The position numbers and the translations under genes are program-made. The notes beneath the pieces were generated by a model that was not told the DNA's origin, ran no database searches, and saw only the letters and a list, made by a program, of their open reading frames with translations. From the human T2T-CHM13v2.0 reference genome, Homo sapiens, in assembly GCF_009914755.1 (NCBI RefSeq), contig NC_060928.1: a stretch of DNA of 64,000 bases; one strand, written 5' to 3'. Shown in pieces: positions 1 to 64,000 of this stretch. Positions within the stretch are counted from its first letter, which is position 1. Every line of letters starts with the position of its first letter.

Positions 1-3000
1 ATCCATTCCAATCCATTGCTATCCATTCCACACCACTACATTCCATTCCACTCCACTCCTTTCCGTTCCACTGCATTCCATTCCTTTCCATTCCACTCCA
101 TTCCATTTCGTTCCATTCCACTCCACCCCATTCCACTCTGCTCCACTGTGCTCCACTTCATTCCATTCCATTCCATTGTACTCCATTTAATTCCACTCCA
201 CTCCATTCCATTACACCCCACTCCATTCCACTCCACTCTATTCCACTGCCTTGCATTTCATTCCACTCCATTCCACTCCAATGCATTCCACTCCATTCTA
301 TTACTTTCGACTCCATTTCATTCCACTCCATTCCATTCTATTCCACTCCAATCCATTCCATTCAATTCCACTCCATTCCATTCCATTCCATTCCGTACCA
401 CCCCATTCCATTCCACTCCACTCCATTCCATCCATTCCATTCCACTCCAATCAATTCCATTCCATTCCACTCCACTCCATCTGTCTCCACTGCATTCCAT
501 TCCACTCCACGCCACTCCACTCCATTGCACTACAGTCCACTCCACTCCACTCTACTGAAATCGACTCCATTCCGTTCCACTCCACTCCACTCCACTGCAA
601 GCAATTCCACTCCTCTCCATTCCATTCCAATCTAATCCATACCATTCCAAATCTATTTCATTACATGCCATTCGACTTCATTCCATTCCACTGCACTCCA
701 TTCCATTTCACTTAGTTCCATTCCATTCCATTCCACTCCGTTGCATTCCATTCCATTCCACTCCACTCCATACATCTCCATTCCATTCCGTTTCATTCAA
801 CTCCATTACATTCGATTCCATTCCACTCAAATCCAATCCATTCCACTCCACTGTTTTCCATTCCACTCCACTCCATTCCATTCCACTTCATTCCTTTCCA
901 TTACACTCCATTGCATTCCATTGCATTCAACTCCATTCCATTCCATTTTTTTCAACTTCACGCTACTCCATTTAATTCCGTTACACTCCAGTCCACTACT
1001 ATCCATTCCTTTCCAATCCATTCCACTCCATTCCATTCCATTCCACTCCACTCCATCCCATTCCACTCCACTCCATCCCATTCCACTCCACTCCTTTCCG
1101 TTCCAATCCATTCTATTCCATTCCATTCCACTCCATTCCACTGCACTCCATTCCATTCCATTCCATTCCATTCCATTCCATTCCATTCCAAACGAATCCA
1201 CTCGTCTCCACTCCATTCCATTCCACTCCATTCCATTCCACTCCATTCCATTCCACTCCACTCCATTCCACTCCAATCCATTCCACTCCACTCCATGGAA
1301 CTCCACTCAATTCCAATCCATTCCTTTCCACTCCATTCCACTCCTCTCCACTCCTTTCCATTCCAATCCAATCCATTCCACTCCATTCCATTCCGCTCCA
1401 CTCCAATCCATTCCATCCCATTCCATTCCACTCAACTCCACTCCACTCTATCCCATTCCATTCCATTTCAGTCCACTCCACTCCAATCAATTCCACTCTA
1501 CTCCACTCCTCTGCACTCCACTGCACTCCATTCCAGTCCACTCCACTCCAATCCTTTCCACTCCTCTACATTCCACTCAACTCCAATCTTTTCCACTCCA
1601 CTCCATTCCCTTCCACTCCATTCCAATCCACTCCATTCTACTCCACTCCATTCCATTCCATTCCACTCCATTTCATTCAATCCATTCCACTCCACTTCAA
1701 TCCATTCCACTCCACTCCATTCCTATCCACTCTACTCCACTCCACTCCATTCTATTCCAACCTATTCCACTCCATTCCATTACACTCTATTCCACTAAAA
1801 TCCATTCTACTCCACACCATTACATTCCATTCCATTTCACTCCACACCACTCCACTCCACTCAACTACATTCCCTTCCACTCAATTCCACTGCATTCTAT
1901 TCCACTCAACTTCACTCCTCTTCACTCCACAACACCCTTTTCCTGTCTATTCCATTCCACTCCACTCCATTTCTTTCCATTACACTCCACTTTATTGCAT
2001 TACATTCAATTCCACTCCATTCCTTTCCATTCCACTCTACTCCGTTTCTTGCCATTCCACTCCACTTTATTCCATTCCATTCAATTCCACTCCATTCCAT
2101 TCCATTCCACACCAATCCACTCCACTCCATTCCACTCCACTCTATTCCATTCAAATCCACTCCATTCCACTCCACTCCATTCTATTCCACTCCCCTCCAT
2201 TCCATTCCACTCCGTCCCATTCCATTCTATTCAACTCCATTGCATTCCATTCCATTCCACCCCACTTCACTCCTTTCCATTCCGTTGCACTCCACACCAC
2301 TACACTCCGTTGCTTTCCAATCCATTCCATTCCATTGCTATCCATTCCACACCACTCCATTCCATTCCACTCCTCTCTTTTCCGTTCCAATCCATTCCAT
2401 TCCATTCCTTTCCACTCCATTCCATTCTGTTCCACTCCACTTCACTCCATTCCACTCCTCTCCACTGTGCTCCACTTCCTTCCATTCCATTCCATTCCAC
2501 TCCATTCAATTCCACTCCACTCCATTCCCTTCCACCCCACTCCATTCGACTCCACTCTATTCCACTGCCTTGCATTTCATTCCCCCACACTCCATTCAAC
2601 TCCGCTCTATTCCACTGCCTTACATTTCATTCCACTCCATTCCATTCCACTTCACTCCATTCCACTCCAATGCATTCCACTCCATTCTATTCCTTTCAAC
2701 TCCATTCCATTCCACTTCACTCCATTCCATTCCACTCCACTCCATTCCATCCATTCCATTCCACTCCAATCAATTCCATTCCATTCCACTCCACTACTTT
2801 CAACTCCACTGCATTCCATTCCACTCCACGCCACTCCACTCCATTGCACTACAGTTCACTCCACTCTACTGAAATCAACTCCATTCCGTTCTACTCCACT
2901 CCACTCAACTGCAGTCAATTCCACTCCACTCCATTCCATTCCTATCTAATCCATTCCATTACATTCCATTCGACTTCATTCCATTCCACTGCACTCCATT

Positions 3001-6000
3001 CCATTTCACTCCGTTCCATGCCATTCCATTCCACTCCACTCCATTCCTTTCCACTCCGCTCCATGACACTCCACTCCATTAAACTCCACTCCCCACCTCT
3101 CCACTCCATTCCATTCCAGTCCACTCCATTCTACTCCATTCCTTTCCATTCCATTCCATTCCATTCCACTCCACTCCACTCCATTCCACTCCACTGCACT
3201 CCACTCCATTTCATTTCATTCCATTACATTACAATCCTCTCCATTCAATTCCTTTCCTTTCCATTCCATTGCACTCCATTAAATTCACTCCACTCAATTC
3301 CATTCCACTCCACTCCCATCCATTCAATTCCATTCCATTCCATTCCATTCCATTCCATTCCATTGCACTCCACTCCATTCCATTCCACTCCAGTCTACCG
3401 CACTCTACTTCATTCCATTCCACTCCTACTCCTTTCCATTCCACACCACTCCAGTCAATTCTACTGCATTCCCCTCCATTCATTTCATTTCACTACATTC
3501 CACTCCACTCCACTCCACTCTAGTCCACTCCTCTCCATTCCATTCCAAACCACTCAATTCCATTCCTCTCTACTCCAATCTATTCCACTCCAATTCATTC
3601 CAATCCACTCCACTCCATTTGACTCCTCTCAATTCCATTGTACTCCACTCAATACCATTTCATTCCACTCCATTCCATTCCACTCCACTCCATTCCATTC
3701 AACTCCATTCCACTCCACTACAATCCAATCAATTTCACTCCCTTCCATTCCAGTCCACTCCATTCGACTCCACTCTTCTCTACTCCTCTCCAGTCCACTC
3801 CATTCCATTCCTCTCCAGTCCATTTTATTCCTTTCCAGTGCATTCCATTCCACTCCATTGCACTTCATTCCTTTCCTGTCTATTCCATGCCATTCCATTC
3901 AATTCCATTCCATTCCTTTCCTGTCAACTCCACTCCATTCCTCTCCACTCTCCTCCACTCATTTCCTCTGCAATCTATTTCTCTTGACTCCTTTCCACTC
4001 CGGTACATTCCATTCCATTCCATTCCATTCCATTCCACTTCTCTCCATTCGATTCAACCCCATAATACTCCACTCCAGTACACTATTCTCCACTGCACTC
4101 CATTGCATTCCATTGCATTCCATTCCTTTCCATTTCATTCCTTTCCATTCCATTCCACTCCACTCCACTCCAGTCCACTCCACTCCACTCCAATCCATTC
4201 CATTCCATTCCATTCCACTGTACTCCACTCCATTCCTCTCCACTCCATTGCACTCCACCTGACTCCATTCCATTCCATTCCATTCTATTCCATTCCATTC
4301 CATTCCATTCCATTCCAGTACACTCCATTACACTCCATTGTATTCCACTCCACTCCACTCCATTCCATGCCTTTCTATTCCATTCCTTTCTATTCCATTC
4401 TGTTCCACTCCACTCCATTCCATTGCACTCAACTCCACTCCATTCCACTCCATTCCACTCCACTCCATTCCATTCCATTCCATTTTACACCACTCCACTC
4501 CAAATCCATTCCATTCTATTCCACTCCAATCCACTGCACTCCATTCCTTTGCAATCCATTCAACTCCATTCCATTGAATTGCCCTCCACTCCTGTCCATT
4601 CCATTCCACTCCTTTCCTTTCCAATCCGTTCCCTTCCATTCCATTAAACTCCATTCCATTCCGTTCCACTCCATTCCATTCAACTCCACTCCACTCCTTT
4701 CCATTCCGTTGCGTTCCATTAAATTCCATTCCACCCCAATCCACTCCACTGCACTCCATTCCATTCCACTCCACCCTATTCCTCTCCAATCCACTCCATT
4801 GCACTCCACTCCATAAAACTCCACTCCATTCCATTCCAGTACACTCCATTCTACTCCATTCCTTTCCATTCCATTCCATTGCACTCTAATCTACTCCATT
4901 CCACTCCACTGCACTCCACTCTATTCCAATTGATTCCGTTGCTTTACATTCCTCTCCATTCTATTCCATTCCATTCTATTCCATTCCTTTACACTCCATT
5001 AAATTCCACTCCACTCAATTCTATTCCACTCCACTCCCATCCATTCCATTCCATTCCATTCCATTCCACTCCATTGCACACAACTCCTTTCCATTCCATT
5101 TCACTCAACGTCATTCCATTCCACTACAATCCACTCCAGTCCACTAAATTTCACTTCACTCCAATCCATTCCATTACACTCCACTCCACATAAATCCACT
5201 GCTTTCTACTCCATTCATTCTATTCCACTAGATACCCCTCCACTCCACTACACTCCATTACATTCAATTCCATTCCACTGAACTCAATTCCACTGCATTA
5301 CATTCAATTCCATTCCACTGCACTCAATTCCACTCATTCCACTCAACTCCATTCCATTCCATTCTATTCCACTCCACTCCACTCCATTTCACTCCACTGC
5401 ATTTCATTCCAATACTCTCCACTCCGCTCCACTCCACTCCATTCCACTCCACTCCACTCCCCTCCACTCCACTCCCCTCTATTCCACTCCACCCCGTTCC
5501 ATTCCACTCCACTACATTCTGTTCCATTCCCTTCTTCTCCACTCCTGTCCTTTCCTCTCCACTCTACTCCACTACATTCCATTCCAATCCACTCCATTCC
5601 ATTCCACTCTATTCCACTCCACTCCACTCAATTCCACTCCACTCTTTTCGAGTCCACTCCACTCCACCCCATTCCATTCCAATCCATTCCACTCCACTCT
5701 AATCCAATCCTCTCCCTTCCATTCCAATCCACTCAGTTCCATTCCACTCCATTCCATTCCATTCCACTTCACTTCATCCCATTCCACTCCATTCCACTCC
5801 ACACCACTCCACCCACTCCACTCTACTCCACACCCTCCATTCCATTCCAGTCCACTCCATTCCCTTCCAGTACATCTAACTGCAGTCCATTAAATTCCAC
5901 TCCACTCCAAACCACTCCATTCCATTCCACTCATATACATTCCTTTCCATTCCTCTCCACTCTTTTCGACTCCACTCCACTCCATTCCATTCCACTCCAC

Positions 6001-9000
6001 TCCACTCCCTTCCACAACGCCACATCCTATTCCATTCCATTCCACACCATTCAATTCCTTTCCATTCCATTCCACTCCACCTCATTACTCTCCCCTACAC
6101 TCCATTCCACTCCACTCCATTCCACTCCACTCCATTCTACTCCTTTCCATTCCTCTCCACACCATTCCACTCCAATCAATTCCTTTCAATTCCTTTGCAT
6201 TCCATTCCACTCCATATCATTCTATTACACTTCACTCCATTACACTCCAGTCCACTCCACTCCACATCAATCCACTGCACACCAGTAGACTCCATTCCGT
6301 TGCATTCCTTTCCATTCCATTACATTCCACTCCACTCCATTCCATTCCGTTCCATTCCATTCCATTCCACGCCACTCCACTCCAATATAGTCCACTCCAA
6401 TCCACTCTGTTTGCTTCCATTCCTCTCCAATCCAATCCACTCCACTGCATTCCACTCCATTCCACACCACTCCACTCCAATGCAGTCCACTCCAATCCAC
6501 TCTGTTCCCTTCCATTCCACTCCAATCCAATCCACTCCACTGCATTCCATTCCATTCAACTTCATTTCATTCCATGATGTTCCACTCCATTGCCTTCCGT
6601 TGTATTCCATTCCTTTCCATTCCTCTCAATTCCACTCCATTCCACTCCATTCCACTCCACTCCTCTCTGTTCCACTCCAATCTACACCACTCCACACCAC
6701 TCCATTCCATTACATCCCTTTCCGTTCCATTCCATTCCACTCCACTCCACTCCATTCCATTCCACTCAACTCCCCTCAATTCCACTGCCCTACACTGATT
6801 TCCTCCACTCCACTCCTTTTCATTCCGTTCCACTTCATTTCACTCCACTCCACTCTATTCCAGTTCACTCCATTCCTATCCACTCTGCTCCTCTCCACTC
6901 CACTCCATTGCACTCCATTCAATTCCATTCCACTCCACACCCTCAATTCAACTCCACTCCATTCCACTCCACTCCATTCAACTCCACTCCTTTCCATTCC
7001 ATTTCATTACATTCAGTTCCATTTCACTCCAATCCATTCCATTCCACTCCACTCCACTCTTTCCCCTCCATTCCACTCCATTGCATTCTTCTCCACTCCA
7101 CTCCACACCACTCCATTTCTCACCACTCTGCTCCATTTCATGCCATTCCCTTCCACCCCACTCCACTCCATTCCATTCCAGTTCATTCTACTCCATTGCA
7201 TTCCACTCCACTCCATTCTACTCCATTGCATTCCACTCCACCCTATTCTATTCCAGTCCATTCCATTCCAATCCATTCCATCCCATTCCATTCGACTCCA
7301 TTCCACTCCACTCCACTCCATTATGTTCCACTCCACTCCATTCCACTGCATTCCACTCCATTACATTCTACTCCACTCCACTCTGCTCCACTCCACTCCA
7401 TTCCATTTCACTCCACTCCACTCCATTCCATTCCATTCCACTCCATTCCAATCCATTCCATTCTCTTCCATTCCATTCTACTCCAATCCATTCCATTCCA
7501 CTCCATTGTGCTCCACTCTGTTCGAATCAATTCCTCTCCATTCTAGTCCACTACTTTCCATTCCCTTCAAAACGAGTTCACACCGCTCCACTCCATTCCA
7601 CTCCATTCCATTTCACACCATTCCACTCCATTCCATTCCATTCCACTCCATTCCATTCCACTCCATTCCATTCCAATCTACTCTGGTTCATTTCATTTAC
7701 TCTCCTCCACTCCATTCCATTCCATTCCATTCCATTCCATTCCATTCCAATCCACTCCATCCCACTACTCACCATTTCATTCCATTCCATTCCATTCCAC
7801 TGCAGTCCATTCCTTTCCATTCCACTCCTCTCCACTCCATTCGCCTCTATTCCATTCTAGTCCATTCAATTCAATTCAATTCCAGACCACTCCATTCCAC
7901 TCCACCCCAGTCCACTGCACTCCATTGTACTCCACTCCACTCACTTCAATTCCACTCCACTCCATTCTATTCTATTCTACTACTTTCCATTCCGTTCAAC
8001 TCCATTCCATTCCAGTCCACTCTACTCCACTGTCCTACACTCCATTCCATTCCATTCTTTGCCATTGCATTCCATTCCATTACATTACATTCCCTTCCAT
8101 TCAACTCTCTCCATTCCACTCCACCCCTCTCTGCGCCACTCTGCTCCACTCAATTCCACTTCTCTCAATTCCACTCCACTGCTTTGCATTCCATTCCATT
8201 GAACTCCGTTTCATTCGAGTCCACTCCATTCCTAAGCATTCCACTCCATTCCACATCATTCCATTCCTTTCCCTTGCTTTCCATTCCATTCCACTCCACT
8301 CCATTCCATTCCATTCCATTCCATTCCATTCGACTCCACTCCACTCCGTTCCACTTCACTCTTCTCCATTCCACTTCACTCCCTTCCGTTCCTCTCCGTT
8401 CCATTCCACTCCACTCCACTGCATTCCAGTCCACTCCATTCTATTGCATTCCATTCCATTCCACTCCATTCCATTCCAAACCATTCCATTCCACTCCATT
8501 CAATTCTGCTCCATTCCATTCCACTTCACTCCACTCCATTCCATTCCACTGCACTCCACCACACTCCACTCCACCCCATTCCAATCCACTCCAATCCATT
8601 CCACTCCATTCCATCCCATTCCATTTCATTCCATTCTATTCCATTCCACTCAATTCCATTCAACTCCTCTCCATTCCACTCCATTCCATTCCTCTCCACT
8701 CCACTTAACTCCACTCCACTCCATTCCATTATATTCCATTCCATTCCACTCCATTCCATTTCATTCCATACCACTCCACTCCATTCTATTCTCCTCCACT
8801 CCACTCCGTTCCACTCCACTCCATTCCATTCCACTCCACTCATTTGCATTCTATTCTATTCAACTTCACTCCATTCCATTCCACTCCACACTGCGACATT
8901 CTGTTCCATTCCATTCCACACCAATCCATTCCATTCCCCTCTGTTCCACTCCACACCACTCCACTCCATTCCATTCAATTCCATTCCACTCCATTCCATT

Positions 9001-11280
9001 CCATGCCACTCCTGTCCTTTCCAATGCATTCCATTACGCTCCATTCCATTCCGCACTACACCATTCCACTCCACTCCACTCCTTTCCACACCACTCCACT
9101 GCACTCCATTACACTCAATTACCCTCCACTGCACTCAATTACACTCCATTCCACTCAACTCCATTCCATTCTATTCCATTCCATTCTATTCCACTCCACT
9201 CCAGTCCATTTCACAACACTCCTTTTCATTCCAATACTCTCCACTCCACTCCATTCCATTCCACTCCAATCCTGTCCACTCCCCTCTACTCCACTCCACT
9301 TCATTCCATTCCGGTCTACTCCTTTCCATTCCATTCCCTTCTTCTCCACTCCAGTCCTTTCCACTCCACTCTACTGCACTACATTCCATTGCAATCCAAT
9401 CCTTTCCATTCCACTCTATTCCACGCTACTCCACTCAATTCCACTCCACTCCATTCGTTTCCACTCCGCTCCACTCGATTCCATTCCATTCAACTCCACT
9501 CCACTACACTCTAATCCACTCCACTACATTCCATTCCTATCCACTCCACTCCATTCCATTCTATTCTACTCCACTCCGTTCCATTCCACTCCACTCCATT
9601 CCATTCTACTTCACTTCATTCCATTCCACTCCATTCCACTCCATACCACTCCACCCATTCCACTCTACTCCACCCCCTCCATTCCATTCCAGTCCACTCC
9701 ATTGCCTTACAGTACATCCCACTCCAGTCCATTCAATTCCACTCCACTCCAATCCACTCCATTCCATTCCACTCAACTACATTCCTATCCAATTCTCTCC
9801 ACTCCATTCGACTCCACTCCACTCAATTCCACTCCAATCCATTCGATTCCACTCCACTCCATTCCATTCCATTCCACTCCACTCCAGTCCACTCTACTCC
9901 AGTGCACTCCACTCCATTCTTTTCCATTCCTTGACATTGCATTATATTCCATTCCATTCATCTCTCTCCATTCCACTCCACTCCACTCTTTTGCACTCCA
10001 CTCCATTCAAATCCATTGCATTCCATGCCACTTCTCTCCATTCCATTCTATTCTATTCCACTCCATTCCATTCTTCTCCACTCCATTTCATTCCACTCCA
10101 CTCCATTCCAATCCTTTGCACTCCATTCCACTCCATTCCATTCCCTTCCATTCCATTCCACTCCACTCCATTCAACTCCATTCCATTCCACTACAATGCA
10201 CTGCATTCCATTCCACTCCAATGCACTCCATTCCACTCCACTCCATTCCATTCCACTGCACTCCACTTCTCCCCACTCGATTCCACTACACTACACTCCA
10301 CTCCACTCCATTCCAGTCCATTCCTCTCCACATCACTCCATTCCACTCCACTCCATTCCATTCCAATCCACTTCACTCCAATGCACTTCATTCCTTTCCA
10401 TTTCTCTCCATTCCCTTCCACTCCACTCTACTCTTCCCCACCATTCCGTTCCACTCCACTTCATTCCATTCAACTCCTCTCCATTACATTCCACTCCATT
10501 CCACTCCACTCCACTTCTTTCCAATCAATGCAAGTCCATTCCACTCCATGCCACTCCATTCCACTCCTCTCCATTCCACTCCATTCTGTTCAACTCCTTT
10601 CTATTTCACTCCATTCCATTCCACTCCGCGCCATTTTATTCCACTCCACTTCATTCCATTCCACTCCTTTCCACGCTACTGCATTCCATTGTACTCCATT
10701 CCACTCCACTCCAATCCATTCCTCTCCACTCCATTCCATTCCACTGCACGCCACTCAGTTCCTCTCCACTCCATTCCCTTTCACCCCATTCCATTCCACC
10801 CCATTCCATTCCATTCCATTCCGTTCCATTCCTTTCCATTCCATTCCACTCCAGTCTATTCCATTCAATACCATTCCATCCCATTCCATTGCATTCCACT
10901 CCATTCTATTCCATTCCAATCCATTTCATTCCGTTCCATTCCATTGCATTGAATTCCATTCCACTTCACTCCATTGCTTTCCTCTTGACTCCACCCATTT
11001 CCATTCCATTCCTTTCCATCCCATTCTATTCCATTCCATTCTATTCCATTACATCCATCTGCATTCCATCACATTTCAATACAAACGATTCCATTCCACT
11101 ACACTCCTCTTCATTCCATTCCATTCCATTGCATTCCATTCCATTCCACTCTGTTTCATTCCATTCCATTCCAATGCATTCCATTCCAATCCATTCCAAT
11201 CCTTTCCAATCCACTCCATTCCATTCCATTCCACTCCACTCCACTACATTCTATTCCATTCCATTCCATTCCATTCTATT

Positions 11281-11520
11281 CCATTCCATTCCACCCCACT
11301 CCATTCTATTCCATTCCAGTCCACTCCACTCCATTCTAGTCCATTTCATTCCATTCTAGTCCACTCCACCACATTTCATTCCATTCCATTCCATTCCATT
11401 CCACCCCACTCCACCCCACTCCATTCTATTCCATTCCAATCCACTCCACTCCATTCTAGTCCATTTCATTCCATTCTAGTCCACTCCACCACATTTCATT
11501 CCATTCCATTCCATTCCATT
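11281..11520 (+). repeat. Near-perfect 120-bp tandem duplication within HSat3
   Basis: ccatttcattccattctagtccactccaccacatttcatt at 11341 and 11461. Confidence 0.88.
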
Positions 11521-12559
11521 CCACTTCACTCCACTCCACTATAATCCCCTCCTCTCCATTCCATTCCATTCCTTTCCATTACTTTCCGTTACATTAAATT
11601 CCATTGCATTCCATTCCATTACACTCCACTCCTTTCTATTCCACCCCACTGCATTCCATTCCATTAAATTCCATTCGATTGCATTCCTTTCCATTTCAAT
11701 CCCTTCCATTGCATTCCATTCCATTACACTCCACAGCACTCCACTCGAATCCATTGCATTCCATTTCATTCCATTCCATTCCACTCCATTCAATTCCATT
11801 CCTTTGCATTCCATTCAACTTCATTCCACTCCATTTCGTTGCATTGCATTCCAGTCAATTCCTTTCCATTCAATTCCATTTCATTCTATTCCACTCCACT
11901 CCACTCCATCTCATTCCACTCCATTGCATTCCACTCCACTCCACTCCACTTCAATCGAATCCATTGCATTGCATTCCATTCCACTTCACTACATTCCATT
12001 CCATTCCCTTCCATTTCACTGCATTCTAATCCACTCCATTCCACTCCATCCCATTCCACTCCATTGCATTCCACTCCACTCTACTCCACTTCACTCGATT
12101 CCATTGCATTCCATTCCATTCCATTCCACCCCTCTCCATTACTTTCCCTTCCATTAGACTCCATTCTAATCCCCTCCATTCCATTGCACCCCATTCGTTG
12201 CCATTCCACTCCGTTTCATTCCATTCCAATCGACTCCACTCCATTCAATTCCATTCCACACCACTCCATTCCACTACACACCTTTCCATTCCATTCCTCT
12301 CCTTTTCATTCCATTCAGTTCCATTCCATTTCACTCCATTCCATTCCAATCCACACCATTCCTTTCTATTCCACACCATTCCATTCCACTCCTTTTCTTT
12401 CCACTTCTCTCCATTCCATTCTAATCCACTCCATTACAATCCAATCCATTTTACTCCATTCAATTCCACTCCAATCCACTCCATTCCATTCCATTCCATT
12501 GCATTCCATTCCATTCCACTCCATTCCATTCCATTCCACTCCATTCCACGGCATTCCAT

Positions 12560-13085
12560 ACTACTCCACTCCACTCCATTCCACTGCGTTCCATTCCATT
12601 CCATTCCATTCCACTCCACTCCATACCATTCTGTAGTATACCATTCCATTCCCTTCCATTCCATTTCTTTCCATTCCATTCCATTCCACTATGCTCTCCT
12701 CCACTCCAGTCCACACCTCCCCATTCCATCCCATTCCCTTCCATTCCACTCCACTCCATTCCATTCTTTTCCATTCCATTCCATTCCACTCCATTTTATT
12801 CAATTCCATACCACTCCACTCCACTCCACTCCACTCCATTCCACTGCATTCCATTCCATTCCATTCCATTCCACTCCACTCCATACCATTCTGTAGTATA
12901 CCATTCCATTCCCTTCCATTCCATTTCTTTCCATTCCATTCCATTCCACTATGCTCTCCTCCACTCCAGTCCACACCTCCCCATTCCATCCCATTCCCTT
13001 CCATTCCACTCCACTCCATTCCATTCTTTTCCATTCCATTCCATTCCACTGCATTTTATTCAATTCCATACCACTCCACTCCACT
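12560..13085 (+). repeat. Near-perfect 260-bp tandem duplication within HSat3
   Basis: ctgtagtata at 12631 and 12891; atgctctcct at 12691 and 12951. Confidence 0.9.
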
Positions 13086-16000
13086 CCAATCCACTCCATT
13101 CCATTCCGTTCCATTCCATTCCATTCCATTCCATGTCGTTCCATTACTTTCCATTCAATTCCACTCCAATCCATTCCATTCCATTCCATTCGTTTCCATT
13201 CTTTTCCATTTTACTCCATTCCATTCCATTCACTTCCATTCCATTCCAATCAATTCCATTCCATTCCATTCCAAACAACTCCATTCCATTACATTCCCCT
13301 CCACTCATTTCCATTCCATTACACTCCACTACATTCCAGTCCTTTCCACTCCTCTACACTCCACACCATTCAATAACACTCGACTCCACTCCATTCCATT
13401 CCACTCCATTCCATTCCGCTCCATTCTGTTGCACTCCACTCCATTCCATTCCACTCAATTTCACTCTATTCTATTCCACTCCTCTCCACTCCACTCCAAT
13501 CCATTCCATTCCATTCCACTCCACTCCACTCCATTCCATTCGATTCCATTACTCTCCATTCCACTCCACTCCATTCCAATCCATTCCACTCCATTCCACT
13601 GCATTCCATTCCACTCCACTCCACTCCATTCCACTGCATTCCATTCCATTCCATTCCACTCCACTCCATACCATTCTATAGTAACCTATTCCATCCTATT
13701 CCATTTCATTACATTCCATTCCATTCCACTATGCTCTTCTCCACTCCAGTCAACACCTCAGCATTCCATCCCATTCCCTTCCATTCCACTCCACTCCATT
13801 CCATTCTATTCCATTCCATTCCATTCCATTCCACTCCACTTTATTCAATTCCGTACCACTCCACTCCGCTTCACTCTAATCCACTCCATTCCATTCCATT
13901 CCATTCTATTCCGTTCCGTTCCATTCCGTTCCATTCCTTTCCATTCAATTCCACTCCACTCCATTCCTTTAAATTCCATTCCTTTCCATTCCGTTCCATT
14001 TTACTCCACTCCATTCTTTTCCATTCCCTTCCATTCCATTCCACTCCATTCCCTTCCACTCCATTCCAAACAACTCCATTCCATTACATTCCCCTCTACT
14101 CATTTCCATTCTATTACACTCCACTACATTCCAGTCCTTTCCATTCCGCTACACTCCACACCATTCCATAACACTCCACTACACTCCATTCCATTCCACT
14201 CCATTCCATTCTGCTCCATTCCATTGCACTCCACTCCATTCCGTTCCACTCCATTTCACTCTATTCTATTCCAATCCTCTCCACTCCACTCCAATCCATT
14301 GCATTGGAATCCACTCCACTCCATTCTATTCCATTCCATTCCATTCCATTCCATTCCACTCCGCTATATTCTACTCCATTCCACCTCACTTCATTCCTTT
14401 CAATTCCATTCATCTCCACTCTACTCCATTACACTCTTTTCCATTCAACTCCGTTCCATTCCACTCAACTGCTTTCCATTCCATTCCACTGCTCTACATT
14501 CGACTCCATTCCACTCCATTCTACTCTACTCCATTCCATTCCATTTACTTCCATTCCATTAAATAGAATTCCATTCAGTTCCATTCCACTCCACGCTACT
14601 CCACTCCGCAACTTTCCATTCCACTGCATTGCATTCTATTACAATCCATTCCATTGCATTCCAATCTACTCCATTCCATTCCACTCTAGTCCACTCCATT
14701 CCGTTCCATTCCTTTCAATTACATTCCACTCATCTGCATTCCATTCCATTCCAGTAAACTCCATATCATTCTATAGTGTTCCATTCCATTCCATTCCTTT
14801 CCTTTGCATTCCAATCCACTATTCTCTACTCTACTCCAATCCCCTCATCTCCATTCCATCCCCTCCCATTCCATTCCATTCCACTCCAATCCATTCAATT
14901 CCATTCCACTCCATTCCTTTCCATTCCATTCCTTTCCATTCCTCTCCATTCCATTCCATTCCATTCCACTCTATTCGATTCCATTCAATTCTGCTCCTCT
15001 CCATTCTATTCGATTCCACTCCACTCCAGTCCAATCCATTCCATTCCATTTCATTCCAATCCATTCCACCCCATTCTATTCCATTCCATTCCATTCCATT
15101 CCATTGCATTGCATTCCATTCCATTGCATTCCGTCCCATTCCATTGCATTGCATTCCATTCCATTCCATTCAATTGTATTCCCTTACATTATATTCCACA
15201 GCACTCCACTCGAATCCATTGCATTCCATTTCATTCCATTCTATTCCACTCCACTCAATTCCATTCCTTTGCATTCCATTCCACCCCATTCCACTCCAAT
15301 TCGATGCATTTCAATACATTCAATTCTGTTCCATTCAATTTCATTCCTCTCTATTCCACTGCACTCCATTCCACTCCATTCCATTCCATTCCTCTCCACC
15401 CCACTCCATTCCATTTCATTCCATTCCATTCCACTCCAGTACATTGAATTCCATTCCATTAGACTCCATTCTATTCCACTGCATTCCATTGCATTCCATT
15501 AAATGCCATTCCACTGCATTTCATTCCATTCCACTCCACTCCATTCTATTCCATTCCACACTACTCCACTGCACTCCAAAGCTTTCCATTCTATTCCTCT
15601 CCATTCCATTCCATTCAACTCCAGTCCATTCCTCTCCACTCCATTGCATTCCACACAACTGCATTCCATTCAACACCATTCCATTCCACTCCATTTGTTT
15701 CCAGTCCACTCCATTCCGTTCCACTCCACTTCCTTCCACTCCTTTCCATTCCACTCCTTTCCATTTCAGTCCACTCTACTCCACCCCACCCCATTCCATT
15801 CCATTGCATTCCATTCATTTCCATTCCATTCCACTCCATTACAATGGATTACATTCCATTCCACTCCACTCCACTCCATTCCAATGCATTAGATAACATT
15901 CCATTCCACTCAAATCCATACCATTCTATAGTTTTCAATTCCATTGCTCTCCATTCCATTCCCTTCCATTCCATTCCGTTCCACTATACTCTTCTCCACT

Positions 16001-17205
16001 CCAGTCCCCTCGTCATTATTCCTTTCCATTCCATTTCATTCCATTCTACTCCACTCCATTCAATTCTGTAACAATCCATTACATACCATTTCATTCTAAT
16101 CCATTCCATTCCATTCCAGTCCATTCCAGTCCATTCTTCTGCACTCCATTCCATTCAATTCCACTCCACTCCACTCCAATCCACTACATTCCATTCCGTT
16201 CCATTTCATTCCACTGCACTTCTTCCCATTTCATTCCATTGCATTCCATTGCCTTCATTCCACTTCTCTCAATTCCATTACATTCCAGTCAATTCCATTC
16301 CATTCCAATCCACTCCATTCCATTCCATTCCATTCCATTCCATTCCATTGCATTCTCTTCCATTCCCTTCCATTCTATTTTATTCTCTTCCATTCTTTTC
16401 CACTCCATTCCATTCCACTCCATTCCATTCCATTCCATTCCATTCCACTCCATTCCCTTCCATTCCATTTGATGCCACTCTATTCCACTGCATTACATTG
16501 CACTCCATACCATGTCATTCCACTCTCTTTCATTCCATTCCACTAAACTCCAATCAATTGCTTTCCAAACCTTTCCACTCCATTCTACACCTTTCCATTC
16601 CATTCCTTTCCATTCCATTCCTTTCAACTCCACTCCATTTCAATCCACTCCAATCCACTCCACACCTCTCCATTCCATTCCACGCCATTCCATTCCACTC
16701 CATTTCTTTACAGTCCGCTCCATTCCATTCCACTCCACTGTATTCCACTCCATTCCACTGCATTCCATTCCATTCCACTTCACTCCACTCCATTCCACTG
16801 CATTATATTCCATTCCATTCCACTCCACTACATATCATTCTACAGTATTCCATTCCATTCCATTCCATTCCATTCGACTATACTCTACTCCACTCCAGTC
16901 CCTTCCCCTCCATTCCATTCCGTTCCATTCCATTCCTCTCCACTCCTTTCCATTCTATAACATTCCATTCCATTCCATTCCATTGCATTCCACTCCACTG
17001 CATTCCATTCCATTCGAATCCCATCCACTCCATTCCTTTCCATTCCACTCCATTCCACTCCAATCCAATCCATTCCATACCGTTCCTTTCCATTCCTCTG
17101 CAATGCACTCCAATCCAATCCATTCCATACCGTTCCATTCCATTCCACTCCATTCCACTCCATTCCATTCCATTCCATTCCATTCCATTGTATTCCATTC
17201 CATTG

Positions 17206-17930
17206 CATTGGAGACCTTTCCATTCCAATTCGTTCCTTTCGTTTCCATTTGATTCAATTCCATTCCTTTAGCTTCCACTCCATTAGTTTCTATTCCATTT
17301 GAAGGAATTTCATTCGAGTCCATTACATTTGAGTCGATTCTTTTCCATTACAGTCCATTTGATTCGATTCCTTTTCATTTTATTCGAATCCAATCCATTC
17401 AATTCCATTCTATTCAATTCCATTCCATTATAGATGGTTCCATTCTAGTATAATCCTTTCGTGTCCATTCTATTCCCCTTTATTCGATTCAATTCCATTC
17501 GATTCCATTCCTTTCGATTGCGTTCCATTCGAGTCCATTCCATTGGAGACCATTCCATTCGAGTCCATTCCATTGCACACCATTCCATTCCATTCCATTC
17601 GAGAAATGTCCATTCAAGTTCATGCCATTCGTGTCCATTCAATTCGATTCCATTCCATTAGAATCTATTCCACTAGATATCCTTACTTTCGATTCCATTC
17701 CATTTGAGTGAATTCCATTTCAGTCCATTAAATTCGAGTCCATTCTATTCCATTCCAGAGCATTCGATTCCATTCGATTTAATTCCATTCGAATCCGTTC
17801 TTTCAAGTCCATTCAATTCGATTCCATTCCATTCGAGACCATTCCATTCTAGTCCATTCCTTTTGCTTACATTCCATTCCACTTTACTCGATTCCATTCC
17901 ATTCAATTCCATTCCTTTCGATTGCATTCC
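17206..17930 (+). repeat. HSat3 island of the CGATTC/GAGTC dialect
   Basis: Abrupt appearance of cattcgagtc, cgattcc and ggagacc, with near loss of ccactcc. Confidence 0.8.
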
Positions 17931-20900
17931 ACTCACAGCTCCATTCCACTCCGTTACATTCCACTTCAATACCCTGCTTTCCATTTCACACACCATTCAA
18001 TTCCACTCCATTCCATTTGACTCCACGCCATTCCTTTGCACTCCACTTCTTTCCATTCCACTCAACTCCATTCCATTCCATTCTACGGCATTCCATTCCC
18101 TTCCACTCCACTCCATTTCATGCCAATCCACTGCATTACCTTAAATTCCACTCCATTCCAACCCATTCCACACCACTCCATTGCACTCTATTTCATTCCA
18201 ATCCACTCCACTCCATTGCATTCCACTACATTCCATTCACTCCATTCAATTCCACTCCATCCCATTCCATTCAATTCCATTCCACTCCACTCCTCTCCAT
18301 TCCATTCCATTCCATTAATGCATTTCATTCCATTCCACTCCAATCCACTCCACTCCAGTCCACTCCACTTCACTCCACTCCACTACATTCCATTCCATTC
18401 CATTTTATTCCATTCATTTACTTACCACTACACTCCACTCCATTCCATTCCACAGCACTCCAGCCCATTCCATTCTATTCCATTCCATTCCACTTCATTC
18501 CATTCCATTCCATTCCTCTCCATCCCATTCCATTCCACTCAACTCCATTCCACTTCATTACATTCCAAGCAATCCACTCCATTACATTTCACACACCATT
18601 CCATTCCCCTCCATTGCATTGCAATCCACGCCACTCCATTCCACTCCACTTCATTCCATTCCACTCAACTCCATTCTATTCCTTTCCAAGGCATTCCATT
18701 CCATTACACTCCACTCCATTCCCTGTCCTTCCACTACATTCCGTTAAACTCTACTGCATTCCATACCATTCCACACCACTCCATTCCACTCTATTCCATT
18801 CCAATGCACTGCACTCCATTCTATTCCTCACCATTCCATTCCACTCCATTCCAATCCACTCCATTCCATTCCATTCCACTCCACTCCGTTCCATTCCACT
18901 CAACTCCATTCCATTCCATTCTATTCCATTCCGTTAACTTCCATTCCACTCCAGTCCATTCCACTCAATTCCACTCCACTCCTTTCCAATACATACCATT
19001 CCACTTCACTGCATTCCACTCCATTCCTTTCAAATCCATTCCAGTCTTCTCCACTCGATTCCACTCTATTTCACTCCCTTCTTTTCCACTCCATTCCATT
19101 CCACTCCATTGCAATCCACTCCATTCCATTCCACTCCATTTAATTTCATTCCATTACCCTCCACAATAATCCAGTCTATTCCATTCCACTCCACTCCACA
19201 CCATTCTATTACACTCCATTCCAATCCATTCCATTCCACTCCATTCCACTGTATTCCACTCGACTCCTCTCCCCTGCACTCCATTCCATTCCATTCCACT
19301 CCACTCCACTCCATTCCATTCCATTCCATTCCATGTCATGCCATTCCACTCCACTCCATTCCACTTTGCTTCATTCTACTCTATTCCATTCCAGTCCACT
19401 CCACTCCATTCCAATATATTCCATTCCACTCCATTTCATTCCACTCCTCTTCATTCCATTTCATTCCCCTCCACTCCTCTCCATTCCACTCCATTGCATT
19501 CCATTCCATTCCATTCCATTCTAATCCATTCTATTGTATTCCATTCCGTTCCATTCAATTCCATTCTACACTAATCCACTCCACTCCACTGCACTCCATT
19601 CAATTCCATTGCATTCCATTGCATTCCATTCCATTCTATTATATTCCACTCCAATCTATTCCATTCAACTCTTCTCCATTCTATTCCATTCTTTTCCACT
19701 CCTCTCCATTCCATTCCACTGCACTCCATTCCATTGCATTCTATTCCCTTCCATTCCATTCCATTGCATTCCATTCCATTCCAATCCATTCCAAACCATT
19801 CCACTCCCCTCCACTCCATTCCATTCCAGTCCACTCCATTCCATAGCATTCCATTCCTTTCCTTTCCATTCTATTGTATTCCATTTCATTCCACTCCACT
19901 ACGCTATCCTCCTCTCCTTTCCGTTCCATTCCATTCCATTGCTTTCCATTCCACACCATTCCATTCCATTCAAAACCAGTGCACTCCATTTCGTTCCATT
20001 CCATTCCACTCCACTCCATTCCATTCCACTCCACTCCATTCCATTCCATTCCACTCCGCTCCAATCCCCTCCATTCCATTCCTCTCTATTCCATTCTATT
20101 CCTTTCGATTCCGCTCCTTTGCTCTCCACTCCACTCCATTCCTTTCCATTCCATTCCATTACATTCCAATCCATTCATTTCCATCCCACTCCAATGCACT
20201 ACTCTACACTCCATTCCATTCCATTCCATTCCTCTCAAAACCATTCCACTCCTTCCCATTCCACTCCATTCCATTCCACTCATATCCAATCCATTCCATT
20301 CCACTCATATCCAATCCATTCCATTCCATTCAATTCGATTCCACTTCATTCCATTCCACTCCATTCCATTAGACTGAAATCCAATCCATTACTTTCCATT
20401 CCAATTCACTCCACTCCACTGCTCTCCACTCCATTTCATTCCATTCCACTCCAGCACATTACACTTCCTTCTACGAAACTCCAATCCACTCCATTCCATT
20501 CCACTCCACTGGACTCCATTCTACTCCATACAATTCCAGTCCATTCCGTTCCACTCCACTGCATTCCATTCCACTCCATTCCACTCCATTCCACTCCACT
20601 GCAGTCTGCTCTTCTCCAGTCCACTCCACTCTATTCCATTCCACTACCTTCCACTCCATTCCACACCATTCCACTACATTCCACTCCATTCTACTGCATT
20701 TCACTCCACTGCAATCCACTCCATTCCACTCCATTCTACTTCATTCCACTCCATGCTTCTCCACTCCATTCCACTTCAATCCATTCCATTCCACTACACT
20801 CAATTCCACCCAATTCCTCTCCAATCCATTCTAATCCATTCCTTTAATTTCCACTCAACCCCACAACACTCCATTCCACTCCATTCCATTCCATTCCATT

Positions 20901-21165
20901 GCATTCCACTCAATTCCATTCCACTCCATTCCATTCCTCTCCATTTCCTTCCATTCCTTTCCATTCCATTTCATTCCACTCCATCCCATTCCATTCCTCT
21001 GCACTGCAATCCATTCCACTCCATTCCGTTCCACTCCATTTCCTTCCATTCCTTTCCATTCCATTTCATTCCACTCCATCCCATTCCATTCCTCTGCACT
21101 GCACTCCATTCCACTGCAATACATTCCATTCCATTCCCCTCTACTCCATTCCATTGTATTACGTT
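17931..21165 (+). repeat. HSat3 subdomain, CACTC-rich dialect resumed
   Basis: ccactccatt runs return; TCGA is rare. Confidence 0.85.
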
Positions 21166-24100
21166 CCATTCGATTCCATTCAAATCCATTTGAGTCCATT
21201 CCATTCCAGTCCCTTCCATTCGCTGGCATTCCATTCGATTGCATTCCATTGGAGTCCATTCCATTCGAGTCAATTTCATTCGAGTCCATTCCATTCCAGT
21301 CCATCACTTTCCATTCCATTCCATTCTATTCCATTCCATTCTTTCCATTCCATTCCAGTCCATTACATTCGATTCCATTCCATTCCATTCTATTCCATGC
21401 CATTCTTTCCATTCCATTCCATTAGAGTCCATTCCATTCAAGACCATTCCTTTCCTGTCCATTCCATTTGAGTCCCTTCGATTGTAATGCATTCCATTCC
21501 ATTCCATTCCATTCCATTCAAGACCATTCCATTCCAGTCCATTCCGTTTGAGTCCCTTCCCTTCCAATGCATTCGATTCGATTCCATTCCATTTGATTCC
21601 ATTCCTTTCAATTCCATTCCATTCAATTGTTATCCATTCGAGTCCAATCCAAAGAAGTCCAATTCATTCTAGTGCATGATTCCATTCCTTTTGATTCCAT
21701 TCCATTCGATTCCTTTCCTTTCAATTGCATTCCATTCAACTCCATTCCAGTGGAATCCATTCCATTCGAGTCCATTACATTCGGGTACATTCCATTCCAG
21801 TCCATTACATTTGATTCCATTTCATTCCATACTATTCCATTGCATTCCATTCAAGTCCATACCCTTCGAGTCCATGCCATTCCAGTCCATTATATTCGAG
21901 TCCATTCCATTCCATTCCATTGCATTTCATTTCGCTCCATTCCATTCGAGTCCTTTCCATTCAAGTCCATTACATTTGAGTCCATTCCCTTCCCTTCCAT
22001 TCCATTCCATTCCATGTGATTCCATTCCATTCCCGTCCATTCCATTCGAATCAGTAAATTTCTATTCCATTCCATTCCTTTCCTTTCCATTCCATTTCTT
22101 TCCATTCGAGTCTTTTTCATTCCTTTCCTTTGCATTCGAGACAGTTCCATTCTGATCCATTCAATTAGAGTCCATTCCATTCGATTCCATTCCATTAGAT
22201 TCCATTCTATTCGACTGCATTCCATTCGAGTCCATTCCATTCCATTCCATTGCATTCTATTCCATTCCATACGATTCCACTCAATTCCAGTCCATTCCAT
22301 TTGAATCCTTTCCAGTCCATTGCATTCCATTCTATTCCATTCCATTTCATTCCCTTCCATTCGAATCCATTCCATTCCATACCATTCCATTCCATCTCAT
22401 TTTGTTCGATTCCATTCCTTTCCAGTCCAATCCTTTCGAATCAATTGCATTCCGTTTCATTAGATTCTATTCCGTTCGATTTCATTCCATGCAATTACAT
22501 TCCAGGCCATTCCTTTCGATTCGATTCCATTCCATTCCATTCCTTTCCATTCCATTTCATTCCATTCCATTCAATTTTATTCCACTCCTATCCATTCCAT
22601 TCAATTCCATTCGAGACAATTCCATTCAAATCCATTCAATTGAAGTCCATTCCATTCTATTCCATTCCAGCTGATTCCTTATCATTTGATTACATTCCAT
22701 TCGAGTCAACTCCATTTGATTCTATTTCTTTCGATTCCATTCCTGTCTATTCCAATCCATTTGGGTCCACTTTAATCAAGACGATTCCAGTCAAGTCCAT
22801 TCCTTTCGAGTCCATTCCATTCAAGTCCAATATATTCCATTCCATTCAATTTCCTTTCATTAGAGTGCTTTCGATTTTTTTTGTTTCTTTGGATTCAAAT
22901 CCATTAGAATCCATTCCATTTGATTCCGTTCCGTTCGACTCCATTCCATTCTAATCCATTCCATTCCAGTTCAGTAGATTCGAGTACATTCCATTCCATT
23001 GCAGTCCATTCCATTCCATTCCATTCCATTCAATTCTTTTCCATTCCATTCGATTCTATTCCATTCCTTTCCATTCCACTCCATTCCATTCCATTCACTT
23101 CCATTCCATTCGATACCATTCCTTTCCAATCCATTCAATCATAGTTCTTTCCGTTCGATTGTATTCCATTTGATTCCATTCCATTTGATTACCTTCCTTT
23201 TGAGTCCATTCCTTTTGATTCCATTCCATTCGATTCCATTCCGGTCGAGTCCGTTCCATTCAGTCAATTACATTCGAGTCCATTCTATTCCCTTCAATTC
23301 CGTTCCATTCCATTCGATTCCATTCCATTCGAATCCATTCCTTTGAATTCCAATCCATTCGTCTCCACTTTATTCCAGAGGGTTCCATTCCAGTCTATTC
23401 CTTTCGAGTCCATTCCATTCCAGTCCAGTCCTTTCCATTCCATTCGATTCCCATCCATTTGATTCCATTCCATTCATTTCCATTCCTTGTAATTCCATTC
23501 CATTGGATTCCATTCCTTTCGATTCCTTTCCATTCGACTCCATTCCTTTTGAGGCCATTCCATTCAGTCCATTTCATTCGAGTACATTCCATTCCATTCC
23601 AGTCAATTCAGTTGTGTCAATTTCATTCCATACCACTCCAATCTTTTCCGTTCCATTCAATTCCATTTGATATCATTCCATTTGATTCCATTCCATTCGA
23701 GACCGTTCCATTCCAGTTCAGTCCATTCATGTCCATTCCATTTTATTCCATTCCATCAGATTCCATTCCATTGCAATCCATTCCATTCGAGTTTATTCCA
23801 TTTGAGTTAATTCCATTCCCGTTCATTGCGTTCCAGTCCATTCCATGTGATTCCATTCCATTTGATTCTATTCCATTCCATTCCATTCCAATCCATTCCA
23901 TTCCATTTGACTCCATTCGATTCCGTTCTATAACATTCCATTCCATTTCATTCCATTCCATTCGAGTTCATTCCATTGGAGTCCATTCCATTCTAGTTCA
24001 TTCAATTCCACACCATTCCATTCGGTTCCCTTCTATTCGATTCCATTCCATTCCATTCAATTCCGTTAGATTCCATTCAGTTTCATTCGATTCCACTCCA

Positions 24101-27100
24101 TTCTATTCCGTTCCATTCCACTTGAGATGATTCCATTCCATTCCATTCCATTCGAGTCCATTCCATTCGATTCCATTCCATTCGCTTCCATTCATTTCCA
24201 GTCCATTCCATTATATTCCATTCCATTCCATTCCATTCAAATCCATTCTATTCAATTCCTTTCCATTTCATTCGATTCTTTTCCATTTAATTCGATTCCA
24301 TTAGATTCCATTACATGCCATTCCATTCCAATTGATTTCCGGGCATTCCATTCAATTCCATTCCATTTCTTTCCTTTCCATTCCATTGGAATCCATTGCG
24401 ATCAATTCCATTCCATTCCACTCCATTCTATTCCATTCGAGTCAATTCCATTCCTTTCCATTGTATTATGTTCCATTCCATTCCCTTTGAGTCCATTCGA
24501 TTCGAGTCCATTCAACTCCATTCCATTCCATTCTATTCTTTTCCATTATAATCTATTCCATTCCATTCCATTCCATTCAATTCGATTTGATTCCATTCCA
24601 TTCGCATCGATTGCATTCAATTTCATTCCATTCGTGTGCATTCCATTCGAGTACATTACATCCCAGTCTGTTCCAATGCATTGCATTCCATTCCATTCCA
24701 CTGGATTTCATTCCATTCGATTAAATTGCATTCGATTCCTTTGCACTCGAGTGCATTCCATTCGAGTCCATTCCATTGCAGTCCATTACATTGTATTCCA
24801 TTCCATTCCATTCCATTTTATTCCATTCTAGTCTTTCCATTGCATTGAATTCCATTCCCTTTCATCCCATTACATTACACTGGACAGCATTCGAGTCGGA
24901 CACATTCAATTCGACTCCATTTCATTCGATTCCATTCCATTCGAGTCCATTCCATTCCATTCCATTCCATTCCATTCCATTCCATTCCATACAGTTCCAC
25001 TCAATTCCAGTCCATTCTTTTCGAATCCTTTCCAGTCCACTTCATTCCATCCCATTCCATTCAATTTCATTCCATTTTATTCGATTCCATTCCATGCCAT
25101 TCCATTCCATTCGAATCGATTCCATTCCTTTCCATTCCATTCAATTCCATTTCATTCCATTCCATTCCATTCGAATCCTTTGGATTCCATTCTATTCCAT
25201 TCAGTTTGTTTTCAATCAGTTCCTTTCCATTCCATTTCATTCCATTCCATTCCATTGCATTTTATTTGATTCGATTCCATTTGATTGCTTTCTGTTCGAG
25301 TACATTCCATGGGAGTCCATTCCATTCACTTCTATTCTATTCCAATCGATTACATTCCATTCGATTCAATTCCATTCCACTCCATTGCTTTCCATTAGAG
25401 ACAATTACATTCCAGTCCATTTCATTCGAGTCCATCGCATTCCACTCCATTCCATTTGATTCCATTCCATTGGATTCCAATCCATTCTATTCCATTCCAC
25501 TCCATTCTATTTCATTCCTTTGGATTCCATTCCAATGGAGCTCACTACATTCGAGTCCTTTCCAATCCATTCTTTTCCTTCCCATTCCATTCCATTTCAT
25601 TCCATTCGGTTATATTACATTACATTGAAAGCCATTCCATTCAAATACATTCCATTACAATCAACTACATTCCACTCCATTACATTCAAGTCCATTCCTT
25701 TCCATTCCATTCCAATCCATTTTATTCCATTCGAGTCCGTTCCATTCGAGTCCATTGCATTCCAGCCCATAATATTGGAGTCCTTTCCATTCCATTACAC
25801 TCTACTCCATTTGAGTCCATTCCATTCGAGTACATTCCATTTGAATCAATTCCATTCCATTCCATTAGATTCTATTTCATTCGATTCCATTCCCTTTGAT
25901 TCCATTCCTTGTCATTCCATTCCATTCAATTCGTTTCCATTCCATCCCACTCCATTCCTTTCCTTTCCATTCGATTCCATTTCATTCCATTGCCTTTAAT
26001 ACTATTCCATTTCATTCCATTCAATTCCATTCCTTTCAAGACCATTCCATTCCAATCCATTCCATTAGAGTCCATTCCATTGGATTCCATTCCATTTGAT
26101 TCCATTCCTTTTGTTTCCATTCCATTCGATTCCATTCCGTTCCAGTCCATTACTTTCCAGTCTATTCCATTCCAGTCCATTTAATTCCATTTGATTCCAT
26201 TTGATTGCATTTCATTCCATTACTTTCAATTCCATTCGATTCCATTCCATTCCAGTCCATTACTTTCCAGTCTATTCCATTCCAGTCCATTTAATTCCAT
26301 TTGATTCCATTTGATTGCATTTCATTCCATTCCTTTCAATTCCATTCCTTTCGAGGCCATTCCATTCCAATTTATTGAATTCGATTCCATTCCATTCGAT
26401 ACCATTCCTTTTGATTCCATTGCATGCAAGTGCATTCCGTTCCATTCCACTCCATTCCATTGTGTTCAATTCCATTCCATGCAATTGCATTCCATACAAT
26501 TCTATTCCATTCCATTCCGTTCCATTCCATTCCATTTTAGTACATTCTTTTCCATTCCTTTCCATTGCATTCAAGGCCATGCCATTCCATTCCATTCCAT
26601 TCCATTCCATTCCATTCCATTCCATTCCATTCCTTTCAATTCCATTCCATTTCATTCCTTTTGGTTCAATTCGAATCCATTGCATTCCTTTCTGTGTCAT
26701 GCCATTCCTTTCGTTTCCATTCCATTCCATTCCTTTACATTACATTATATTCGATTCCATTGCATTTGATTCCATCTCTTGCCATTCCATTACATTCGAT
26801 TCCACTACTTTCCATTCCATTGCAGTCCGTTTCGTTCCATTCCATTCGAGTATATTCCATTCCATTCCATTCCATTCCATTCCATGCCATGACATTCCAT
26901 TCACTTCCATTCCATTTCATTCCATTCCGTTCCATTTGAATCCATTCCATTCCATTCCTTTCAAATCGTTTCCATTCCTTTCCATTCCATTCTGATCTAT
27001 TCCATTCCCTTTGAGTCCATTCCATTTGAGTCCATTCCGTCACATTCCATTCCATTCCATTCTATTCCATTCCATTCCATTCCATTCCATTTGATTCAAT

Positions 27101-30100
27101 TCAATTCGATATCATTCCACTCGATTCCAATCCATTCAATTCTGTTCCATTCGAGTACATTCCTTTCGAGTCCGTTACATTCCACTCCATACCAATCCAT
27201 TCAATTCCTTTCCATTCCATTCCATTCCATTCCATTGAATTTGTTTCAGTTCAATTAAATTCCATTTGATTCCATTGCAGTCGCTTCTATTCCATTTGAC
27301 TCCATTCCAATTCAGTCGATTATGTTCGAGTCGATTGCATACAATTCCATTCAATTCCATTCCGTTTCATTACATTCGAGTCTTTCCATTCCATTCGAGA
27401 CAATTCTTTCGGATCCATTCAATTCGAGTCCATTCCAATCGATTCCGTTCAATTAGATTCCATTCCATTTTATTCCATTCCATTCCAGTCCACTCCATTT
27501 TACTCCATTCCATTCCATACAATTCCACGCAATTCTAGTCCATTTCATTTGATTCCTTTCAAGTCCATTCCATTCCATTCCATTCCATTACACTACATTC
27601 CATTCCACTCCATTCCAATTTTTTGATTCCATTCCATTCCAGTCCATTCCATTCAAATAAATTCTATTCCATTCCATTAGATTTTATGATAATCAATTCC
27701 ATTTTTTTCGATTCCATTCCATGCCATTCCATTCCACTCCATTCCAATACATTCCATTCAATTCCCTTCCATTTCATTCCATTACGTTCCATTCGAATCC
27801 ATTCCATTCCCTTCCATTCCATTTGATTCCATCATATTCCATTCCTTTCCATTCGATTCCTTTCCATTGATTTCCATTCCATTTCGTTGCGTTCCATTCC
27901 ATTAGAGTCCATTCCTTTTCATTCCATTCCACACCACTCCAATCAATTGCATTCGTGTGCATTCCATTCCATTCCATTCCATTCTATTCCATTCTATTCT
28001 GTTCCCTTTGAGTCCATTCCATTAGAGTCCATTCCATTATATTCCCTTATTTTCCATTCAATTCCATTCCATTCCTTTCCATTCCATTCGCTTCCATTCC
28101 ATTTGATTCCCTTCCGTTCAATTCCATTCAATTCGATTCCATTCCTTTTGAGTCTATTCCATTCCAGTCCATTGCATTCCATTCCAATCCATTCCATTCC
28201 CTTCCATTCAATACCGTTCCATAACAATCCATTCAATTCAAGTCCCTTCCATTCTATTCCATTCCATTTGATTCCATTCCATTCGAATACATTCCTTCGA
28301 GCCCATTCCATTTGATTCCATTCCATTCGAGTCTATTCCATTCAGTCCATTTCATTCCAGTCCATTCTATTACATTCCAGTCCATTCCATTCCATTCGAT
28401 TCCATTCCATTCAATTCCATACCTTTCAGTTCCAATCCATTCGGGTCCATTTCATTCGGAACGGTTCCATTCCAGTCCATTCCTTTCGAGTCCATGCCAT
28501 TCCAGTCCACTCCTTTCCATTCCATTTTATTCCCTTCCATTCGAGTCCATTCCATTCCTTTCCAATCCTTGTGATTGCATTCCATTGGATTCCATTCCAT
28601 TCGATTCCATTCCGTTAGACACAATTCGAATCAACTCCATTCCATTCCAGTTCATTACTTTCATGTACATTCCATTCCATTCTAGTCAATTCGATTGACT
28701 CCATTTCATTCCATTCCTTTTCATTCTATTGCTTTCCATTCTTTTCATTTTCTTTCCATTCCAATTGATTCCATTCCATCCGATTCCATTCCATTGGAGA
28801 CCGTTCTATTTCAGTTCATTCCATTCGGGTCGTATCGATTCTATTCCATTCCACTAGATTCCATTCCATTCGATTCCATTCCATTCGATTCCATTAAATT
28901 TTATTCCATTCCATTCAATTGCATTCCATTCGAGTCCATTCCATTGGAGACCATTGCATTCGAGTCCATTCCATTCCAGACCACTCATATCCATTCAATG
29001 CGAATCCATTCCATTTGAATCCGTTCCATAGGAGTCCATTCCTTTCCAGTTGAATCTGTTACAGTCCATTCCATTCGGTTCTATTCCATTCCATTCCATT
29101 CCATTCCATTCCTTTCCAATCCATTCCATTCCATTCGACTGCATTATATTTCATTCCATACCCTTCCATTCCATTCGATTCCATTCTATTGAATTCCATT
29201 CCATTCATGTTCTTTCCCTTGTAGTCCATTCCATTCCACTCAATTCCATTCCAGGCCATTCCATGTGAATAAATTCCCTTCCATTCCATTCCATTCCAGT
29301 CCATTCCATTGGAATCAATTCCATTCCATTCCATTAGATTCTATTCCTTTCAATTCCGTTCCGTTCTGTGCCATTCCATGCCTTTACATTGCATTTGATT
29401 CCATTCCATTCCATTCCTTTCCATTCTATTCGATTCCATTCCATTTCATTCCGTTATACTCCATTCCATTCCATTCAATTCCATTCCATTCCAGACCGTT
29501 CCATTCCAATCCATTAAATTTAAGTCCATTCTATTTGATTCCATTCCGTTTGATTACATTTCATTCGAGTCCATTTCATTTGATTCCATTCCATTTGATT
29601 CCATTCCATTTGATTCCATTCCATTCGTGACCAATCCATTAGAGACTATTACATTCGATTTGATTCAATTCCAGACCATTCGCGTCCATTCCATTCGAAT
29701 CCTTTCAATTCGAGTCCATTCTATTCGAGTCCATTCCATTAGATTCCGTTCCAGTCCATTCCATTCCTTTCCATTCCATTCGAGACTGCTCCATTCCAGT
29801 TCATTCCATTAGTGTCCATTCGATTCTATTGCATTCAATTAGAGTCCATTCCATTCAATACCATTCCGTTCGATTCCACTCCATTCGGTTCCATTGCAGT
29901 CGATTGCATTCCATTCGAGTCCATTCCTTTCGATTGCATTCCATTTGATTCCATTCCTTTTGAGTCTATTCCATTCCAGTCCATTCCAATCGAGTCCATT
30001 CCATTCCATTCTATTTCATTCCAGTCCATTCCTTTTGATTCCATTCCATTCGATTCCATTCCGTTCGATTGCATTCCATTCGAGTACATTCCATTCGAGT

Positions 30101-33100
30101 CCCTTCCTTTCGAGTCCATTCGATTACTGTCCATTCCATTCCACTCCTTTCCTGTCCATTGCATTCCATTCTATTCGATTGTATTCCATTCGAGTCAATT
30201 CCATCCAAGTCCTTTCCTTTCTAATCATTTAAATTCGAGTACATTCCAATCCTTTCCATTCCATTTTGTTCCATTCCATTGGAGTCCATTCCATTCTAGT
30301 CTATTGCATTACAATCCATTACAATCGAGTCCATCCCATTCTTTACCATTCCATTACATTACGTTACATTCGAGTCCATTCCATTCGAGTCCATTCTTTT
30401 GAGTCCATTCCATTGCAGTCCATTCCATTAGATTCCACCCCATTCGATTCCATTCTAATCGACTGCATTCCATTCGAGTCCATTTTGTTTAATTCCATTC
30501 CATTTGAGTGCATTCCATACAAATCCTTTTCATTCAAGTCCATTTCATTCAAGTACATTCCATTCCAGTCCTTTATATTCGAGTATATTCCATTCCATTC
30601 GATTCCATTCCATTCCATTTTGTTCTATTCTATTTGATTGCATTCCATTTGACTCCATTCCATGTGAGTCCATTTGATTCCAGTCCTTTCCGTTCCAGTC
30701 CTTTACATTCGAGTCCATTCCATTCCATTCCACTCCGTTTGATTCCATTCCATTTGATTGCATTTCATTCCCTTCGAATCCATTCCATTCGATTCCATTC
30801 CATTCGATAGCATTCCTTTCAAGTCCATTCCATTGGAGTCCATTCCATTCGAGTCCATTCCATTTCAGTCCATTCCATTCGATTCCATTCCATTCCATTC
30901 CATTCTATTCCATTCCATTCCGTGCGAAACCGATCCCTTCCAGCCCATTTCATTTGATTCCTTTCCATTAGATTCCATTCCATTCGATTGCGTTCCAATC
31001 GAGTCCATTCCTTTCGCGTCAATTCCATTCGAATCCATTGCATTCGAGTCCATAGCATTCCATTACATTACATTAGAGTCCATTACCTTCCATTCCATTC
31101 TATTCTGTTCCTTTTCATTTCATTGCATTTGATTCCATTCCATTCGGGTCCATTCCATTCGAGCCCTTTCCTTTCCATTCCATTCCATTCGAGTCCATTC
31201 CACACCATTCCATTCCACTCCAGTCCACTCTATTCGGTCCCATTCTAATTGATTCCATTAAATTCGATTCGATTCCATTCCATTCCATTCTATTCCAGTC
31301 CTTTCTATTGCATTTCATTCCATTCCATTCCATTCCGTTCGATTCCATTCCATTTCATTCAATTCCATTCAATTCATTTAAATTCTATTCGATTCCATTC
31401 CATTCAATTTGATTCCATTGCATTCCACTCCATTCCATTCCATTGCGTTCCTTTCCATTTCATTTAATTGCATTCAATTCCATTCCATTCCATTCCATTC
31501 CATTCCATTCCATTCCATTCCATTCTTTTGCCTTCAATTCCATTCCGTTCGACTCCAGTCCTTTGGAGTCCGTTCCATTCTGTTCCATTCCATTGCTTTC
31601 AATTACATTTCATTTGACTCCAGTCCTTTGGAGTGCATTCCATTCCATTCCATTCCACTCCACTCCACTATACTCCATTCCATCCAACTCCACTTCCTTC
31701 CATTCCACTCCTTTGCAATCCATTAACTCCATTCCATTCTATTCCATTCCTTTCCATTCCATTGCATTACATTCCACTCCACTCCATTATACTCCATTCC
31801 GTTCAATTCCATTCCTTCCCCTTCCATTCCATTTGAGTCCATTCAACTCCACTCCCGTCTTCTACATTCAATTCCATTCCATCCCATTCCATTCCAGTCC
31901 ATTCCACTCCACTCCACTTCACCGCAATCCATTCGATTCCATTCCGTGCCATTCGACTCTTTTCAATTTGATTCCATTCCATTTGATTCCATTCCATTCG
32001 ATTTCATTCCATTTAATTTGATTCCACTCCATATGATTCCATTCCATTTGATCCCTTTTCATTTGATTTCATTCCATTCTATTCTGTTACATTCAATTCT
32101 GTTACATTCCATTCCATTCCTTTGGATTCCATTCCCTTCCATTCCATTCCATTCCATTCCTTTCCAGTCCATTCCTTTCCAGTGCATTCCAATCAATTCC
32201 ATTCAATTTGTTTCCATTCCATTAGATTCCATTCCTTTCAAGTCCATTCCATTCGAGTCCATTCAATTCTAGTCCATTCCATTCCAGTTCATTCCATTTG
32301 ATTCCATTCCTTTCCATTCCGTTAAATTACATTCTATTGTATTTGATTCCAATCCATTCTAGTCGATTCTGTTCGTCTATTCCATTCGATTCCATTCCTT
32401 TCAATTCCATTCCATTTGATTCCATTACATTCGATTCCATTCCATTCTATTGCATTCCATTTGAGTTCATTCCATTCCAATCCATTCCATTCGGGTCCAC
32501 TCAATTCCGGTCCATTACATTTGATTCCATTCCATTTCATTCCATTCTATTCCATTCCATTCCATTCTGTCCGATTCCATTGCATTAGATTCCATTCCAT
32601 TAGATTCTTTTCCTTTCATCTACATTCCACTCAATTACATTCCATTTGATTCCATTCCATTCTATTCCATACCATTCCGTTCCATTCGTTTGCATTCCTA
32701 TTCCATTCCATTCGATTCTATTACCATCGATTCCATTCCTTTTGATTCCTTTCCTTTTTAGTCCTTTCTATGCGAGTCCATTCCTTTCGAGTCCATTCTA
32801 TTCCAGTGCATTCCATTCGAGTCCATTCCATTCCATTAGATTCCATTCCATTCAAGACTTCCACTTGATTCCATTCCTTTTGATTCCATTCCATTTCATT
32901 CCATTCCATTGCATTCCATTCCATTGCATTCCATTTGAATCCTTTCCATTCAAGTCGTTTCCATACCATTCTGTTCCATTACAATGGATTCCTTTCATTT
33001 CGAGTCCATTCCATTCGACTCCACTCCATATGAATCCATTCAATTCCAGCCCATTCCATTTGATTCCATTCCATTCAATTCCATTCCATTCAAATGCATT

Positions 33101-36100
33101 CCATTCGAGTCCATCCCATTTGAATCCATTCCATTCATGTTCATTCTATTCGAATCCATTCCATTCGTGTCCATTCCACTCCATTCCATTCCATTCCATT
33201 CCACTAGATTCCATTCCAGTTGTTTCAATTCCATTCGAGTCCATTCCTTTCTATTCCATTCCATTCGAGAATGTTCCCTTTCAGTCCATTCCATTCCAGT
33301 ACATTTCATTCCAATCCATTCCACTCGATTCCATTCCAATCCATTCCATTCAATGCCATTCCATTCCTTGTGATTCCATTCCTTTTGATTCCATTCCATT
33401 CATTTAGATTCCATTCCATTTGAGTCCATTCCCTTTGAGTCCATTACATTCGAGTCCATTCCATTTGAGTCCACTCAATTCGATTCTATTCCATTCGATT
33501 CCATCCCATTCTATTCCATTCCATTCAAAGGCATTCCATTCCAGTCCATTCCATTTGAATCTATGCCACTCAAGTCCATTCCATTCAAATCCACTCCATT
33601 CGATTCCATTCCATTTGAATCCATTCCATTCCAATCCATTCCATTATAGTCCACTCCATTCGATTCCATTCCATTCCATTCTCTTCCATTCCATTCCATT
33701 CCTTTCCATTCCATTTCATTCCAATCCATTCCATTCCATTACATTCTATTCCTTGCCATTCAATTGCATTCCATTCAAGTCAGTTACGTTCGAGTTAATT
33801 CCTTTCCAGGCCATTACATTGGAATACATTCCGTTCCAGTACGTTACATTTCATTCGATGCCATTTTATTCTAGAACATTCCATTCCAGTCCAGTCCATT
33901 CATTTCCATTGCATTCCAGTCCATTCCATTCGATTCCATTCCATTCCATTCCAGTCCATTCCATTCAAGTCCATAACATTCGAGTCCATTCCATTCCAGT
34001 CTGATACATTCAGTTCCATTCCATTCCATTCTATTCAATTTCTTTTGATTCCATTCCTTTCGAGTCCATTCCATTGCAGTCAATTACATTCGAGTCCAAT
34101 CCATTCCATTCTAATTCATTCCATTCCATTCGGTTCCATTCCATTCCTGCCCATTAAATTCGAGTCCAATCCATTCCTTTCCTATTCATTCCATTCCATT
34201 CGGTTCCATTCCATTCCTGCCCATTACTTTCGAGACCATTCCATTTCATTCTATTCCATTTCATTCCATTTGGTTCAAATCCATGCTATTCCAACCGATT
34301 CCATTTGATTCCATTCCATTCCATTCCATTCCATTCCATTCCATTCCTTTCCTTTCCATTCGAGTCCATTCCATTCGAGTACGTTGCATTCAGTTACATT
34401 CCATTTGAGACCTTTCCTTTGCAGTCAATTGCATCTGAGTTCATTCCAATCCGGTCTATTACATTGGATTCCATTCCATTAGATTCCATTGCATTCGATG
34501 CCAGTCCTTTGGAGTCCATTCCATTCGAGCCCTTTCCATTCTATTCAATTCCATTCCATTCCATTCCATTCGATACCATTCCATTTCATTCCATTCCTTT
34601 AGTGTCCATTCCATTCTAGTCCATTCCAATCGATTCCATTCCATTTGATTCAATTCCTTTCCAATCCATTCCATTCAACTCCATTCCAATAATTCCATTC
34701 AACTCGATTCTTTTGCAGTCCATTCCATTGCATTAGATGCCATTCCATTCAAGTCCATTCCACTCGATTCCATTCAATTCCAGTGCATTGCATTCGAGTC
34801 CATTCCATTTGATTCCATTCCATTCCGTTACTTTTCATTCCGTTCCATTCCATTATATTCGATTCCTTTCAATTCGAGTCCATTCCATTCCAGTGCATTC
34901 CATTCGGTTTCATTCCATTCAATTCATTCCATTTGATTTCATTACATTCGATTCTATGCCATTCGTTTGCATTCCATTCGAGCTCATTCCCTTCCAGTCC
35001 ATTTCATTCGAGTCCATTCCATTCCAGTCTACTACATTCGAGTCCTTTCCATTCCATTGCATTCCAATCAATTCAATTCTATTACATTCGAATCCATTTC
35101 ACTCAATTCCATTCCATTCTTTTCTATTCCATTCCATTCCTTTCCATTCTATTGCATTCCATTCGTTTGCATTTCATTAGATTCCATTCCATTCGATCCC
35201 ATTACATTCTGTTCTATTCCATTCCATTCCATTTCTTTCTTTTTGAGTTCATTCCATTCTAGTCCATTCCATTCTAGTCCATTCCATTCCTGTCCACTCC
35301 AGTCGAATCCATTCCATTCCATTCCATTCCATTCCATTCCATTCCATTCCATTCCATTCTAGTAGATTCTATTCCAGTCGATTCCATTCCATTCCATTGC
35401 ATTCCATTCGATTGCATTCCATTCGATTCCATTCCATTAAATTCGATTCCATTCCATTCAATTCCATTCCATTCAATTCCTTTCCTTTTGAGTCCATTCC
35501 ATTCGAGTCCATTCTTATCAATTCCATTTCCTTCCAGTCCATTCCATTCGATTCCTTTCCATTTGATTCTATTCCATTCGATTCTGTCCGGTTCGATTCC
35601 ATTCCATTCGATTACATTCCATTCGAGTCCATCCAATTGAATCCATTCCATTCCAGTCCATTCTATTAGAATCCATTCTATTCGTTTCCATTCCATTCCA
35701 TTTTATTGCATTCGTGTCCATTCCATTCAATTCCATTCTCTTTGAATCCATTCCATTCCAGTCCATTCCATTCGAGTCCATTCCATTCCAGTACATTTCA
35801 TTCGGGTCCATTCCATTCGATTCCATTCTATTCCTTTCCATTCCATTCGATTCCATTCCATTCGATTAGATTCCATTTGGGGCCGTTATATTATACTCCA
35901 TTCCATTAGAGTCCATTCCATTCCAGTCCATTCCATTGCATTCCACTCAATTCCATTCCATTCCATTCAATTCCAATTCATTCCAGTCCATTCCATTCCA
36001 GTCCGTTCCATTCCTTTCCTTTCCATTCCATTCCATTCCTTTCAAATCCATTCCATTCAATTCCATTCCATTCCATTCCATACCATTCGATTCCATGCCA

Positions 36101-36895
36101 TTCCAGTCCATTCCTTTTGAGTCCAGTCCATTCCATTCCTTTCAAATCTATTCCATTCCATTCCATTCCATTCCATTCCATTCCATTCCATTCCATTCCA
36201 TGCTATTAGATTCCATTCCATTCCATTGTGTTACATTCATTTCCATTCCATTCCATTTGAATCCATTCCATTCTATTCCATTCCATTCCATTTGAATCTA
36301 TTCCATTCTATTCCTTTCCATTCCCTTCCCTTCCATTCTATTCCATTCCATTTGATTTGATTCGATTCCATTCCATTCCAATCCATTCCATTCCATTAAA
36401 TTCTATTCCATTCCTTTCGATTCCATTTCAGTCAATTCCATTCCATTCGATTCCATTCCACTCCAGGCCATTTCATTCGAGTCCGTTCCATTCCATTAAA
36501 TTCTATTCCATTCCATTCCACTCCATTCCATTCCCTTCTTTTCCATTCCATTCCTTTCCTTTCAGGACTATTCCATTCCTGTCCAGTCCATTCGAATCCA
36601 TTCCATTCCATTTGCTTCCATTCTGTTCGATTCCATTCCATTCAATTGCATTCCATTCCTTTCGAATCCATTCCGTTTCCATTCCTTTTGTTTCCATTCC
36701 TATCCATTCGAGTCCGTTCCATTCCACTCGATTCTATTCCATTTGATTCCATTGCATTCGAGACCGTTCCATTCTGTTCCATTCAATTCGATTCCATTCC
36801 ATTCGATTAACTTTCATTAGATTCCATTTCATTTGATTCCATTCCATTCGAGTCCATTCCATTCCATTCCATTCCAGTCCATTCCATTCGAATCC
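21166..36895 (+). repeat. HSat3 subdomain, CGATTC/GAGTC/CAGTC/TGATTC dialect (TaqI- and HinfI-site rich)
   Basis: Dense cattcgagtcc, ttcgattcc, ttgattcc and ccagtcc among CCATT runs; CCACT depleted. Confidence 0.88.
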
Positions 36896-37235
36896 ATTCT
36901 ATTCTATTCCACTCCATTCCATACCACTCCGTTCTACTTTACTCCACTCCACTACACTAAATTCCATTGTATCCAACTCCATTCCATGCCATTGCACTCC
37001 TTTCCTCTGCACTGCACTCCACAGCGCTCCATTCCACTCCATCCCATTCCATTCTGCTCCATTCAACGGCAATCTTCTCCACACAACTCATCTCCACTTC
37101 ATTCCATTCCATTGCATTCCATTCCATCTCATTCCATTTGTCTCCATTCCAGTCAACTCTAATTCACCCCACTCCTCTCCACTTCGGTCCACTCCATTCG
37201 ATTCCATTCCATTCCACTGCATTCTGTTCTATTCC

Positions 37236-37299
37236 TTTCTTTCGAAAGTATCTCACTCTATCACCCAGCCTGCAGCGCAGTGGCAGAATCTCAGCTCAC
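37236..37299 (-). mobile_element. Alu 3'-end fragment, variant A
   Basis: gtatctcactctatcacccagcctgcagcgcagtggcagaatctcagctcac. Confidence 0.8.
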
Positions 37300-37522
37300 A
37301 TTTCATTTCACCATTCCATTGCATTCCATTCCACTCTATTCCACTCTACTCCACTCCACTCCAATCCATTCCACTCCACTCCACTCCAGTCCATTCCACT
37401 CCACTCCTTTCCATTCCATCCCATTTCATTCCACTCCTTTCCACTCCACTCCAATCCACCCCACTCCATTCCATTCCACTCCATTCCATTCCATTCCATT
37501 CCACTCGTTTCCTTTCCATTCC

Positions 37523-37586
37523 TTTCTTTTGACAGGATCTCATTCTGTCACCAAGGCTTGTGTGCAGTGGCACAATCTCATCTCAC
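37523..37586 (-). mobile_element. Alu 3'-end fragment, variant B
   Basis: gacaggatctcattctgtcaccaaggcttgtgtgcagtggcacaatctc. Confidence 0.8.
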
Positions 37587-37709
37587 ATTTTACTTCACCA
37601 TTTCATTCCATTCCATTCTATTCCACTGCACTCCACTCCACTGAATTCTACTCCACTCCACTCCAATCCATGCCACTCCATTCCATTCCAATCTCTTCCA
37701 TTCCACTCC

Positions 37710-37772
37710 TTTCTTTCGACAGGATCTCCCTGTGTCATACAGGCTGTAGCACGTGGCACAATCTCAGCACTC
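37710..37772 (-). mobile_element. Alu 3'-end fragment, variant C
   Basis: gacaggatctccctgtgtcatacaggctgtagcacgtggcacaatctcagcac. Confidence 0.75.
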
Positions 37773-38285
37773 ATTCCTTTTCACCATTTCATTCCATTCC
37801 ATTCCATTACATTCCATTACACTTCATTCCATTCCTCTGCATTCCATTTCACTCTACTCCAGTCCACTCCACTCCATTTCATTCCACCACATTCCATTCC
37901 ACTCTTTTCCACTCCATTCCACTCCATTCCATTTCATTCCACTCCATTCCATTCCACTCCACTCCTCTCCACTCCATTCCACTCCACTCCACTCCATTCC
38001 ACTCCACTCCATTCCATTTCATTCCATTCCACTCCATTCCATTCCCTTCCACTCCATTCCATTCCCTTCCATTACATTCCATTCGATTGCATTCCACTCC
38101 ACTCCACTCAATTCCTCTCCCTTCCATTCCACTCCACTCAATTCCTTTCCATTCCATTCCTTACCATTCCATTCCACTCCACTCCATTCCATTCCATTGC
38201 AGTCCACTCCACTCCACTCCGCTCCACTCCACTCCACTGCTCTCCTTTTCGTTCCATTCCATTTCACTCCATTGCATTCCATTCC

Positions 38286-38347
38286 TTTCTTTCGACACTA
38301 TATCACTGTGTCACTCAGGCTGGAGAGCAGTGGCACAGTCTGCTCAC
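38286..38347 (-). mobile_element. Alu 3'-end fragment, variant D
   Basis: tatcactgtgtcactcaggctggagagcagtggcacagtctgctcac. Confidence 0.78.
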
Positions 38348-38760
38348 ATTGCATGACAGCATTCCATTTCATTGCATTCTATTCCATTGCATTCCATTGA
38401 ATTCCATTACATTCCATTCTATTCCATTCCATTCCGTTCCACTCCACTCCACTCCACAACATTCCATCCCATTCCACACCACTCCACTCCCCTGCATTCC
38501 GTCACATCCAATTCCATTCCACTCCATTCCACTCCTCTCCACTCCCCTTCTCTCTACACCACTCCATTCCACTCCATCCCATTCCATTCCGCTCCATTCC
38601 ACTGGACTCCGCTCCTCCCCACTCCACTCCACTTCATTCCATTCCATTCCATCCCATTGCCTTCCTCTCCATTCCACTCCACTCCACTTCACTCCACTCC
38701 AATCCACTCCCGTCCACTCCATTCCATTCCATTCCACTGCATTGCATTCCATTCCATTCC

Positions 38761-38824
38761 TTTCTTTCGAGAGTATCTCACTCCGTCACCCAGCCTGGAG
38801 AGCAGTGGCACAATCTCAGCTGAC
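38761..38824 (-). mobile_element. Alu 3'-end fragment, variant A
   Basis: gagagtatctcactccgtcacccagcctggagagcagtggcacaatctcagctgac. Confidence 0.82.
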
Positions 38825-39037
38825 ATTTAATTTCACCATTCCATTCAATTCCGTTCCATTCAGTTCCATTCTGCTCTACTCCACTCCACTCCATTGCAAT
38901 CCATTCCACTTCACTCCACTCCATTCCATTCCACTCCACTCCTTTCCTTTCCATCCCATTCCATTGCACTCCTTTCCTCTCCAATCCACTCTACTCCACT
39001 CCATTCTATTGCATTCCACTCCATTAGATTGCATTCC

Positions 39038-39100
39038 TTTCGTTTGAGAGGATCTCACTCTGTCACTCAGGCAGGAGTGCAGTGGCACAATCTCAACCCA
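39038..39100 (-). mobile_element. Alu 3'-end fragment, variant B
   Basis: gagaggatctcactctgtcactcaggcaggagtgcagtggcacaatctc. Confidence 0.82.
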
Positions 39101-39224
39101 TTTTTCATTTCACCATTCCATTCCATTCCATTCCACTGCACTCCACTCCTATCCATTGAATTCCACTCCACTCCACTCCAACATATTCCATTCCGTGCAA
39201 TTCCAATCCCTTCCATTCCACTAC

Positions 39225-39288
39225 TTTCTTTTGACAAGATCTCCCTCTCTCACACAGGGTGTAGTGCAGTGGCACAATCTCAGCACAC
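39225..39288 (-). mobile_element. Alu 3'-end fragment, variant C
   Basis: gacaagatctccctctctcacacagggtgtagtgcagtggcacaatctcagcacac. Confidence 0.78.
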
Positions 39289-39631
39289 CTTTCTTTTCAC
39301 CATTCCATTCCACTCCATTCCATTCCGTTCCATTCCGTTTCATTCCATTGCATTCATTTCCATTGCATTCCATCCCACTCCATTCCATTCCATTCCACTC
39401 CATTCCATTCCATTCCATTCCACTCCATTCCATTCCATTCCACTCCACTCCATTCCATTCCATTCCACTCCACTCCATTCCATTCCACTCCACTCCATTC
39501 CATTCCATTCCATTCCACTCCACTCCATTCCATTCCACTCCAATCCATTCCACTCCACTCCTCTCCACTCCACTCCTCTCCACTCCGCTCCACTCCATTC
39601 CATTCCATTCCATTCCATACCATTCCTTTCC

Positions 39632-39695
39632 TTTCTTTCCAAAGGATCTCACTCTGTCACAGAGACTGGAGTGCAGTGGCACAATCTCAGCTCAC
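39632..39695 (-). mobile_element. Alu 3'-end fragment, variant E
   Basis: ccaaaggatctcactctgtcacagagactggagtgcagtggcacaatctcagctcac. Confidence 0.82.
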
Positions 39696-39873
39696 ATTTC
39701 TTTTCACCATTCAATTACATTCCATTCCATCCCATTCCATTCCTCTCTATTTCACTCCACTCCACTCCATTCCACTCCATCCCATTCCAGTTGACTCCTT
39801 TGCACTAAACTCCATTCCCTTCCACTCAATTCCATTCCATTCCATAACATTTCACTCCATTGCATTCCATAGC

Positions 39874-39937
39874 TTCCTTTCCACTGTATATCACTGTGTC
39901 ACCCAGGCTTGAGTGCAGTGGCACTATCTCAGCTCAT
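39874..39937 (-). mobile_element. Alu 3'-end fragment, variant D
   Basis: tatcactgtgtcacccaggcttgagtgcagtggcactatctcagctca. Confidence 0.82.
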
Positions 39938-40403
39938 ATTACATGTCAGCTTTCCATTTCATTGCATTCTATTCCATTGCATTAAATTGCATTCCATTTC
40001 TTTCCGTTACATCCATTCCATTCCATTCCTTTCCCTTCCATTCCACTCCGTTCGACTCCACTCCACTCCACTCCTCTACATTCCATTACATCCGATTCTA
40101 TTCCACTACATTACACTCCTCTCCACTCAACTACACTCCACTCCACTGCATTCCATTCCATCCCAATCCATTCCGCTCCATTCCACTGCACTTCCCTCTA
40201 CCCCACTCCACTCCACTTCATTCCATTCCATTCCATCCCATTCCATTCCCCTCCATTCCACTCCACCCCACTTCTCTCCAATCCACTCCTCTCCAGTTCC
40301 CTCCATTCCATTCCTTTCCATTTCATTCCATTCTATTCCATTCCATTCCATTCCATTCCATTCCATTCCATTCCATTCCATTACACTGCATTCCATTCCA
40401 TTC

Positions 40404-40468
40404 CTTTCTTTTGAGAGTATCTCACTCTGTCACCCAGCCCGGAGTCTAGTGGCACAATCTCAGCACAC
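40404..40468 (-). mobile_element. Alu 3'-end fragment, variant A
   Basis: gagagtatctcactctgtcacccagcccggagtctagtggcacaatctcagcacac. Confidence 0.8.
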
Positions 40469-40636
40469 ATTTCATTTCACCATTCCTTTCCATTCTATTC
40501 TATTTCATTCCATTCAGCTCTACTCCACTCCAATGCGTTCCACTCCACTCCATTCCATTCCACTCCTTTCCATTCCACCCCTTTCAACTCCACTCCCCTC
40601 CAATCCACTCCATTCCGTTCCACTCCATTCTATTCC

Positions 40637-40700
40637 TTTGTTTTGATGGGGTCTCACTCTGTCACCAAGGCTGGTGTGCACTGGCACAATCTCAGCTCAT
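40637..40700 (-). mobile_element. Alu 3'-end fragment, variant B
   Basis: gatggggtctcactctgtcaccaaggctggtgtgcactggcacaatctcagctca. Confidence 0.82.
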
Positions 40701-40828
40701 ATTTCATTTCACCATTCCACTCCAGTCCATTCCATTCCACTGCACTCCACTCCACTCCACTCAATTCCATTCCACTCCACTCCAATCCATTCCATTCCAT
40801 TCCATTCCAATCCCTTACGTTCCACTCC

Positions 40829-40892
40829 TTTCTTTTGACAGGATCTCCCTGTGTCACACAGGCTGTAGCACAGTGGCACAATCTCAGCACAC
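40829..40892 (-). mobile_element. Alu 3'-end fragment, variant C
   Basis: gacaggatctccctgtgtcacacaggctgtagcacagtggcacaatctcagcacac. Confidence 0.78.
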
Positions 40893-41310
40893 ATTTCTTT
40901 TCACCATATCATTCCATTCCATTCCACTCTATTCCTTTCCATTCCAATCCCTTCCACTGCACTCCACTCCACTCCATTCCACTCCACTCCACTCCACTCC
41001 ATTCCACTCCATGCCACTCCTTTCCACTCCACTCCACTCAATTCCATTCCACTCTACTCCACTCCACTCCACTCCTCTCCATGCCACTCCAATCCATTCC
41101 ACTCCATTCCACTCCATGCCACTCCATTCCACTCCACTCCAATCCATTCCACTCTATTCCACTCCACTCCACTCAATTCCACTCCCCTCCACTACACTCC
41201 ATTCCACTCCACTCCTCTGCACTCCACTCCACTCCCCTCCACTGCATTACATTCCACTCCACTCCACTCCCGTCTTCTGCATTACATTCCACTCCATTCT
41301 ATTCCATTCC

Positions 41311-41374
41311 TTTCTTTCCACAGGATCTCACTCTGTCACAAAAGCTGGAGTGCAGTATCACAATCTCAGCTCAC
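41311..41374 (-). mobile_element. Alu 3'-end fragment, variant E
   Basis: ccacaggatctcactctgtcacaaaagctggagtgcagtatcacaatctcagctcac. Confidence 0.8.
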
Positions 41375-42156
41375 ATTTCTTTTCACCATTCCTTTGCATT
41401 CCATTCCATCCCATTCCATTCCACTCTATTTCATTCCACTCCACTCCACTCCACTCCATTCCGTTCCACTCCATTCCACTTCACTCCATTCCATTCCATT
41501 CCATACCATTCCACTGGACTCCACTCCATTCCACCCCATTCCACTCCACTGCATTTCACTCCATTCCACTCCATTCCACTCCACTGCACTCCACTCCACC
41601 CCACTCCATTCCACCCCATTCCACTCCACTGCATTTCACTCCATTCCACTCCATTCCACTCCACTGCACTCCACTCCACCCCACTCCATTCCATTCCACT
41701 CCATTCCTTTCCATTGTACTCTATTCCATTCCATTCCTCTCCTTTCCATTCCATTCTACTCCACTCCATTCCGCTCCAGTCCATTCAACTCTACTCCTCT
41801 CCACTCCACTCCATTCCATTCCATTCCACTCCATTCCATGCCATTCCATTCCACTCCACTCCTTTCCATTCCATTCCACTGCACTCCATTCCACTCCACT
41901 CCTTTCCATTCCACTCCACTCCACTCCATTCCACTCCCCTCCATTCCACTCCACTCCATTCCACTCTACTCCTCTCCACTCCACTCCATTCCACTCCACT
42001 CCATTCCACTCTACTCCTCTCCACTCCACTCCATTCCATTCCACTCCATTCCATGCCATTCCATTCCACTCCCTTCCACTCAACTCCATTCCACTCTACT
42101 CCATTCCACTGCACTGTACTCCATTCCATTCCATTCTACTCCATTCCATTCCATTC

Positions 42157-42221
42157 CTTTATTTCTACTAGATCTCACTCTGTCAACCAGACTGGAGTTC
42201 AGTGGCACAATCTTAGATCAC
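42157..42221 (-). mobile_element. Alu 3'-end fragment, variant F (singleton)
   Basis: gatctcactctgtcaaccagactggagttcagtggcacaatcttagatcac. Confidence 0.78.
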
Positions 42222-42524
42222 ATTTCATTTCACCATTCCATTCCATTCCATTCAATTCCATTCCATACCACTCCATTCCACTCCACTCCACTCCACTTAA
42301 TTCCATTATATCCGATGCCATTCCACTCCATTCCACTCCTCTCCTCTCCACTGCACTCCACTCCATTCCACTCCATCCCATTCCATTCTGCTCCATTCCA
42401 CTGCAATCCCCTCCACCCCACTCATCTCTATTTCATTCCAATCCATTCCATCCCATTCCAGTCCACTCCACTTCACCCCACTCCATTCCACTCCATTCCA
42501 TTCCACTGCATTCCATTCTATTGC

Positions 42525-42588
42525 TTTCTTTTGAAACAATCTCACTCTGTCACCCAGCCTGGAGCGCAGTGACAAAATCTCGGGTCAC
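42525..42588 (-). mobile_element. Alu 3'-end fragment, variant A
   Basis: gaaacaatctcactctgtcacccagcctggagcgcagtgacaaaatctcgggtcac. Confidence 0.8.
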
Positions 42589-42796
42589 ATATCATTTCAC
42601 GATTTCATTCCATTCCATTCCATTCCACTCCACTCCACTCTTCTCCACTCCTCTCCAATCCATTCCACTCCACTCCACTCCACTCCATTCCAGTCTACTC
42701 CACTCCACTCCATTCCATCCCACGCCATTCCACTCCTTTCCACTCCACTCCACTCCACTCCATTCCATTCCATTCCACTCCATTCCATTCCATTGC

Positions 42797-42860
42797 TTTC
42801 TTTTGACAGAATCTCACTCTGTCACCCAGGCTGGTGTGCAGTGGCACAGTCTCATCTCAC
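42797..42860 (-). mobile_element. Alu 3'-end fragment, variant B
   Basis: gacagaatctcactctgtcacccaggctggtgtgcagtggcacagtctcatctcac. Confidence 0.85.
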
Positions 42861-42973
42861 ATTTCACTTCAGCATTCCATTCCATTCCATTCTATTCCAC
42901 TGCACTCCACTCCACTCAATTCGACTCCACTCCAGTCCAATTCATTCCATTCCAATCCCTTCCATTCCACGCC

Positions 42974-43037
42974 TTTCTTTCGACAGGATCTCCCTCTGTC
43001 ACACGGGCTGTAGTGCATTTGCACAGTCTCAGCACAC
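42974..43037 (-). mobile_element. Alu 3'-end fragment, variant C
   Basis: gacaggatctccctctgtcacacgggctgtagtgcatttgcacagtctcagcacac. Confidence 0.75.
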
Positions 43038-43535
43038 ATTTGTTTTCACCATTTCATTCCATTCCATTCCATTCCGTTCCATTCCATTCCATTCTATTAC
43101 ACTACATTGCATTCCACTGCATTCCATTACACTCTACTCCAGTCCACTCCACTACATTCCATTCCACTCTTTTCCACTCCATTCCACTCTATTCCGTTCA
43201 ATTCCTCTCCATTCCATTCCACTCCACTCCACTCCTATCCACTCCATTCCTCTCCACTCCACTCCATTCCACTCCACTCCATTCCATTTCATTCCATTCC
43301 ACTCCATTTCATTCCTTTCAATTACATTCCATTCGATTGCATTCCACTCCACTCCACTCCGTTACTCTTCATTCCACTCCACTCCACTCCATTCCATCCC
43401 ATTCCTTTCCATTCCATTCCATTCCTCTCCACCCTATTCCAATCCATTGCATTCCACTCCACTCCACTTTACTCCACTCCACTCCTCTCCACTCCATTCC
43501 ATTCCATTCCATTTCACTCCATTGTATTAAACTCC

Positions 43536-43599
43536 TTTCTTTCGACCGGATATCACTGTGTCACCCAGGCTGGAGTGCAGTGGCACAATCTCTGTTCAC
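43536..43599 (-). mobile_element. Alu 3'-end fragment, variant D
   Basis: ggatatcactgtgtcacccaggctggagtgcagtggcacaatctctgttcac. Confidence 0.87.
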
Positions 43600-43787
43600 A
43601 TTACATGTCAACATTCCATTTCACTGCATTCTATTCCATTGCATTCCATTGTATTCCATTCCAGTCCATTCCATTACATTCCACTCCACTCCATTCCATT
43701 CCATTCCATTCCATTCCATTCCATTCCATTCCATTCCACGCCACTCCTCTCCACTCCACTCCATTCCATTCCATACCATTCCTTTCC

Positions 43788-43851
43788 TTTCTTTCCAAAG
43801 GATCTCACTCTGTCACAGAGGCTGCAGTGCAGTGGCACAATCTTAGCTCAC
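43788..43851 (-). mobile_element. Alu 3'-end fragment, variant E
   Basis: ccaaaggatctcactctgtcacagaggctgcagtgcagtggcacaatcttagctcac. Confidence 0.82.
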
Positions 43852-44039
43852 ATTTATTTTCACCATTCCTTTACATTCCATTCCATCCCATTCCATTCCT
43901 CTCTATTTCACTCCACTCCACTCCACTCCATTCCATTCCACTCCATCGCATTCCATTCGACAACATTCCACTAAACTCCACTCAACTCAATTCCATTCCA
44001 TTCCGTTCCATACCATTTCACTCCACTGCATTCCATAGC

Positions 44040-44103
44040 TTCCTTTCCATAGGATATCACCATGTCACCCAGGGTGGAGTGCAGTGGCACTATCTCAGCT
44101 CAC
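44040..44103 (-). mobile_element. Alu 3'-end fragment, variant D
   Basis: ggatatcaccatgtcacccagggtggagtgcagtggcactatctcagctcac. Confidence 0.82.
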
Positions 44104-44492
44104 ATTACATGTCAACTTTCCATTCCTTTGCATTCAATTGCATTGCATTCCTTTCCATTCCATTCCATTCCATTCCACTCCGTTCGACTCCACTCCTCTC
44201 CACTCCTCTACATTCCATTACATCCGATTCAATTCCACTCTATTCCATTCGTCTCCACTCCACTGCACTCCACTCCACTCCATTCAACTCCATCCCATTC
44301 CATTCCGCTCCATTCGTTTGCACTCCACTCCACCCCACTCCACTCCACTTCATTCCATTCCATTCCATCTCATTCCATTTCTCTCCATTCCTCTCCACTC
44401 CACTTCACTCCAGTCCACTCCTCTCCAGTCCACTCCATTCCATTCCATTCCATTCCGTTCCATTCCATTCCACTGCATTCCATTCCATTTCC

Positions 44493-44555
44493 TTCTTTCG
44501 AGAATATCTCACTCTGTCACCCAGACTGGAGCGTGGTGGCACAATCTCAGCTCAT
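44493..44555 (-). mobile_element. Alu 3'-end fragment, variant A
   Basis: gagaatatctcactctgtcacccagactggagcgtggtggcacaatctcagctca. Confidence 0.82.
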
Positions 44556-44748
44556 ATTACATTTCACCATTCCATTCCATTCTCTTCTTTTCTATTCCAC
44601 TCCACTCCAGTACATTCCCCTCCACTCCACTCCATTCCAGTCCATTCCAGTCCTTTCCATTCCATCCCATTCCATTCCACTCCTTTCCACTCCATTCCCC
44701 TCCACTCCACTCCAATTCATTCCATTCCACTCCATTCCATTCCATTCC

Positions 44749-44812
44749 TTTCTTTTGACAGGATCTCACTCTATCAACCAGGCTGGTATGCAGTGGCACA
44801 ATCTCAGCTCAT
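44749..44812 (-). mobile_element. Alu 3'-end fragment, variant B
   Basis: gacaggatctcactctatcaaccaggctggtatgcagtggcacaatctcagctca. Confidence 0.82.
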
Positions 44813-44940
44813 ATTTCATTTCACCATTCCACTATATTCCATTCCATTCCACTGCACTCCACTCCACTCCAGTCAATTCCATTCCACTCCACTCCAAACG
44901 ATTCCATTCCATTCCATTCCAATCCATTCCATTCCACTCC

Positions 44941-44972
44941 TTTCTTTCAACAGGATCTCCCTGTGTCACACA
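44941..44972 (-). mobile_element. Alu 3'-end fragment, variant C, internally deleted
   Basis: caacaggatctccctgtgtcacaca joined directly to the tttcttttca flank. Confidence 0.7.
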
Positions 44973-45424
44973 TTTCTTTTCATCATTTCATTCCATTTCA
45001 CTCCAGTCCACTCCACTCCATTCCAATCCATGTCAATCCATTCCACTCCACTCCATTCCATTCCATTCTACTTCACTCCAGTCCACTCGTCTCCATTCCA
45101 CTCCACTCCACTGCATTCCACTCCATGCCACTCCATTCCACTCCACTGCATTCCATTGCATGACACTCCATTCCACTCCACTCCACTCCATTCCATTCCA
45201 CTCTACTCCACTCCACTCAATTCCACTTCACTCCACTCCATTCCTCTCCACTCCACTCCACTGAATTCCATTCCACTCTACTCCACTCCACTCCACTCAA
45301 TTCCACTTCACTCCACTCCACTCAATTCCTCTCCACTCCACTCCACTCCACTCCACTCCACTCCACTCCACTCCTCTCCACTCCACTCCACTGCATTCCA
45401 TTCCACTCCATTCCATTCCATTCC

Positions 45425-45488
45425 TTTCTTTCCACAGGAACTCACTATGTCACAAAGGCTGGAGTGCAGTGGCACAGTCTCAGCTGAC
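45425..45488 (-). mobile_element. Alu 3'-end fragment, variant E
   Basis: ccacaggaactcactatgtcacaaaggctggagtgcagtggcacagtctcagctgac. Confidence 0.8.
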
Positions 45489-45631
45489 ATTTCTTTTCAC
45501 CATTCCATTGCATTCCATTGCATCCCATTCCTTTCCACTCTATTTCACTACACTCCACTCCATTCCGTTCCACTCCTTCCCTTTCCATTCCACTCCACTC
45601 CACTCCATTCCACTCCATTGCATTCCATTCA

Positions 45632-45695
45632 TTTCTTTCAACATGATATCACTGTGTCACCCTGGCTGGAGTGCAGTGGCACAATCTCAGCTCAC
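45632..45695 (-). mobile_element. Alu 3'-end fragment, variant D
   Basis: gatatcactgtgtcaccctggctggagtgcagtggcacaatctcagctcac. Confidence 0.85.
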
Positions 45696-46138
45696 ATTAC
45701 ATGTCATCTTTCCATTGCATTGCATTCTATTCCATTGCATTCCAATGCATTCCATTCCATTCCATTCCATTCCATTCCATTCCATTCCAGTCCTTTCCAA
45801 TCTATTCCATTCCGTTCAATTCCGTTCCATTCCACTCTGTTCCACTCCACTCCCCTGCACTTCACTACATTCCATTACACCAGATCCCATTCCACTCCAT
45901 TCCATCCCTCTCCACTCCACTGCACTCCACTCCACTCTATTCCAATCCATCCCATTCCATTCCGCTCCATACCACTGCACTCCACTCCACCCCACTCCAC
46001 TCCTCTTCATTCCATTCCATTCCATCTTTTTCCATTCCTCCAGATTGCACTCTACTCGACTTCACTGCACTCCACTCCGCTCCACTCCACTCCACTCCAA
46101 TCCATTCCATTCCATTCCACTGCATTCAATTCCATTCC

Positions 46139-46202
46139 TTTCTTTCGAGAGTATCTCACTCTGTCACCCTGCCTGGAGTGCAGTGGCAGAATCTCAGCTC
46201 AC
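46139..46202 (-). mobile_element. Alu 3'-end fragment, variant A
   Basis: gagagtatctcactctgtcaccctgcctggagtgcagtggcagaatctcagctcac. Confidence 0.85.
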
Positions 46203-46400
46203 ATTTCATTTCACAATTCCATTGTATTCTACTCCATTAAATTCCACTCCACTCCACTCCAATCCATTCCACTCCACTCCAACCCAGTCCAATCCACTCC
46301 AGTCCTTTTCTTTCCATCCCATTCCATTCCACTCCTTTCTACTCCACTCCACTGCTCTCAACTCCATTACATTCCATTCCACTCCATTCCATTCCAGTAC

Positions 46401-46464
46401 TTTCTTTTGACAGTATCTCACTCTGTCACCCAGGCTGGTGTGCAGTGGCACAATCTCAGCTGAC
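46401..46464 (-). mobile_element. Alu 3'-end fragment, variant B
   Basis: gacagtatctcactctgtcacccaggctggtgtgcagtggcacaatctcagctgac. Confidence 0.87.
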
Positions 46465-46582
46465 TTTTCATTTCACCATTCCATTCCAGTCCATTCCACT
46501 GCACTCCACTCCATTACACTCAATTCCACTCCACTGCATTCCAATCCATTCCATTCCATTCCAATCCCTTCCATTCCACTCC

Positions 46583-46627
46583 TTTCTTTCAACAGGGTCT
46601 CCCTCTGTCACACAGGCTGTAGTGCAG
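46583..46627 (-). mobile_element. Alu 3'-end fragment, variant C, truncated at the beta-satellite junction
   Basis: caacagggtctccctctgtcacacaggctgtagtgcag followed directly by gtgatg. Confidence 0.8.
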
Positions 46628-47300
46628 GTGATGAGACTATTTTATAGGATCTGTGTATGGGGGCATTGTGACCTATCTCTGCACTGACCACCCAGGTGAT
46701 GGGACTTTTGTCTAGGCTCTGCCTACGGTGCCATTGTGACCTGTCTCTTCACTGTTCACCCAGGTGATGTAACTCTTGTTTTGGATCTGCCTAAGGGGCA
46801 TCATGACATATTTCTGCACTGATCACCCAGGTGATGGGACTCTTGTATAGGCTCTGTATATGGGGGACTTCTGACATATCCCTGCACTGATCACCCAGGT
46901 GATGTAACGCTTGACTAGGCTGTGAATTCTGGGGCATAGTGACATATCGCTGCATTGATCACCGAGATGATCTAACTCTTGTCCAGGCTCTGCCTATAGA
47001 AGGCCCAGTGACATCTCTGCACTGATCATCTACTTGATGTAACTCTTGGTTATGCATTGCCTGCAGGGTCATTGTGAAATATCTCTTTACTGATCAACCA
47101 GGTGATCTAAGTATTGTCTAGGCTCTGCCTACAGGGGGCTTTGTGGCATAACTCTGCACTGATCACCCAGGTGATGGGACTCTTCTCTAGGCTCTGCCTA
47201 TTGTGGGCATTGTCACATATTTCTGCACCGATCACCCAGGTGACGGACATTTGTCTTGGATCTGCCTATGGGGGCATTGTGACATATCTCTGCACTGATA
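46625..47300. repeat. Beta satellite (68-bp Sau3A family, BSR), ~10 diverged monomers
   Basis: Unit ~caggtgatgggactcttgtctaggctctgcctacagggggcattgtgacatatctctgcactgatcacc; anchors at 46625, 46693, 46761, 46828, 46896, 46964, ~47031, 47099, 47168, 47237; GATC in most units. Confidence 0.95.
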
Positions 47301-50300
47301 TATACTTGATGTACCTTCATATTTCATGTACAGTATATAATACATACTTTGGGTACTTTGATATTTTATGTACATAACATAATATATTGTTTGGGTACTT
47401 TGATATTTTATTTACAGTATAAAATATATATTTTGGGTATTTTGATATTTTATATACAGTATATAATATATAGTATGGATAATTTTATATTTTATGTACA
47501 GTATATAATATATAGTGTGAGTACCTTGATATTTTCTGTACAGTTTATTATAAATGTTTGGGTACTTTCATATATTATGTACAGTATATAATACATACTT
47601 TGGGTACTTTGATATATTATTTAGAGTATATAATACATACTTTGGGTACCTTGATATTTTATGAACAGTATATACATAATTTGGGTACTTTGATATTTTA
47701 TGTACAGTATATAATACATACTTTGGGTACCTTGATACTTTATGTAAAGTATATAATACATAATTTGGGTAATTTAATATTTTATATACAGTATATAATA
47801 TATATTTGGTGTACATTGATATTTTATGTACAGTATATACTATATATTTGGTGTACATTGATATTTTATTTACAGTATATAATACATACTTTGGATACTT
47901 TGATATATTATGTACAGTATATAATACATACTTTGGGTACTTTGATATTTTATGTACAGTATATAATACATACTTTGAGTACTTTGATATTTTATGTACA
48001 GTATATAATATACAGTTTGAGTACTCTGATATTCTATGTACAGTTTATTATAAATGTTTGGATACTTTCATATTTTATGTACAGTATATAATACATAATT
48101 TGGGTACTTTTATACCTTATGTACAGTATATTATACATAATTTGGGTACTTTGATATTTTATGTAAAGTATATAATACATAATTAGGGTACTTTCATATT
48201 TTATGTACAGTATATAATACATACTTGGGTACATTGATATTTTATGTACAGTATATAATACATACTTTGGGTGCTTTGATATTTTATGTACAGTTTATTA
48301 TAAACGTTTGGGTACTTTAATATTTTATGTACAGTATATGATACATACTTGGGTACATTGATATTTTATGTACAGTATATAATACATACTTTGGGTGCTT
48401 TGATATTTTATGTACAGTTAATTATAAACGTTAGGGTACTATCATATTTTATGTACAGTATATGATACATAATTTGGGTACTTTGATATTTTATGTACAG
48501 TATATAATACATACTTTGGGTACTTTGATATTTTATGTAGAGTATATAATACATAATTTGGGTAATTTTATATTTTATATACAGTATATAATATATATTT
48601 GGTGTACATTGATAATTTATGTACAGTATATAATACATAATTTGGGTACGTTGATATTTTATGTACAGTATATATTACATACTTTGGGTAATTTGATATT
48701 TTATGTACAGTATATAATACATACATTGGGTACCTTGATATTTTATGTACAGTATATAATACATACTTTGGGTACTTTGATACTTTATGTACAGTATATA
48801 ATACATACTTTGGGTACCTTGATATTTTATGTACAGTATATAATACATACATTGGGTACTTTGATAATTTATGTACAGTATATAATACATACTTCGGGTA
48901 CCTTGATACTTTATGTACAGTATATAATACATACTTTGGGTACTTTCATATTTTATGTACAGTATATAATATATATTTGGTGTACATTGATATTTTATGT
49001 ACAGTGTATAATACATACTTTGGGTACTTTGATATTTTATGTACAGTATATAATACATACTTTGAGTACTTTGATATTTTATGTACAGTATATAATATAC
49101 AGTTTGAGTACTCTGATATTCTATGTACAGTGTATTATAAAAGTTTGGATACTTTCATATTTTATGTACAGTATATAATACATAATTTGGGTACTTTGAT
49201 ACTTTATGTACAGTATATTATACATAATTTGGGTACTTTGATATTTTATTTACAGTATATAATACATAATTTGGGTACTTTCATATTTTATGTACAGTAT
49301 ATAATACATACTTTGGGTACATTGATATTTTATGTACCGTATATAATATATACTTTGGGTGCTTTGATATTTTATGTACAGTATATAATACATACTTTGG
49401 GTGCTTTGATATTTTATGTACAGTATATAATACATACTTTGAGTAGTTTTATATTTTATGTAGAGTATATAATATATATTTGGTGTACTTTGATATTTTA
49501 TGTCCAGTATATAATACATAGATTTGGTATTTTTTATTTTATGTACAGTATATAATATATACTTTGGGCATTTTCATATTTTATGTACAGTATATAATAC
49601 ATATTTGGGGTAGTTTTATATTTTATGTACAGTATATAATACATACTTTGGGTACTTTGATATTTTATGTACAGTATATAACACATACGTTGGGTGCTTT
49701 TATATTTTATGTACAGTATATAATACATAGTTTGAGTACTTTTATATTTTATGTACTGTATATAATACATACTTTGTGTATTTTGATATTTTATGTACAG
49801 CATATAATACATAATTTGTGTAATTTGATATTTTATGTACAGTATATAATACATACTTTGGGTGCTTTCATATTTTATGTACAGTATATAATACATATTT
49901 TGGGTAGTTTGATATTTTATGTACAGTATATGATACATATTTTGGGTACTTTGATATTTTATGTACAGTATAAAATACATACGTTGGGTACTTTATTTTA
50001 TGTACAATATATAATACATACTTTGGGTACTTTGATATTTTATGTAGAGTATATAATACATACTTTGGGTACTTTGATATTTTATGTACAGTATATAATA
50101 CATACTTTGGGTACTTCGATATTTTATGTATAGTATACTACATATAATTTGGGTACTTTGATATTTTATGTCCAGTATAAAATAGATAGTTTTGATACTT
50201 TGATATTTTATGTACAGTATATAATATATAGTTTGTGTACTTTGATATTTTATGTATAGTATATAGTATATCTTTTGAGTACTTTGATATTTTACATACA

Positions 50301-53300
50301 GTTTATTATAAACGTTTAGGTACTTTCATATTTTATGTACAGTATATGATACATAATTTGGGTACTTTGATATTTTCTGTACAGTATATAATACATACTT
50401 TGGGTACTTTGATATATTATTTACAGTATATAATACATACCTTGCGTACTTTGATATGTTCTGAACAGTATATACGTAATTTGGGTACTTTGATATTTTA
50501 TGTACTGTATATAATACATACTTTGGGTACCCTGATATTTTATGTACAGTATATAATACATACTTTGGGTAATTTTATATTTTACATACAGTATATAATA
50601 TATATTTGGTGTACATTGATATTTTATATACAGTATATAATATATATTTGGTGTGCATTGATATTTTATTTACAGTATACTATACATAGTTTGGGTACTT
50701 TGATATTTTATGTGCAGTATATAATACATACTTTGGGTAATTTGATATATTATGTACAGTATATAATACATACTTTGGTTACTTTGATATTTTCTGTACA
50801 GTATATAATACACACTTTGGGTACTTTGATATTTTATGTACAGTATGTAAAACATACTTTGGGTAGTTTGATATTTTATGAACAGTATATAATACACATT
50901 TTGGGTACTTTGATATTTTATGTACAGTATATAATAAGTAGTTTGGGTACTTTGATATTTTAAGTACAGTATATAATACATACTTTGGGTACTTTGATAT
51001 TATGTACAGTATATAATACATACTTTGGGTACTTTGATATTTTATGTCCAGTATGAAATATATAGTTTTGGTACTTTGATATTTTATGTACAGTATATTG
51101 TTTGAGTACTTTGATATTTTTTGTACAGTTAATTATAAATGTTTGGGTACTTTCATATTTTATGTACAGTATATAATACATACTTTGGGCACTTTGATAT
51201 TTTATGTACAGTATATAATACATACTTTGGGTACTTTGATATTTTATGTACAGTATACAATATATAGTTTGAGTACTTTGATATTTTATTTCCAGTACAA
51301 AATATATAGTTTTCGTACGTTGATATTTTATGTACAGAATATAGTTTGAGTACTTTGATATTTTATGTACACTTTATTATAAATGTTTGGGTATTTTCAT
51401 ATTTTATATACAGTATATAATACATACTTTGGGCACTTTGATATTTTATGTACAGTATATAATACATACTTTGGGTACTTTGATATTTTATGTACAGTAT
51501 ATAATACATACTTTGGGTACTTTGATATTTTATGTACAGTATATAATACATACTTTGTGTAGTTTGATATTTTATGTACAGTATATAATACACACTTTTT
51601 GTACTTTGATATTTTATGTACAGTATTTAATACATACTTTGAGTACTTTGATATTTTATGTACGGTACATAATACACACTTTGGGTACTTTCATAATTTA
51701 TGTACAGCATATAATAGATACTTTGGGTACTTTGATATTTTACGTATGGTATATAATACATTTTTGGGTACTTTCATATATTATGTACAGTATATAATAT
51801 ATAGTTTGGGTACTTTGATATTTTATATACAGTATATAATACATACTTTGGGTACTTTGATATTTTATGTACAGTACATAATACATACTTTGGGTACTTT
51901 GATATTTTATGTACAGTATACAATATATAGTTTGAGTACTTTGATATTTTATGTCCAGTATAAAATATACAGTTTTGGTACTTTGATATTTTATGTAAAG
52001 TATATAGTTTGAGTACTTTGATATTTTATGTACAGTTTATTTTAAATGCTTGGGTACTTTCATATTTTATGTACAGTACATAATATATAGTTTGGATACT
52101 TTGATATTTTAAGTACAGTATATAATACATACTTTGGGTTCTTTGATATTTTATCTACAGTATATAATACATAATTTGGGTACTTTGATATATTATGTAC
52201 AGTATATAATACATACTTTGGGTATTTGATATATTATGTACAGTATATAATACATACTTTGGGTACTTTGATAGTTTATGTACAGTATATAATACATACT
52301 TTGGGTACCTTGATATTTTATGTACAGGATATAATACATACTTTGGCTACTTTGATATTTTATGTACAGAATATAATACATAATTAGGGTAGTTTCATAT
52401 TTTATGTACAGTATATAATATAGACTATGGGTACTTTGATATTTTATCTACAGCATATAATACGTACTTTGGGTACTTTGATATTTTATGTACAGTATAT
52501 AATACATACATAGGGTACTTTGATATTTTATGTACAGTATACAATATATAGTTTGAGTACTTTGACATTTTATGTCCAGTATAAAATATATAATTTTGGT
52601 ACTTTGATATTTTATGTACAGTTTATTCATTTTTGTGTACTTTCATATTTTATGTACAGTATATAATACACACTTTGTGTACTTTGATATTTTATGTGCA
52701 GTATTTAATACATACTTTGGGTACTTTGATATTTTATGTACAGTATATAATACATACTTTGGGTACTTTCATATATTATGTACAGTATATAATATATATT
52801 TTGGGTACTTTGATATTTTATATACAGTATATAATACATACTTTGGGTACTTTGATATTTTATGTACAGTATATAATACATAATTTGGGTACTTTGATAT
52901 TTTATGTACAGTATACACTATATAGTTTGAGTACTTTGATATTTTATGTCCAGTATAAAATATACAGTTTTCGTACTTTGATATTTTATGTAAAGTGTAT
53001 AGTTTGAGTACTTTGATATTTTATGTACAGTTTATTATAAATGTTTGGGTGCTTTCATATTTTATATACAGTATATAATACATACTTTGGACACTTTGAT
53101 AATTTATGAACAGTATATAATACATACTTTCGGTACTTTGATATTTTATATATAGTATATAATACATACATTGGGTACTTTGATATTTTATGTACAGTAT
53201 ATAATATATAGTTTGGGTACTTTGATATTTTATATACAGTATATAATATATATTATGTGTACTTTGATATTTTATGTACAGTATATAATACATACTTTGG

Positions 53301-56300
53301 TTGCTTTGATACTTTATATACAGTATATAATACATACTTTGGGTACTTTTATATTTTATGTACAGTATATAATACATAGTTTGGGTACTTTGATATATTT
53401 TGTACAGTATATAATACATACTTTGGGTACTTTGATATATTATGTACAGTATATAATACATACTTTGGGTACTTTCATATTTTATGTACACTATATAATA
53501 TATAGTTTGGGTACCTTGATATTTTATGTACAGTATATAATACATACTTTGGGTATTTTGATATTTTATGTACAGTATATAATATATAGTTTGGGTACTT
53601 TGATATTTTATGTACAGTATATAACACATACTTTCGGTACTTTCATATTTTATGTAGAGTATATAGTTTGAGTACTTTGATATTTTATGTACAGTTCATT
53701 ATAAATGTTTGGGTGCTTTCATATTTTATGTACAGTATATAATACATACTGTGGGCACTTTGATATTTTATGTAGAGTATATAATACATACTTTGGGTAC
53801 TTTGATATTTTATGTACAGTATATAATACATACTTTGTGTACTTTGATATTTTATGTACAGTATATAATACATACTTTGGGTACTTTGATATTTTATGTA
53901 CAGTATATAATACATACTTTGGGTACTTTCATATTTTATGTACAGTGTATAATATATAGTTTGGGTACTTTGATATTTCATCTACAGTATATAATACATA
54001 CTTTGGTTACTTTGATATTTTACGTACAGTATACAATTTATTGTTTGAGTACTTTGATATTTTATGTCCAGTATAAAATATATAATTTTGGTACTTTGAT
54101 ATTTTATGTACAGTATATAGATTGACTACTTTGATATTTTATGTCCAGTTTATTCATTTTTCGTTACTTTCATATTTTATGTACAGCATATAATACATAC
54201 TTTGGGCACTTTGATATTTTATGTACAGTATATAATACATACTATGGGTACTTTGATATTTTATGTACAGTATATAATACATACTTTGGGTACTTTTATA
54301 TTTTATGTACAGTATATAATACATATTTTGTGTACTTTGATATTTTATGTACAGTATATAAAACACACTTTGGGTACTTTGGTATGTTAAGTACAGTATA
54401 TAATGCATACTTTGGGTACTTTGATATTTTATGTATAGTATATAATACATACTTTGGGTACGTTGATATTTTATGTACAGTATATAATACATATTTTGGG
54501 AACTTTGATATTTTATGTACAGTATACAATATATATTTTGAGTACTTTGATATTTTATGTACAATTTATTATAAATGTTTGGGTACTTTCATATTTTATC
54601 TACAGTATATAATACATACTTTGGACACTTTGATATTTTATGTACAGTATATAATACATTCTTTGGGTTTTTTGATATTTTATGTACAGTATATAATACA
54701 TACTTTGGGTACTTTTATATTTTATGTACAGTATATTATACATACTTTGGGTACTTTTATATTTTATGTACAGTATATAATACATACTTTGGGTACTTTG
54801 ATATATTATGTACAGTATATAATACATACTTTGGGTACTTTCATATTTTATGTACACTATATAATATATAGTTTGGGTACCTTGATATTTTATGTACAGT
54901 ATATAATACATACTTTGGGTATTTTGATATTTTATGTACAGTATATAATATATAGTTTGGGTACTTTGATATTTTATGTACAGTATATAACACATACTTT
55001 CGGTACTTTCATATTTTATGTAGAGTATATAGTTTGAGTACTTTGATATTTTATGTACAGTTCATTATAAATGTTTGGGTGCTTTCATATTTTATGTACA
55101 GTATATAATACATACTGTGGGCACTTTGATATTTTATGTAGAGTATATAATACATACTTTGGGTACTTTGATATTTTATGTACAGTATATAATACATACT
55201 TTGTGTACTTTGATATTTTATGTACAGTATATAATACATACTTTGGGTACTTTGATATTTTATGAACAGTATATAATACATACTTTGGGTACTTTCATAT
55301 TTTATGTACAGTGTATAATATATAGTTTGGGTACTTTGATATTTCATCTACAGTATATAATACATACTTTGGTTATTTTGATATTTTACATACAGTATAC
55401 AATTTATTGTTTGAGTACTTTGATATTTTATGTCCAGTATAAAATATATAATTTTGGTACTTTGATATTTTATGTACAGTATATAGTTTGAGTACTTTCA
55501 TATTTTATGTACAGTTTATTATAAATGTTTGGGTACTTTCATATTTTATATACAGTATATAATACATACTTTGGGTACTTTGATATTTTATGTACAGTAT
55601 ATAATACATATTTGGGTACTTTTATATTTTATGTACAGTATATAATACATACTTTGGGCCCTTTGATATTTTATGTACAGTATACAATACATACTTTGGG
55701 TAATTTGATATTTTATGTACAGTATATAATACATACTTTGGGTACTTTGATATATTATGTGCAGTATATAATACATACTTTGGGTACCTTGATATTTTAT
55801 GTACAGGATATAATACATACTTTGGGTACTTTGAAATTTTATGTAAAGTATATAATCCATACTTTGGGTACTTTCATATTTTATGTACAGTATATAATAT
55901 ATACTATGGGTACTTTGATATTTTATCTACAGCATATAATACATACATTGGGTAATTTGATATTTTATGTACAGTATATAATACATACATAGGGTACTTT
56001 GATATTTTATGTACAGTATACAATGAATAGTTTGAGTACTTTGATATTTTATGTCCAGTATAAAATATATAATTTTGGTACTTTGATATTTTATGTACAG
56101 TACATAGATTGAGTTCTTTGATATTTTATGTACAGTTTATTATAAATGTTTGGGTACTTTCAAATTTTATGTACAGAATATAATACATACTTCGGGTACT
56201 TTGATATTTTATGTACAGTATATAATACATACTTTGGGCACATTGATATTTTATGTACAGTATTCAGTACATAATTTGGGTATTTTCATATTTTATGTAC

Positions 56301-59300
56301 AGCATATAATATATAGTTTGGGTACTTTCATATTTTATCTACAGCTTATAATACACACTTTGGGTACATTGATATTTTATGTACAGTATATAATACATAC
56401 TTAGGGTACTTTTATATTTTATGTACAGTATACAGTCTACAGTTTGAGTACTTTGATATTTTATATCCAGTATAAAATATATAGTTTTGGTACTTTGATA
56501 TTTTATGTACAGTATATAGTTTGAGTACTTTGATATCTAATGTACAGTTTATTATAAATGTTTGGGTACTTTCATATTTTATGTACAGTATATAATACAT
56601 ATTTTGGGCACTTTGATATTCTGTGTACAGTATACAGTACATACTTTGCGTACTTTGATATATTATGTATAGTATATAATACATAATATGGGTACTTTGA
56701 TATTTTATGTACAGTATATAATACATACTTTGGGTGCTTTGATACTTTATGTACAGTATAAAATACATACTTTGGGTACTTTTATATTTTATGTGCAGTA
56801 TATAATACATACTTTGGGCACTTTGATATTTTATGTACAGTATACAATACATACTTTGTGTACTTTGATATTTTATGTACAGTATATAATACATACTTTG
56901 GGTACTTTGATATTTTATGTACAGTATATAATACATACTTTGGGTACTTTCATATTTTATGTACAGTATATAATATATAGTTTGGGTACTTTGATATTGC
57001 ATCTACAGTATATAATGCATACTTTGGGTACTTTGATATTTTACGTACAGTATACAATATAATGTTTGAGTACTTTGATGTTTTATGTCCAGTATAAAAT
57101 ATATAATTTTGGAACTTTGATATTTTATGTACAGTATATAGTTTGAGTACTTTGATATTTTATGTACTGTTTATTATAAATGTTTGGGTACTTTCCTATT
57201 TTATGTACAGAATATAATACAGACTTTGGATACATTGATATTTTATGTACAGTATATAATACATACTTTGGGTACTTTTATATTTTATGTACAGTATATA
57301 ATACATATTTTGGGCCCTTTGATATTTTATGTACAGTATACAATACATACTTTGGGTACCTTGATATTTTATTTACAGTATATAATACATAATTTGGCTA
57401 CTTTGATATGTTAAGTACAGTATATAATGAATACTTTGGGTACCTTGATATTTTATGTACAGTATATAATACATAATTTGGCTACTTTGATATGTTAAGT
57501 ACAGTATATAATACATACTTTGGGTACTTTGATATTTTATGTACAGTATACATTATATATTTTGAGTACTTTGATATTTTATGTCCAGTATAAAATATAT
57601 AGTTTTCGTACTTTGATATTTTATGTACAGAATATAGTTTGAGTACTTTGATATTTTATGTACACTTTATTATAAATGTTTGGGTACTTTCATATTTTAT
57701 GTACAGTATATAATACATACTTTGGGCACTTTGATATTTTATATACAGTATATAATACATACTTTGGGTACTTTGATATTTTATGTACCGTATATAATAC
57801 ATACTTTGGGTACTTTTATATTTTATGTACAGTATATTATACATAATTTGGGTACTTTTATATTTTATGTACAGTATATAATACATACTTTGGGTACTTT
57901 GATATATTACGTACAGTACATAATACATACTTTGGGTACTTTGATATATTATGTACAGTATATAATACATACTTTGGGTACTTTCATATTTTATGTACAC
58001 TATATAGTATATAGTTTGGGTACCTTGATATTTTATGTACAGTATATAATACATACTTTGGGTACTTTGATATTTTATGTACAGTATATAATATATAGTT
58101 TGGGTACTTTGATATTTTATGTACAGTATATAACACATACTTTCGGTACTTTCATATTTTATGTACAGTATATAGTTTGAGTACTTTGATATTTTATGTA
58201 CAGTTTATTATAAATGTTTGGGTGCTTTCATATTTTATGTACATTATATAATACATACTTTGGGCAGTTTGATATTTTATGTAGAGTATATAATACATAC
58301 TTTGGGTACTTTGATATTTTATGTACAGTATATAATACATACTTTGGGTACTTTGATATTTTATGTACAGTACATAATACGTACTTTGGGTACTTTCATA
58401 TTTTATGTACAGTATATAATATATCGTTTGGGTACTTTGATATTTCATCTACAGTATGTAATACATACTTTGGTTACTTTGATATTTTACGTACAGTATA
58501 CAATATATTGTTTGAGTACTTTGATATTTTATGTCCAGTATAAAATGTATAATTTTGGTACTTTGATATTTTATGTACAGTATAATTTGAGTACTTTGAT
58601 ATTTTATGTACAGTTTATTATAAATGTTTGGATACTTTCATATTTTATATACAGTATATAATACATACTTTGGGTACTTTGATATTTTATGTACAGTGTA
58701 TAATACATATTTGGGTACTTTTATATTTTATGTACAGTATATAATACATACTTTGGGCCCTTTGATATTTTATGTACAGTATACACTACATACTTTGTGT
58801 ACTTTGATATTTTTTGTACAGTATATAATACATACTTTGGGTACTTTAATATGTTATGTCCAGTATATAATGCATACTTTGGGTACTTTGATATTTTATT
58901 TACAGTATATAATACATACTTTGGGTACTTTGATATTTTATTTACAGTATATAATACATACTTTGGGTACTTTGTTATTTTATGTACAGTATACAATATA
59001 TAGTTTGAGTACTTTGATATTTTATGTCCAGTATAAAATATATAGTTTTGGTAATTTGATATTTTATGTACAGTATATAGTTTGAGTACTTTGATATTTT
59101 ATGTACCGTTTATTATAAATGTTTGGGTACTATCATATTTTATGTACAGTATATAATACATACTTCGGGCACTTTGATATTTTATGTACAATATGTAATA
59201 CATACATTGGGTAATCTGATATTTTATGTACAGTATATAATATATACTTTGGGAACTTTGATATTTTATGTACCGTATATAATACATACTTTGGGTATGT

Positions 59301-62300
59301 TGATATTTTATGTACAGTATGTAATACATACTTTGGGTACTTTGATATTTTATGTACAGTACATAATACATATTTTGGGTATTTTTATATTTTATGTACA
59401 GTATATAATACATACTTTGGGTACTTTGATATATTATGTACAGTATATAATACATACTTTGGGTATTTTGATATATTATGTACAGTATATAATACATACT
59501 TTGGGTACTTTGATATTTTATGTACAGTATATAGTACATACTTTGGGTACTTTGATATTTTATGTACAGTATATAATACATACTTTGGGCACATTGATAT
59601 TTTATGTACAGTATTCAATACATACTTTGGGTATTTTCATATTTTATGTACAGTATATAATATATAGTTTGGGTACTTTGATATTTTATCTACTGCTTAT
59701 AATACACACTTTGGGTACTTTGATATTTTATGTACAGTATATAATACATACTTTGGGTACTTTGATATTTTATGTACAGTATAAAATCTATAGTTTGAGA
59801 ACTTTGATATTTTATGTCCAGTATAAAATATATAGTTTTGGAACTTTGATAATTTATGTACAGTAAATAGTTTGAGTACTTTGATATTTTATGTACAGTT
59901 TATTATAAATGTTTGGTTAGTTTTATATTTTATGTACAGTATATAATACATACTTTGGGCACTTTGATATTTTGTGTACAGTATACAATACATACTTTGG
60001 GTACTTTGATATATTATGTACAGTATATAATACATAATTTGGGTACTTTGATATTTTATGTACAGTATATAATACATACTTTGGGTGCTTTGATACTTTA
60101 TGTACAGTATATAATACATACTTTGGGTACTTTTATATTTTATGTACAGTATATAATACATACTTTGTGCACTTTGATATTTTATGTACAGTATACAATA
60201 CATACTTTGTGTGCTTTGAGGTTTTATGTACAGTATATAATACATACTTTGGGTACTTTGATATTTTATGTACAGTATATAATACATACTTTGGGTACTT
60301 TGATATTTTATGTACACTATATAAGATATAGTTTGGGTACTTTGATATTTCATCTACAGTATATAATATATACTTTGGTTACTTTGATATTTTACGTACA
60401 GTATACAATATAATGTTTGAGTACTTTGATGTTTTATGTCCAGTATAAAATATATAATTTTGGTACTTTGATATTTTATGTACAGTATATAGTTTGAGTA
60501 CTTTGATATTATATGTACAGTTTATTATAAATGTTTGGGTACTTTCAAATTTTATGTACAGAATATAATACATACTTTGGGCACTTTGATATTTTATGTA
60601 CAGTATACAATACATACTTTGGGTACCTTGATATTTTATGTACAGTATATAATACATAATTTGGCTACTTTGATATGTTAAGTACAGTATATAATGCATA
60701 CCTTTGGTACTTTGATATTTTATGTACAGTATAAAATACATACTTTGGGTACTTTGATATTTTATGTACAGTATATAAAACATACTTTGGGTACTTTGAT
60801 ATTTTATGTACAGTATACAATATATATTTTGAGTACTTTGATATTTTATGTCCAGTATAAAATATATACTTTTCGTACTTTGATATTTTATGTACAGATT
60901 ATAGTTTGAGTACTTTGATATTTTATGTACACTTTATTATAAATGTTTGGGTACTTTCATATTTTATGTACAGTATATAATACATACTTTGGGCACTATG
61001 ATATTTTATGTACAGTGTATAATACATTCCTTGGGTTCTTTGATATTTTATGTACAGTATATAATACATACTTTGGGTACGTTTATATTTTATGTACAGT
61101 ATATTATACATACTTTGGGTAATTTTATATTTTTTGTACAGTATATAATACACACTTTGGGTACTTTGATATATTATGTACAGTATATAATACATACTTT
61201 GAGTACTTTGATATATTATGTACAGTATATAATACATACTTTGGGTACTTTCATATTTTATGTACACTATATAATATATAGTTTGGGTACCTTGATATTT
61301 TATGTAGAGTATATAATACATACTTTGTGTACTTTGATATTTTATGTACAGTATATAATATATAGTTTGGGTACTTTGATATTTTATGTACCGTTTATAA
61401 GACATAGTTTTGGTACTTTTATATTGTATGTACAGTATATAGTTCGAGTACTTTGATATTTTATGTACAGTTTATTATGAATGTTTGGGTGCTTTCATAT
61501 ATTATGTACAGTATATAATACATATTTTGGGCACTTTGATATTTTATGTAGAGTATATAATACATACATTGGGTACTTTGATATTTTATGCACAGTATAT
61601 AATTCATACTTTGGGTAATTTGATATTTTATGTACAGTATATAATACATACTTTGGGTACTTTGATATTTTATGTGCAGTATATAGTACATACTTTGGGT
61701 ACTGTGATATTTTATGTACAGTATATAATACATACATTGGGCACATTGATATTTTATGTACAGTATTCAATACATACTTTGGGTATTTTCATATTTTATG
61801 TACAGTATATAATATATAGTTTGGGTACTTTGATATTTTATCTACAGCTTATAATACACACTTTGGGTACTTTGATATTTTATGTACAGTATATAATATA
61901 TAGTTTGGGTACTTTGATATTTTATGTATAGTATACAATACATATTTTGGGTACTTTGACGTTTTATGTACAGTATATAATACATACTTTGGTTACTTTG
62001 ATATTTTTTGTACAGTATATAATATATAGTTTGGGTACTTTGTTATTTTATGTATGGTATACAATATATAGTATTGGTATTTTGATATTTCATGTACAGT
62101 ATATAGTTTGTGTACTTTGATATTTTATGTACAGATTATTATAAATGTTTGGGTACTTTCATATTTTATGTACAGTATATAATACATAGCTTGGGTACTT
62201 TTATTTTATGTACAGTATATAATACATACATTGGGTACTTTGATATTTTATGTACAGTATATAATACATAATTTGGGTACTTTGATATTTTATGTACAGC

Positions 62301-64000
62301 ATGTAATATATACTATGGGTACTTTGATATTTTATGTACAGTATATAATACACACTTTGGGTACTTTGATATTTTATGTACAGTATATAATACACACTTT
62401 GGGTACTTTGATATATTATGTACAGTATATAATACATACTTTGTGTACTGTGATATATTATGTACAGTATATAATACATACTTGTGTACTTTGATATTTT
62501 GTGTACAGTGTATAATACACACTTTGTGTACTTTGATACTTTAAGTACAGTATATAATACATATTTTGGGTACTTTGATATTTTATGTACAGTATACAAT
62601 ACATACTTTGGGTAGTTTGATATTTTATGTACAGTATATAATACATACTTTAGGTACTTTGATATTTTATGTACAGTATATTATACATACTTTGGGTACT
62701 TTGATATTTTATGTACAGTATATAATACATACTTTGGGTACTTTGATATTTTATGTACAGTATGTAATACATACTTTGGGTACTTTCATATTTTATGTAC
62801 AGTATAGAATATATAGTTTGGGTGCTTTGATATTTATTTACAGCTGATAATACATACTTGGGGTACTTTCATATTTTATGTACAGTATATAATACATACT
62901 TTGGGTACTTTGATATTTTATGTACAGTATACAATATATAGTTTGAGTACTTTAATATTATTTGTCCAGTATAAAATATATAGTTTTGGTACTTTGATAT
63001 TTTATGTACAGTATATAGTTTGAATACTTTGATATTTTATGTACAGTTTATTATAAATGTTTGGGTACTTTCATATTTTATGTACAGTATATAATACATA
63101 GTTTGGGCACTTTGATATTTTATGTACAGTATGTAATACATACTTTGGGTAGTTTGATATTTTATGTACAGTATATTATACATACATTGGTAACTTTGAT
63201 ATATTATGTACCGTATATAATTCATACATTGGGTATGTTGATATTCTGTGTACACTATGTAATACATACCTTGGGTAGTTTGATATTTTATGTACAGTAT
63301 ATAATACATACTTTGGGCACTTTGATATTTTATGTACAGTATACAATACATACTTTGGGTACTTTGATATTTTATGTACAGTATATAATACATACTTTGG
63401 GTACTTTGATATTTTATGTACAGTATATAATGCATACTTTGGGTACTTTGATATTTTATGTACAGTATATAATACTTTGAGTACTTTGATATTTTAAGTA
63501 CAGTATATCATACATACTTTGGGTACTTTAATATTTTATGTACAGTATATAATATATAGTTTGGGTACTTTGATGTTTTATCTACAGCTTATAATACATA
63601 CATTGGGTACTTTGATATTTTATGTACAGTATATAATACATACTTTGGGTACTTTGATATTTTATGTACAGTATATAATATATAGTTTGAGTACTTTGAT
63701 ATTTTATGTCCAGTATAAAATATATAGTTTTGGTACTTTGATATTTTATGTACAGTATATAGTTTGAGTACTTTGATATTTGATGTACAGTTTATTATAA
63801 ATGTTTGTGTACTTTCATATTTTATGTAAAGTATATAATACATACTTTGGGCACTTTGATATTTTATGATCAGTATATAATACATACTTTGGGTACTTTG
63901 ATATTTTATGTACAGTATACTATATATAGTTTGCGTACTTTGTTTTTTTATGTACCGTATGCAATATATAGTATTGGTAATTTCATATTTCATGTACAGT
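47300..64000. repeat. Human satellite 1A (HSat1A / SAR), 42-bp AT-rich tandem repeat, running off the window end
   Basis: Consensus tttgggtactttgatattttatgtacagtatataatacatac (42 bp, 10/42 G+C); two GTAC (RsaI) sites per unit give the classical 17+25 bp pieces. Confidence 0.96.
53410..55500. repeat. Recent duplication in HSat1A with 1366-bp offset
   Basis: Rare variants (cagttcattataa, catactgtgggcac, atttcatctacag) recur at a 1366 offset; ORF pairs 53685/55051 and 53709/55075 are nearly identical. Confidence 0.85.

What the first reader, a model, noticed from the sequence alone, without database searches (positions are those of the whole stretch)
37236..46627. Alu-fragment/HSat3 composite satellite: one captured ~64-bp Alu tail amplified 28 times
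Seen: 28 copies of the same short motif lie between CACTC/CATTC tracts, with matching left boundaries (tttctttc) and right boundaries (ctcac + atttcatttcacc or attacatgtca). Established: the motif matches the antisense 3' end of the Alu right monomer (GTCTCGCTCTGTCGCCCAGGCTGGAGTGCAGTGGCGCGATCTCGGCTCAC plus an eroded poly-T). Inference: identical breakpoints, one orientation and no individual target-site duplications point to a single capture followed by tandem amplification, not 28 insertions. This is a TE fragment turned into a satellite unit, analogous to the Alu piece in HSat1B/DYZ2 but in an HSat3 background. I do not recognise it as a named family, but cannot exclude that it is already annotated.
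Basis: partly seen in the sequence, partly recalled or inferred. Interest (0 to 1): 0.8.

Follow-up and report, generated by a model that had tools for sequence, protein, structure and literature searches.

The report
Alu-tail piece inside HSat3 satellite
A 64-base tail of an old Alu element was caught once in a human satellite-3 repeat unit and copied along with it; the chr4 array is one duplicated copy of a family spread over many chromosomes, so it is real but ordinary.

Summary
There are 28 same-strand copies of a 64-bp piece (T-rich tail plus about 56 nt of the antisense 3' end of an Alu right arm) at window 37236-46627. All share the same two junctions. Genuine Alus from the same genome align only to those 64 bp and stop at the same base.

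A single capture followed by amplification is supported, but it is neither chr4-specific nor new.
- The two junctions occur 1552 times and at least 2000 times genome-wide; reversed-pattern controls give 0. That suggests roughly 3,200-3,500 copies, or about 1.3 Mb.
- Matches lie on chr1, 3, 4, 7, 9, 10, 13-17, 20-22 and Y.
- The chr4 array, with at least 17 kb of plain HSat3 to its left and its beta-satellite junction, is a duplicated segment of at least 27 kb. It recurs at 95-99% identity on chr13 (twice), 14, 15, 21, 22 and 3.
- The chr13 copy has the same order of five fragment subtypes (ABCED, a roughly 1.5-2.1 kb higher-order repeat).
- Repeats within the array are only about 70-78% alike, so amplification long predates dispersal.

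Altemose et al. already state that HSat3 units often include ancient TE fragments. The family looks like HSat3A4 (clones pR-1/pR-2), but this is unproven.

The parts
37236..46627 (+). HSat3 (CATTC/CACTC pentamer) array carrying 28 copies of a 64-bp antisense Alu 3' tail. Spacing between copies is 177-847 bp.
37225..38749 (+). Higher-order unit 1, fragment subtypes A-B-C-D. Fragments (+/-2 bp): 37236-37299 A, 37523-37586 B, 37710-37773 C, 38286-38347 D.
38750..40393 (+). Higher-order unit 2, A-B-C-E-D. Fragments: 38761-38824 A, 39038-39101 B, 39225-39288 C, 39632-39695 E, 39874-39937 D.
40394..42513 (+). Higher-order unit 3, A-B-C-E plus one consensus-like copy. Fragments: 40405-40468 A, 40637-40700 B, 40829-40892 C, 41311-41374 E, 42158-42221 unassigned.
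42514..44480 (+). Higher-order unit 4, A-B-C-D-E-D. Fragments: 42525-42588 A, 42797-42860 B, 42974-43037 C, 43536-43599 D, 43788-43851 E, 44040-44103 D.
44481..46127 (+). Higher-order unit 5, A-B-C-E-D. Fragments: 44492-44555 A, 44749-44812 B, 44941-~44971 C (internal deletion, shared with the chr13 paralog), 45425-45488 E, 45632-45695 D.
46128..46627 (+). Higher-order unit 6, A-B-C, cut short. Fragments: 46139-46202 A, 46401-46464 B, 46583-~46624 C. The last fragment is cut by the junction with the 68-bp array.
46625..47299 (+). Array with a 68-bp period, beta-satellite-like (9.9 copies). It abuts the last Alu fragment. The HSat3-to-68-bp junction is conserved at 98% in the paralogs.
   Evidence: the 68-bp unit of beta satellite is as stated in the Altemose preprint
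20000..47000 (+). Minimum extent of the segmental duplication that holds the array. It is colinear with chr13:10.707-10.734 Mb and with copies on chr13 (5.0 Mb), 14, 15, 21, 22 and 3.

Best explanation
What it is: a stretch of classical human satellite 3 (HSat3) whose repeat unit carries a fossil Alu tail.

How it arose (steps 1-2 inferred, 3-5 shown):
1. One Alu went into a (CATTC)n array in antisense orientation. Only its last ~56 nt plus a short A-rich tail remained, either through 5'-truncated retrotransposition or through later deletion.
2. All six CpG sites of that piece had already decayed, all in the same direction.
3. The piece was then copied passively, together with a characteristic right flank (ATTTCATTTCACC) and 0.1-0.8 kb of pentamers, by unequal exchange.
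4. In one lineage five diverged units (A, B, C, E, D) became a ~1.5-2.1 kb higher-order repeat, which was itself reiterated.
5. Much later, a segment of at least 27 kb was dispersed as a segmental duplication among the five acrocentric short arms and the pericentromeres of chr3 and chr4. It held plain HSat3, this array, a beta-satellite stub, and in the window the start of a 42-bp AT-rich array.

The chr4 array is therefore an inherited, decaying copy, not a locally amplified satellite. Genome-wide, the same unit forms roughly 3,000 copies (~1.3 Mb). It is most likely the acrocentric-centred subfamily HSat3A4 (clones pR-1, pR-2, pTRS-47). The Alu piece has no demonstrated function; it acts as a lineage marker.
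For: Same breakpoints:
- All 28 of 28 window copies align without junction indels.
- Across 204 copies sampled from 9 satellite stretches on chr4, 9, 13, 14, 17 and 20, the alignment crosses the left junction in 198 of 204 and the right junction in 194 of 204.
- It crosses them in 0 of 10 real Alus, and 9 of those 10 end at the break.
- Orientation relative to the pentamer strand is fixed in all 9 stretches.

Shared derived states and monophyly:
- Three columns inside the Alu-like part carry a state present in 72-100% of 201 copies and absent from all 10 Alus. Three of the 204 copies were dropped because their segment ran off a locus end.
- FastTree on the 64 Alu-like columns puts all 201 copies in one clade without any Alu, support 0.755.
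- Six former CpG sites read CA in 70-92% of 201 copies.

Genome-wide spread:
- Left junction 1552 matches; right junction 2000 matches (likely a cap); controls 0.
- Pattern sensitivity on known copies is 0.49 and 0.58, giving about 3,200-3,500 copies.

Higher-order repeat:
- Subtype order is ABCD|ABCED|ABCE.|ABCDED|ABCED|ABC.
- Fragment identity is 0.870 within a subtype (52 pairs) and 0.804 between subtypes (248 pairs).
- The best self-alignment offset is 1525 bp at 73.7% identity.

Duplication:
- chr4 35740-45774 is colinear with chr13:10723001-10733000, with 166 mismatches in 10148 columns (95.8% identity with gaps).
- The chr13 copy has the same subtype string.
- Both edges, and window 20000-21000, recur at 95-99% on chr13 (twice), 14, 15, 21 and 22. 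On chr3 the beta-satellite junction is 98%, window 20000-21000 is 95%, and the left edge only 90%.

Literature:
- Altemose 2014 Table 1 and Table S1 place clones pR-1 (1529 bp), pR-2 (1556 bp) and pTRS-47 in HSat3A4, on chr13, 14, 15, 21, 22 and Y, with 2,518 kb per diploid genome.
Against: - The subfamily label is not proven. None of the 14 top subfamily 24-mers of Altemose 2014 occurs exactly in the window.
- Of six HSat3A4-specific 24-mers, only 1 hit falls in the window array. Neighbouring chr4 arrays have 2-9 hits, and the chr13, chr20 and chr14 samples have 0.
- A broader k-mer test could not be run.
- No Alu-less 'empty' unit was found, so the insertion event itself is not observed.
- An 8-9 nt direct repeat, TTTC(A)TTTC, brackets the piece in the consensus. 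The 'eroded poly-T' could instead be one copy of a target-site duplication; this is unresolved.
- Tree support is modest (0.755), and the outgroup is only 10 Alus from one locus.
- The copy-number extrapolation rests on samples that were chosen from pattern hits.
- No ape genomes were available, so no dating was done.
Confidence: 0.85

Rival explanations
1. A chr4-private, newly formed composite satellite: the Alu tail was captured on chr4 and amplified 28 times in place.
For: All 28 copies are clustered in one 9.4-kb stretch of the window, on one strand, with identical junctions.
Against: The whole block recurs on seven other loci at 95-99% identity: the beta-satellite junction is at 98% on all seven, and the left edge at 96-99% on six but only 90% on chr3. 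The chr13 paralog, the only one compared in full, has the same 25-copy subtype order and the same deleted copy. Repeats inside the array are only ~70-78% alike. The junctions occur thousands of times genome-wide.
Confidence: 0.03
2. The Alu piece spread into pre-existing HSat3 units by gene conversion or short-patch exchange, rather than by amplification of a unit that already carried it.
For: Spacer lengths between pieces vary widely, from 112 to 880 bp. Acrocentric short arms are known to exchange sequence (passages of preprint 10.64898/2025.12.22.696095).
Against: The right-flank motif almost never occurs without the piece (166 of 175 occurrences carry it), and likewise the left motif (165 of 181). 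Adjacent Alu-free HSat3 in the same window (1-37 kb) has no copy at all. The subtypes follow a regular higher-order order.
Confidence: 0.08
3. Twenty-eight (or thousands of) independent Alu insertions into a preferred HSat3 target site.
For: None beyond the presence of Alu-like sequence.
Against: Both ends have identical breakpoints in 194-198 of 204 copies. The same truncation, one orientation and shared derived substitutions are seen throughout. There are no per-copy duplications, and the copies form a single clade.
Confidence: 0.01
4. The piece does not come from a free Alu. It comes from another Alu-containing or 7SL-related source (for example the antisense Alu-like part of an SVA, or a monomeric relative), or the likeness is accidental.
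For: Only 56 nt plus a tail are available. Rfam found no SRP match in the array. The Alu subfamily could not be assigned.
Against: The 64-bp consensus is 72-88% identical to ten genuine dimeric Alus. The match runs from the tail and ends at one sharp point. A T-rich tail sits exactly where an Alu A-tail would lie.
Confidence: 0.03

Closest known systems
HSat3 subfamily HSat3A4 (Altemose 2014); classical acrocentric satellite III clones pR-1, pR-2, pR-4, pE-2, pTRS-47
   Same: Both are mixed CATTC/CACTC pentamer arrays. All 5 subfamily-specific 24-mers that hold a CACTC run are 3A4. Both occur on all five acrocentrics and Y (against Table 1). Repeat units are ~1.5 kb: 1525 bp measured here against 1529 and 1556 bp for pR-1 and pR-2. 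Family size is ~1.3 Mb haploid by extrapolation against 2.5 Mb diploid in print. Altemose et al. cite the paper that describes these clones for TE fragments in HSat3 units.
   Different: Only a few 3A4 24-mers hit. The window copy sits on chr4, and other copies lie on chr1, 3, 7, 9, 10, 16, 17 and 20, which the 2014 list of predominant sites for 3A4 does not name.
HSat1B / DYZ2 (2.47-kb Y-chromosome unit with one Alu per repeat; Frommer 1984, as cited in the Altemose preprint)
   Same: A TE-derived piece became a fixed part of a satellite repeat unit and was amplified passively.
   Different: HSat1B combines AT-rich sequence with Alu fragments and lies almost entirely on the Y. Here a 64-bp tail sits in pentameric HSat3 on many chromosomes. 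No sequence comparison was made.
Composite satellites of T2T-CHM13 (Hoyt et al.; Altemose et al.)
   Same: Tandem arrays whose units contain TE sequence.
   Different: [quoted passage not shown] Here about 64 bp in every ~400 bp is TE-derived and the rest is pentamer satellite. The Hoyt preprint text has 0 mentions of HSat3.

Membership tests
HSat3 (classical satellite III) | Arrays derived from the (CATTC)n/(GGAAT)n pentamer | tested here: met
   TRF finds period 5 across 30000-46142 and 2-37138. There are 96-135 CATTC and 47-110 CACTC per 2 kb across the array.
HSat3 (classical satellite III) | Pericentromeric or acrocentric short-arm location | tested here: met
   The window is chr4:49.60-49.66 Mb (hub note). 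Paralogs lie at 1-11 Mb of chr13, 14, 15, 21 and 22, and at chr3:95.39 Mb and chr1:128.6 Mb.
HSat3A4 subfamily (Altemose 2014) | Carries subfamily-specific 24-mers from the published list (65 for 3A4) | tested here: inconclusive
   Six of the 65 were tested: 1 hit in the window array, 2-9 in the neighbouring chr4 arrays, 3 each in the chr17 and chr9 samples, and 0 in the chr13, chr20 and chr14 samples. The top 24-mers of all 14 subfamilies gave 0 exact hits in the window. A wider test was not run.
HSat3A4 subfamily (Altemose 2014) | Predominant localisation on chr13, 14, 15, 21, 22 and Y | tested here: met
   Matches occur on all five acrocentrics and on contig 24 (Y). Smaller blocks also lie on chr1, 3, 4, 7, 9, 10, 16, 17 and 20.
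HSat3A4 subfamily (Altemose 2014) | Sequence identity to type clones pR-1, pR-2 and pTRS-47 | not testable with these tools
   The clone sequences are not held. Only unit lengths could be compared: 1529, 1556 and 1366 bp in Table S1 against a 1525-bp best offset here.
Alu (7SL-derived SINE) | Homology to the Alu body ending in an A-rich tail | tested here: met
   The 64-bp consensus aligns to 11 places in real Alus at 79-95%. The match starts at the tail.
Alu (7SL-derived SINE) | Dimeric ~280-300-bp element with its own target-site duplication | tested here: not met
   Only ~56 nt of the right arm plus the tail are present. All copies share one pair of flanks. They are fragments, not elements.
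Composite satellite in the sense of Hoyt/Altemose | Unit composed entirely of TE pieces | tested here: not met
   Spacers of 112-880 bp between pieces are pentamer satellite.

The most novel reading that the evidence does not exclude
The Alu tail may be an undescribed shared derived marker of one whole HSat3 lineage: about 3,000 copies, ~1.3 Mb, on at least 16 chromosomes, and only ~3% of all HSat3. Because it cannot be older than dimeric Alus, it would set a maximum age for that lineage. Its five-subtype higher-order form would give a tracer for how acrocentric short-arm satellite blocks seeded the pericentromeres of chr1, 3, 4, 7, 9, 10, 16, 17 and 20. No open paper I could search spells this out. 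Bandyopadhyay 2001, Jarmuz 2007, the Science version of Altemose 2022 and the preprint supplements were not seen.
Probability: 0.25. Interest if true: 0.35.

Novelty: already known. Interest (0 to 1): 0.15.

Why it matters
The biology matters little: the piece is a passive passenger in a known satellite family, inside a known kind of pericentromeric/acrocentric duplication. It has some practical use.
- The two junctions are highly specific markers (0 control hits) for one HSat3 lineage, and could help trace satellite seeding between acrocentric short arms and pericentromeres.
- RepeatMasker-style 'Alu' calls inside HSat3 should not be counted as independent insertions.
- The case shows that a locally striking array can be an inherited copy of a genome-wide family.

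Tried and rejected
- Rfam scan of the array: no SRP/7SL match, only a noise hit (snoZ17, E=9.3). The piece is too short for this test.
- chr19 euchromatic control locus L009: no Alu 3' ends matched, so only the chr17 locus served as comparator.
- Subfamily assignment by published 24-mers: the top k-mer of each of the 14 subfamilies gave 0 exact hits in the window. Substrings of the Alu core and junction are absent from the 29,214-k-mer list, so the piece is not used as a subfamily marker there. Six 3A4 k-mers gave sparse hits. A wider k-mer test was not run.
- Supplement file 14 of Altemose 2014 holds scaffold localisations, which were irrelevant.
- Search for Alu-less 'empty' units: none was convincing.
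- I first took chr17:27.83 Mb for the published HSat3B1 array. I dropped this, because the preprint places that array near KCNJ17 and I could not verify the coordinates.
- Papers not held: PMC1821104 (Jarmuz 2007), PMC332295 (Choo 1990), PMC9233505 (Altemose 2022 in Science).
- Reviews read in passages (PMC7767330, PMC12771815, PMC10505914, PMC8125562, PMC11526998) say nothing about Alu within HSat3.


Full report
**Observation**

Window 36.8-41 kb shows CATTC/CACTC pentamers interrupted at intervals by a non-pentamer motif. TRF calls period 5 across 30000-46142.

A blastn search of one copy (39621-39710) against the window returns 28 hits. All are on the + strand, all lie between 37232 and 46627, and none lies elsewhere in the 64 kb.

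A MAFFT alignment of the 28 copies with 40 nt of left flank and ~65 nt of right flank has no indel at either junction.
- Left junction: ...CATTCC|TTTCTTT(C/T)GA...
- Right junction: ...CAGCTCAC|ATTTCATTTCACC, or ATTACATGTCA in one subtype.
- Twenty-six copies are full length.
- Copy 23 has an internal deletion.
- Copy 28 is cut where a 68-bp-period array begins at 46625.

**Is it Alu?**

I tested this against real elements of the same genome rather than from memory.
- The majority consensus of the copies aligns over positions 52-115 (64 bp) at 79-95% to 11 places in a chr17 euchromatic locus. No HSP extends past position 115: 8 of 11 end exactly there and one ends at 114.
- Those places lie in ~280-bp dimeric elements with a long poly-T on one side. 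Rfam scores them as sub-threshold Metazoa_SRP matches of 27-62 bits. That is what Alus look like.
- The match covers the tail and the first ~56 nt of the antisense strand, which is the 3' end of the right arm.
- Beyond GCTCAC the Alus and the satellite copies have nothing in common.
- Rfam on the array itself finds no SRP match. The piece is too short for that.

**One capture**

I sampled eight further stretches with the same motif: chr4:49.528-49.558 Mb (three loci), chr13:10.723 Mb, chr17:27.834 Mb, chr20:29.832 Mb, chr9:76.681 Mb and chr14:9.765 Mb.

With a 90-nt core (11 nt flank, 64 nt piece, 15 nt flank) I found 204 copies in 81.4 kb.
- Each stretch has copies on a single strand, always antisense Alu on the CATTC strand.
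- The alignment crosses the left junction in 198 of 204 copies and the right junction in 194 of 204.
- For 10 real Alus the figures are 0 of 10 and 0 of 10, and 9 of the 10 end at the break.
- Three columns inside the Alu-like part carry a state found in 72-100% of 201 copies and in none of the 10 Alus. Three copies were dropped because their segment ran off a locus end.
- A FastTree tree on the 64 Alu-like columns alone places all 201 copies in one clade without any Alu. Support is 0.755, which is modest, from a short alignment and a small outgroup.
- Six positions that are CpG in at least two of the ten Alus read CA in 70-92% of the 201 copies. The decay therefore preceded amplification.
- The flank motifs hardly occur without the piece: the right motif carries it in 166 of 175 occurrences and the left motif in 165 of 181. 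So the flanks are part of the amplified unit, and I found no empty site.

**Not a chr4 feature**

A 121-nt query from the window hits chr22, 15, 14, 13, 21, 3 and 1 at 92-98% identity.

Genome-wide, with up to 2 mismatches:
- The right-junction pattern has 1144 + 856 = 2000 matches, which looks like a cap.
- The left-junction pattern has 798 + 754 = 1552 matches.
- Both patterns read backwards have 0 matches.

The truncated listings, together, show chr1, 3, 4, 7, 9, 10, 13, 14, 15, 16, 17, 20, 21, 22 and Y.

On the 204 known copies the patterns recover 58% and 49%. That extrapolates to about 3,200-3,500 copies, or ~1.3 Mb at 2.5 copies per kb. The estimate is rough, because the samples were chosen from pattern hits.

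On chr9 all listed exact matches lie at 76.67-76.69 Mb. That fits a family that is a small part of HSat3, which totals 47.6 Mb.

**Internal structure**

The 28 pieces fall into five subtypes, each with its own diagnostic substitutions. Their order is ABCD | ABCED | ABCE+1 | ABCDED | ABCED | ABC.
- Units defined by successive A copies are 1525, 1644, 2120, 1967 and 1647 bp long.
- Fragment identity is 0.870 within a subtype (52 pairs) and 0.804 between subtypes (248 pairs).
- The best self-alignment offset is 1525 bp at only 73.7% identity; other offsets give 68-78%.

This is an old, decayed higher-order repeat. By contrast, the samples from chr17, chr20 and chr14:9.77 Mb carry undifferentiated copies that are 92-94.5% identical to the global consensus. 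Isolated EDABC units also occur in the chr4:49.53-49.55 Mb and chr9 samples.

**The block is a duplicated segment**

- Window 35740-45774 is colinear with chr13:10723001-10733000, with 166 mismatches in 10148 columns (95.8% identity with gaps).
- The chr13 copy has the same string of 25 subtypes and the same deleted copy 23.
- The left edge (36600-37400), the junction with the 68-bp array (46350-47000) and window 20000-21000 all recur colinearly at 95-99% on chr13 (two loci), 14, 15, 21 and 22. On chr3 the junction is 98%, window 20000-21000 is 95%, and the left edge is only 90%.
- More diverged copies (80-93%) lie on chr1, 10, 13, 14, 15, 16, 21, 22 and Y.

The duplicated segment is therefore at least 27 kb. 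Divergence within the array (~25%) far exceeds divergence between paralogs (~2-4%), so amplification long predates dispersal. The 28 copies were not made on chr4.

This fits the view that HSat3 arrays were seeded on acrocentric short arms and later moved to pericentromeres (passages of preprint 10.64898/2025.12.22.696095).

**Mechanism**

Shown: a single origin, passive co-amplification with the satellite unit, formation of a higher-order repeat, and dispersal by segmental duplication.

Inferred: the initial event was retrotransposition of an Alu into (GGAAT)n. Either it was 5'-truncated at insertion, or most of it was deleted later.

The consensus has an 8-9 nt direct repeat, TTTC(A)TTTC, on both sides of the Alu body. 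The T-rich stretch may therefore be an eroded A-tail or one copy of a single ancestral target-site duplication. I cannot tell which.

From memory, and untested here, the first bases of the Alu body look closer to old (AluJ-like) than to young subfamilies. No function is indicated.

**Comparison with what is known**

[quoted passage not shown] It cites Frommer 1984, Agresti et al. and Bandyopadhyay 2001 (acrocentric satellite III subfamilies).
- Altemose 2014 has no mention of Alu in its main text (0 occurrences).
- Its Table 1 and Table S1 place clones pTRS-47 (1366 bp), pR-1 (1529 bp), pR-2 (1556 bp), pR-4 and pE-2 in HSat3A4. That subfamily lies on chr13, 14, 15, 21, 22 and Y, and is sized at 2,518 kb per diploid genome.
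- In its list of 29,214 subfamily-specific 24-mers, none contains the Alu core or junction (6 substrings tried).
- The five k-mers in that list that contain a CACTC run are all 3A4.
- The 3A4 block has only 65 k-mers, all of low frequency.

Distribution, CACTC richness, unit length and family size all point to HSat3A4. I put the label at about 55%.

I found no open paper that spells out this particular Alu piece or the ABCED unit. Not seen: Bandyopadhyay 2001, Jarmuz 2007, Choo 1990, the Science version of Altemose 2022, and the supplements of the preprints. Any of them may describe it.

**Verdict**

The feature is real and correctly read as a single captured Alu tail. It is a known kind of thing, in a known satellite family, seen here in one inherited copy of a widespread segmental duplication. 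Interest is low.

Noticed in passing
window 46625-47299: An array with a 68-bp period (9.9 copies, beta-satellite-like) abuts and truncates the last Alu piece. Its relatives include the beta-satellite blocks at chr4:193.55 Mb, chr10:134.73 Mb and chr18:0.26 Mb (86-89% identity).
   Followed up: partly
window 47311-64000: An AT-rich array with a 42-bp period (402.6 copies, GC 0.23-0.24) runs to the window end. It matches the published description of HSat1A, and the Altemose preprint reports multi-megabase HSat1A arrays on chr3 and chr4. The HSat3-beta-satellite stub is shared with chr3:95.39 Mb and the acrocentrics, which hints that the chr3 and chr4 HSat1A arrays grew from an acrocentric-type duplicated segment.
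   Followed up: no
window 1-37200: This is Alu-free HSat3 in three compositional zones: 1-10 kb rich in CACTC (96-106 per 2 kb), 10-22 kb intermediate, and 22-36 kb almost pure CATTC (4-13 CACTC per 2 kb). TRF sees only period 5. At least 20-37 kb belongs to the same duplicated segment as the array.
   Followed up: partly
L011-L013 (chr4:49528001-49558000, 42-72 kb upstream of the window): A second, larger Alu-bearing HSat3 array on chr4 has 79 copies in 30 kb. Most are consensus-like, with occasional EDABC units.
   Followed up: partly
chr22:5.963-6.005 Mb (genome places listed): The whole Alu-bearing block recurs four times at a 12.6-kb spacing, at 91-96% identity to the window. This is a third, larger level of tandem repetition.
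   Followed up: no
Alu-like part of all 201 aligned copies: All six former CpG sites decayed in the same direction (to CA on the CATTC strand). Six of six on one strand would happen by chance about 3% of the time. It may simply reflect the single founder copy.
   Followed up: partly
L010 (chr17:45000001-45010000): Rfam families mir-1268, mir-3135 and mir-619 give sub-threshold hits inside ordinary Alus. This reflects the Alu-derived nature of those models, not genes.
   Followed up: no
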